A stretch of DNA of 64,000 nt. Origin: Eledone cirrhosa. Taxonomy: Eukaryota. Both the position numbers and the translations under genes were made by a program. Of the stretch, positions 1 through 64,000 are shown one piece after another (position 1 is the stretch's first letter; each line of letters begins with the position of its first letter). The notes beneath the pieces were generated by a model, which was not told the DNA's origin, searched no databases, and saw only the letters and a list, made by a program, of their open reading frames with translations. Where the stretch lies: positions 190,712,001 through 190,776,000 of the forward strand of contig OZ024743.1 of the NCBI GenBank assembly GCA_964016885.1, read 5' to 3'.

Positions 1-183
1 TAATTGTTTCTATTTTCGGCACAAGGCCAGCAATTACCCAGTACATTACTGGTACTTTATTTTATCGACCCCATGAGGATGAAAGGCAAAGTTAACCTTG
101 GCGGGATTTGAACTCAGACTGTAAAGGAGCGTAACTATATGATACAAAGCATGGCATCCAACCTTCTACCTATACTGCCAATC
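1..183 (-). mobile_element. tRNA-derived SINE with Meta-type central domain
   Basis: Minus strand: A-box-like TGGCAGTATAGGTAGA, B-box-like GAGTTCAAATCCC, central GCCTTTCATCCT..GGGGTCGATAAAATAAAGTACCAG, tail GGCCTTGTGCC..AGAAACAATTA. More than 15 copies in the window. Confidence 0.85.
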
Positions 184-255
184 TTCTGCCATAATAATAC
201 CATATAACATTTACTCCTCCGTTTGTTTGTTTTTTTGTTTTCTGTTATTTCGAAC

Positions 256-302
<47 letters not shown>

Positions 303-655
303 CATCCATCAGTTCCAATGACATGTGTCTAGTTTGATCAAAGGACTCTGAGGATAGTTGACATCCTGTTTGTTCTGGAGGAAATCCACCTGCTGACTCA
401 TCCATTTACCTCCTCCAACTTTTACTTATTAATAGCTATTATCATCACAGTACCTCAAATCCCCCCCCTCTCACCCTATACATTGCTCTGTCAATTGCCA
501 CACCCCACAACTATTTTCATACACACATTATCCTTCTCTCTTCCAGCCAAGGAAATATGCATATTTGACATGTTTACTTATCTATATGCTAAAAATGTGT
601 AAATTCATATAGTCTCAGTTAATTCTATTATATGTACTCAGATATAAATTTATCA

Positions 656-701
<46 letters not shown>

Positions 702-1389
702 AATAAACAGGGCCTGTGTAGCTGCTGAATAAGGTGTACTTATAAAAAGAGGAAAGCAAGAACGGGAGAACATTTTGCTTCATTAGTTGTCTGCTGGGGG
801 TCTTGGACATTTCAACGCATTAAAGATAATATGTCTCACCTCAGTGAATCAATAACCCAAGGAAGTTATTGGGAAAAAAGAGGGAAAAATATAGTACCAG
901 AAGGGAAAAAGGAAAAAAACAGCGAAAAAAAATGGGAAACAAGAAACCAAAAAGGGAAACCCGAAGCACATATGTGTGAGCAACTCAGAGAGAGAAAGAA
1001 AAATGAAAGTCAACATCAATTACTGAACATAAGTTCGAGATTTGTGTGGGCGTGTGTGTGTGTGTGTGTGTTGGTATGTGAGTCAGCGTTTAGAGTTCTT
1101 GTCATGAGTTAATTTCCCAGACAGAGCATTGCTTCCTTGAGCAAGATGCTTTATTTCACTATGCTCCTATCCACACAGCTGGCAAAAATGAATTATGCCT
1201 ATAATTTAAGGGGTGAGCCTTGTCACAAATGCGTCATACTCAATCTTTCAAAGAACTACATTATGGGTGTTTGTATTTATAGTCTGCTCAGCCACCTACA
1301 TATTTATTCTATGATTAAGCAGTTCCAATGATTGAATCAACTGGAGCACTCATTAGCAGAAATGGTGGTGGTCGACAACATTTTACGTG

Positions 1390-1670
1390 GAGACACGTGG
1401 CCTAGTAGTAAGGGTGTTGGACTTACGATTATAATGTTGTGGGTTCAATTGCTGGTTGTGTGTTGTGATCTTGAGCAAAACACTTCATTTTACGTTGCTC
1501 CAGTATACTTAGCTGAATATGAGTACTTGCAATAGCTGGGGGGTTAACCCTGCAATGGACTGGCATCCTTTCCAAGGAGCAGTCTTGTATTCTCAGTTGC
1601 TTGATGCCATGAAACCGGGATAAGCACTATCCGAATGAGCCTTCTGGCTTAAGACTGACTTTAGACTTTA
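1390..1670 (+). mobile_element. tRNA-derived SINE with CORE-like domain
   Basis: GTGGCCTAGTAGTAAGG A-box, GGGTTCAATT B-box, CTTGAGCAAAACACTT..CAGCTG CORE-like block. Second copy at 48648-48928. Confidence 0.75.
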
Positions 1671-1845
1671 GACAACAACATATTACATGCTATATATATA
1701 TGTATATATATATATATATATATATCATAATGTTATGCTTTGAGAGAATCATACTGTTAATAAAAACAGACTCATCAGTTGAGTTTCATTTTTGTTTTAT
1801 TATTGGTCATGTAAAGCCTGTGTGATTAAATCAGTAACCATTATG

Positions 1846-2032
1846 TGGATTGGCAGTATCGGTAGAGGGTCGGGCGCCATGCTTTGATGCATTGAGTTAC
1901 AGCCCTTGCCATTCTGAGTTCAAATCCTGCCAAAGTTAACTTTGCCTTTCATCCTTACGGGGGTTGATAAAATAAAGTACCAGTAATGCACTGGGTAATG
2001 GATGGCCTTGTGCCAAAAGTAGAAACAATTAT
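1846..2032 (+). mobile_element. Meta-type tRNA SINE
   Basis: Same family as 1-183, full head to AGAAACAATTATT tail. Confidence 0.85.
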
Positions 2033-2224
2033 TAGTCATGTAACTAATCCATTCATCGTTTGGTGTAATAACCAGACAAAAAGTACCCAGTCCCCTTCAT
2101 ATGATGGTAGTGCTGGTGCCATGTAAAAAAAAATCCAGTCCTCCTTAATTATTATTTTTGTCATAAATACTTTTTAAATGGATCATGATGTTAAATATAT
2201 TGTTGATTCTTTATGGTGAGACAA

Positions 2225-3088
2225 GTAGGAGTTCATCAGTGTTAGGTTCTTAGCCTACTCTTACTCATTATAGTTCTCCAAGCCATAACAGAGGTGTTTA
2301 AGACTGGCTACTCATGGGAACTTCTTTATGCTGACAATCTGTTACTTATAGCAGAATCCGTAGAGGAGCTAGAGAATAAATTCTGGCTGTGGAAACAGCA
2401 GTTGGAATCAAGGGGACTGAGAGTGAACCTAGCAAAGACTAAAGTGTTGATAAGTAGGAAAGAGGACCAGACTCTAATTCCATCAGAGAAATGGCCATGC
2501 TCGATATGTATAAAAGGAGTTGGGATAAACTCTATAGAATGTACACAATGGAGATCTTGGGTACACAAGAGGTGTAGTGGGATAGCAGGCAAACTAACTG
2601 GAAAGGAAAACTTCATGTGTAGTAGATGTTCAGGGAAAATTGATAGTAGCAATGTCAGTGATAGGCACATTCTTCAAATGCAGGTAGGATCTATAGAGGT
2701 GGTTGATAGCTTCCGATATCTAGCAAGGGAAGGGGATGCCATAGTATCTAAATTAAGGACAGGATGGAAGATATTCAGGGAGCTGCTTCCTCTGTTGAGA
2801 ACGGAAGGTTTCTCCCTATGAACGAAAGTTCGGTTGTATGATGCCTGTGTGAGATGCGTGATGCTGCATGGTAGTGAGACATCGGCAGCAACTGTGGAGG
2901 ATATTCAAAGGCTGGAGAGAAATGAAGCAAGCATGCTCTGATAGATGTGCATGAACGACAAAGCATGGATGAGTTGAGAGTGAAATGGTGTATAAGAGGG
3001 ATAAACTGTAGTGTGTGGGAGAGAAGACAGTGTTGGTATGGACATGTGACGTGCCTGAAGGATGACCGCTGGGTAAAGAAATACACAC
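2225..3088 (+). mobile_element. RTE-clade LINE 3' fragment (RT C-terminus, PHD-like finger), pseudogenised
   Basis: ORF 2294-2821: WELLYADNL, GLRVNLAKTK, CSIC..C..WVHKRC..CSRC, VDSFRYL. Followed by MLHGSET and R.CWYGHV remnants with stops. Confidence 0.85.
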
Positions 3089-3501
3089 ATTACATTTTAG
3101 ATAGTTAGAGAGATGATGGGTGAGTGAGTGTTGAAGTAGTGTTTCACTCTCTCTATATAGATAATATGAGGGATGATAGATAGATATGTACATACAGAAA
3201 AGAGGTAGTGAGAGAGAGAGAGAAAGTGGGTATGAGTGAGGTAAGAGCAGCTGACAACAAACGTTTTAGTTAGTTAGAGAGAGGAGGAGGTGGTTTGGGT
3301 GAGAGGTATAGTCTTTCCCTTGATAGCATAATGGAGGAAGAGACAGTATTTGTGTGCTAGAAATAGTAGTAAATTCTCCTTCACCCCACTCCCCACACCA
3401 CTCCACTTTTGGAAAATGATTTTGCACTTAGTTGGATGGAGATCAGATAAGTTGAAAACACATGAAAAACCTTCATTATTATCAATCTTATTGATGGATT
3501 A

Positions 3502-3690
3502 GGTGGATTGGCAGTATCGGTAGAGGGTCGGACGCCATGCTTTGTAGCACAGTTACATCCCTTTATAAACTGAGTTCAAATCCCGCCGAGGTTAACTTTG
3601 CCTTTCATCCTTACAGGGTCGATAAAATAAAGTACCAGTAATACACTGGGATAATTGCTGGTCTTGTGCCAAAAAGTAGAAACAATTATT
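3502..3690 (+). mobile_element. Meta-type tRNA SINE
   Basis: Family match; flanked by near-direct repeat ATTATTATCAATC. Confidence 0.85.
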
Positions 3691-6600
3691 ATCAATCGTA
3701 TTTAGTGATATTAGCAGTCAATGTACAAACAAACTCCCTTTTTATAAGGATATAGATGTATCTTCAATAATCTTGTTCTATACTTCTTTATGGTTATGTA
3801 AAATATTAGGCTTTAAGGAACTAAAGTACCATATTCTTTAAGAGAATTGATGTTATAATGTTCACTTCAAGTACACATATAAGTTTCGAGAATACACTAA
3901 AGCTCTACTCCATAAATCTTGTTTCCCCATAAAAATCCTTTAAATATTTCAACTGCTGAGTCACCACAAAACATATTTGGTTAGAAATGTTTTACTTTAT
4001 CTAAAAATTTGCCTAGAAGGAATGATTTGTTTTATATAAAATTTCAATCGATGGAAGTCTAGCTTTGTGCTAAATTGCTGTGTACAATTTTGGAAAAGAA
4101 TCTTTACATTAAATAAAATCCTTTAATGTTACTATTGTAAGAGAATAAATATATTGTGTATTTCATTCTAATTGATATAAAAGTTGAATACAAAACAGAT
4201 TTTTGCAAGACATCTCCACAACAATGTCATGTAGTTCTGATTAGTCAGCAGTTGTTAGCGGAAAAAATATTAAAGTGAGGAAGCTATTTGGGTATTTTTG
4301 AGATAACTATTATGAAATAACAATTGAAATTTTAAATAAACTTGTTCCTGTTGAAGGAAAAAAAGTATCCATAATACTTTACAATGGTATAAAGTAATCC
4401 TTCAAAAATGTATTCCTTTCAAGAGGTAAAATTCCACAAATAAAACTATTTCTATTTTGTCTTTGAAAATATTACCTACATTTTGAGAGTATTACTAGTG
4501 TTATTATATTGATTTTTTTATATTGATCTTTTTTTCAGTTTTATCTTTTTATTTACAACATGTATTTATTTAGTTCTTCCTTTTATATAGTTTTTCTATT
4601 TTCTTTGTTCTTCAGAATTTGACAATGTTAGATCTAAAGATAATCCGATTATTCATACTTGGATATAATGCTATCACATATCTTTGACTGTTTCCAGGGA
4701 AGAGAAGCATAGCTAAAGGTTATTGTTTCTATCTGTCAGTGGGCTGGCAGCCTTGATTCCTTGTATAGAAATCAACGTTAATCTTTAGCTGTATAAAATG
4801 AAATTTTCAAATTTTCCTTCGATATTAAAATAAATGTATGTTCCAGTGAGTATTACATTTATTTAGTATGTACAATATATAAATGATAACTAAGGTTGTG
4901 GAATGGAATATCATAGTTATAGTAGTTGTTTCCTCTTGAATAATTCCATTTAACAGCTGAAATTACAGTTCTTCAAGTCTCTTTCTAAATACAGAAACTT
5001 CAACTAAATATTACCTATTTACTGAACTTTAAGCATGGAGTTTTGATTTCTGAAGATTATTTGAGAAGAGTCAGACACTTCTAGCTTTATATTGGATGAC
5101 TGATACAGATACTTCATTTAAGATTCCTGAGTTTCCCTTTCTGTTGATAGATTTTTAATAAGATAGAATCAAATATCTCTGCAAAACTCATATGCTTTTT
5201 GTCATGCTCACATACACATCATAATAACAAAATGTATGCTACAGTGAATATACATCTATGAAATACTAACTTCAAGAACACTAAGGAACACCACATTTTC
5301 AAAACGATTACCAATCACCAGTGTATAAATAAAAAATGTAAAGACATAACAAACTCTTTCAACTCTTTTTATAAAATTAAAGTTGCATTTCATTCAAGAA
5401 ATTATTTGCCCAAGGCTTGATATGCATAGCTGGCAAATGTTATTCATTACCAGTAAGGAATTAATTACTTTACATCATTCACACAGGAAAAGCAGGGAAA
5501 ACTGTTATTGTCAATAAATTTTGTGGCTGCCACTTGCAGAAGAAAGATTAGTATTTAAAAGCTGTGCAGTGATGTGTCGTAGTTGTTGATGACCATCCTC
5601 ATTACCATCATCATCATCAGCAGTCTCAAAGGCAACAATAATTCAAAGACATCGTAGCTCACATTGTAGTATTACAAAATATTGCAGCATATATCCTTCT
5701 TTGTACCCCCAGACGAGGGAACCTCTACTTTATATTGCAAAATTCTAGAATTAGCAGCCAATTCTCCCTCAAGTTACATACAAGCATCTTAAAATAGACA
5801 CATTAGATTATGCAATCCAATATATATACAAAAAAGTCAGGGCCAGAATACATTTTATCATCTGTTTATTCCATTAGGGTTGCCCTTGCGATAAACACAA
5901 ACCAAAAACTTACTTGACTCAAACATAACATTGCACATCGAAGAAATTATAATTACTTCAACCTTCGACCCATGCCAACCATGAATAATCTTATGTTCTC
6001 CACACCCATAAATCATAGTTATGCTGGATTGCACAATTATCTGTTTTTAGTTGTCAGCATTCTGCATTAAAAAAGAAAAATAGAGACAAAGAAACAAAAT
6101 GATAAAAAAATTACTTGCTGGTCTTAGTGAAATTTTAATGTTACAGATCAGATTATAAAACATCTATAGCAAAGATAACAAACGTCTGAAACTTTAGGAA
6201 AAACTGCCAGAAATGATATCTGAAAAGAAACATTGCTGTATAATTAATGAATATATATTTAGCTGGCATTACACAGAATTCAACATATGTGGATTTTTCT
6301 TTACTTTTAAGGATTTTCACAGTTCAATAAGCCAGTCTTTATGTTCTCATTCTGTGATATTATAGGAATCTGAGTTAAATATGTCCTACTTGATGGAATA
6401 CCAAATTACTGCAGGCAATTTTTATCATGGAAAACTTTGCATTACATACAAAAAAACATCACTAATCAATTTTGGATTAGAATTTTCACTCCATGCCAAA
6501 AAACACACCATCAATTTTCAAGCACTGCAAACGTTTATAGTGATTATTTACACTACCAACATGCAGCTAGCGGTTCTGTGCCACTATGAGTTACCTTTTT

Positions 6601-7156
6601 GATAATGAATGATGATAATTTAACAAATTTATTGTTTGAACATGGATCTTCACAAATATTGCTTATGCAAAAATTCTAGTGTGGGCATATTTGAACTCAA
6701 GGATATGTCCTTCCTCTGTGAACAAAAATGTTTTGATCATGGGGGTGTTATAGACAGTATGTTATAGGATTCACATCCCATCACTACTGTTTCATGTTGT
6801 CCCTGACAAAGACAATGAATTGGGTTAATCTTACAGTTTTAGTCTGTTTAGCTATATAAATATAATAATGATGTCATCAGCAAAGTCACTTTAAACTGTA
6901 CAAGTGATTTGTTAACTTGTGTTACTGGGTTCATGTCTTATGTACATGTTGAAAAAAATGTTATGGGAACAATGAACCTATCTCTTAATGTTATTCATCA
7001 TCTTAGTTTTGCACTAGAGACTCTTCTTTCCTCTCACAAGAAAGGGTCAGAATGAGATATGTATGTATGTGTATGTATGGGTGTGCATGCATGTGTGTAT
7101 ATACATAGATATATATATTTGTGTGTGTGTGTGTGTTTGTGTGTGTATCTATATAT

Positions 7157-8280
7157 CATCATAATTTAATTTTCCATGCTACCATGACTTAGATGGGTGG
7201 TCACATTTGAGGTAAGTCAGGTTAGGTTTCTGGCTTGGGTTCTATGGCTGGAAACACTTCATAATACCAACCACATTTACAGTGTGAACTAGGTGCTTTT
7301 TGTCATGACACCTACATGGCGACTTTACAGTGTGGATTGGGTGCTTTTGTTGTGATATCAACTCGAACACTTTAGAGTGTGGATTGGGCACTTTTGTAAT
7401 GTCACTTTACAACCTGTGTGTATGGGAAGACAGATCTTCTACATAACACCAAAGATCTCGATCACCATTGAGAGGTGGAATTGTGCAAGGTCAGCTTTTA
7501 TCACCTCATCTGAGATCTTCTTACTTTATAGCTTCCATCATCGTTCAACACCCTGCCCATTTTTATACAGCTTTCATCCTTCATACACATCATATGCAAT
7601 CTCCTCTCCTGCACACTACATCTCATTGCTCTCAGTTTCTCTCTCAGTTCACTTCTGCTTTGTCATTCATGTATATTACTATTAAATATCCATCAAAGCA
7701 TGGAAGCTTAATTTCTTTCCAATCTTCACAAGACATCTGAACACAGCACCCAGATCTCATTACCATGCAACATTGCTGTTTGTATGCATCATACAATCTG
7801 CCTTTCATTTTGAAAGAAAAAATTATTTTTTAATTAGCAGTGGTAAAAGAACTTTTTCCATCCCATTTTTACTCTGGCTACTGCACTTTCAGAACACCCT
7901 CCTCCACTACTAATTTGGTCACCCAGATAACAAAAACTGTTGACTATTTTCATAGAACCCCCTGGAAATTTGAAGGAACTAGTATCCTGTGGGCTCTTGT
8001 TACTTACTGCACCTGTGCATTGGCCACATATAAAACCTACATACTTTGATGGCCTGCCTGTGAACCCACTACATCTCTTGTGTACCTGTAGCGTGCATTT
8101 GGGACATAGGATGGAATTTCTACCTACTCATTTCCTGCAAACTGAGCAAGGCCATTTCCCTTAGGGACTTGGACCCTATTTACCTTTCTACATACTAGGA
8201 CTATAATCTTTGACAAGTTTATTTTAAGACCTTTGATTCTAGATAATGGAATGAGGGGCTCTATCAAAAGCTTTCTCTGG
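7157..8280 (-). mobile_element. Degenerate, internally deleted RTE LINE with 3' UTR
   Basis: Collinear similarity to 29374-31830: EKAFDR, KWPCSVC..GVGRNSI and MLHG.E.W remnants, TTTACAGTGTG repeats in the 3' UTR. Confidence 0.7.
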
Positions 8281-8351
8281 GTTAATTCTTGGACCAGGAA
8301 TACCACAAATCGACAACCTGAGCTCATAGTCAATTCTCTACTTCACTAATA

Positions 8352-8887
8352 TCATCATCATCATCATTTTACGTCCGCTTTTCCCTGCTTGCAAGGGTGG
8401 GACGGGTCTTATTCAGCACAGCATCTCTCCAGTCGTCACGGTCCCTCGTCATCTCCACCGTGAGCTTCAATGATCTGAGGTCTGTTCTCACCACCTCCGC
8501 CCATGTTTTTCGTGGTCTACCTCTACCACGTCTTCCTTCAACTGGCATTTCCTGGCACTTCTTCACCCATCGGTCACCCTCCATGCGCATCACATGTCCA
8601 TACCACCTCAGTCTCCTCTCCCGTACACTACATTCTATCCCTCTCAGACACAGTTTCTCTCTCAACACATTTATGCTGGGTCGTTCACGCACATTTACAC
8701 TGCACATCCAACGGAGCATGCTTGCCTCATCTCTCTCCAGCTGTCGCATATCCTCTGCGGTTGCTGCCCATGTCTCACTACCATGCAGCATCGCCCTCCT
8801 CACACAGGCATCATACAACCGGCCTTTCGTACGCAGGGAGAAACCCTTCTTCGTCAACAGAGGAAGCAGCTCCCTAAACTTCTTCCA
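8352..8887 (-). mobile_element. Young 5'-truncated RTE LINE 3' end with (TGA)n tail
   Basis: Uninterrupted ORF 8369-8896 (WKKFRELLPLL..MLHGSETW..RRLRWYGHVMR..RGRGRPRKTW); (CAT)n on the plus strand at 8352-8367. Confidence 0.9.
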
Positions 8888-10084
8888 TATATACATATTA
8901 GTGAAGTAGAGAATTGACTATGGAGAGAGAGGGAGAGAGAGAGAAAGGCGAGAGAGAAAGCAAGAGATCTTTTGTGTGGCTGAGAAACATATGACTTGGA
9001 AAGAGAGTAGAAAGAAAGAGCCAGATGAAAAAGAAAAGCAAACAATAAGAGGCGAGAAGAAAAAAGTAAGATGAAATGTAATAAAAAAAAAAGAAAATGA
9101 GAGAAATTGTAGAAAAGTAAGGAGAAAATCAAGGAAAATTAGAAATATAAAAAACTAAACGAAATAAAAGAAACAAGCAAAAAAAAAAACAGGTAATATT
9201 GACAGACAGAAAAAAAGAAAGAAGAAGGAAAGAAAGAAAAAAGAAGATATGATCAGAAAACCAAATAATCTAAAGTCAATGAAAAAAGATACTAATCCAA
9301 TAAAAAGAACAAGAAAAATGAAGCCATACAAAGTAAAAGAAAAACACAAACAAACAGAAAATCGAAGGCTTATAGTTTCTTTGAATTCTGTTATTTTGCT
9401 AACAAGATTTTTATCAAGGCTCTCTCTATGTTGCCATATCCGTATGGTGTCTACAACTAATTTTAAAATATCTATTCCACTTTAGGGGAAAACTGTTAGT
9501 GATTATACTGGGTAAAACATTCTGGTTTTACTTTTTTCTTCCTCTGTTGAACTAATAAATATTAGTCGAGACACATAGAAACTGTTCTGTTTATCATTGC
9601 ACAGTAAACTCTACTGGAAGTATAGACTTTGAAAAATTAATCTTGCTGAAGCGTTTTTAGCAATATTTACATATATACTCTTATCAAAGTTCATATGTCT
9701 TCATAGGAAGTTACATGCTTAAACAGACACTCTCACACACATGCAAACGTACGTACATACTCATATACTCATTTTTATAAAGGCACACAGAGTCACGTGC
9801 ATATCATCATCATCATCATTTATTGAACTTATATGTATATTATATGTGTATATTCATATAAAACAAATCTCTCTCTATGACGCACATATATTAAAAATGT
9901 ATGCATACATTTATAGAATACACATGTACTTATATATCAGTATCATCATCATCGTTTAACATCTATTTTCTCCACTAGCAACTATTCGACATCTATATAT
10001 ATCTGTGAATACGCATATAATAATAATATATATAATAAATTGATAATATATATATTTCACATATATTAGACATTGAGTTAGGTT

Positions 10085-10480
10085 CTTCTGTGAGAATACA
10101 TTAAGTAATACATTGGGCAACGAGCTTTGTTAAATGCTATTGATTCGCTGCTGCTCTTTTGCATCCATTTCAAATGATGTTGATGGACTTCAGATCAATT
10201 TGAAATGTTCACTATCAGGTGACCTTCAGTCTGCCTATTTTCTATTTGTATACTAGAGGAATCCATCATCAGATAGATGGAGAAATGTGGCCAGCCAGGA
10301 GAAACTATTTCTCTTTAATTTTTTTTTGCAGCAGTTGAGACTTTGCCCTCTTCAGGATCTTTTCATTAGGAGTCTAGCCTTGTCAGGTCACCTTCATAAT
10401 CTTTCTGAGGCAATTTCCTATAATACATTCGGCTTTCTGTTGATCTTTAATAAGCGCATTCATGAATTGCTGGTATAGAT
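10085..10480 (-). mobile_element. Old RTE-like LINE 3' remnant
   Basis: Minus-strand remnants resembling RKIGR.KVTW...DLK.....W...AA.R...LVAQC. Confidence 0.45.
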
Positions 10481-10599
10481 TGCTATAAGGAGAACGAGGG
10501 TGTTATATTGGCACAGTTTGACATCTTTACCACTAGTTGAAATAAATAGTCAATAGTCAATATGAGAATATCTTTAATGTCTACATATATATCATTATC

Positions 10600-11120
10600 A
10601 TAATCATCATTTTTTGCAACCTTTTTTCCATGCTTGTATGATTTGGGTGGGTCTTTTCCAGCAAATATTCTCTCCACCAAATGTGTTCTTTTGTCCTCTC
10701 CTCTCTGAGGTGCAGCATTTTGAGATCTGCTCTCAACCCTGCTTACCATGTCTTCCATAATCTTCCTCTACTCTTGCTTCTTTTCACTGGGAAATAATCA
10801 TAGCATTTCTTCAACAGCAATCATCAGCCATATGCATGTCCATACCAATTCAATTGCTCTTTTGCCAAGATTTTCTATCAGGCAAACCATGCTTCACCCT
10901 TCATGCATATTAACATCATACATCCATCAAAGTATGATCATTTCATTTCTCTCCAGCTTCCAGATATCTTCTGCATTCACTGCTCATTATTCACTTCCAA
11001 GCAACATTACACTTTGTATACTAGCATCAAACAGCCAACTTTTTTATTTGTAGAGAGAAACATTTTTGTTGTCAACAGAGCTTTAGTGTATTGAACGTTC
11101 TTCCTCCTGTTTTTATTCTA
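10600..11120 (-). mobile_element. Degenerate RTE LINE 3' fragment
   Basis: Similar to 8369-8887 (TTGTTGTCAACAGAG, CTCTCCAGCTTCCAGATATC, CATGTCCATACCA) and ends in a CAT-tail-like sequence. Confidence 0.6.
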
Positions 11121-11953
11121 GATACTTAATTTAGCTTTCAACATAGCAGTGTATAGCCAGCATGTGTTTTTTCAATCTCTTCCATTTTGTTCAGGTTTTC
11201 ATGCATGTATGTATAATGATTTATCATCTCTCTGACATTCTAATTCTTATCAAATAATTTTGATAATTTTAAAGTTTGACTTAATGTCTTTAAAAGGAAT
11301 TTATTTTCTATATGGTTCTCAGAATGCATTCAATTGCATAAAAGAGACTTCGTAATACTGGCATTGTTCATGCATAAGATGTGATCAAGTAACTAGAATT
11401 AAGAATTTAAAGGAGAATTTTTCTGCACTACTTACCTTATTTTTCAATATTATCTGAGACTTATGCTATAGAATTATTTCACATATTGATCTCATAATTT
11501 TATAGGAAAGCACTCAAGCTGAGCAATAAATTTCCAGTCTAAGGTTCATGATCGAAGACCGTAACTATGAACTGCATGAACAAGTAACCAATGTAGCCAA
11601 TAATTCCAGTTGAAGAATTCTAAAATATTTCCTTCCATAGCTTGTCATAACTAACCAAGGCATGTGTTTCCAATTTGTTCATGTAAACATTAGTATTTTT
11701 ATCATGAAAATTATTTTAGGTTGTTGAATGCTAAGTCTGCTTAGATGATCAAACTGACCTATGATATCAGTTTTTCTAGATGTGACCATGACAATTCATT
11801 TTTTTTTAAATGTAATATATCTTAGACTACAAATTCTAATGTGTCTTGCTTTATTTAAGAAAAAATGTGTGATTTGAGAGAGATTGGTTGTTATTTCTAG
11901 TTAGGTGAGCAACAGTATATAGACCTCTTGATTTGACTTGTGTTTTTAGTAAA

Positions 11954-12314
11954 ATAATTGTTTCTATTTTTGGTACAAGGCCAGCAATTACCCAGTGTAT
12001 TACTGGTAATTTATTTTATCGACCCCATAAGGATGAAAGGCAAAGTTAACCTCGGTGGGATTTGAACTCAGACCATAAAGAGCCATAACTCTTTGCTGCA
12101 AAGCATGGCATCAGACCCTCTAGAAATTAATTGTTTCTACTTTTGGCACAAAGCCAGCAATTACCCAGTGTATTACTGGTACTTTATTTTATCGACCCCG
12201 TAAGGATGAAAGGCAAAGTTAACTTCGGCGGGATTTGAACTCAGAATGGCAAGGGCCGTAACTCTATACGTCAAAGCATGGCGTCCGACCCTCTACCGAT
12301 ACTGCCAATCCACC
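11954..12314 (-). mobile_element. Two adjacent Meta-type SINEs; the second is flanked by a target-site duplication
   Basis: Family match; ACCCTCTAGAAATTAAT repeated at 12115-12131 and 12312-12328. Confidence 0.85.
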
Positions 12315-12960
12315 CTCTAGAAATTAATGATATCAAAACAATACTACTTCATTTTTTTTATGGTCTTAGAACCTTCCTCACATGTGGTGTGTCTTTGACG
12401 TCAGGCATTATTCAATACAATAAAGTATTTTCACATTACTAATTATATTTTTACAAACAACATAAAATAACTTTTTTATGCACTGAAGTGTAATGTATAA
12501 TCAACTATTATATCTATTTTAGAAATAAGTACATTTTCCTCATTAAAAATAGCACAAAAAATAGTTATTTCTCTAAGATTATAGACTTTCTGATAAACAA
12601 TCAGTATTAACACATGAATTACTCCTTAATATTACTTTAGCTTGAAGGTTAGTTCAAATATTGTTAGTTGAGCTAGTTATAGAAAATTTAACTAAATGAA
12701 TATTAACTCAATATATTCCAATACATTTCATAGATAATATTTCATTTTCTGTACACATAAGAAATATACATAATCTCATAATGATGTTCATACATTGATA
12801 GACATGCATGTTTATCAATGATAATCATACAAGTCTTCCCTTCTATTACTTAACACCTTATTTAAATACAAACAACTGGTTAATTTCGTATAAGTATAAC
12901 TGTAGTTATTTCACTGTCCAATTCATTTAATCAGAGTTTTATATATATATATATATATAT

Positions 12961-15256
12961 TCTAATATATATTTGTGAAATGGGTGGTGGTTGAAATTCA
13001 GTTGTGCACGGTTAAATGGTAGTAGACGTGTTCGGACGGACATGAACATTTACACACCTATGTAAAAAGTGCCAAGGAAGCAAATAGACGAGGTTTCAAA
13101 TGTCTCTAACTTGAAAAATGTGGTCCCTAGGGCACCAAAACGGTCTATTTACTATCGCTTTCGGTGAGTTATTTCCCCCTGTTCTAATACTTGGATGAAT
13201 TATTTTCCGTAGTCGCTTTCAATATTCATTGTCTTATTTACAATTTCATACACATTTTTAAACTCATCAATTTTTTTCATAACATATCAAACACAACGTT
13301 CTTTCGCTGTTAACATACAGTACCGTTTTATGAAATCGATTCTGCAGTACCATTTTACGAAATGCCAAACCGAAAACGGTCACTTTTTTCCATCAAAAGA
13401 AATAAAACCCTTAAATTGCGAAGAAGGGAGGCGTGTTCTCAGGTACGTTTTTTTCCGATATCATTTTTATTTTAATTCTAATACATGTTAACCACCACTA
13501 ACAGTAAGTAGTAGTTTTCAAAGTCAAATGAAAAGTTTAAAGAATACATGCATGTAAACTTAATGAATGGGATCTATAAGCCCTTTGGTTGCCGAGTTAA
13601 TTAATTCAGTTTTTTTTAAATATTCATTGTCTTATTTAAAATAACATATCAAAGACAACGTTATTTCGCTGTTAATAAACTGTTGCCTTCTACAGTACGT
13701 TTCATTTTCATTTTTCAATTACAGTTGCTCTATATTAAATTTAAATACTTCTATAACGATCATACAGTACCGTTTTATGAAATCGATTCTGCAGTAGAAT
13801 TTTACGAAATGCCAAACCGAAAAAGGTCACTGTTTTCTAACAAAAGAAATAAAACCCTTACATTGCGAACCCCCTGTTCTAATACTGGGGTTAGTTATTT
13901 CCCCCTCTTCTAATAAACGTCTAATATATAGAGGCCCCTCTTGCTGACCAGAGCAATCAAAGTGTAAACTATCATACAAACCTTCATAATCTGCATTTTT
14001 AAACTTGCATATCATCGACATTGCTATTTCGCTGTTAATAACCTATCACCTTCTACATTTACAGTTATTGCTATTATCCTTTTATAACTACTTCGATGGC
14101 TAATTCGCCTTCATGTCTTCTTTTAATATTGTTTTTCCATTATAATGTTGTATAAGATGCCCACACACAGCTAATAGATCACATCCATGTCGGTTATTTT
14201 TTTTTTACCCATTTAGGCAACCTCTCCTTATGAGCAGCTCCATCAGCACCAAAGCACAATTCTGGAGGAGACTTCAGAGGCAAGGGAGTTCCGTCTTTCT
14301 TCTCAGCTCATTCGACCACAACGCACATGTTTGGCGGAAACTTCAGAGGAAAGGGAGGCCGAACCTTGCTGATCGCCGCACTCGACGTCAACAATTACTT
14401 CTCAACGAGACTGCGGAGGCCAGAGAGGTCCGTTTACAGGACCTGTCCATCGACGGCAACAATTACTTCTCAACGAAACTGCGGAGGCAAGGGAAGACAG
14501 GCTGGCATCGAGACGGCGTAGACGTCAGGAACATGCTGCTGCTACAAGGGACACCTTTTGGTCAAAAGCTGGCTTCAACTACAATCCTGCTTATGACTAC
14601 GCCAATCGCACGGATATGACTCTTGGAAAAATGGATAAGGTATGTCAGTTCTGTGAGGCTTAAAAGTGGGTAGGTGAGGCTCCAGGTCTTTGCTGTTACG
14701 GGGGCAAGGTTCGACTACCGGCGTTGGCTGATCCTCCTCATTTTCTCCAATATCTTCTCATCGATAACTCTACCCACGGAGTGCATTTTCGCAACAACAT
14801 TTGGAGGTACAATGCTTGCTTCACTATGACATCTTTCGGTATAAGGGATGGCAGAAATAGAAGAACAAGCACTGACGACACTGGTGTCGCCAGTACTTCT
14901 CAAAACAATGACAGAAGGCTGAGAGAAAAACTCTATACCTACAAAATTCAAGGGCAGTGTTACCATCTAATGAGAAGCCTTCGACCACAACAAGGAGAGG
15001 AACCGAAATTCTTGCAGGTATTCTTCATGAGCGGGAATGTTGAGGAGCTTTCCCACAGATGCAGGAATAATTCTCTTATTGACCGAAACATTATTGCGGA
15101 ACTTCAAGCCACTTCTCATTGTACGCCGTCCAGCTCCAAGTGCATATTTCTATTTTTTTCCTGATACTGCTTCTTTATAATAAACTTTCAATAATATTTT
15201 TCAAATTATTAACTTAATAAAAAGTGGCCCCGGGTGCAACCGGGCTCAGCTGCTAG
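12961..15256 (+). mobile_element. Non-autonomous (internally deleted) Helitron
   Basis: 5' TC(TAATATAT); 3' hairpin CCCGG-GTGCAA-CCGGG followed by CTAG|T at 15253-15257; sits within (TA)n; contains Helitron N-terminal coding remnants. Confidence 0.85.
13362..15110 (+). pseudogene. Helitron Rep/Hel N-terminal region (STPR-like repeats and Zn-finger), frameshifted, truncated before the Rep and helicase domains
   Basis: Putative exon 1 at 13362-13442 (MPNRKRS..CSQ|GTACGT). Exon 2 from 14217 with ET.E.RE.RL repeats, then CQFCEA*KW.GE..GLCC.GGK, HFRNNIWRYNACFTMTSFG, KIQGQCYH..SL.P..GEEPKFLQ. Confidence 0.8.
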
Positions 15257-16248
15257 TATATATATATATATAGCATTTCAAAGAAAGAACAGTGTATTGT
15301 TTTACTGATGAAAACATAATTAGCCCTGAAATATGTATAGGCACTCTCTTATATTTACCTGTGTAGACAGAGAATATAAGAAGCTTGTTCACAATTTTAT
15401 TCCCCTTTTCACAGACCTCAGATTTGTATGTATACCTTCATTAAAATTAGTGTATATTTTCTAATATATGCTGTGTTGTGCATAACTATCTATTCTTTAT
15501 CATTATCATTTACATGCACAGGGCTAAGTTTAACCTGGACTGAGTAAATGTGAATATAAATATTAACAATTAGGGTTAAATTATGATTATAAATATTCAC
15601 CATATTTTCAGGCTATGTTTATATTCACATATAAAGTTTTGTTTAGAATCTGTACTGTGTAAATACAAATTCAAATTTATGTATACGTCAGCTATTTAGT
15701 GCACAATTTAAAATATATTAAGCTTAACTACCATGGGCCGTAAAATCTGCATCAGTCACATATTTCTTTGAGATTGTTTAATGTGCATATTCTCTGATGA
15801 TAAAGCAATTAAGAACATGAATGTAGGGAAGGACCACCAACCTATCTAGCATTGGTACCATGTAAGCTGGCTGGCCACAGGAAGGGCTACCCTGCTGTAG
15901 AAAACAGGCCTAAAAAGTGTTAAGACGACCCTTCAATTGTGTTATGGAATGACAACATTTCTACGTGATAACCACAACCTCTACATGCTGTATATTAGTT
16001 GGTGATAGGAATGGCATCTAGCCATAGAAAACTCACTAAACAAAGTGCTAGGAGGACCCTTCAATTGTGTCAAAGACATGACAAACTCCCTTGTGCACTC
16101 AGTAGAACAGGAAACCATATGTAATTGAAATGCAGACCCCATTGTTCTGTCTGGGAAGTCAGTAGCCTTGCTTCAAAACTAAATTGGTCTATGTAGACCT
16201 CTCCAGCCCTTGTTAACAGAGAAAAGCAGGCAGTAAATGATGCAGAAA

Positions 16249-16440
16249 ATAATTGTTTCTACTTTTGGCACAAGGCCAGCAATTATCCCAGCGTATTGCT
16301 GGTACTTTATTTTATCGACCCCATAAGGATGAAAGGCAAAGTTAACCTTGGCGGGATTTGAACTCAGACCGTAAAGGGCCGTAACTCCCTGCCGCAAAGC
16401 ATGCCGTCCGACCTTCCACCGACACTGCCAATCCACCACC
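16249..16440 (-). mobile_element. Meta-type tRNA SINE
   Basis: Family match, full length. Confidence 0.85.
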
Positions 16441-17304
16441 CATGCTGATAATAATGATGATCAATATATATTTATATATATTTATGTATGTGTGTGTGTG
16501 TGTTATTTAACACTTTTTGATCAATACTTTGAAAAAGCTATCAGCAGAAAATAGTGTATCCATGTCAGTTTTCATATATTTATACACCATATCCCTGCAT
16601 ATTGTAAGAAGTAATTCAACTATAAAATCTTGCCTTGAAAAGTCCTCCCCATCCCATATATGCATGAGAAAATCAATGTAAATATGATGATATATATGTG
16701 TGTGCATGTGTGTGTGTCTTTGAAAGCTACATACATATATTATATGTATATGTAGATGTGTTCATATGTGAATGTGTCTTTTTAGGTGTGGCACATGTCA
16801 TCTTAGAAATAATTTAATAGTTACTGTTTTAAAATATAAGAAACGTACAGCAATTTTCTTTAAGTGATAAAATATGACAATAAAACTAACTATAGAATGA
16901 AAGCAGAAAATTATAACAAACATCTGACAGTCAATGTTCTTTCCCTTCCAGTAAATTCTACATAAAAAGAATTTTCACTGAAAATTATTATTTTTTCGTT
17001 TCTCAGCAATTTTGTTTCTATCTTTGTATGTAACTATTTGTGTGAGTGTTTGTTTTTCTTTTTTTTTATTTGCTGGTATCATTAGTTCAGCATTCTACCA
17101 TATTACTTTTACTATTGCTGCATATATGCCATTCTTCTGAATAATATCTTCTATTGCCATCATCTTCTAATTAGTAATATCATCATCTTCATAAACAACA
17201 TTATATTCATCACCATCAACATTTTCTTCTTCAGTTTTTTCCCTGTGTTATTAATGTTTTATTTTCATTATTATCATTATTGTTATCATTATTTCACAAC
17301 CCAC

Positions 17305-18212
17305 AGCCAATTGAGCAGATAAATCGGTGGAAACTACTTCTAGGCTTTCTATCGAGGTATAGTGAAGGGTAACATTGATGGCATTCTTGGGGAGACTCTA
17401 AGGGTCTATGAAAATCAACTAGCCACTCTTTTCCAGAGAGCATTCAGTCCAGGGCCTATTGATAACTTCCAGAAATTCCTGGCCCATAAGTACTACCAAT
17501 GTCTACAGACATTGAACTGTCGACAGCTGGCACTGTCTGAGATGCATGCAGAGAGATGGAACCATTCTGCACACACTCGTTGAGTGTCTGACTATTGCCC
17601 ACTTGTGAGTTTATATTGAATACTTGCTGTTTTGTGTGGGATGGATTCAGCTATCAGCCAAGACCATCTTAAAGATAGCCTTGTCACCTTCCTTTAGCTA
17701 AAAAGGACAGGTAGTCTTTATCTACCTGGTGGCCATGGCAAAAGAGGTAATGTGGTGGATGCACTTAAAAGTGTTAAAGACAATGACTTTCCTCTTAACT
17801 TTGAAGTTAATGACCTTCTTGATTAACCTTTTCAGGTTTCAACTAAAGATAAAAGTCAGTGTAGCAAGAGAAATACTACCATCCAACCAGTTTGTTAAAA
17901 GCTAGGTGAGAGAGGCAAGTGTGAATGGATTTGCTTTGATTGTGTTCCTATAAATTAGAGGAGGACAACAGAGAGGGCACTTGCCCTAGTGGTCAAACTT
18001 ACCATGGCTTTGTGTGGGCTTTCTCCATGAGTGACCATTAGATATATCACCACGTTTGAGGAATTTGTTTTGTTTGATTTTTTTTTAAATGTTTTTTTAG
18101 GCTTTGTTATAAAACTTTCTTTCACACAAAAACCCCACACTACCGTTCTTTACTGCCTTTATTGTTCTTTTAATATAAGCCCTGTGTTTTTTATAGAAAA
18201 AAAATGATTATT
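17305..18212 (+). mobile_element. Degenerate L1/Tx1-clade LINE 3' end
   Basis: ORF 17362 (GILGETLRVYENQLATLFQRAFSPGPIDNFQK) is homologous to the 62357-63526 ORF; ends in ATTATTATT. Confidence 0.75.
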
Positions 18213-18221
18213 ATTAATTTG

Positions 18222-18478
18222 ATATCTCAGTCATTGTTGTTCTTTAACCGGAAATTTGCCCTAATGAATATCAAGCCGCTACCTGCAGCCAAAGATATTC
18301 AGGATATATCAGAGGATCCTTGCTGTTCCCAGTAGGCATGCTTTCTGAAGTGTTCCAAAAAAGGGAGTTGGGCTAATGTTCTTTAACCAGTGTTGGAAGC
18401 TCTTTGATATAGTACTTAGTACTCCTATGGTGATGGACACGACCTTGACCTAATGACATTTGCAAATTCTTTTCAGTT
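18222..18478 (-). mobile_element. R4/Dong-type LINE 3' fragment
   Basis: Closely similar to 18755-19010 (LQKACLLGTAR, GCTACCTGCAGCC 3' UTR). Confidence 0.8.
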
Positions 18479-18505
18479 CTTCTTCTTCTAATTATTATTA
18501 TTATT

Positions 18506-18735
18506 GGCGGGGGATTGGCGGTATCGGTAGAGGGTCGGACGCCATGCTTTGCAGCATAGAGTTACGGCTCTTTATGATCTGAGCTCAAATCCCGCCGAAG
18601 TTAACTTTGCCTTTCATACTTATGGGGTCGATAAAATAAAGTACCAGTCACGCAGTGGGGTCGATTTAATCAACTCCCCCTCCCCCAAACAAAATGACTG
18701 GCCTTGTGCCTATATAAGAAACCATTATTATTATT
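18506..18735 (+). mobile_element. Meta-type SINE (longer subfamily) inserted in (ATT)n
   Basis: Family match with GGGGTCGATTTAATC insert; flanked by ATT repeats. Confidence 0.85.
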
Positions 18736-18749
18736 ATATTGTTATTATT

Positions 18750-21700
18750 CTTTGAGTCTCAGTCACTGATGTTATTTAACTGGAAGGTTTGGTGAAATGA
18801 ATATCAAGCCGCTACCTGCAGCCCCAAATATTCAGAACGTATCGGAGGGTTCTTGCTGTTCCCAGCAAGCATGCCTTTTGAAGTGTTCCAAAAATCGGGG
18901 CTGGACTAATCTTCTTCAACCATCCTTGGAAACTCTTAGAGATAGTACCTAGTGCGCCTATGACAATCGAGACGACCTTGATTTCATGGCAGTTCCAAAT
19001 CCTTTTTAACTCCCACTTTAAATCCTGGTATCTGTTAATTTTCTCCCTTTCCTTTTCTTGCACTCTCGTGTCAAATGGACAGGCTACATCTACGATCAAG
19101 CACGATCTTTTTTCCTTGTCCAAAACCACCAGGTCAGGCCTATTGTGTTCTAATTTCTTGTCCGTCTGTATGCTAAAATCCCATAGCACCTTCACCTGAT
19201 CGTTTTCTATCACCGACTCTGGCTTATGCTCATACCACTTCTCAGAATGTGGTAAATTGTTTACTTTGCATAGATGCCAGTGGATCACCCTGCCTATCAC
19301 ATCATGTCGCCAGCCTTTATAGAGAGTCTGGGCTAGGTGTTTACACTCGGATACAATATGAGCCACAGTCCCCTATCTTTCTACCCAGATCCTACACAGT
19401 GAGCTAGCTATGGTGTTTTACCCACTTCGTTCTGAGAGCTTGCTCTTGCGCAGCCATTAGCATTCCTTCTGTCGCTTGTTTAAGGTCTGCGCTTTTTAAC
19501 CAGTTCCATATCTGTGGATCTCTGAATTATATTTTCTAAAAGAAGGTGCTATGAAGGGATTTTTCATGAAGGGTACTCCTCCTCCTAGCTGTTATTTCCT
19601 TCTTGGACACCTCCTGGTCTATTGGCTTCTCCTTCAGTACAATTTTGAGCATTGGCTCCCTACTGTCAGCCACATATTTGTGCAGGTTGGTTTTCTCCAT
19701 CTGAACACAGTCCTCTATGCTGATAAGACCTGTTCCACCTTCAGATCTCTTTAAGTAGAGTCTATCGACATCACTCCTCTTGTGGAACATGTTGTAGATA
19801 GTCAATAGCTTCTTAGTTTTCCTATCCATTTCTTTTTGTTCAGCAACATTCCATTTCAGAAGTCCCGCACTGTACCTAATAATAGACACAGCTCGGGAAT
19901 TTACTGCACTTATGACATTCCTACTATTCAGATGTGATTTTAATATGTTCCTTACTCTCATTGTGTATTCAGATCTTATGAATTTCTTCATTTTGTTGTT
20001 GTTGATTTCATCTGCCTCCAGAACACCTAAATATTTGTTTCCCTCTTCAGTGTCAATTTCCTTTATCATCTCACCTGTTTGTACCTGGATTCCGTTGCTT
20101 CTGCTCAATTTACCCCTCTTCATCACAAGGACTCCACACTTATTAACACCAAATTCCATACATATATCATTGCCGAAAATACGGACAGTGTCAACAAGCA
20201 CATCCAACTCCTCAATCTTCCCAAAGAGTTTAAGATTATCCATGAAGAGGAGGTGGTTGATGGTAAGCTCTCCTCTTCCGAACTTGTATGTTGCTCTCAC
20301 TTTTCACAATATGACGGTCAGGGGTATCAGGGCAAGGACAAACAACAAAGTGGACAAACTATCTCCCTGGAAGATACCTCTGTTGATCTTCACGCCTCCC
20401 AAGGATTCTCCACCTGATGTTAACTCTGTTTCCCAGGACTTCATACTTTTACTTAATAGGTGTTGGATGTTATCTGCCACCTTGAAGATCTCTAGGCTTT
20501 TGGTAATCCAAGAATGAGGTATCATGTCGAATGCCTTTTTGTAATCTATCCATCCCATGGCAACACCAGTGTGCCTCCTCTTACAATTCCTCATCACCAT
20601 CTTATCAATAAGTAACTGGTCCTTTGTACCACGGGACTTCTTTCTCCATCCTTTCTGTTCGTCCGGTAACAAGTTGTTTATGTGGAGGTGATAATAGATT
20701 TCCTCAGACACAATGCTTGTTAACAGTTTTCACATTACGGACAGACATGTGATAGGCCTATATTTGGTAACATCATTACCCTTGATTCGGTCTTTCATTA
20801 CCAGAAATGTGGTAGCTTTTGTCAACCCCTCTGGTACTGTACCGGACATCAAGCAGTCAGTGAACATGGTTGTCAGTTTCGGATGGAGGGATGTTATATT
20901 TTTAATCCAATATCTTTGCATACCATCTGGGCCTGGTGATTTCCAGTTGGTTAGTTTTTTGGCCTGCCCTTTAAGAGTTTCAACTGTGATACTCAAATCA
21001 GGTTGTTGGTGTGCTTGTTCACTAATGTCCTTTTGAACTGTCTCAATCCACACTGCCTGACTATTATGTTCAACATCCTGCTCCCATATTCCTCTCCAGA
21101 ATGTCTTAGCCTGTTCCGCCTCAGGGATCACATTATTGCCTCTTTCTTTCCCTTCAAGCTGTCCAAACAACATCTTCTGGTTGTTTTCAAACACGCGGTT
21201 CTGTCTATACTGAGTAACTCTGTTCTCATACCACCTAATCTTTGCACTTTTTGCTACAATGCGTTGCTTCAGTTACTCTATGATAACATTTAGCTATTTC
21301 CCCCTAGTTTTGTAATTTATTTGTAATCTATCTATAGTGTCTATGTTTTGTAATGTCCCATTCAGTAAAGACTCAAGCTTTCCAATGTCTTTTCTCATTT
21401 CCTTGATTTGACCATTCAGTCGTTTCTTCCACCAAGGTTCTGATCTTTCTTGTTTGTTGTTTCCTCTCGTTTTTATACTAAGTAATTTCCTCACTCACCA
21501 CATTTGCTGTTGCTTTGAGGATATTGTTGCATTGGTGAAGGTTCCTCGCCTCAAGGTATGGGATGACCTTGTTTACCTTAGCTGTTGTTTCTTTTAACTT
21601 TTTCCTGTCTACAAATCTTAGGTTCATAGGTTTTTCACTATCATTGTTCATTTCATCTACCACTAAGTTCAGGATATCAACCAAATCTTGCCCTGGCCCG

Positions 21701-22332
21701 TCATCATTCATTTCCTCAATGGCCGTATCTTTGTTCTAGATGTTATTTATTTCAGCATTCAGATCATTATCTGCTTCGGATGCTTCCTCAGATCTTTCAA
21801 TTTCTTCACCTTCATTTCCCAATGGCTCATTTGCCTGATATACTCCACTCTCCATTTCCAACTTAATCTCTCTGCTCAGTTCCTCCAGTTCCAACTCGCT
21901 CATCCATCCATTAGTTCTTATTACACTAGCTCGTCCGGACAATTTTTGTTCACCTAATTTAAATAGACCAATCTCGTTTCAGATGTTATACATCCGTTTC
22001 CTATAGCTTTTTTGCATGGGGTTACTCTTCAGGTAACATTTCATGACAGTTCTATTCAATTCTTTCATCCAGTTGTTCTTGTCCCATTCCTTCTTCTTCC
22101 TCCAACACCAGCAGTATTTGGATGACAGACAGGTCCCTGATGCTGGGCCAGGGAGCACTTGCTGGGTGAGAGTCTTTCACATGACGTTCCAGTCTCCTTT
22201 TCACCGTTATTCGAACTGTTAAGGTTCGACATTTAAACACCCATATCGAGGATTGGTGAATTTATGGTTACATAACCACCAGTGATTTCATCTCCACCTG
22301 TGTTTTTATTGTGGCACCATCACGCTGAAGAC
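18750..22332 (-). mobile_element. Near full-length R4/Dong-clade (REL endonuclease) non-LTR retrotransposon, frameshifted
   Basis: N-terminal MKCY..P...YRKRM; [39 protein letters not shown]; CCHC remnant HIVSEC; RHD, RPD..DVACP..EK..RY.DL..E. Confidence 0.9.
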
Positions 22333-22646
22333 GAAAATAAATAAATAAATAAATAAATAAATACAATATAAAAATAAGTTTCATTGTAATGTTTGAATGT
22401 CTGACTTAGTTTTTTTCTCTTTTTGTTTTTCAATGCCGGTAATATCGGTTACTAGTGTTGTTGTTGCTGCTGCTTCTGCTGCTGCTGTTTTTGATATTAG
22501 CTACGCTAAGCTCGTAGTCATAGAAACAAAGGAGGTAGGGAGGTGTTGCGTTCAAAACTTTTGAAATTTGTTTTTCTTTTGATGTTGTATTTGTTTTTGT
22601 CTGTGTTCTGTTCTGTAATTTTTCGACTTGTTGCTCATCATTATTG

Positions 22647-23432
22647 GCAATCGGTTCAAATCCCACCGAGGTTAACTTTGCCTTTCATCCTTCCGGGATC
22701 GATAGAATAAAGTACCAGTAATGCACTGGGTAATTGCTGACCTTGTGCCAAAAGTAGAAACAATTATTGGCAATCGGTAGAGGGTCGGGCGCCATGCTTT
22801 CCAGCATAGTTACGTCCCTTTACGATCTGAGTTCAAATCCCGCCGAGTTTGACTTTGCCTTTCATCCTTACGGGGTCGATAAAATAAAGTACCAGTAATG
22901 CACTGGGTATTTGCTGGCCTTGTGCCTAAAGTAGAAACAATTATTATTTGCCTTTCATCCTGACGGGGTCGATAAAATAAAGTACCAGTAATGCACTGGG
23001 TGATTACTGGCCTTGTGCCTAAAGTAGAAACAATTATTATTTGCCTTTCATCCTGACGGGGTCGATAAAATAAAGTACCAGTAATGCACTGGGTGATTAC
23101 TGGCCTTGTGCCTAAAGTAGAAACAATTATTATTTGGCATTATTTTGCAAATATTTGGCATTATTTTATTCATCCTTACGGGGTCGATAAAATCAAGTAC
23201 CAGTAATGCACTGGTGAATTGCTGGCCTTCTGCCTAAAGCAGAAACAATTATTATTTGGCATCGGCAGTATTGGTAGAGGGTTGGACGCCAAGCTTAGTT
23301 ACGGCCATGCCATTCTGAGTTCAAATCTAGCCGAGGTTAACTTTGCCTTTCATCCTTACGTTGTCGATAAAATAAAGTACCAGTAATACACGGGGTTATT
23401 GCTGGCCTTGTGCCAAAAGTAGAAACAATTAT
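22647..23432 (+). repeat. Head-to-tail array of about six Meta-type SINE copies, full and 5'-truncated
   Basis: Repeated GTCGATAAAATAAAGTACCAG..AGAAACAATTATT units; two identical 93-bp units start at 22948 and 23041. Confidence 0.85.
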
Positions 23433-23625
23433 TGTTATTATTTTATATTGTTATGTATATTTATTACAAATTCCATTATTATTATCACTATTGTTTTCTC
23501 TTCTGTGATGTACCCTTTCATTCAGTCGATGTAAACCTCACCCTGTTGTATTATTTTGTCCTTCCGTCATCCCCAATGTCTTGGTACTTGTAGCCAGCAA
23601 CATAAATTATTATTACTATTATTAT

Positions 23626-23841
23626 AGGTGGATAGGCAGTATTGTTAAAGTCTCGGACACCCTGCTTTGTGACATAGGGTTACAGTCCTTTACGTTCTGA
23701 GATAAAATCTCACCGTTGTTTAGCTTTGACTTTCATCCTTGCTACAGTCAATGAAAGAAATAAAGTACCTGTCACGCACAGGGGTTTATTTCATTGACTT
23801 TCCCCTCTCCGAAAATTGCTGGTCTTGTGCCTAAATTAGAA

Positions 23842-23845
<4 letters not shown>
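23626..23845 (+). mobile_element. Diverged Meta-type SINE followed by (CTA)n
   Basis: Family match; (CTA)n at about 23845-23890. Confidence 0.7.
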
Positions 23846-23891
<46 letters not shown>

Positions 23892-23904
23892 GTAAGGTGT
23901 ACAC

Positions 23905-24235
23905 TGTAAATATGATAATTACTGGATCTTCTACCGCCTGTCAGGCCTCAACAAAGACCTTAGATAGACAGTATTTGTTCATTGCCAAAAAGAGCTGTCT
24001 TTGCTAGAAGAATACTCTGTGGTTCAACGTCTTTTTGCTTTAGATACCCTCTCAGATTTAATAGTATTGAGCCCCAAATTTTTAATAACAACAGGAATTA
24101 ACTTGTGCAATTTCAATCATCAAGCCAGTATATTTTGTAATCTTTTCAATTTCCTTCTAAACAATGTTGGGGTATCTGGCATTCACACCTATACGTTTCT
24201 ATGTAAAGTTGGTACCACAACATCCAGTCCAAATT
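23905..24235 (-). mobile_element. Old REL-type LINE 3' remnant
   Basis: Minus-strand remnants KLIPVVI..LG and QKTALFGNEQIL resemble Dong C-termini. Confidence 0.4.
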
Positions 24236-24264
24236 AATGAGATAATGAGTTCGAGATCCAGATC

Positions 24265-24505
24265 GTGTAGGTGTCATGACATGCTGTAATGTGGCCGTGT
24301 AGGTAACATGGTAAACAATTCCCAGTCCACACTGTAAATGTGGTTGGTGTTAGGAAGGGCATCCAGCCGTAGAAAACCTGCCAGATAGTCCTATACGAGC
24401 GAGGCACGGTCACCCGACCAACCTTGCCTCAAATTGGGACAACTCCCATCTAACCCATGCTAGCGTGGAAGATAGACGTTAAACGATGATGATGATGATG
24501 ATGAT
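24265..24505 (+). mobile_element. SINE or LINE 3'-UTR fragment with Ceph-type domain and RTE-type tail
   Basis: GTTGGTGTTAGGAAGGGCATCCAGCCGTAGAAA followed by CTAACCCATGCTAGC..GACGTTAAAC(GAT)n. Confidence 0.7.
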
Positions 24506-24956
24506 TTGGATTTGATTCTATTAGGAACAGTTTTACTTTTGGTTACCCATACAGGAATAGAATTACACTCAAGCATTTATCTCATTCTCTGGAGTAGTGA
24601 CTTCAAGTTCTTAATCCAGTAGTAACCTTACCCTATGCCTGGGCACAGTGATTTTAATTAGGGAACTATTTTGCTTGACTTTTGAGCATGTCTACTGCTA
24701 TATCTAGGTTCTCTTGTTTAGTGGCTTTCTTATTCACTTCTCTTTTCATTTTCAAAAATCCACACACCCAACCCTTTATTATGTTTGACATTGTTCTCCC
24801 ATACAGCTTGCCATTTCTTTATTTTTAACTAAAATTATTATCTGTTTTCTTTTATCATTCTGGTTACAGTAATTAAACTGTAGCCATGCTGGGATCATCA
24901 TCATCATCATCATCATCATCATCGTTTAAGGTCTATCTTCCATGGTAGCATGGATT

Positions 24957-25051
<95 letters not shown>

Positions 25052-25368
25052 ATACTTGGGGAGGGTCATATTTGTGTAATATTGCCAGAATTAGTAACAG
25101 AACACACTCACTGTTTGGTTGGTTTTCGCTTCTCGCTGTCTTTTATATCTGCGATCTAACTTACTCGGTCCTCAATGTTGCCATTGACTGACCGACGGTC
25201 AAAAATAATACAGATACAATATAGACGCAAACACATATATATAGTTTACATAATTTACATAAATCTTTCGGTGCACATCTGCAACATCGTCAGTGGTGTT
25301 ATATTTTTTCCTCCTGTTGTGTTGTATGTCTACGCCATTTTTTATTCAGTCTGTCTATATATTTATAG

Positions 25369-25762
25369 GAAATGTATCATATGTAAGGTGAACCCCCAGA
25401 TAAACTGTAAAACTAGAAACGTAGTCTATAGCATAAGATGTACAGAGGGTACTTGCAGAAACATGACAACAACATACATAGGTGAGACAGCTCGTAGCAT
25501 AGGTGAAAGGATAGACCAACACTGGGAGGAACTAAAAGGACGAAAAAACGGATCAGTACTATACGAACATGCTAGACAACAACATGACGGTAACATAGAC
25601 AACATAGAAATTAGAATAATATCTAAACATAGGAATGACCCAGCAGATAGGCAAATCAGAGAGGCCAGTGAAATAGAAATTAGAAGACCAAATCTAAACA
25701 GAAAGAATGAGTGGAACAACAACAACACCCAAACAAACAACACTGACCAAAGAAAAGTATAA
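25369..25762 (+). pseudogene. PLE C-terminal GIY-YIG endonuclease fragment
   Basis: NCKTRNVVYSIRC....C.......YIGETARSIGERIDQH...LYEH....H...RQIREA.EI....LNRKNEW. Confidence 0.85.
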
Positions 25763-26032
25763 ATAAGTAAATAAAATAAAATAAAATAAGATAAATAAAT
25801 ACATACACAAGCACAATAACAACAAGCATATAAACACACACTAGTCACCCAGCAAACACAACACTATACACACTAGTCACACAGCAAACATAACACTATA
25901 CACACACGCAAACGCATGCGCAAAGAAGACAAAATAAAATAAACAAACAAGCAAATAAATAAATAAATATATAGACAGACTGAATAAAAAATGGCGTAGA
26001 CATACAACACAACAGGATGAAAAATATAACAC

Positions 26033-26070
26033 CACTGACGATGTTGCAGATGTGCAACGAAAGATTTATG
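26033..26070 (+). ncRNA. Hammerhead-like motif in PLE pseudo-LTR (stem I weak)
   Basis: CTGACGA-T-GTTGCA(GATG)TGCAAC-GAAA-GATT-TA. Mirror copy on the minus strand in the left arm has one stem II mismatch. Confidence 0.5.
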
Positions 26071-26322
26071 TAAATTATGTAAACTATATATATGTGTTTG
26101 TGTCTATATTGTATCTGTATTATTTTTGACCGTCGGTCAGTCAATGGCAACATTGAGGACCGAGTAAGTTAGATCGCAGATATAAAAGACAGCGAGAAGC
26201 GAAAACCAACCAAACAGTGAGTGTGTTCTGTTATTAATTCTGGCAATATTACACAAATATGACCCTCCCCAAGTATAACAATATTTGTTTCGACACACGA
26301 TTTCATATAAAAAACCTCGCTA

Positions 26323-26371
<49 letters not shown>

Positions 26372-26374
<3 letters not shown>

Positions 26375-26502
26375 TATGAAGAGAGAAGAAACATTTAGAT
26401 ATAATTAGTAATAAAATGTATCATACCTAAACTGTTCCTAAATTCCTCGACTACGTAGTTTCGTGGCATAAACAAAAGCAATATATCAAAGATATAGAGT
26501 CC

Positions 26503-26503
<1 letters not shown>
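26372..26503 (-). mobile_element. Probable PLE pseudo-LTR 3' fragment inside (TA)n
   Basis: Minus-strand GAAACTACGTAGTC: hammerhead 3' half with palindromic stem III and GUC site; (TA)n on both sides. Confidence 0.45.
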
Positions 26504-26942
<439 letters not shown>

Positions 26943-27607
26943 TCTACAAAAATAGAATCCTCAGAAGGCACATCTTGAATAATGATTACACTTAGTTTTG
27001 CGCATAAGAAAAGAAGCAAAAACATTTTTTCAGAAGGCAATGAGAAACTGAAAGTTAGGAAAAAGATGAATGGGAGAAGTAAGAATAAAATAAAAGAGAA
27101 AATATAGGGAAAAGGAAAATTAGAAGAAGGGCCTGGAAGTAGGAAAGAAAAAATTAATGAAAGAAATGTGACAGAGAGAGAATATGAATCAAATAATAGT
27201 TTTATGTAGAATATATGTATCTTATTCTATTACATTTGCTCTCTGAATAATAAAACATTATTCTATAGTGGATAGAAATAGATAAAAGGGTAAAGATATA
27301 TAAGATAAAGCCAAGCAGAATGTATGCTGAATATAACATGCCAGCAACCCCATTTGAAATATTCTCATTGGGAAAATTAAACCATACAAAATATTTGTAT
27401 CACTGGCAAACATACTGAATCATTGGTAAGAATTGCATGGGGGAAAGTTTGTTATGTCAACAAAAAGATCCTATTTCTAAAAGACATGTACATATGTACA
27501 CATACCTGAATTCATTACGAGTTCACAGACCTACTGCATAACCTTCTTTTATGTTGGATTGCATAGGAAAGGACTGCAAATCAAAAGCTACGGACTATGA
27601 TATTTGA

Positions 27608-27646
<39 letters not shown>

Positions 27647-27663
27647 CATACATATATATATAT

Positions 27664-29360
27664 GGTTACAACGTTCTCAAAGGATATAGGAATAGAGTTT
27701 GGCCAAGATAAATGCTGATACATGACTGTAAAGCGGGGAAAAACAACAACCCAATCTAGCAACATTGTCATCAATGGCCTAACTGTTTCACCGATATCTG
27801 ATGAGGACTGCTACAGATACCTGGGGATAGATGAGAACATATCCTATAATGGTATCTGTAATAAAGAACGCGTAACCAGGGAATACTACACCTGATTAAG
27901 AAAGATCTGGTCATCGGAACTCTCTGTGCAAAACAAAACAGTGGCTCACAATGTGTTTGCTGTGCCTGTCCTAACACCAATGTTTGGAATACTCAATTGG
28001 ACGATAGACGAAATCCGAGCAGCTGATGTTGGAACTCGAAAAATACTAAACAACACCGGAAACTTCCACATCAACAGTGACATAGGCCGCCTTTACTTGA
28101 AACGTAAGCAGGGAGGAAGAGGCCTAACATCAGTCCAGACAACATTTGAATGTCGCATCATATCTCTCCGACAACATCTACGAACCTCAAAGTGTAGGAG
28201 CCCGTTTCTTGAGCAAGCCTATCTGCATGAAACAGATAAGATCATGAGAGTTGGGAAGGAACTCCTCGAGAGATATTTCCTGTGTGATAATCAAAAACTC
28301 ACACCCAGGGAAGTCGCTCAGCAGTATCGCAGTGAATTCATGGATGAAAAACTGCATGCTTATCAGCAACAAATCATTTATGGGTATGTTGCCAGGAAGC
28401 TCCAGAGTGAGAGTAATATAGATAAGAAAAGTAGTCTATCATGGACCAACAAACGCTATATTGGCTCCCACTTTGAAGGATACGCTTTTGCAATCCAAGA
28501 ACAAGAGATTAACACGAAATACCTGATTCCCAAAAGAAATGGGGATACAGGCAAAACACCAAGATGTGATAACAAGTGCAGACTCTGCAGAACTAATATC
28601 GAGGATATCACCCATGTCATCGCGGTACTATCTACCTATGAAGCATGATGTAGTGGTCAAAACACTGTACAATGCAATTCGTAAAAAAGATAGCCACGAA
28701 AATAAACACATTAAAAGCTACAGCAATGTGGAAGACATCCATGCACATAATATGAAAGAGTACTGGTGGAATGTTCCAGTAAAAACCCCAATAAAATGCA
28801 GGCATAACAGACCAGATATTATGATATGGGACAGGGAGAAGAAAGCATGCACAGTAGTGGAAATTAGCTGCCCAGCAGATACGAATATAATATCAAAGAT
28901 TAGTGAAAAGGAGAATATTTATGCAGAACTGATGAGAAATCTGCAGATACCCCACCCTGATTACACCTTCAGATTTATGACTGTGATTATTGGGGCACTG
29001 GGGTATGTTAGTAATTGCCTCAATACAAATCTTGAGAAGCTACGCTTCACAGGAACTGAAAGAACACAAATAGTTAAGAAATTACAAGTACAATCCAGTA
29101 AAAATATGTAAAACATTCCAAAAATGTTGCATCTAATAACTGCATATACACATGTACAGATGCAAAGCATATACACATGTACACATACAACTCAAAACAT
29201 ACACATCCACACATACAATAACATCCATATCTTCACATGCAGACATGCATACATAATCTACCTAGTTGATGTTGTGTAAATTCCAATGAGATAGTCTTGT
29301 GTCTATGTTAGAAATCGACTCTCTCTCTATTGGAAAACATTTGTGAAATTATAAAACCAG
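27664..29360 (+). mobile_element. 5'-truncated R4/Dong-type LINE (second family)
   Basis: FSKDIG.EFG.DKC, RLYLKRKQGGRGL, AIQEQEI.T, CRLC...EDITHVI, KHD, HNRPDI..VEISCP..K...Y..L. Confidence 0.85.
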
Positions 29361-29373
29361 AAGGACATACATA

Positions 29374-31830
29374 TCATCATCATCATCATCACCATTTTAC
29401 GTCCGTTCTTCCATGCTAGCATGGGTTAGACGGGTTGTCCTGTTGTGGGCAGTGTCTGGTCGGCTGACCATGCCTTGCTCATACAGGAACTGATTTTGGC
29501 TTGATTTCTACAGCTGGATGCCATTCCTAACACCAACCTCATTTACAGTAAGTGCTGGGTGCTTTTTCCGTGCCGCCTACACGTCCACATTACAGTGTAG
29601 GCTGGGTGCTTTTTTGCCGTAGCACCTCCACCACCTTGCAGTGGAAGGGTGTGGGGGCATATTGTCTATATGCTTCAGCTTGTACCCATGGGAGGTCGGG
29701 TACGCTGTATTATTGCGTGACACCAGAGGTCACGGTCGTGTGTCATCGCCTTTGAGAGGTGTAATTGGGTAACGTCGGCTTTTATCACCTCATCCCAGGT
29801 CTTCTTGGGTCTCCCCACTCCGCAGTTTCCATTGACTTCTAGTGCTCTGCACCTTTTTATGCAGCTGTCATCCTTCATACGCATCACATATCCATACCAA
29901 CGCAACCGCCTCTCCTACACACAGCATTTGATTCCTCTTATGCTCAGTCTCTCTCTCAATTAATTTATGCTTTGTCGTTCGCGTATATTACTATTACACA
30001 TCCATCGGAGCATGCAGGCTTCGTTTCTTTCTAATCTACGTAAGCCTTGCACCTTCAGCGCCCAGGTCTCACTACCATGTAACATTGCTGTTCGGATACA
30101 CGCATCATACAGTCTGCCTTTCATTTTGAGGGAGAAGCCTTTTGCAGCTAGCAGTGGCAGTAGTTCCCTGAACCTCTTCCATCCCGTTCTTACCCTAGTT
30201 ATTGTACTTTCTGAACACACACCTCCGCTACTAATTCGGTCACCTAGGTAGCAGAAGCTGTCTACTGTTTCTACAGAGCCATCCCAGAGATTGGTGGTAC
30301 TTGTTTCCTGTGGCTGTTTGCTGCTTGCTGTCCCAGCACAGTTGCTGCATGTGAAGCCTACATTCTTAATTAAGCTTCCTGAGATCCCGCTACATCTCTT
30401 GTGTACCCATTATTTTGCATTTGGGGCAGAGAATGAAGTTCCTACCTACACCTTTCCTACATACTGAGCAAGGCCATTTCCCTGAGGGGATCTGGGTTCT
30501 GTTTTCTCGTCTACTTACAAGGACCTTAGTCTTTGTCATGTTGAATTTGAGACCCTTTCTTTCTAGTCCCTGCTTCCAAGTTTGGAATTTCTTCTCTAGT
30601 TCTACCATAGATTCAGCTATAAGTGCGAGGTCATCAGCATACAGGAGTTCCCATGGGCATCCAGTCTTAAACTCCTCCGTTATTGCCTGCAGGACTATGA
30701 TGAACAGGAGAGGGCTAAGAACTGAGCCCTGGTAGACACCAACCTGTACGCTAAATTCCTCGCTATACTCATTGCTAATCCTAACTTTGCTGACTGCTCC
30801 CCTATACATACATGGCTTGTACAGCTTTCACAAGCCATTCATCTACTCCTAGTTTTCTAAGAGCCCACCAGATTACAGCACATGGCACTCTGTCAAAGGA
30901 TTTCTCGAGATCGACGAATGCCAGGTAGAGTGGCTTACTTTTAGCTAGGTACTTTTCCTGTAACTGCCTCACAAGGAAGAGGGCATCAGTGATTCCCTAC
31001 CTGGTACAAACCCAAAGTGCATCTCATCTAGTTTCACCTTGTCCCTAATCAACTGTGCTATAACTCTTTCTGTTACTTTCATGACCTGGTCCATCAGCTT
31101 TATACCTCTATAGTTTCCTCTATCTAGTGCATCACCGTGATGCATCACCAAAAGATTGGTGCAGTAGCAGTTGACAATGATGCTACTGCACCAATCATTT
31201 GGTATGACACCTTCTAGTATTACCTGGTTAACAATATGTGTGGTTATAGTGTGACCTACAGACCCAGATGCCTTCAGCATCTCGGCAGCTATACCCGATG
31301 GACCGGTTGCCTTCCCCATCATCATATCTTTGATTGCCTTACTTACTACGCTGCTGCTGACTTGTACTGCTGGCCCCTCTATAGGGTCTACTTGGGGTAG
31401 GGTCTCTTCTTCCCATGCATTCTCCTCATTTAGTAATCTATCATAATGACTCTTCCATGCATCTTTCTTCTCATCACTTGTGAGGGCAAGCTCACCTTTA
31501 TCATTCCGGATACACTTCTCTCCAATGACATCACAATTCTCTCTGACACACTGCCTCGCAATCTTGAACACCTCCTGTTTCTGGTCCTCACGTTGCAAAA
31601 CATGCTTGAATTTTCTATCCTCTGCTTCCCTCCTAGCTAAGTATACTTGTCGCCTAGCTTCCCTCTTGGTCTCTATGTAATGTACCCCGCTCCCCCCGTT
31701 CTTCCATTCTTTCCATGCCTGTCCATTGGCCTTAACTGCCTCATCTATCTTATTGTTCCACCACCAAGTCACTCTCCTCCTGCTTGTGGTCTTACTCCAG
31801 CCACAGACCTCATCAGTCGCCTCTAGTAAG
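29374..31830 (-). mobile_element. 5'-truncated RTE LINE (RT, PHD-like finger, Ceph-containing 3' UTR, (TGA)n tail)
   Basis: ORFs with KATGPSG, NYRGIKL, HFGFVPG, QGSVLSPLLF, LLYADDL, WPCSVC, MLHGSETW, RWYG; frameshifted. Confidence 0.9.
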
Positions 31831-33980
31831 TTATTTTTTTTAGATATATATATATATCTCAAGAAACAAAAGTAGGGAATAAGTGGGTGAGTGAAGGGGA
31901 GATATTGAACTATAAACCTATCCAAAACTATTCAATTCGACTAACTTCATATGCTGCAGTTGACAGAAATTGAGGTGTCTTTATACTGCGTTTTGTTTAA
32001 AAGTGGTTAAAGTTCTTTTCAATGTTGTTTTTATGTAAGGCTTCTTTTGGACAGTAATATTGATACAAAAGAGATAGCATATTTAAGCATATGAACTGAA
32101 TTAGCAAAGCTACAGAAATGTTTCCAAATATGTTTGTTTGTGGTTAGATGGGAACAAATGGTTATGCAGCTGAGAAACATCTGAAAGTTTAAACCTACAG
32201 CACCATGTACCTCTGGTAAGGAAGTATCGTTCTACATGTATCGGCTTACCAATTTGTCTGTTGAGACCAGAAACCAAGATTTTTGAACAGGTTACTCCAA
32301 TGTAGCAGGGCATTATTAACATCATCATCATCGTCTTCATTGGTTTTATGTTGACTTTCCCACACTGCTATAGATTGGATGGGATATTTCAAGATGTTTT
32401 ACAGCTAGATGCCATTCTTGAAGCTGACTCTTCTAGCCACTTCTTTCAACATACAGAAACACAGTGTATCTAATCTAAAAACCAGGATACACGCAACATA
32501 TAATATTTATGTATTATGTGCTCCTGACTGCTGAAAACCTTTTGTGTAGTCCCATGTGCTTCGAAATGATATTTTGTGAAATGATTAAAACTTTTCCTCC
32601 CAAATTTCTTCATATTTATTTATTTAGTTTGTAACATATACTTATTTAAATATTCTACTTTGCATGAGTCGATTCTTACACATATTAGAAAGAAACAGAA
32701 ATGAGATTTGTGATATTCAATTCTTCTGAGTAGAAAATAGCAATGTGAAATAGCCTGCAGGAAAGAAAAGCAAACCAGCTTGCAGAGGTTCTTATTTTAA
32801 GCTTTAGGCCAGTTATACAAGTATAGCAAATGTCAGATTTACAGATTTCATTTGTTTACCCACACAGATATTATCATCATCATTATCATTTTATTGTCCA
32901 CTTTTAAATGATGGCATGGGTTAAGTGAAATATTTTGAGACAGAGATAGTTCAATACCATTCCTTGATGACAACCCTTTTAGTCAACTCTTGCAGCATAC
33001 AAAGGTAGTATATACTCATTCTATAAATTAGAGTATATTATTTATTATTCAGCCCAAAGTTAACACTGATTGGCACACTGATGTTCAGGCTGTGACAAAC
33101 CCAACAATATTTTGTGCATTGGGTATCTCTCCTAATGTAAGTATCTCTTCTAATGCAACACTGTAGACTGTAAGTGAGGGTCATTTACCTGCTAATTCTT
33201 GCTGGCTGGATAGGGCCCTACTCATTTGCTTGTGATGAATAATAACTTTAAGGAATGTTCAAAGAGAATGTTGTGATATCTTATATCATTCTCAAAGAAT
33301 ATTAGTATAATCAATTAAAATTGTTTGAACTTAAACTTCATATTAGTCAGTGATCACAATATATTGAGCAGTACTCACAACCTTTGCCTCTATTGAAATA
33401 CACATTGCGTATATTGGCTAATGTTTTCAAATATTTATGGACTACAGTACTTCAGTAATACTAATCATAATTTAGAGATTGAAAAGAAATTATATATAAT
33501 TCAACCCAGGTAGAATTTGAAAATACAATATAGAAAGATATAACTGTATACTGAAAGAAATATCTAGCTCACATACATTCCTTTATTCTACAGAGTGACA
33601 TGGGTGTATTTTTATTGAAGAACTAGCATTAGAAAGGGTTTTCAAATAAAAAGTCCTCTATACTCTATGTGAAGGCCAATAGAATTTAGGTGGGCATTAG
33701 AGAGATAAAAAAGTATGGAACCATGAGTGTATGGTAGGTAGGAGAGGTGTGAAAGTATGTCATGGGTGCATGCCAAGTGTTGGGGATTAACAAGGTAATG
33801 AGTGGGAGGAGAGTGGTAATATCTGATAGCGTAGGTGGTACTGTGATGATAAGAACAGCTACCAGGGTGTTATGAAAAAAGAAAATTCACAACCTTCCTA
33901 AAAGCACCCCAACACTAAAAATAAAAAAATCGTCATGATTGAAAAACATTTTTCCTTGAAACAATTTTTATTATAATATT

Positions 33981-34336
33981 GGTGGATTGGCAGTATTGGT
34001 AGAGGGTCGGACACCATGCTTTGCAGCATAGAGTTATGACCCTTTATGATCCGAGTCCAAATCCTGCCAAGGTTAACTTTGCCTTACGAGGTTGATAAAA
34101 TAAAGTACCAGTCATGCACTGGGGTCGATTTAATCGACTTCCCCCTCTCCCAAAATTGCTGGCCTTGGGCCTATATAAGAAACCATTATAATATTGGTTT
34201 CTGATTTAGGCAGAAGGCCAACAAATTTGGAGAACGGAAAGTCGATTAAATTGAATCCAGTGCATGACTTGTATTTTATTTTATTGACCCCCATAAGTAT
34301 GAAAGGCAAAATTAAACTCAGCAGGATTTGAACTCA
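33981..34336. mobile_element. Two Meta-type SINEs tail-to-tail (+ 33981-34190, - 34195-34336)
   Basis: Family match on both strands; TTATAATATTGG flanks the first copy. Confidence 0.75.
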
Positions 34337-34794
34337 ATTATAATATTATCCATGTGTTACTTAGAAACTTGTCTTTGTACTTTCAATAGAATTGTCAATC
34401 TTCTTTATAATTTAGCTACATTTATTTGTTTTTCTTTTGTTCTTGTATTTATCTCAAAACCCTGAATATAAACGTTTGACTCAATGAAACCCCACATAAA
34501 CGCACACACATACACACACTCTCCACAGAAAAACAAAATGCTATCTGGGCCTTTCTGAATAGAAATGGAACTTTCTATTTAAATTTAAAAAATGTTTGAG
34601 TAAACCAATTAAATTCTGACTTGTTGAATTCCTCTTCCATACTCACCACCGCACCTTCATAAAAAATATACATAAAAGAGATTTTGAGAACTTCGTTGGT
34701 GATATTTAAATTCATATAATCTAACATATATGAAAATATTTACTCTGTCGGATTAAAGATAAAAATGAGTTTTTAAATAATATACTTTTATTCT

Positions 34795-36500
34795 TTTCCT
34801 AGATGTGTATTGGGCCCAACACAGTGTCTTGTAGAATGTCACTACTTACTTTGGCTGGGATTGATTGTACTCCTTCCATTAGATGTTGGGCTCTCTTTGT
34901 CAGGAAACATTTGATCCATTGCAGTAAGTTTCCAGAGACACCAATGTTGGATAGCCTTTTCAGTAGATAGCTTTTTTCAGTTTGATAGCTTTTTCAGTAG
35001 AATTCATGATATTAAACCCTGTCAATGACCTGGCTGAAATCAAGGTATATGACATTAGTGTTGGAACCCTCTCCAAAAGCTCTTAAAATATCATCAAAGT
35101 GATGCGGGAGCTGCATTAAAGAACCCAAGCTGATTGGAGTTCAGCCGATTGATATTTACAAAAAAGCATGTTATTAGTGATATCACCACTCTCTCAAATA
35201 CCTTAATGATATGAGAGGTGAGTGAGATAAGATGGTAATTCCTTGCAAGGGACTCACTTCCCTTTTTGAAAACTAGGATGACAGACAGGGACAGAAGGTT
35301 TCCAGTTATATAGCCTGTGTCCAGTGGGTTGCTCGATAGATTAGTGAGAGGAGATACAAGGTGGTGTCGACAAAACTTCAGTACATTTGCCAGGAACCTA
35401 TTGGGGCCTACTACTGAATTGTGTTTAATTTATTGCTGTTATGACTTCAGGTGTGCGAAACATTATATCTGATATCGTGTGTTAGGGTTTAACTTCACTG
35501 ATACTGCCCAGATAAGCCATATAAGGATTGTTGAAAACAGAGCAGTGTTGTTCCTGCAGTATCTCACCTATGGCTTTAGCATTGTCTTGGAGAGTGCTAT
35601 TTTCACCAATTAGAGAGCCAACAGTGGAGAGTGTAACCTTGTGTTGTTTCTCAAATGAAAAGAACACCTTGGGATTGAGTTTGTCTTTTTCAATGGCCCT
35701 ATTCTCCTCATCTTTTCTTTGGTTATAGATGATCATCTTCATGCATTGTTGGAGATTATATTTTTTTGCTTTGAGCAGTGTGATAGGAGTCGAATGTCTG
35801 TGTTACTGCAGGCAGTATTTTAGTTTGTTGATTTTTTGTTTGTTTGTTTGTTTCATTTTGTTTTTTCTGATAATATTTCTCTGTTTTGGGGGATTCTGCA
35901 CTTAGTTTTGTTTACAGAACTTGGTGGGGTGTGTTTTGCTCATATGTTTGTAACAGTGTCTACAAATATCTGCCAAGACATTTTGATGTTGGTAGAGATG
36001 TGTGCATGTGAAAAACCAGTCAATATGTGCTAGATCATTTATGATTACATCCCAGTTGGCATCATAAAAATTCATGATATCAAATGGGTGAGCAGGAAAG
36101 AGATCATTGGGATTTGCTTTCGGCTCGTGGAATCTCAGGTTGCAGAAAACCATGTAATATTATGTATAGTGTTAGTGTGGTTACTAAACACTAGGTCCAA
36201 AATGCTTTTCTGATATTTTGTTTGTGCAAGGACAACTTAAGACAAGAATAACTTATCCATAAAGTCGAGAAGTGACTCTACTGCTATATTGTCAGCTGTT
36301 GATGTGGTTTCAAACGTAGACCATTCAACACAAGGTAGATTGAAGTATCCAATAATAAGTATGTTATCATAATGGCATTGTTACATAAAACACTTAATGA
36401 TATTGATGCATTTTTAAAGTATTGTATGCGCATTGGGGTATATCTATAGAGCCCAATTACTAACAGATCATTGGCTTTGTTGGGCCCAGTGACTGATTCA
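34795..36500 (-). mobile_element. Degenerate CR1-clade LINE (APE and RT remnants)
   Basis: Minus-strand remnants IG.FNLP.VEW, LDLVF, NPKVFFSF.K, NY..ISLTSHIIKVFER, VIYLDFS, Q.TVLGP. Confidence 0.75.
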
Positions 36501-36554
36501 CATTAGCCATTGGAGAATATGATATATGTATATATACATATATCTATATATACA

Positions 36555-36642
<88 letters not shown>

Positions 36643-36645
<3 letters not shown>

Positions 36646-36890
36646 TCACATTGCTCCAGGTTACTCAGCTGTAGAAATGAGATGATAGGGACTGGGGTCC
36701 ATATCATACCACTGCCAAGTTGTCGTAAGGTGCCACGGCAAAAAAGCACCCACCACTCACTGTAAATGAGGTTGGTGTTAGGAAGGGCATCCAGCTGTAG
36801 AAATCAAGCCACCATCAGTTCCTGTCCCACCCTTGCAAGCAGGGAAAAAGAGGACGTAAAAAAAGAAATGATAAAAAATGATGAAATGAT
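36643..36890 (+). mobile_element. 5'-truncated CORE/Ceph composite SINE with RTE tail
   Basis: Homologous to 52942-53330; tail GTCCCACCCTTGCAAGCAGGGAAAA..GGACGTAAAA shared with the RTE at 8367-8405. Confidence 0.75.
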
Positions 36891-37053
36891 ATATATATAT
36901 ATAGGCATATATCAAGTAGAAAGTGATTGACATATATATATATCTAAAATAAACAGATGAAACAATCACAGGGGATAATTTGTAAAGTGTGTAAGCACAC
37001 ACAGCTAGGTAGATAACTAATTAAAGTTTAACTAGAACTTCAAATATAGATAC

Positions 37054-37100
<47 letters not shown>

Positions 37101-37228
37101 AAAGTTATATTTAAAATTGTTGGGTTACAACTAGTAAATATTTATAACTGATATAAAAGCACTCGACAAATATTTGGAGTATATTTACAATATTAAATAA
37201 ATGGAAACTATATTTATAAAACCATATT

Positions 37229-37294
37229 TATTTCATTATATATATTTCGGGGATATCATATTAACAATATGCTATGCCTTCCTCAGACAAAATA
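37229..37294 (-). ncRNA. Type I hammerhead ribozyme motif (mirror copy)
   Basis: Exact reverse complement of 37450-37515. Confidence 0.65.
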
Positions 37295-37449
37295 CAATAT
37301 AAACAGTTTTATAGATAAATAGATTCGACATACCGTTATAACACCGACTTGCATTTGAGGAGGTCAAACTGCCAGTTTGACCTCCTCAAATGCAAGTCGG
37401 TGTTATAACGGTATGTCGAATCTATTTATCTATAAAACTGTTTATATTG

Positions 37450-37515
37450 TATTTTGTCTGAGGAAGGCATAGCATATTGTTAATATGATATCCCCGAAAT
37501 ATATATAATGAAATA
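37450..37515 (+). ncRNA. Type I hammerhead ribozyme motif
   Basis: TATTTTGT-CTGAGGA-A-GG..CATATT(GTT)AATATG..CC-GAA-ATATATAT-A-ATGAAATA. Stem I of 8 bp with 2 G-U pairs; palindromic stem III. Confidence 0.65.
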
Positions 37516-37552
37516 AATATGGTTTTATAAATATAGTTTCCATTTATTTAAT

Positions 37553-37659
<107 letters not shown>

Positions 37660-37660
37660 T

Positions 37661-37702
<42 letters not shown>

Positions 37703-37739
37703 CATATATATATATATATGTAAGTATGTATACATACAT

Positions 37740-38071
37740 ATATGTATACAGACGTACAGTAGCATGTATATATATACATACATGCACACATATATATGTA
37801 CGTATGGATTTACCGAACATTTATTATAATGCTCGGTGTGTTTGTAAACAAACATCCCGAATTAAGCAGTACAGAGTTTAGCAACCATTGTTGCCCTTTT
37901 GTTCAACACTGACAAATGAACGATGTACTAGTTTCAAGCTTATTAGCTTATTAGTGTTTACAAACACACCGAGCATTATAATAAATGTTCAGTAATTCCA
38001 TACGTACATATATATATATGTGTGCATGTATGTATATATATATACATACTACTGTACGTCTGTATACATAT
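37740..38071. repeat. About 112-bp inverted repeat with 104-bp spacer, possibly a PLE remnant
   Basis: Arms 37740-37850 and 37955-38071; the minus-strand spacer begins ..AAGCT-AATA-AGCTT-GAAACTAGTA. Confidence 0.7.
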
Positions 38072-41005
38072 CTGCATATCTATGTGTGTGTGTTTCTTTG
38101 TATGAGTGTGTTTAGAGATAGATAGAGAGAAAGAGAGAGGTGTGGGTAAGTAGGTAGCTTTATAGATAGATATTATGAAAGCTACATTGTACAAGTAAGA
38201 ATAGAATTATATTTTTGTTTAATTCATATCAATCACTCTTTCTACCTGTTCCTACTGTTATTAAATGCATATTCTTCAATTCCTTTTCTACTGATATACA
38301 TGAATTCTTGCAGTTGTTGTCTTTATAAATGTGGTTAAATTGGTCTGTTACTACATTTAACAGCCAACAATAGAAATAAATATGTTGGCGATGATATTAT
38401 AGATGTTTGTGAGAATCTATTTCATGAAGTATTGTATTTTCTGATGACTTAGCTTTGCCTATAGGATTATCAATTATTGCATTATATTGCAACTAGCATT
38501 AACAACAAATATTTCTAAACATATTAGGACTCCAGAGGAATGGTATTACTCAAAATTGGACTGAAGATTGTATGAACAAAACCAATTTTTCTGTTTCTAA
38601 AATGCTTCCAGGAATTTAGTACATGTTTGTGGTATTAAAGAATTACATCTGAAAGTAATGCATGGTATTTAGTTCAGCTGAACTGACAGAATTGTAACCT
38701 GTTAACCAAAGTCCCTTCAGTTGTTAACATTTGTATTACTTAAAGAATAAAGCAGTACAGTGAAAGAAGATTTTAATAAAAAGATACACATGAAATTGTT
38801 TCATTGAATTAAACTGTTTCAGCATATTTCAGTCTCAAATGATAAGCAAATAAAATGATATGGCAAAGTGAACACTTTTTGATAAGTAAAAAAGTACTGT
38901 TCAGAGCTAACATTAGTAGTAAGTTAGTGTCTAAAATTTTAATGTTACTATGAATATTCTTGAAATGATAAATAATAGATCTTTGTTAATGTAAAATTTA
39001 AAAAAATATTTTTTGCATGACTGTAACTTAGAACATTTGAATGAGCATTAACTAAACTAATATCATGGGTTTGGGTTTTCTTTATGTTGTTATAAGATTT
39101 CAATCAAAAGATGCAATACATTCAATGTGATAATCAGCCTTCACATTCCTCTTCATTGTAATCCTTGACGTTATTACAAGTTCAGTAGTAAGTAATTCAT
39201 TGCATCTTCTATATATGTATTATATAATCCTTATCAAAATGTAAATCCAGGATTTGCAGAGGATATTTAAATCACAGCAAAAGAGATTGAATCAGTTTAC
39301 TTGAAGGTGAACGTGCCAACATTAACAAATCTCATTATCATCATAGAAATGGCTATATCTATTATTATTGTTTTATTATAAGCACACACATGTCACTGAA
39401 GACTAGAATCTTTAGAATTTCTCGTGTGTCATTCCTAGAAATAGCAAAGAGTATCTAATACATTTCTTCAAGTTTTCATCATGTCAAAAGATATAAAGAG
39501 CTAGTTTATATTTTGTTTATTATTTTCCACCAGTAAATGAAAACTACAAATGAAAAGTGCCAACCATCTCACCAATGCAAAACTTAGCATATAAATAGAA
39601 ATTAGATTTCAGGAACATTATGTATTACAGTCAGTGCATTATGTGAATATCCAGTAGATGGAGTTATAAGATAGCAGAGAGATTAAGAAGAATTTCACAC
39701 TTCTCATCATACTAATCAAACATCTTTTATTCTTTTTTAATGTTGTGAGCTGGGGAAGGAAGAGATAGTTGAAATGAAGCTAGCATAAGGCCTCTAGTAT
39801 ATGTTATAAAGAAGGACTAAATTAATCACCTAGTTTATCGAATTATAATTATCTTTATGTATATAATACCCTGTAAGTGAGCGAGCATGTATGGGGAGTA
39901 ATTGAAATGAATTCGAGGATTGCATTATGTATTATTTTAACTAACATTTGCTACTTTCCAGGAAGCTGATGGATTTCAAACATTACAAGATTAAAACCCA
40001 GAGATGCAATACATTTATGTGAGAAATTTGAAATTATAGACCCTTCATTTATAAATGCTGATTCTGTTTTAAAACAAACAAAAACATGAAACTTAACAAT
40101 CACATTTAAGCAAATTAAATTAATAGATATCGCATTGTTACTTCAGTAACTAACATCGTTTTAATCATCATCAACATCATTATCATCACTGTTTAACATC
40201 TATTTTCAATGATGGCATGGGTTAGAGAGGCTGTCACATTGTCTGTATTACTTTCTTTATCTCAACCACCTTACAGTGTATACTGTTAGATATTTCCCTC
40301 ACACCGGTGCTACCAATTTATAGAGCAAACTAGGTTATTTTTGTCCTGGCACTTTAAAGTGTGGACTGGGCCCTTTGTCCATGGCAACAGTTTCTGTTCT
40401 AGGTGATGTAGTTAACAGTGGAGTAGGGGTTTCCAAAAGTTTAGTTGAGAAAGTAAAACCTGGGTGGTAAAACGTCAAGGAGCTATTAACTTTGTTATCC
40501 TCAAAGGGATTTTTTCCCCAAATTGTATGAAACTTGTGTATGAATTGTGATGATGTTTTGAAAAGAAGCAAGAACACTTCACTGGTTGAGTAATATTAAT
40601 GTCTTTGAAATAAACATAGAGCACAAATCAGATATGAGAAAAACTGGGTATAAGAAAATTCAGATGTAGTGCAAATAGGTGAATATTTAGCTGGTATCGA
40701 CATGTGATGCATAAAGAAGTACTAAGCAATCCAAGTGGAAGGAGCATGTAGGATAAGAAGATCAAGAAGACTTAGGAAGAAATGGCAAAAGTTTGTCTCA
40801 GAAGACTGAACCACATGAAGGAAATAAAGGTTTTCAACAAATAGAAAGATGAATTGCAGGGGGAAACTTGTCCAACCCATACACTATGGAAAAATGAATG
40901 TAAAATGTTATGAGGAAAACGATAATGTTGATAACAACGACGATGATGATGTATATTAAGCAGTTCAATGAAATGCTGCACATTTTCTTTCATTTCTACA
41001 CTTAA

Positions 41006-41100
41006 ACACACACACACACACTCACACACAGGTACACGTGCACACACACATGCACGCACACACACATACACACACGCGCACGCGCGCGCACACACACACC

Positions 41101-41171
<71 letters not shown>

Positions 41172-41185
41172 GCACACACACGCAC
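41006..41185. repeat. (CA)n microsatellite
   Basis: Directly visible. Confidence 0.95.
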
Positions 41186-41550
41186 ATCAAACACAGCTGC
41201 ACAAAAATATAAGCAGGTAAAGTTAGTTGAAAAAGAAAATGACCATACATTTGGTTGACTAGCTTAATGTTGAATATTATATACACTACTTTGAATCTAA
41301 AGATAAGTAGACTAACATATATATAACTATATACTTCACTAGTCATTCAACAACCCTCAAAACATGAAAAGGATAAAGCCATTTGATATTCTAAACATTT
41401 TCTAAAATATACGCAGCCAGTATAAAACTAATGAATTATATTTTATTCAATGCAATTTCACATCAATGATTCTTATTCTAGAAATTCTAATTTCATTTCT
41501 TTATTTTTTGAAGCAAAATGATGATGAATATAACCATCAAGTCATTTTGT

Positions 41551-41625
41551 TTATATATATATATATATGTATATATGTTTGCATGTGTATGTATATATGT
41601 ATACATATGTATATATATATGTATT

Positions 41626-41658
<33 letters not shown>

Positions 41659-41703
41659 ATATATATATATATGTATGTGTCTATGTATATATGTATACAT
41701 ATG

Positions 41704-41783
<80 letters not shown>

Positions 41784-41812
41784 GTAAAAGAAAGAGACAG
41801 AGAGAGAGAGAG
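41551..41812. repeat. (TA)n/(TATG)n microsatellite
   Basis: Directly visible. Confidence 0.95.
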
Positions 41813-42403
41813 ATAAAATTATGTGTGGTGTGTATATTTTTACTGGTCATTCAACACTGCTGAAACTTATGTTTCATAAAGTTTTGTTAAGTTTCTATAT
41901 TTTAATCACATAAATTGCCAAAAATATCTCCAATGTTCATCATACAAATAACTAAAACAATACTGGATAGAAATTATGGAAATATATATGTATATATATA
42001 TATAAACATCTAAACATAGAAATTAATATTTGATTCGTAATATTTGCAGAATAAATTTTCCCCTATACAATCTCCATAAATTAAATGTTTCCATATTGAA
42101 AAACCAAAATACAATTTAAAACAATATCTTTAATTATAATTCACTTGTTTAATTTTCTTTACTCTTTTCTCTAGGAATATATTTTCTTTAAAAGTTTACA
42201 TTAGAAGTTAGAATTTGTAGATATTTATGAATAAGATGATTCTCACTTTCTTACATTCTCTTATTCTTGCCATTTCCCTCATAAATATTGTTTCTCTCAT
42301 AAATATTGTTATCATTATCATGATTGTCACCACCACTAATAACTGCAGACACACCACTATTGCCATCGACATCTCCAGAACTATTATATCATCATTATCA
42401 CTT

Positions 42404-42583
42404 TTGGCAGTATCGGTAGAGAGTTGGACGCCATGCTTTCCAGCATAGTTACGTCCCTTTACGAACTGAGTTCTAATCCCGCCGAGGTTAACTTTGCCTT
42501 TCATCCTTATGGGGTCGATAAAATAAAGTACCAGTAATACACTGGAGTAATTGCTGGCCTTGTGCCAAATGTAGAAACAATTA
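42404..42583 (+). mobile_element. Meta-type tRNA SINE
   Basis: Family match. Confidence 0.85.
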
Positions 42584-44210
42584 TCACTTCCAGCATTTGC
42601 ATTAAATTTTCATCTTTCTCCTTCCCTCTCTGACTTCATTTTTTTTACAACACCTTCATTCTCATTAACAATATACTAATCGTTACTACTACTTACAAAT
42701 ACAGCAATAAGATAAATATGCTCTTTTTCCCCTTACCCCTCATTATCATCACCACAATCAGCAACACTACCATCATTTCCATGCTCACCTTCATCGTTTT
42801 GATTACAACATCAGCATTTTAAAACTTCCCAAATTTCTTCTATGTTTCACTTCACCACTCTCCAAAGATGCTATGAATATAAGGTTGTCAACAAGAATAT
42901 CTTAAGCTAATGTAATACTTATTTCTAACAATATAATTTTGCAATCACTGTTGTAGTTGTCCTTGTCAGTGTTGCTGTTGTCATTGAGATTGATGTTTTT
43001 ATATTTTTGATAAATATGCAACTGAAGGAATTTGTTAGAATATAATATTTGTCACCATGACTTTTATTACCACCATAAGGATGATGTTGATGATGAAAAT
43101 GATGATCCCTACAGAGATATGCCAACTGAAATTACTTTAGCAGATATTAATGTTGTGCTATACAGCTGTGATATATGACAATTATTTAACCATACAGAAA
43201 CAAGCATTAATATTAAGGTTATTGGTATTTCCAATTCACATATACTGCTATAGTTGGAATGCTTATAATAACATTAGTCATGTAGTTCTCCGTGGACTGA
43301 TACAGTTACATGATCTCAGAGAGTGATTCCAACTACAGTTGAAAAATTCAGTCAGCATGTTCACTCGTCTATGAGGAAATATATAAAAAAAGATGCATGT
43401 TTACATATGTCAAGTCTATTTATTTACACATTTATGTCACTTCAATTATACCATGTACTGTTTTTGTACTGGTATCTATTTACTGTAACAGTGTCAATAT
43501 ACACGATCGCTACCACCTATAAATGTAAGAATCCTTCACTTCAACAGACACCCTCTCTATACATGAAACGAAGAATACAGCTTAAACATTTCAAATCATT
43601 ACAAAGGCCCAGCTTCACAATATCTGACTAACTTCCAAGGTGGCCTATAATATTTTTATAGAAAAAATTCAGTCCTCATTAGTTACTGCCTTTCTACAAA
43701 GTACATATGTGATGTGCATTAGACATATACACTTTAGATCACAGGAATATATACAAGCCCATATGATGATTGGCAAAATTTCCCACTAACACTAAGTTCA
43801 CAGTCATACTCCTTATCACCACCTCTCTCTTACTATAAACATGTTATCAGTCTAACTGATGAAATTAGCTTTATACCACCAGCCTTCTAAGGAGCCTCTA
43901 TGTGATTGCCTGATCTGCTAGAAATACACTCTGCCATCCTTAAAATATAAGTACAGATATAATCTTAGATATGCAATACCTAAAAGAAGGGTGTAATGGT
44001 CGTAGGTAGAATGACTTTGATCATTGGTCTACTAAATCATGGTTGATCTGGAGCTAATCCACCACAAAAACAAATAAATATGTAAAGTACCTAACATAGC
44101 AGTCATTTTTAGTTTGAGGAAAACACATTAATGAATAAATTAAAGCTGCAAGAAAGGATTCACGGTTTTGTTTGCTTTCTCAAAATTTGAAATGTATTTA
44201 TATCTTTAGC

Positions 44211-44332
44211 ATCATCATCATCACTACTGTCCATGTTTTTCGTGGTCGTTCTCTACTGCGTCTTCCTTCTACTGGGATTTCTTGGCACTTCTTTACACAG
44301 TGGTCATCCTCCATGCACATCACATGTCCATA
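44211..44332 (-). mobile_element. Short RTE fragment
   Basis: [34 protein letters not shown], matching 8500-8605. Confidence 0.8.
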
Positions 44333-44461
44333 GGGAGAGAGAGAGAGAGAAAGTCTGTGGTGCTGAGACAGAAGAGTCCACAAATAATAAAATACTCGAT
44401 GCATAGGAAAAGGCAGAGTGGATTTAGAGATATGTATAATAATCCAAACCATGGTGCCAAT

Positions 44462-44576
<115 letters not shown>

Positions 44577-44587
44577 TTTATATATAC

Positions 44588-44652
<65 letters not shown>

Positions 44653-44796
44653 TATATATTTAGACAACTGGTGCATGTGTTTCTTATTGGCAACATGACC
44701 CTCCCAAAGTATAACAATATCGGTTTCAACACACGATTTCAGATAAAGAATCTTGCTAAACAAATTCAGAAACGAAATATATATATATACACACAC

Positions 44797-44923
<127 letters not shown>

Positions 44924-44935
44924 TATATATATATA

Positions 44936-45336
44936 TGGCGGCTGCCAACTCGTTTTCGAGTACGGCCACTACTTTATATCCATGTAGGAGAACCCCTACC
45001 GATGCGCAACGAGTGTGACTTTTTAGTCCAGCCAGCGACTTGAAAACTCTGGTACAAACACTACACTTGTGACAATTATTGACACATAGTGCTGGGCCCA
45101 TGGTACCATGTGACGACAAGTGCAGAGAGATCTCCAGATATAAAGCAATGCCTGTGCCGTGAAGCTTTTATAGTGAGCAAAGGCACTGCACAAAGCCAGT
45201 CCCACTCTCTTAACCAAGATGATATTTACCAAAAAGAAGAACAAGTCAACATCATTGGATACCATCAGAGTTGCAGGTGTTATATCAGCGTTTTCCTTCT
45301 CCTAGAATTCTGCCTTGACAAAGGCTAAGGGGTCAT
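44936..45336 (-). mobile_element. RTE-like LINE 3' end with C2H2-like finger; probably continues at 48311-48477 across the PLE insertion
   Basis: [18 protein letters not shown]; QL.WLG.H-like remnant at about 48335-48360. Confidence 0.55.
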
Positions 45337-48310
45337 ATATTCATTAGTTAAGCACAACAAGTCACAAATTTCACAAGGAAGACATTATTAAAAGATTGTC
45401 AACATATTTTAGTTTGATGTAAGGAATGTAGAGAATAATAATAATAATATTAATAATAATAATGTCCGTTTACAATTGTTTCGCTACTCCATATAATATT
45501 TCTGGATCAGATGACTATATATCATAATTGATCTGGTTCAGTTGAAAATATTTAACATATTTAAATGATAGATCGGCTCATCGGAACTTCAAAGAATATA
45601 GATTAAAATAATGAGATAATGTTACATAATATAATGTTCTATATATTGGTTTTTACTATGGTGGCTTGGTTGCATCGGTTATCAGCCATAATCAAGCAGT
45701 ATTCATCTGTCGAGGCTGAATTGTGTGAGATCTGCCTATGGGTAACAAGATGGCTGCCAAAGGGCATATTTACCTTACTAATTAGAGGGTGGTTTCAGGG
45801 GAAGTAACTTCTCGAGAGATTAGAAATTGTGGGTGTTTATAGTTAAGTGCTAATTTTTAAATTCTTTTTAATTGAGAGACAATGTAGGGGAGGTAACTTA
45901 TAATTATCGAGTTGTTCATAGCAATTTAACTTATTAGCTACAAGTAAAAATGGGGCTACATGACTAAGTTGGGTCAACAATTCTATTGGCGAAGGAATTA
46001 GCCCTTCGATGTTGACAGCTAATAGTTACCTCCGTTCTATCGTTAATCAGTAGAGGTCGTGATAGAGTTATGTACTATCCTTCCGTAATACAGAGATCAC
46101 AAGATTTTCTTCGTCCATTGAACGGTTGGGGCCTAGCCACGATATCCCATTTTAGTGAGTGTTGAACATTGTTTAATTTAAGGTTTTTAATGAGCCTAGC
46201 TAGCGATGTCGAACATCTGTTGCTGGGGTCTCGGAAGGAAAAAGAGTGCGCGTTATAGCGTAGCTTAAATGGGTTAGAGGTAGACCCGATATAAGAGCTG
46301 GTATTCGAAGCAGTCTTAACCGTGCACCTATAGACTATGTTGGGTGTCAGGCAGTGTCCATTTAATGGGCATGCATTGGGGTAACGGCTGTTGCAGTTGC
46401 TTCTGCGGTTAGTGAGAGTAGGGTTGTTTAACCTAAGTGGTAGGTCCGTGCTAGAAGGATTAGATGGGGGAGGTGTCCTACTAGAGTAATTATTGGTGTA
46501 GTGGCGTGGTGTATTTGATAGGGGTGGTGGCACCGCGGTCTGGGAGTTATACTGTCTTAGCTTATGATGGTTACTGAACGCGATGTGGCTAGCTAGGTTA
46601 GGTGTTGTGGAGAATGAGATTTTAATGTTATATTTATTAAAGAGTTTGTAATATCTATGGTTGGGGGGGGGGGTAGATAGGTTAGAGAAGAAGCGTTTTG
46701 GGGATATTAGTCGCTAGATTATATGAGAATGGGGGTTTAAGCCAGGTGATATTTCTAGGTCTATTCCTTCTAGGGGTTCTAGTGGAGTTGGTAGGGGCCT
46801 TCCTAGGGTTATTATTACCTAGGGATTTGTTATTTGTCATCCCATTTCTCATTCCTATTCTAGGGTTGATTTTTAGTTTGCTATTTGGAGTGGGGAGCAG
46901 GCCGCTGCCACAATTAAAGTTCCCTGTATAGGTGCTGTTACTGCTAAAGTTCCGGCGAATCTGCTTATATGCTAAGGTATTTCTAGTTCTAGTGTTAAGT
47001 TTATTATGGTGAATTGCTGTGTTATCGCATTTAGGTATGTAATAAATTGATTGTTTATAACCAGATTCAGATAGAGCCTTATTATAATATTGTGCGTGGT
47101 TTATAAATATCTCCTCATTTGCTGATAGCATTGAGATCCTATAAGAGATAGATTTGATTACTGCTCTGATGACTGCCGGTGGGTGGTTAGAATGTGTGGT
47201 AATATATGTGAGTATTTCACCTGGTTTACGGTAAGGGTTATATAGGTTATTGTTGAGATCCAGGGTGACGTATAGGAAGTTTACTACTTTATGGTTCGGC
47301 TCGATGGTGATAGAGAGACCGTTATTTTTGAAGAATCTATGTAATCGTTTCTTTAGCAAATCGATTCCCCGATTAGTGCAATTGTGGACTGCAAATAGGG
47401 CGTCGTCCCAGTATATTCCGCCTTGCATGGGTTGGATTTTGGCTCTGATGTTACGTAATAGGTAAATCCCAACTAAATCGGTGATTTGCGCGGAGTCACT
47501 TGAGCCCATCGTAATGTCTAAGTTGTCTGTTCTATCTTTTCTAGTCCAGAGTGCTCCGTTGAATTCAATGATAGTCTGTCTAGCCAAAAGTATGATGTTA
47601 ATATCATTATTGGTTATGTCCGAGTTGGTGGTGGCTAGGGCTAATGCTTTGTTGAGCAGTTCCGGGGTTATTGACGCGTAATAGCTGTCTATGTCAAATT
47701 GGATGAACCTCATAGATTGCTTGGACCTTAGAGCGGAGAACCATTTAATGACTTGGCCGGTGTTGGACCACAACTTGTAGGTGGTATCATCCCGTAGCCC
47801 AGGGATTATCCTATCAAGGATGTTCTTACTGATGCCGCCCAGGTCAGATGTGGTTGGGCTTATGAGTCTAATAGATGGGTTCTCTAAAAGGTTTAGCTTG
47901 TGATCCTTGAGAGAGAACCTTGGGGTTGTTGGTACACAAGGGTGGGTAAATCTATTCAGATGCAAGTCCTTAACCAAAGCCTGGGATTTTCGGTTAAGTA
48001 CGTTTAGACTGGAGGGTGTAGTTTTTTTATAGTTTTATTGAGTTCTTTTAGAAGGAAAGAGTTGTAAGTTTCAGGAGTCATGGTGTATAGATTTTTAGTT
48101 TTGTCAGACATAACATGTAAGAGGTGGCTCTTTTTAAATTTTTTTATAATTGTTGCTAATTTAGTGAGGAATATATTCTTGTGTCTATAATGATTTTTGA
48201 ACTGAATGCTCCTGACCAAGTTAAATAGATCTTTCTCAAAATGTTGACAATATTTTAATAATGTCTTCCTTGTGAAATGTGTGGTCTTGTTGTGCTTAAC
48301 TAATGAATAT
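45337..48310 (-). mobile_element. Penelope-like element (RT and C-terminal GIY-YIG, Hydra-clade-like), 5'-truncated with inverted pseudo-LTR piece
   Basis: SDKT.NLY; LKDHK..RLISP; FIQFDIDSYYASI; MGSSD; GIYWDD; CPLNGHCL..IVY..YIGST..FK.RY..H..C.LC. A 70-bp inverted repeat at 45337-45405 and 48241-48310. Confidence 0.88.
45468..45587 (-). ncRNA. Hammerhead-like motif with long stem II insertion
   Basis: GTT-CCGATGA-GC-(about 90 nt)-GC-GAA-ACAATTGT-A-AAC, in the PLE 3' region. Confidence 0.55.
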
Positions 48311-48477
48311 TTCCAGCTCTGCGCACCTAACTTCTGCATGAACCCAGCCACCTAGCTGCTTTCTACTGCATATTGCACATTGAGTACATGCCTTTACGCT
48401 TTGGCTTCTAACTAACTCACCAATCTGACCTCTCATATCTCCATCTCTCTCTTTAAGATTGGTTACTCTTGAACTGT

Positions 48478-48646
<169 letters not shown>

Positions 48647-48647
48647 T

Positions 48648-48926
48648 GGAGGCAAGTGGCCTAGTGGTAAGGGTGTTGAACTTACGATCTTAATGTTGTG
48701 GGTTCAATTCCTGTGTTATTTGTTGTGTTTTTGAGCAAAAAACACTTCATTTCACACATTGCTCCAGTATACTCAGCTGAAAATGAGTACCAGCAATAGT
48801 TGGGGGTTTAACCCTGCGATGGACTGGCGTCCTGTCCAGGAAGTCTTGAACTCTCAGTCGCTTCATGCCATGAAACCGGGATAAGCACCAGCCAAATGAG
48901 CCTTCTGGTTTAAGGCAGACTTTAGA

Positions 48927-48928
<2 letters not shown>
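48648..48928 (+). mobile_element. CORE-like tRNA SINE
   Basis: Homologous to 1390-1670. Confidence 0.8.
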
Positions 48929-48960
<32 letters not shown>

Positions 48961-50766
48961 AATGTTTGAGTAGGAATTAGATTTAAAATAAAGAATGCAA
49001 TTAAGATTGATTCGGTGAGGATACCAACTGTCAAATTGAATCAAGATATGTTAAGATTAAATGTAGAAAATTCTGAATAGCAAAATATTTGTCTTCTACA
49101 CCAGCAGTATTGTTAGGGGAGTGAGAGACCCAAGGGAATGTCCTCATTATCATTATCATTATCATCATCATTGTGGTTTAATGTTTATTTTCCCTTCTAG
49201 TACTGCTTAGACATGTCACCACAGTCTCATCAGTTCTCAAGCAGAGACTCTGCCCTTCAAGGAAATATCAGGGAACCTAATATCCCCTGCATTTTATCAT
49301 GACTCTAGGGAAGTTGTCATCTCCTGAGCATAGCTGAAGAGTCTTCCCATCCTTTGTTTAGCAGGTCTTCTAATACTGGATTCCCTTCTTGTGATCAATC
49401 ACATTACAGAATGTACTGGATGATCATCAATTGTGTAGATCACAACTCTAGGAAGGTTGTAGTGTATGTGGCACACCTGAAGAGTTTTTCAGAGATTTTG
49501 TTTAGCAAGGTTTCTACAGCTGGATGCCTTTCTGGGCAACAACTACTTTTCAGTGTAAACTGTGTGTGTTTATCACCAACACTGTAGAAGTTGTTGTGTC
49601 CCTGCCACAACTAAAGAGTCCTTTCATCCCTTTTTGGCATGGTGTCTACAACAGGGAGCCCACCCTATCACCAACCACCTGATAGAGTATTCTATCAGAA
49701 GATTTGTGGGCATTAAAGTCGGACATGATATGAAATAAATATTGGGTTCAATATGAAGGAGAAAGTGTGTTTGCATGCATGTGTGTGAGAATATATAAGT
49801 AATTTCTTTACCATATTTACAACTGCATAAAACTGTTACAGCTTTTCTTATTAGCTTCACAAATCAGATGCATTCCAGCAATAAAAAATGCTGTTTTTTT
49901 AACATCATGGAATATTTTATTCAACGTATGTTTTCTTTATTGAAAATAAATGATTCAGATTTAAAAATAGATTTGCTTACATGTCTAGCAATCAAGCAAC
50001 TGGATATGGGGCTCTTTTTTTGCAAATTGGTTGATAATACCGTAAATTATAAATTAAAAATTAAAAAATATATTAAAAATTATAAATTATAAATTTAAAA
50101 TACCAAAGATAACCCTTCTGGTAAAATGTTTTATTCATATTTCTTTTGAAATTATTTGTCTCTGTACTAAGTATTTTAATAAGCTTGCTAACTTTGTGTA
50201 TCTACTTACATTCTTCTCTTTGCTTGTTAATTCATTTCTAAACATACCAATTAGATTACATAAAACCAGAACCAGATATTTGTTTCATCAACTTTAGTGA
50301 GAAAGAAATTAGTGCATATTCAATCCAACAAAGAAAGCATTTGAACTCAGAATATAAAGACATAATGCGATGCAACAAGGCATCTAGCAGACTACAATTT
50401 GTGCAACTCCATAATTAAGTTTAATGATTTTTTGAGTTTTCTTGAAATCTTTTAGGATATTCTTTTTTAAATTTTTCTTTCAGTTTTGCCCATTTCAGAA
50501 TTTTTAGTTTAATTTCTTTATGAGAATTTTATCTCTTACCTTAATACTTTAGTTTTAACCAATTATTTATTCTTATATTGCTTAACTGAGTTTCCTTGCT
50601 TCATTCTTCAACACCTGAGACTGTTCTCATTTTAAAATCCTGCACCTGATGCCGATGATATTGACAATCACACACATTCATTGCTTACCTTCTAAGAGAT
50701 AATTAGATCTATAAATAATATATACATTATATATATATACATATATATATTTATATTTATATACAT

Positions 50767-50864
<98 letters not shown>

Positions 50865-51100
50865 ACTCTAAAAACATAAATAAATATAAATAAAAATAAA
50901 AATTAACTATAGCTTTGTAGAATTAGCTTTTAATGAATTCCCTTTTCTATCAACCAATGACCTGCACCCATCCCACTCCCCACCCTCTCCTACCACTTGT
51001 AGAGACCTATAAATACCATATTTATTTTTTGATACCCAGATTCCTGATGATTTCTAATGAATGAAACAGTTCTAGTCCTGTAGAATCTCATCTATATTAA

Positions 51101-51145
<45 letters not shown>

Positions 51146-51149
<4 letters not shown>

Positions 51150-51396
51150 CTTGATCACCTTGACCGACCAGTCTGTCGGGCACCAATCGGCGCCGCTGGT
51201 CACAGCACGTCGTGCTGTTTTAGCCATAAGATAACGCCATCCCACTGGCTGGGCGGGCAGGCCGGTACTCATTTCTACAGCTGAGTAAACTAGAGCAACG
51301 TGAAATAAAGTGTCTTGCTCAAGGAAACAACAGATCACCTGGTCTGAGAATTGAACATACAACCTTTCGATTGCAAGCCCAATGCTCAAACCACTA
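51146..51396 (-). mobile_element. CORE-like tRNA SINE with a distinct 3' tail
   Basis: Head and CORE block shared with 53190-53330; tail GGTCAAGGTGATCAAGGTGAT. Confidence 0.7.
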
Positions 51397-51397
51397 A

Positions 51398-51820
<423 letters not shown>

Positions 51821-52106
51821 TGAATCAATGATTTGTTGAGAGAAACTGAAAGTAAAGAATATGCATAAGGGAGATTGGGTTTAGTGTACAAGACTTTGTT
51901 GATTGGAGACTTCTGGTGTCTTTGACCCTTGCATCGCCTCCCTTTTCACCACCATCAGCATAGAGTTGGCTACCCACAGGTGTGAGCCTAGTGAGCTGGA
52001 ATGGCTCTCCCAACATCTCTCCCTCACCAACCTCTGGGGAAATTCTGTCTCTATTCTATTCATCAAAGCCATGGAGCAGCCAGTGTGTGGGACCTCATTT
52101 GCTCAT

Positions 52107-52375
52107 AATAATTGTTTCTACTTTAGGCACAAGGCCAGCAAATTACCCAGTACATTACTGGTACTTTATTTTATCGACCCCGTAAGGATGAAAGGCAAAG
52201 TTAATCTCGGCGGGATTTGAACTCAGACTGTAAAGGGACGTAACTATGCTAGAAAGCATGGCGTCCAACCCTCTACCGATACTGCCAATTCACGCTCATA
52301 ATAATTGTTTCTACGGTAGGCACAAGGCCAGCAAATACCCAGTGTATTACTGGTACTTTATTTTATCGACCCCGT
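52107..52375 (-). mobile_element. Meta-type SINE plus adjacent truncated copy
   Basis: Family match; GCTCATAATAAT direct repeat at 52101 and 52294. Confidence 0.85.
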
Positions 52376-52499
52376 AATAATAATAAGAGATGAAGAGAGC
52401 GGAGAGACAGTAACAGTGGGAGTTTGGTTCTTTTGTGTTTGGACCTGGTGTATATGTATATATTTTTTATCTCACCACATCTTAATACTCAAATCAAAG

Positions 52500-52900
52500 T
52501 GAATAGCACTCAAAGACATCAAGGAAAAGAAACTGAGAAAATGGAAAGGCACATGGAGCGTACATGCCCAGATATTGTTATATATATTAAAGAGGAAAAG
52601 GTGTATTACATAAACGGTGTTCCTTGCTCATTTATAAATAGAATCAAGTACAAAGAATGTGAAAATGTATAAAAGATACCAAGACCTAAAATGTGAAAGG
52701 CAATTTCCTTGGAATTACCATAAAGTTGCTATTATCTCAATTGTAATAAGGACACTCGCAAGAATTTTAAATGATTGGATAAAGATATTGGATAAAAGTC
52801 CCTTTACAGACAACTTGTTTGCTTATTACCATAAGAATCCTAAGAAAGACATTATATACCTACAGGTGCAAGTTATAGTTTGATATCTGGCAATCAAATA
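52500..52900 (+). mobile_element. Old Dong-type LINE 3' remnant
   Basis: CPDIV..; KRYQDLKCE...WNYHKV.II.IVI..L. Confidence 0.55.
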
Positions 52901-52941
52901 CCAACAGAACACAAGAAAAAGATGTATGAAACAACAAATAA

Positions 52942-53330
52942 TCATCATCATCATCATTTTACGTCCACTTTTCCCTGCTTGCAACGGTGGGACGGGAACT
53001 GATTCTGGCTTGATTTCTGCAGCTGGATGCCCTTCCTAACACCAACCTCATTTACAGTGAGTGCTGTGTGCTTTTTTTCCATGGCGCCTACACGTCCAAT
53101 TTACAGTGTGGGCTGGGTGCTTTTTTTCCGTGGCATCTCCACGTCCACTTTACAGTGGAATGATATGGACCCCAGTCCCTATCATCTCATTTCTACAGCT
53201 GAGTAAACTGGAGCAACGTGAAATAAAGTGTCTTGCTCAAGGAAACAACACATCACCCAGTCTGAGAATTGAACTCACAACCTTTCTATTGCAAGGCCAA
53301 TGCTCTAACCACTAAGCCATGTGCCTCCAT
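52942..53330 (-). mobile_element. Full-length composite SINE (tRNA head, CORE-like, Ceph-type, RTE tail)
   Basis: GGAGGCACATGGCTTAGTGGTTAGAGC head, GAGTTCAATTC B-box, AGGAAGGGCATCCAGCTG, (TGA)n tail. Confidence 0.8.
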
Positions 53331-53344
53331 ATATATAATAATAA

Positions 53345-53508
53345 TAATTGTTTCTACTTTTGGCACAAGGCCAGCAATTACCCAGAGCATTACTGGTACT
53401 TTATTTTATTCACCCCATAAGGATGAAAGGCAAAGTTAACCTTGTCGGGATTTGAACTCGGAACGTAAAGGGCCATAACTCTATGTCACTAGGATTCTGC
53501 CAATCCAT
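53345..53508 (-). mobile_element. Meta-type tRNA SINE in (AAT)n
   Basis: Family match; AAT repeats on both sides. Confidence 0.8.
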
Positions 53509-53539
53509 TAATAATAATAATAATAGTATTAATTTGTGA

Positions 53540-54335
53540 TGACAAAACATACTTGGTTATAGCTACAGAAAGGCTATGTGAAGAAAGAAATGGAAGGACT
53601 TATATTAGCAGTGCAAGATCAAGCCATAAGAATAAGGTGGGTAATGAAAAACATACACAAGAATGATGTTCAAGTTACATGCAGGGAGAAAGGTAGTTGC
53701 TCATATCATATTAGTGTGTGAGGAGTTAGCCTAGAATGATTACAAAAACGGCTGTCATGGTGCACTGTAAATTATGTAAAATGTATGTATTTCCATGTAG
53801 AGAAAAAAAGCTATGAACAAGGTGTCACAAATGAGATGAGAGTGGTAGAAAATAATGAGACAAGTCTCACATGGGATTTCCCAATTCCAACTGAGGTGAA
53901 GAATGATCACACTAAACTGAATATTGTCATAATTGAGGAGAGAATCTGTACCCTCATAGATGTTCCATGTCCTTTTGACATCAACATTGAACAAAAAAGG
54001 AGAAAACAAGGAGTGTATACAGGCCTAAAATATGAAATCTTGAAATGAAGTGAAGACAGTCACCATTGTCCTAGTGGTGATTGGTGCTCTTGGCATGGTA
54101 ACAAAGAATCTTGATAATTACCTGTTAAACAGACTTTGTACCAGGAAATGTACCTCCCCAGAAGACATGCCGAATGAGAACAGCTCAAATATTGATAACG
54201 TATCTGGACAACCAGCAGTAGCTAAACCACTAAAAAAGATACGAACAGATTGGTCTTACCCTAGGCTACTAATTTTAGCACTGTATTCTCTAAAATAACT
54301 GGCTCAAAACAATATCAAACGTTGTTGTGATAAAG
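53540..54335 (+). mobile_element. Degenerate Dong-type LINE 3' end
   Basis: EGLILAVQDQAI; VVENNET.LTWDF.I.T..C.LIDV.CPFD; VVIGALG. Confidence 0.75.
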
Positions 54336-54340
54336 AGTTT

Positions 54341-54879
54341 AATAATAATAATAATATAATAATAATGCTTTCTTTATTAACCACAAGGGTTTACACAAAG
54401 TAGACATTAAGGACAGTACAGGACAATACAGGACGGTACAAATGGGCATTTCTGCGTGTAAAAAACAAAAAAAACAGAGGATGTAATAATAGAACAATGA
54501 AAAATTCTCCAATAGGGGGAGACTTCCGAGGGCCATTGTGGAGAAAGCCTATTAAAAAAAGCCACGGTGACCCTGACCACCAAGGCAATTGTCCTCTCCC
54601 AGTTTTCCACCTTCAATTTACAGGCATATACTCAGAGTAGGTCCACTCACTCGGGCCATTCTTCCCTCTCTCACCCATCTTTCAACAAAAAGCTGGGAAG
54701 ACTACACCTCCCTCTCTACCCCGATTTTCCTTTTCAAATGAAATTGGAAAAGGTTAATCAGGGCATCACCGAAGAGGTAAGTGCTCGTCTTCAGCCCTTT
54801 CAAACGTGTCCACCATACTATCTCTTTCGCCATGGCCACCAGACAGATAAAAACTGCCTGCCCTTCCCGGCTAAAGGAA
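54341..54879 (-). mobile_element. Tx1-clade LINE 3' end
   Basis: Highly similar to 62113-62620; (ATT)n tail. Confidence 0.85.
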
Positions 54880-54884
54880 GAGAT

Positions 54885-55765
54885 AACAACAAGGAGGAAG
54901 AGCAACCATAACAACAAGGAGGAAGAGGAGGAAGAGCAAACTTCATGAAAATCCCTTCATAGTACCTTCTTTGAGAAAACTGAATTTAGACATCCAGAGA
55001 CATGGAACTGGCTAAAAAGAGGAGACATTAAAAAGGCTACAGAAGGAATGCTAATGACTGCGCAAAAGCAGGCCCTCAGAACAAGTGGGTGAAACACCAT
55101 ATTTACAAGGAGGAGGCTAGGCCACTGTGTAGGATCTGTGGAGAGAGAGAGAGGAGAATGTGGCTCACATTGTATCCAAGTGTAAACACCTAGCACAGAC
55201 TCACTATAAAGGCTGGAGACATGATGTGATGGCCAGGGTGATCCACTGGCACCTATGCAAAGTAAACAATTTACCACATTATGAGAAGTGGTATGAGCAT
55301 AAGCCAGAGTCGGTTATAGAAAACGATCAGGTGAAGGTGCTGTGGGATTTTAGGATACAGATGGACAAGAAACTGGAACACAATAGACCTGACCTGGTGG
55401 TTTTGGACAAGGAAAAAAGATCGTGCCTGATTGTGGATGTGGCCTGCCCATTCGACACGAGAGTACAAGAGAATGAGAGGGGGGAAATTAACCGCTACCA
55501 GTACTTAAAGTGGGAGGTAAAAAGGATTTGGAACTGCTATGAAGTCAAAGTGGTTCCGATTGTCATGGGCGCACTAGGTACTATCTCAAAGAGTTTCCAA
55601 GGATGGCTAAAGAAAATTGGTCCCGCACGGCTTTTTGAAACACTTAAAAAGGCATGCTTGCTGGGAACAGCAAGAACCCTCCGATACGTCCTGAATATCT
55701 GAGGCTTGATATTCATTTCAACAAACTTTCCAGTTAACAAACATCAATGACTGTGACTCAAAGAA
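54885..55765 (+). mobile_element. Dong-type LINE 3' end (same family as 18750-22332)
   Basis: ORF 55160-55702 is nearly identical to ORF 18812-19366. Confidence 0.9.
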
Positions 55766-55772
55766 CAGCAAC

Positions 55773-55825
<53 letters not shown>

Positions 55826-55841
55826 GAAGAAGAAGAAGAAG

Positions 55842-58800
55842 AATGATTTCTTTAGTAACCACAAGGGTTTACATAAAGTAGACATTAAGGACAGTGCAGG
55901 ACAATACAGGACGGTACAAATGGGCTTTTCTGCGTGTAAAAACAAAAACAAAGGGTGTAACAAAAAATAACAATGAAAAATTCCCCAATAGTAGGGGAGA
56001 CTTCGGAGGGACATTTGTGGAGAAAGCCCAGTAAAAGGCCACAATGACCCTGACCACCAAGGCAAGTGCCCTCTCCCAGTTTTCCACCTTTAATTTACAG
56101 ATATATACTCAGAGTAGGCCCATTCACTCGGGCCATTATTGCTTCTCTCACCCATCTTTCAACAAAATGCTGGGAAGAGATCACTTCCCTCTCTACTCTG
56201 ATTTTCCTTTTCAAATGAAATTGGAAAAAGTCAATCAGAGCATCACCGAAGTGGTAAGTGCTCGTCTTCAGCCCTTTCAGACGTGTCCACCATACTATCT
56301 CTTTCGCCATGGCCACCAGACAGATAAAAACTGCCTGCCCTTCCCGGCTAAAGGAGGAGGGCGGGGCAATCCTCACGATGGACTCAGATGATAGCCGGAT
56401 CCGTCCTAAACGCGACAGCAGGTGTTCGAGATAAACCCACAAGTCAGCAATTTTCGGACACTGGACGAGTGCGTGCAGGACGGTTTCGTCGCCCTGCGCG
56501 CATCTCGGACATGCCCGGCTGACGGCACCTCCATGCCTGTAGAGTTTATCCCGAACTGGCAAGGCTCCTCGGTAGCACTGCCAGGCCAGAGATTTCTGGA
56601 AGTTGTCCATAGGCCCTGGCCCGAAAGTTCTTCCGAAGAGATTGGTGACTGTCTTCTGAGTGAGGTCATGTTTAAAATAGAGTGGAAAAGATGGGAAAGA
56701 CCACTTACCGTACTTTTGGTAGAGGAGGGATGGTTTTTACATCCCTTTTCACTTGATCGTCTGGTGAAGGGACCGTTGAATCGTCCCTTCGGCTGGTCGT
56801 CGGCTCTTCTTTGAGAATGTCTGAATATACTCTTCGATTGATAGTTCCTCCTAGGTCCCTGAAATCACCAACTGCGTTAGGCAATTTCGTTTTAATGTTT
56901 GTGTATTGTTTCTGTGCTATTTTTAGCAGTCTTATGTTAGTTGGCGTTTTGATTGGTGCTGGTATTATGTAGTCGTGTTGTGAAATGTCTGTGTGTTCAA
57001 TTATGTAACTCATTAGTTTCTTGTTGTGTGTATTTATTGCCGTGCATTTGTTTTTCTGGGGGTGGGGTGTGGTTCTGCTATTTTCTTGTCGCTGTTGCTG
57101 GGTGTGTGTGTTTTGTTGTTGTGTTTGCGATGTTGGTGCTTGTGGTGTTGGTGTTGAAGGTGTTGTTGGCGGTGGGGTTGTCGCCGGTGGTGATGGTGGT
57201 GCTAGTGTGGGTGGTGATGGTGTTGGTGGTGTTGCTGCTGTGGGTCTCTTTGCAGTAGACTTTACCCTTTTCTCATTTCTTTCCTCCCTTTTCAAAGGCG
57301 ACGATGCGCTGCTTCTGCGTTTGTGCCTTCTTACGACCTTTTGCCATCCCTCTCCCACCTCACACTCCACGTCTGATTCTGTGAGGTCGGGGAGGGGTAC
57401 CAGCTCCACTCTTTCACTTGTTGTTGTTGGTGATGTTTGCACTGGAGTCTCTGTTGCAGCTGCATTTGGTATTGCTGTTGTTGTTGTTAATATTTCCACT
57501 GCTGCTGCTGTTTTTGATTTCCGTGGCGTGGGTATGGGTGCCACGGACCTATCGTTCCTGGTTGCCGCTTGTCCTGTTGCTGGTAGCCGTGGAGCCGGTT
57601 TCGGAAGGAGGGGGGTTTTCTCCTTTCTCAGGGTCTTCTCGTTGCAGAAGGCCCTGAGGTGAGTCTTCGATCCACAGCGAAAGCATTTCGGGCGTTTTCC
57701 TTCAACACTTATGGGCAGTTGAGTGCCGTTATCGAAGTCTATCACATCCGGGATAGCTTCGATGCACTCCTGGTTGGTTTGGATTAGCATCTCAATGGAG
57801 GTGCCGAACCAATCTTCTCTTACTTTTTTCTGTACTTGCAGTACAGTTGTTTTGTCCTCGATTCCGACGAGGACAGACGCGGCCAGCCAAGAAGGGGCCA
57901 TCCCCGGGGGGGGGGGGGCGTGGGTCAGTTTGACCCTCACAATTTTTTGCCCGCAGTAGGAGGGCACCAACACCATTTCCTCGCTCCTTAGGGTCACTAC
58001 GGATTGGGCCTTTGCCTCCTGGGTTGTGGCAAAAAGTACGTCTACGGTGGCATATTTTTTGCCTCGGGTGATGTGCGTTTTCCGCTGCCACACAGACCCC
58101 AAGGCTTTTTGTATTTGAGCCTCTGTGGCTCTTTCCACCCTACGGGATGTTGTACTTACTGTACGGTACGTGACCGTACAGTGCTGTTGGGTTTCGAAAA
58201 ATGTTTCCGCTGCCTTGCAGATTGCTCGGTGTCCAGGTTTTGTCACCATCTTCTTCGCTTCCTCTAATTCCTCATTTGTCATGAGGATTCTTTCCAAGTT
58301 TTTCGCAATACCTGCAAATGAGATTGGTTTTTCTTTGCTGCTGTTGTTGTTGTTGTCGTCTGAGCTGCTGTTACTTTTGTTGTTGCTGCAGGTACTACGA
58401 CTACTGCCTCCGCCGCTGTTGCTGTGGTTGTTGTTGGTGTTGCTGCTGCTAATGCTGTTGTTGTTTATGCTGCTGGTGATGCTGTTGCGGCTGCTACTGT
58501 TGTTTTCATTGTCACTGTTGCTGTTGTTATTACGGCTGCTACTGCTATTATTCCTGACGTCAGACGAATGAAATGGGTTTTCGTATTTCCCGCACACTTG
58601 TTTCGTCGCTGTCGTCGTCGTCGTGGAGAAACCTTGCACGCTTTGCACGAGACTTTTCTTTTCTTTCGTCGCTTGCGAAAGAGAAGGGAGGGAGAGAGAC
58701 ACATTTAAAGAAGGGAGGGAGAGAGACAATCTTCTCTCTGCTGTAGTGATGATTGAGGAAGAAGAAGACGGAATGAGTGGGAGTGACGTATGAAATTTCT

Positions 58801-59030
58801 TTTTCGTAGCCATGTTGGTTTTTTTGTTTAAAATAAGTATTGGGTACAAAACCCCAAATATGCAGTTATTTAACCCCGAAGAGCCAAATAACGGGCAGAA
58901 AGACCCCTCTCACGAGGAGGAGGGTGTTTTTGTCTACAAGTTCGTTAAAGTTTTAAACAATTTACAATTGTTATAGTGTTCAAAATTTACAATACCTTAC
59001 AGAGCCGAGCCTCCGTCAACCATAGCATTC
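55842..59030 (-). mobile_element. Internally deleted Tx1-clade LINE: 5' UTR, intact ORF1, and the last part of ORF2 with 3' UTR
   Basis: 55842-56645 matches 62113-62907; the ORF1-like frame lies directly upstream; (AAT)n on both sides. Confidence 0.8.
56705..58813 (-). CDS. LINE ORF1 (gag-like) protein, about 702 aa, with CCHC zinc knuckle
   Basis: Open frame from ATG (MATKKKF); SFA.IAK; ISVEGKRPKCFRCGSKTHLRAFC; WQKVVRRHKRR; low-complexity S/N and P/T tracts. Confidence 0.8.
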   Translation of the reverse strand: MATKKKFHTSLPLIPSSSSSIITTAERRLSLSLPSLNVSLSLPSLSQATKEKKSLVQSVQGFSTTTTTATKQVCGKYENPFHSSDVRNNSSSSRNNNSNSDNENNSSSRNSITSSINNNSISSSNTNNNHSNSGGGSSRSTCSNNKSNSSSDDNNNNSSKEKPISFAGIAKNLERILMTNEELEEAKKMVTKPGHRAICKAAETFFETQQHCTVTYRTVSTTSRRVERATEAQIQKALGSVWQRKTHITRGKKYATVDVLFATTQEAKAQSVVTLRSEEMVLVPSYCGQKIVRVKLTHAPPPPGMAPSWLAASVLVGIEDKTTVLQVQKKVREDWFGTSIEMLIQTNQECIEAIPDVIDFDNGTQLPISVEGKRPKCFRCGSKTHLRAFCNEKTLRKEKTPLLPKPAPRLPATGQAATRNDRSVAPIPTPRKSKTAAAVEILTTTTAIPNAAATETPVQTSPTTTSERVELVPLPDLTESDVECEVGEGWQKVVRRHKRRSSASSPLKREERNEKRVKSTAKRPTAATPPTPSPPTLAPPSPPATTPPPTTPSTPTPQAPTSQTQQQNTHTQQQRQENSRTTPHPQKNKCTAINTHNKKLMSYIIEHTDISQHDYIIPAPIKTPTNIRLLKIAQKQYTNIKTKLPNAVGDFRDLGGTINRRVYSDILKEEPTTSRRDDSTVPSPDDQVKRDVKTIPPLPKVR

Positions 59031-59064
59031 AATAATAATAATAATAATAATAATAATCATTATC

Positions 59065-62061
59065 ATCACAAACAAACTAAACCTTTACTGATTTAAATCA
59101 TCTCTATTATGCATCGGCTAAAGTCACCACTCACTTATGTGGAGTGAAGATGAAAAAACAAAGGAATTCCCACAAGAAATCTACTTGGCAAGAGAACATC
59201 AATCGCCAAATAAACCTTCTCCGCTCTGACATAGAAATGTTAACAAACTATAAAGTAGGTGAACATGTTAAACAAACTAAACTTAGAAAATTGAAAAAAA
59301 AGTACAGTATAAAATCAACATGTGACATAGACATGCTGATAGAAATAATCAAGCAAAAAGTGTCGGCCAAAGCTGCTCGTATCAGGCGCTTTGAAAATCC
59401 GATCTAGATTCTATAAGGACAATAATATGTTCAAAAACAACCAACGAAACTTCTACAGAAAAATTGGTAAGTCAACAATAACTGCTAAATCAATACCACC
59501 CAAGGAGGAAGTGCAAGAATTCTGGGAAAAGATCTGGGCCGAAGAAAATGTTCATAACATACATGCCCCATGGATAGACAGACAAATGAAAGATACAGCT
59601 CACCTTGAGGAACAAATATGGGAAAATATAACAGTTGAACAGTTGCGCTTGGCTCTAAGAAAAACCAGCAAATGGAAATCCCCAGGAAAAGACAAAATAC
59701 AAAACTTTTGGATAAATGCCTTCACAGAGTCTCATGAGCTGTTAGCCCAACTTTACAATGAAATAGTTAAGGAGCCAGAAAAGATACCATCATGGCTAGT
59801 TAACGGCATTACATTCCTGCTTCCGAAGAATGATGAGACAAACAATCCCAAAAATTACAGACCGATAACTTGCTTGACCACAATGTATAAAATTTTAACA
59901 TCAGTCCTAACTGAATACACATATGACCACCTGATAACAAATGACCTATTTCCCATTGAGCAGAAAGGGTGTAAACGAGGCTCATATGGCTGTAAGGATC
60001 AGCTTCTGGTTAACAAAATGATACTGGAAGCTTGTCATAATAGACACAAAAATCTATCGATTGCTTGGATAGATTATAAAAAAGCATTCGATAGTTTGCC
60101 ACACAGTTGGATTGAAAAATGTTTAGAGATTTTCAAAATATCCCCCGTTGTCAGGAGGTTTTTGTCATTCAATATGAGGACATGGAAAACGACACTCCTT
60201 TTGAATAGTGAAACAAAATCACTGGAAGCTGGAGAAGTTAATATTAACTGTGGAATTTTTCAGGGTGACTCTTTATCCCCGCTTTTATTCTGCATCGCAC
60301 TTATACCATTAAGTAAAATGCTCAATGAAACAAAACATGGATATAAAGTCGATGACAAAACCATTAATCACCTGTTCTACATGGATGACCTGAAACTATT
60401 TGGAAAAAAATGATGAACAATTAAAAGGGCTATTATCCACTGTGGAGCAGTTCAGTGATGACATTAAAATGGAGTTTGGACTAGATAAATGCGCCAAAGC
60501 AACGTTCACCAGAGGAAAGCTGCTGAAGAGTTCAGACATTAATCTTGATCGGGGGAACGTGATAAGAGAACTTGATCAAGAAAGAACTTACAAATATCTA
60601 CGTTTTTGTGAAGGAGACGGAATCAAGCACTCGACAATGAGGGAAAGGATAAGGAAGGAATGTTACCGCAGAGTAAGAGCAATCTTAAGAACGGAATTGA
60701 ATGCAAGGAATAGGATCGATGCCATAAACACGCTTGCCATACCAGTAGTGTCCTACAGTTACAACGTCATCAACTGGTCAAGCACAGAGATCCGTAGGCT
60801 CGATACAAAAATTCGAAAATTCTTAACCATGCACAGAAGGCATCACCCTAAGGCAGATATAGATAGAATATATCTCCCTAGGAAAGAAGGAGGACATGGG
60901 TTAATCCAGTTAGACATTGCGTTGAAAACTGCAACAATTGGATTATCTACATATCTAATGGAATCACATGATTGGATGATCAAACTCGTTTTGAAACACG
61001 AAAGCATCAAAAGATCATATTCCATTACAAAAGATGCACAAAGATACAGTAATGGACTACAAATTTCAGAAGTCCCATTTACTGCTGAAATGGAAAACAC
61101 AGAAAAAGCAAAGCAGGTAAAAGTAGCTGCAAAGAAAGAACTGCTACAGAAACTGGCTAAGAAATGGCAAGAAAAGCCTCTGTATGGAAAATACCCAGAG
61201 CGAGCTAACAATTCTGATGTTGACAAAACTTTAACCCATCAGTGGTTGGCATCCTCTGGACTGAAATCGGAGACTGAAGGACTGATTATATCAGCTCAAG
61301 ATCAGTGTCTGCCAACAAAAAAATACCAAGCCAACATAATAAAAAATGGATGCAGCCCATTATGCCGTGTATGCAAAAAACAACCAGAGACCATTGACCA
61401 TATAATTTCAATGTGCACCAACCGAATACCTAAACAGGCATGACAGAGCTGCACAATACATACATTGGATAATGTGTAAGCATTTTGACCTGCCCCATCA
61501 AAAGAATTGGTGGGAACATCAACCACTTCCCATACTTGAAAAAGATCACATCTCAATCTTGTGGCACTTTAGCATCCAAACAGACCGAAAAATAGATGCA
61601 AATAGACCTGATATAATATTGAAGGACTTTAAAAAGAGGGTATGCCTGCTAATTGATATGTCAGTTCCAATAGACAAGAATGTATCTATAAAAACATTTG
61701 AAAAATTGAGCAAGTATAAGGACCTAGAGATAGAAATTGGAAAAATGTGGAAATTGAGAACTAAAACAATACCAGTGGTTGTAGGCGCTCTGGGAATGAT
61801 ATCTAAGGGGTCTAATGATTACTTATCGCAAATCCCAGGAAACCCGCGTATAGGAGAAATACAAAAGATAGTACTAATGGGAACTGCCCATATACTGAGG
61901 AAGATTCTGTCAATATAAGTACATCACAAGTCTAAACACTAAAGATGCATGTGTGAGTATGTATGTTCTTTCTTGAACATGGCGGACCTTGTTGTCTCTT
62001 GAGGTCACTGGTTGTGACTTGGTGATAACTCGTATGAACATAAAGCAAGATAAATGCAACT

Positions 62062-62063
<2 letters not shown>
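59065..62063 (+). mobile_element. 5'-truncated R4/Dong-clade LINE (third family), few frameshifts
   Basis: [45 protein letters not shown]...ETIDHI, RHD, NRPD..ID.SVP..EK..KY.DL; (TAA)n tail. Confidence 0.92.
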
Positions 62064-62112
<49 letters not shown>

Positions 62113-62115
<3 letters not shown>

Positions 62116-64000
62116 TTTTCTTTATTAACCACAAGGGTTTACATAAAGTAGACATTAAGGACAGTACAGGACAATACAGGACGGTACAAATGGGCATTTC
62201 TGCGTGTAAAAAACAGAGGATGTAATATAATAACAAAGAAAAATTCCCCAATAGGGGGGAGACTTCCGAGGGACATTTGTGGCGAAAGCCCATTTAAAGA
62301 CCACAGTGACCCTGACCACCAGGGCAAGTGCCCTCTCCCAGTTTTCCACCTTTAAGTTACAGACACATACTCAGAGAAGGCCCATTCATTCGGGCCATAC
62401 TTGCTTCTCTCACCCATCTATCAACAAAATTCTGGGAAGAGAGCATTACCCTCTCTACTCTGATTTTCCTTTTCAAATGAAATTTGAAAAGGTTAATCAG
62501 GGCATCACCGAAGAGGTAAGTGCTCGTCTTCAGCCCTTTCAAACGTGTCCACCATACTATCTCTTTCGCCATGGCCACCAGACAGATAAAAACTGCCTGC
62601 CCTTCCCGGCTAAAGGAAGAGGGCAGGGCAATCCTCACGATGGACTCAGCTGATAGCTGGATCCGTCCTACACGTGACAGCAGGTGTTCTACATAAACCC
62701 ACAAGTCAGCAATGCTCGGACACTGGACGAGTGCGTGCAGGACGGTTCCGTCGCCCTGTGCGCATCTCGGACATGCCCGCCTGACGGCACCTCCATGCCT
62801 GTAGAGTTTATCCCGAACTGGCAAAGGACGCCGATAGCACTGCCAGGCCAGGGATTTCTGGAAGTTGTCCATAGGCCCCGGCCCGAAAGTCCTTCCGAAG
62901 AGATTGGCTAGTTGATTTTCGTCGACGCCTAGAGTTTCTCCAAGTACGTCGTCGCTCTTACCCTCCGCTAATCCCCTATAGAACGCCAAGGTGGAGTTTC
63001 CACCGATCACATTGCCCGATTGGTCGAGGGCTGTGAGCGCCTGAAGAAATTCCAGTCTCCAAGCGCTCCCTCTCGATCTTCGCTTGACCCAGGACTGCAG
63101 CTCCGTCAAGGAGACGAGCTGGGGAAAAACGTGTCTAGCAAACGGCGACCACACCTGATCACCGTCGAGGAAGAGGTGGAGATGTCGTAGCCTGAGCGCA
63201 TGTCTGCGCATCATCAGCCACGGCTTGCCCAGCCATCCATGTAGCGGGTGTTGACAGCACATGGACCGCCTGACCATCGCAGCGCGTCCCTTCCACAAGA
63301 AACGAAAGAGCAAACGCTCCAGCGCATTCAGGCTGGGCTTAGGACAAGGTACGACAGTCAGGCGGTAGTAGATGACGGACGCGATGTACGCGTTAGCCAC
63401 CTCCGCTCGACCTTTCAGGGATAGCTTCCTGTCGGCCCATTTCTGGGTGAGAGACGCCACCCTGCTCGTCACCTCGTCCCAGTTTTTGTCCGTCTGGAGG
63501 TCTGGACCGAACCAGACCCCTAGCAATTTAACCGGTCCGTCCGTCCAGCGCTGTTGGACGGCATGGACCTGCCTCTCCAGGTGCCGAGCTGCAGGCTCAC
63601 TGACTTTTCATGGTTTATCATCGCTTCGTATTCTATTAGTGTAGTGCCGATCGCCTCGATGTGTTTGGCGTTCGACACCACTACGGTGACATCGTCCGCA
63701 TATGCTAACACGGATATTCCGCATCCTAGTTCGCGTGGGACCCCCCTCAACGTCTCCAGTTTGTGCAGTAATGGCTCGAGAGTCAATACGTACAATAGGG
63801 ACGAGAGGGGACATCCTTGGCGGACCGAGCGCATGAAGTTGAACGGTTCCGAAAGGTGACCGTTCACTCTCACTACAGAGCAGATGTCGCTGTGCATGGC
63901 AGCGATCGAGCCTCTGAAGACGGGCCCAAAGCCAGCCGCCCTCAGGACTGCCGCTAGGTAACGATGATCGACCCTATCGAAGGCTTTCGACTGATCTAAA
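62113..64000 (-). mobile_element. L1/Tx1-clade LINE ORF2 (RT and C-terminal Cys-rich region), continues past the window end
   Basis: DQSKAFDRVDH, VRQGCPLS, AYADDV, LGVWFG, LSLKGRA, CPRC....T.LH.L..C. Confidence 0.9.

What the first reader, a model, noticed from the sequence alone, without database searches (positions are those of the whole stretch)
62110..62140. Meta-type SINE and Tx1 LINE share a covarying 3' stem-loop: candidate SINE-Tx1 partnership
Seen: the Tx1 3' end (minus strand; also at about 54364-54390 and 55843-55869) reads AACC-CTTGT-GGTT-aataa-AGAAA-ac-(ATT)n. The SINE 3' end (e.g. about 2003-2032, 23403-23432) reads TGGC-CTTGT-GCCA-aaagt-AGAAA-ca-(ATT)n. The 5-nt loop, the spacing to AGAAA and the tail are the same, while three of four stem pairs change compensatorily. 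Both elements also sit in (ATT)n and can start after ..TATT|G (18505; 59031 on the minus strand). Established: 'stringent' LINEs (CR1, L2, RTE) recognise a 3' stem-loop that partner SINEs copy; this is much less documented for L1/Tx1. Inference: this abundant SINE is mobilised by an ATT-targeting Tx1 family through that hairpin.
Basis: partly seen in the sequence, partly recalled or inferred. Interest (0 to 1): 0.8.

Follow-up and report, generated by a model that had tools for sequence, protein, structure and literature searches.

The report
Octopod SINE borrowing Tx1 retrotransposon machinery
A very abundant short repeat shares a short 3' end, an insertion site and a target-duplication pattern with a group of Tx1-type retrotransposons, so it is likely copied by their enzymes through a predicted small RNA hairpin, a kind of partnership rarely reported for this retrotransposon class.

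Summary
The motif is real (20 hits against 0.22 expected), and a SINE-Tx1 partnership is well supported, but not as first framed. The hairpin-AATAAA-GAAA end belongs to a whole Tx1-type lineage: at least three families inserting at (ATT)n and four at (ATCT)n. The family at 62110 is the worst of seven matches to the SINE tail; its sisters match far better. The ATT run is the target, not an encoded tail. SINE copies carry 11-20 bp duplications that start at the first ATT (20 of 30; control 13 of 870). So do truncated Tx1 copies (12 of 24; control 14 of 696). An abundant CR1-type family with a true (ATT)n tail does not (1 of 26). RTE and Dong/R4 ends do not match. Ages overlap best with the sister families. 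Covariation is thin: a 3-bp core stem with about two independent compensatory events, and an outer pair often broken. The 'Meta' label is not supported. That the hairpin is needed for recognition is inferred, not shown. Precedents exist (SINEU/Tx1-Mar by target only; maize L1 hairpin pairs); ten library searches found no animal Tx1-SINE pair with a shared hairpin.

The parts
62115..64000 (-). 3' part of a full-length Tx1-type LINE, family A (ORF2 C-terminus with zf-RVT, 3' UTR); it runs on about 4 kb beyond the window to a 5' end that follows another (ATT)n; ORF2 of this copy is frameshifted into three pieces
62127..62139 (-). family A terminal hairpin AACC-CTTGT-GGTT
   Evidence: same in 30 genomic copies, two with one change
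62115..62126 (-). AATAAA, GAAA and the last two bases of the LINE
62064..62114 (-). (ATT)17 target microsatellite, shared with the Dong/R4-type element that ends on the other strand
55845..59030 (-). Tx1-A-type copy with an alternative 5' UTR/ORF1 (734 aa) and a single-copy deletion of most of ORF2; same 3' hairpin
54367..54882 (-). 5'-truncated Tx1-A copy with the same 3' hairpin
17294..18207 (+). old, diverged Tx1-type fragment (53-63% aa to family A) with a decayed 3' end
1847..2027 (+). short-form SINE copy (A- and B-box-like head, core, tail)
2003..2025 (+). SINE terminal hairpin TGGC-CTTGT-GCCA, 6-nt spacer, GAAA
12132..12317 (-). short-form SINE copy with a clear target duplication starting at the first ATT
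18506..18723 (+). long-form (older) SINE copy, tail GGC-CTTGT-GCC-TATATAA-GAAA-CC
22656..23427 (+). cluster of nested and tandem SINE copies, each inserted at the ATT after the previous one
59058..62063 (+). Dong/R4-type LINE (RT plus restriction-like endonuclease motifs) ending in (AAT)n; a tested and rejected rival partner
   Evidence: clade name from recalled motifs

Best explanation
The SINE ends in a 25-30 nt motif shared with a lineage of Tx1-type LINEs and inserts at the same ATT sites with the same duplications, so it is likely copied in trans by the ORF2 protein of the ATT-targeting families (most likely the older sisters B and C rather than family A at 62110), which would bind a predicted 3-bp hairpin with a CUNGU loop set at a fixed distance from GAAA. 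Inferred steps: Pol III transcribes the SINE from its A/B boxes into the downstream ATT run; ORF2p binds the hairpin; its endonuclease nicks the bottom strand opposite Y|ATTAT; the freed end pairs with AUU repeats in the RNA and primes reverse transcription right after GAAA-NN; a second nick 10-20 bp on gives a duplication that starts at that ATT. Shown: shared end, strand, junction, duplication pattern, overlapping ages. Not shown: binding, need for the hairpin, which family does the work.
For: Shared end: Tx1 families B, C and E1-E4 score 22.5-31.5 against the commonest SINE end; at most 1 of about 4,200 non-SINE ATT-adjacent sites in a 1-Mb sample reaches that; CR1, Dong, RTE and one other ATT-associated end score -6 to 10.5. 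The motif ends 7 of 8 Tx1 copies found by protein alone in the random sample and has 6,299 plus 7,336 genomic hits against 1 and 0 control hits. Integration signature: duplication of at least 10 bp starting at the first ATT in 20 of 30 unselected SINE copies (control 13 of 870), 12 of 24 truncated Tx1 copies (control 14 of 696), 1 of 26 CR1-type copies (control 28 of 754); a pyrimidine precedes it in 39 of 43 SINE and 12 of 12 Tx1 cases. Spacer from stem to GAAA is 7 nt in 291 of 342 SINE copies although its sequence varies. Inner stem pairs are intact in 14 of 14 family-level rows with double changes at two of them; covariation score 0.368, 0 of 500 shuffles, slid controls at most 0.099. Mean pairwise identity: short SINE 0.896, B 0.910, C 0.908. 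Three SINE bodies carry a Tx1-type tail joined at the loop.
Against: The shared stretch is short (21-24 identities in 32) and partly A-rich. Covariation rests on about two independent events; the outer pair is unpaired in 7 of 14 rows, and the count of doubly changed pairs is reached by 29 of 500 shuffles. The SINE's swapped pair can equally be read as one deleted pair. In 53-nt context three SINE copies folded into other structures. The best sequence match to the short SINE is an ATCT-targeting family (E1), whose target the SINE hardly uses (2 hits). A first automated Tx1 duplication test was not significant (13 of 45 against 41 of 175), and only 1 of 20 long copies gave a clear non-repeat duplication; the positive Tx1 set was selected for short ATT flanks. 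About 60 of the SINE copies were picked by patterns that fix the spacer. Only 1 Mb (0.03%) was sampled at random. No RNA or activity data.
Confidence: 0.6

Rival explanations
1. The same Tx1 families move the SINE, but loosely: they take any RNA whose 3' AUU repeats can pair with the nicked ATT target. The hairpin is a leftover from the tail's origin and is not required.
For: Explains the target and duplication data just as well. L1-clade elements are mostly relaxed (PMC3472496, passages). The stem is marginal and its outer pair is broken in about half of the copies. SINEU is assigned to Tx1-Mar on target and age, and ends in poly(A) (PMC4494074, passages).
Against: Loop, inner stem and spacing are kept across seven Tx1 families whose 3' UTRs otherwise differ, and in both SINE forms. 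Other ATT-rich RNAs do not dominate the ends next to ATT runs: of 376 such ends 209 fall in the SINE/Tx1 cluster and only two other small families appear (sample enriched for SINE and Tx1 loci).
Confidence: 0.23
2. An unsampled, low-copy or extinct LINE family (perhaps another Tx1 subfamily with the SINE's exact GGC/GCC stem) is the true partner, and the known families are only its relatives.
For: No sampled family has the SINE's exact stem. The random sample is 1 Mb of 3 Gb. The long SINE form is older (0.80 pairwise) than the families sampled.
Against: A genome-wide search for the SINE stem followed by a poly(A)-signal-like spacer gave 93 hits, of which only 4 have AATAAA; all 30 loci opened were SINE copies (29 by motif test, 1 by eye).
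Confidence: 0.11
3. A classic stringent LINE moves the SINE: the CR1-type family with (ATT)n tails, an RTE family, or a Dong/R4 family that shares the microsatellite.
For: The CR1-type family is abundant (4,520 exact-end hits) and ends in (ATT)n on the same strand. CR1, L2 and Nimb are the partners reported for mollusc SINEs (PMC11481361, section 13).
Against: No tail similarity (scores -6 to 10.5). The CR1-type family adds an ATT tail (3 or more units in 27 of 30) and leaves no such duplication (1 of 26). RTE-type ends are followed by (ATG)n (found by a pattern that asked for that repeat). Dong/R4 elements end in (AAT)n, the opposite strand.
Confidence: 0.04
4. The resemblance is chance: two unrelated A-rich ends next to the same microsatellite.
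For: For family A alone the match is weak: 67 non-SINE sites of 4,314 score as high.
Against: Six other Tx1 families match at a level reached by at most 1 such site, and the independent duplication signature agrees.
Confidence: 0.02

Closest known systems
SINEU and Tx1-Mar in crocodilians (PMC4494074; passages read)
   Same: A SINE inferred to be moved by target-specific Tx1 families from shared target and overlapping age.
   Different: SINEU has U1/U2 heads and poly(A) tails, and the passages read report no shared 3' hairpin; here the head is tRNA-like, there is no poly(A), the target is a microsatellite and a 3' motif is shared.
Maize/sorghum ZmSINE2/ZmSINE3 with LINE1-1_ZM, and Chlamydomonas SINEX-3_CR with L1-1_CR (PMC3472496, PMC3747384; passages read)
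   Same: L1-clade LINE and SINE share a 3' end; for the monocot pair a hairpin with compensatory changes, a conserved loop and a conserved 3' flank. [quoted passage not shown]
   Different: Plants and algae, poly(A)-ended, longer shared ends (45-80 nt); here an animal, target-specific, with a shorter and weaker hairpin.
Microsatellite-targeting Tx1 families Kibi (TC)n, Koshi (TTC)n and crocodilian (TTCC)n/(TTTC)n families (as described in PMC4494074; the original paper was not read)
   Same: APE-RT LINEs that insert into one simple repeat.
   Different: Targets here are (ATT)n and (ATCT)n in sister sub-lineages with one shared 3' motif; the passages read name no SINE partner for those families.
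Stringent L2/CR1/RTE SINE-LINE pairs, e.g. eel UnaL2/UnaSINE1 (recalled; general statement in PMC3747384)
   Same: Terminal hairpin plus short repeats as the likely recognition and priming signals.
   Different: Different LINE clade; there the repeat is an encoded tail and the requirement was shown by experiment (recalled).
MetaSINEs (PMC4824008; passages, section 9, supplement parts 1 and 3 of 4)
   Same: tRNA-like head followed at once by a conserved central block.
   Different: The central block does not resemble the bivalve Meta sequences printed there; reported Meta partners in bivalves are Nimb and CR1-Zenon (PMC11481361).

Membership tests
L1/Tx1 group of non-LTR retrotransposons | ORF1 plus ORF2 with N-terminal APE endonuclease, RT and C-terminal zinc knuckle | tested here: met
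   best solved match is human L1 ORF2p over residues 17-552
Tx1 clade (as against L1) | RT phylogeny groups with reference Tx1 elements | tested here: inconclusive
   no labelled reference set on hand; the only named clade hit is a 'Transposon TX1' protein at 27%; the tree has no named references; the atlas names no clade
Tx1 clade (as against L1) | target-sequence specificity | tested here: met
   (ATT)n for families A-C, (ATCT)n for E1-E4
tRNA-derived SINE (SINE2) | short, non-coding, dispersed, with target duplications | tested here: met
   about 190 and 220 nt; 134,382 exact-end hits; 2.5% of 1 Mb; duplications in 20 of 30
tRNA-derived SINE (SINE2) | head derived from a tRNA with A and B boxes | tested here: inconclusive
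   A-box-like in 46 and B-box-like in 34 of 51 full copies by my own patterns; ARAGORN and Rfam found no tRNA
MetaSINE superfamily | 66-bp Meta domain directly after the head | tested here: not met
   no likeness by eye to BivaMeta-SINE1/BivaMD-SINE1; two 14-nt motifs from them hit no SINE copy in the window at 3 mismatches, 5 and 3 hits elsewhere at chance level; the paper's consensus figure itself could not be seen
CORE, Deu/Nin or Ceph SINE superfamilies | the respective central domain | not testable with these tools
   SINEBase supplements unreadable; no hit of core motifs in two other supplements or the library
Stringent SINE-LINE pair | SINE and LINE share their 3'-terminal sequence | tested here: met
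   short (21-24 identities in 32)
Stringent SINE-LINE pair | conserved stem-loop with compensatory changes | tested here: inconclusive
   3-bp core intact in 14 of 14 rows, about two independent double changes, outer pair broken in 7 of 14
Stringent SINE-LINE pair | same insertion signature and overlapping activity | tested here: met
Stringent SINE-LINE pair | the 3' structure is required for retrotransposition | not testable with these tools
   needs a cell assay

The most novel reading that the evidence does not exclude
A two-key system. One small hairpin licenses an RNA for a whole Tx1 lineage that has split into ATT-targeting and ATCT-targeting branches, and the RNA's last repeats decide which branch can prime on it. 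The SINE kept an end closest to an ATCT-type family yet is confined to ATT sites (2 ATCT junctions against more than 134,000 ends). This would be the first stringent, hairpin-based SINE-Tx1 pair in an animal, and changing the SINE's terminal repeats would redirect it to the other microsatellite.
Probability: 0.3. Interest if true: 0.72.

Novelty: new variant of a known kind. Interest (0 to 1): 0.55.

Why it matters
L1-clade LINEs are thought to have mostly given up recognising a specific RNA end; a 2012 survey found three SINEs with L1 tails, all in plants or algae. A hairpin-sharing SINE-Tx1 pair in an animal would show stringent recognition on the Tx1 side of the clade and bear on whether it was the ancestral state. 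It names a likely engine for a SINE that fills about 2.5% of this genome; SINE expansions mark octopus genomes (PMC8967140, PMC13282606), and the passages I read name no partner. Sister branches with one RNA signal and two targets offer a natural test of how RNA recognition and target choice are separated.

Tried and rejected
ARAGORN and Rfam on the SINE head: no tRNA. Automated duplication test on all Tx1 ends: not significant, boundaries blurred by ATT runs and deletions. Long Tx1 copies: flanks mostly pure (ATT)n, 1 clear duplication in 20. Duplications of ATCT-type families: uninformative. A LINE with the SINE's exact stem plus AATAAA: not found. Deeper covariation from distant relatives: 21 metagenome loci at 26-53% identity, 11 with readable 3' DNA, none with the motif, so it is lineage-limited. 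Public runs: no RNA holder listed; contigs of four runs laid on the LINE end and four on the SINE listed no changes in the hairpin among the rows shown, not used as evidence. A HAL1-like ORF1-only family at 55845-59030: rejected, the junction is single-copy among 40 scored matches. A longer basal helix around the hairpin is predicted for families A, C and E2-E4 but not B or E1; left as a lead. Protein atlas: no clade name. One row (L290) was dropped from the protein alignment as a likely wrong frame. Earlier scan notes: none.

Full report
Observation. The pattern CTTGT-N9-AGAAA occurs 20 times in the window against 0.22 expected: 15 SINE ends, three LINE ends and two unrelated sites.

The LINE. 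The element ending at 62115 on the minus strand continues past the window. It has an ORF1 region and an ORF2 with endonuclease, RT and zf-RVT, broken into three frames in this copy. Its best solved match is human L1 ORF2p; the only clade-named hit is a 'Transposon TX1' protein at 27%; the closest named relative is from Argonauta hians at 73%, which points to an octopod host. I call it Tx1-type from architecture and target specificity; no labelled tree could be made. The 40 best genomic matches to its last 309 bases are 98-100% identical, and all 30 opened end in the same hairpin before ATT repeats. I call this family A.

A whole lineage carries the end. Flanks of family A copies showed other ends of the same build. 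A pattern that excludes family A found 6,299 ends followed by ATT (control 1), and 23 of 30 opened loci had an ORF2 C-terminus upstream. A 1-Mb sample at round coordinates revealed sisters followed by (ATCT)n, with 7,336 genomic hits (control 0). Clustering 92 ORF2 ends gave families B and C (ATT) and E1-E4 (ATCT); 85 of 92 have AATAAA then GAAA, though most loci were picked by that motif. In the random sample alone 7 of 8 do; the eighth is interrupted by a SINE. Stems are AACC/GGTT (A), GGCC/GGCC (B), AGCC/GGCC (C), TGCC/GGCA (E1), and the loop is CTNGT. The ATCT families group together (91/96); the ATT families are unresolved. Of 21 distant relatives from metagenomes, the 11 with readable 3' DNA lack the motif.

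The SINE. It has a short form of about 190 nt and an older long form of about 220 nt, A- and B-box-like motifs (46 and 34 of 51 copies), 134,382 exact-end hits, and covers 2.5% of the random sample. Its central block does not resemble the Meta sequences printed in the supplement of PMC4824008, and two motifs from them hit no SINE copy. I could not assign it to another superfamily.

How good is the match? With the alignment anchored at the 3' end, the commonest short-SINE end scores 11.5 against family A (17 identities), 23.5 against B, 24.5 against C, 31.5 against E1 and 22.5-24.5 against E2-E4. Among 4,314 sites just upstream of an ATTAT, 264 reach family A's score, of which 67 are not SINE- or Tx1-like; at most 1 such site reaches the others. 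My filter for 'SINE-like' was broad; reading the 55 ranked rows printed from score 39.5 down, all but one or two above 22 are SINE ends. Ends of CR1-type, Dong/R4-type, RTE-type and one other ATT-associated family score -6 to 10.5. No LINE with the SINE's exact stem and AATAAA turned up.

Is the hairpin real? On 14 family-level rows the three inner pairs are intact everywhere: the closing C-G never varies, G-C becomes A-U in family A, and C-G becomes G-C in the SINE. The outer pair is unpaired in 7 of 14. The covariation score exceeds all 500 shuffles and all slid controls, but the rows are related, and 29 of 500 shuffles reach the count of doubly changed pairs. That is about two independent events, and the SINE's swap can also be read as loss of one pair relative to family B. 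The closing pair has median probability 0.95 in the last 35 nt of 197 SINE copies and 0.44-0.96 across Tx1 clusters, but three copies folded otherwise in 53-nt context. The distance from stem to GAAA is 7 nt in 291 of 342 SINE copies while the spacer sequence varies (about 60 copies were selected on that spacer).

Insertion signature, the strongest evidence. In 182 SINE copies, 90 had a duplication scoring 10 or more (control 43 of 362), 74 of them starting at the first ATT after the element. In 30 copies not selected on their flanks, 20 did (11-20 bp, one pure repeat; control 13 of 870). For Tx1 a first test failed (13 of 45 against 41 of 175) and 20 long copies were mostly uninformative. With copies chosen for a short ATT flank, 12 of 24 truncated within the locus (30 opened) had 10-19 bp duplications at the 5' boundary, starting at the first ATT (control 14 of 696); a pyrimidine precedes the ATT in 12 of 12, and in 39 of 43 SINE cases. 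A survey of ends next to ATT runs found one serious rival, a CR1-type family (clade named from recalled C-terminal motifs) with 4,520 exact-end hits. It adds an ATT tail and leaves no such duplication (1 of 26; control 28 of 754). Dong/R4-type elements use the same repeat on the other strand and RTE-type elements end in (ATG)n. SINE ends followed by ATCTATCT number 2 in the genome (one junction frame tested), which points to the ATT branch.

Age. Mean pairwise identity is 0.896 for the short SINE (70 copies), 0.910 for B (24), 0.908 for C (11), 0.946 for A (19, biased to young copies) and 0.802 for the long SINE (45). B and C overlap best. Three SINE bodies end in a Tx1-type tail joined at the loop, which shows the two ends can be exchanged but not that this form spread.

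Mechanism. Shown: shared end, strand, junction, duplication pattern, overlapping ages. Inferred from target-primed reverse transcription as known for non-LTR elements: Pol III read-through into the ATT run, ORF2p binding at the hairpin, a nick at Y|ATTAT, priming by pairing with AUU repeats, and a second nick 10-20 bp away. I put Tx1 machinery at about 0.85-0.9 overall and hairpin-dependent recognition by the sampled ATT families at 0.6.

Literature. Ten searches of the held library found no report of this pair or of an animal Tx1-SINE pair with a shared hairpin; most subscription papers and Repbase are not covered, and the 1994 octopus SINE paper and the 2004 Kibi/Koshi paper were not read. 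Passages only: PMC4494074, PMC3747384, PMC3472496, PMC13282606, PMC8967140, PMC3531059, PMC11121367, PMC5786205. Passages plus a named section: PMC11481361 (section 13). Passages, section 9 and two of four supplement parts: PMC4824008. Passages plus a supplement search, one file not searched: PMC4758252. Supplement search only: PMC5804259. The unseen SINEBase supplements and the Meta consensus figure bear on the SINE's name.

Verdict. A real and probably unreported SINE-Tx1 partnership, a new variant of a known kind. The partner is the ATT-targeting group rather than the family at 62110, the covariation is modest, and the Meta label should be dropped.

Noticed in passing
L272-L301; L225, L231, L036: Sister Tx1-type families with the same 3' motif insert into (ATCT)n; 7,336 genomic hits. 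Family E4 looks young (0.985 pairwise, 4 copies).
   Followed up: yes
window 59058-62063 (+) and about 18740-21272 (-); L043, L071, L266: Two Dong/R4-type LINE families share the ATT/AAT microsatellite on the opposite strand, giving nests of Tx1, Dong and SINE copies end to end.
   Followed up: partly
window 55845-59030 (-); L025, L028, L030, L266: Family A-type ORF2 and 3' end go with at least two different 5' UTR/ORF1 modules (about 40% aa alike), and families B and C have a third 5' end; looks like 5' module swapping as in L1. The deletion in the window copy is single-copy.
   Followed up: partly
L355-L384; L055: Abundant CR1-type family with its own terminal hairpin, an encoded (ATT)n tail and no target duplication.
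   Followed up: yes
L150, L302, L303: SINE bodies whose tail switches to the Tx1 sequence within the shared loop; rare.
   Followed up: partly
window 62112-63600: Runs of 15 coded organisms hold 0.10-0.60 of the words of this LINE stretch; related species, contamination or transfer were not told apart.
   Followed up: no
window 1387-1715, 48646-48957, 51268-51582: A second short interspersed repeat of about 320 bp with a different 3' end.
   Followed up: no
window 46075-48034 (-) and 24960-26374: Long frames that look like Penelope-type RT and GIY-YIG pieces by recalled motifs, common in the random sample, with no Pfam hit.
   Followed up: no
window 33963-34343: Two SINE copies tail to tail on opposite strands, overlapping at one ATTATAAT site; similar in L127.
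   Followed up: no
L035 and L057 near the ATT runs; also upstream in L008: An unidentified repeat family ending before (ATT)n, three copies in the survey.
   Followed up: partly
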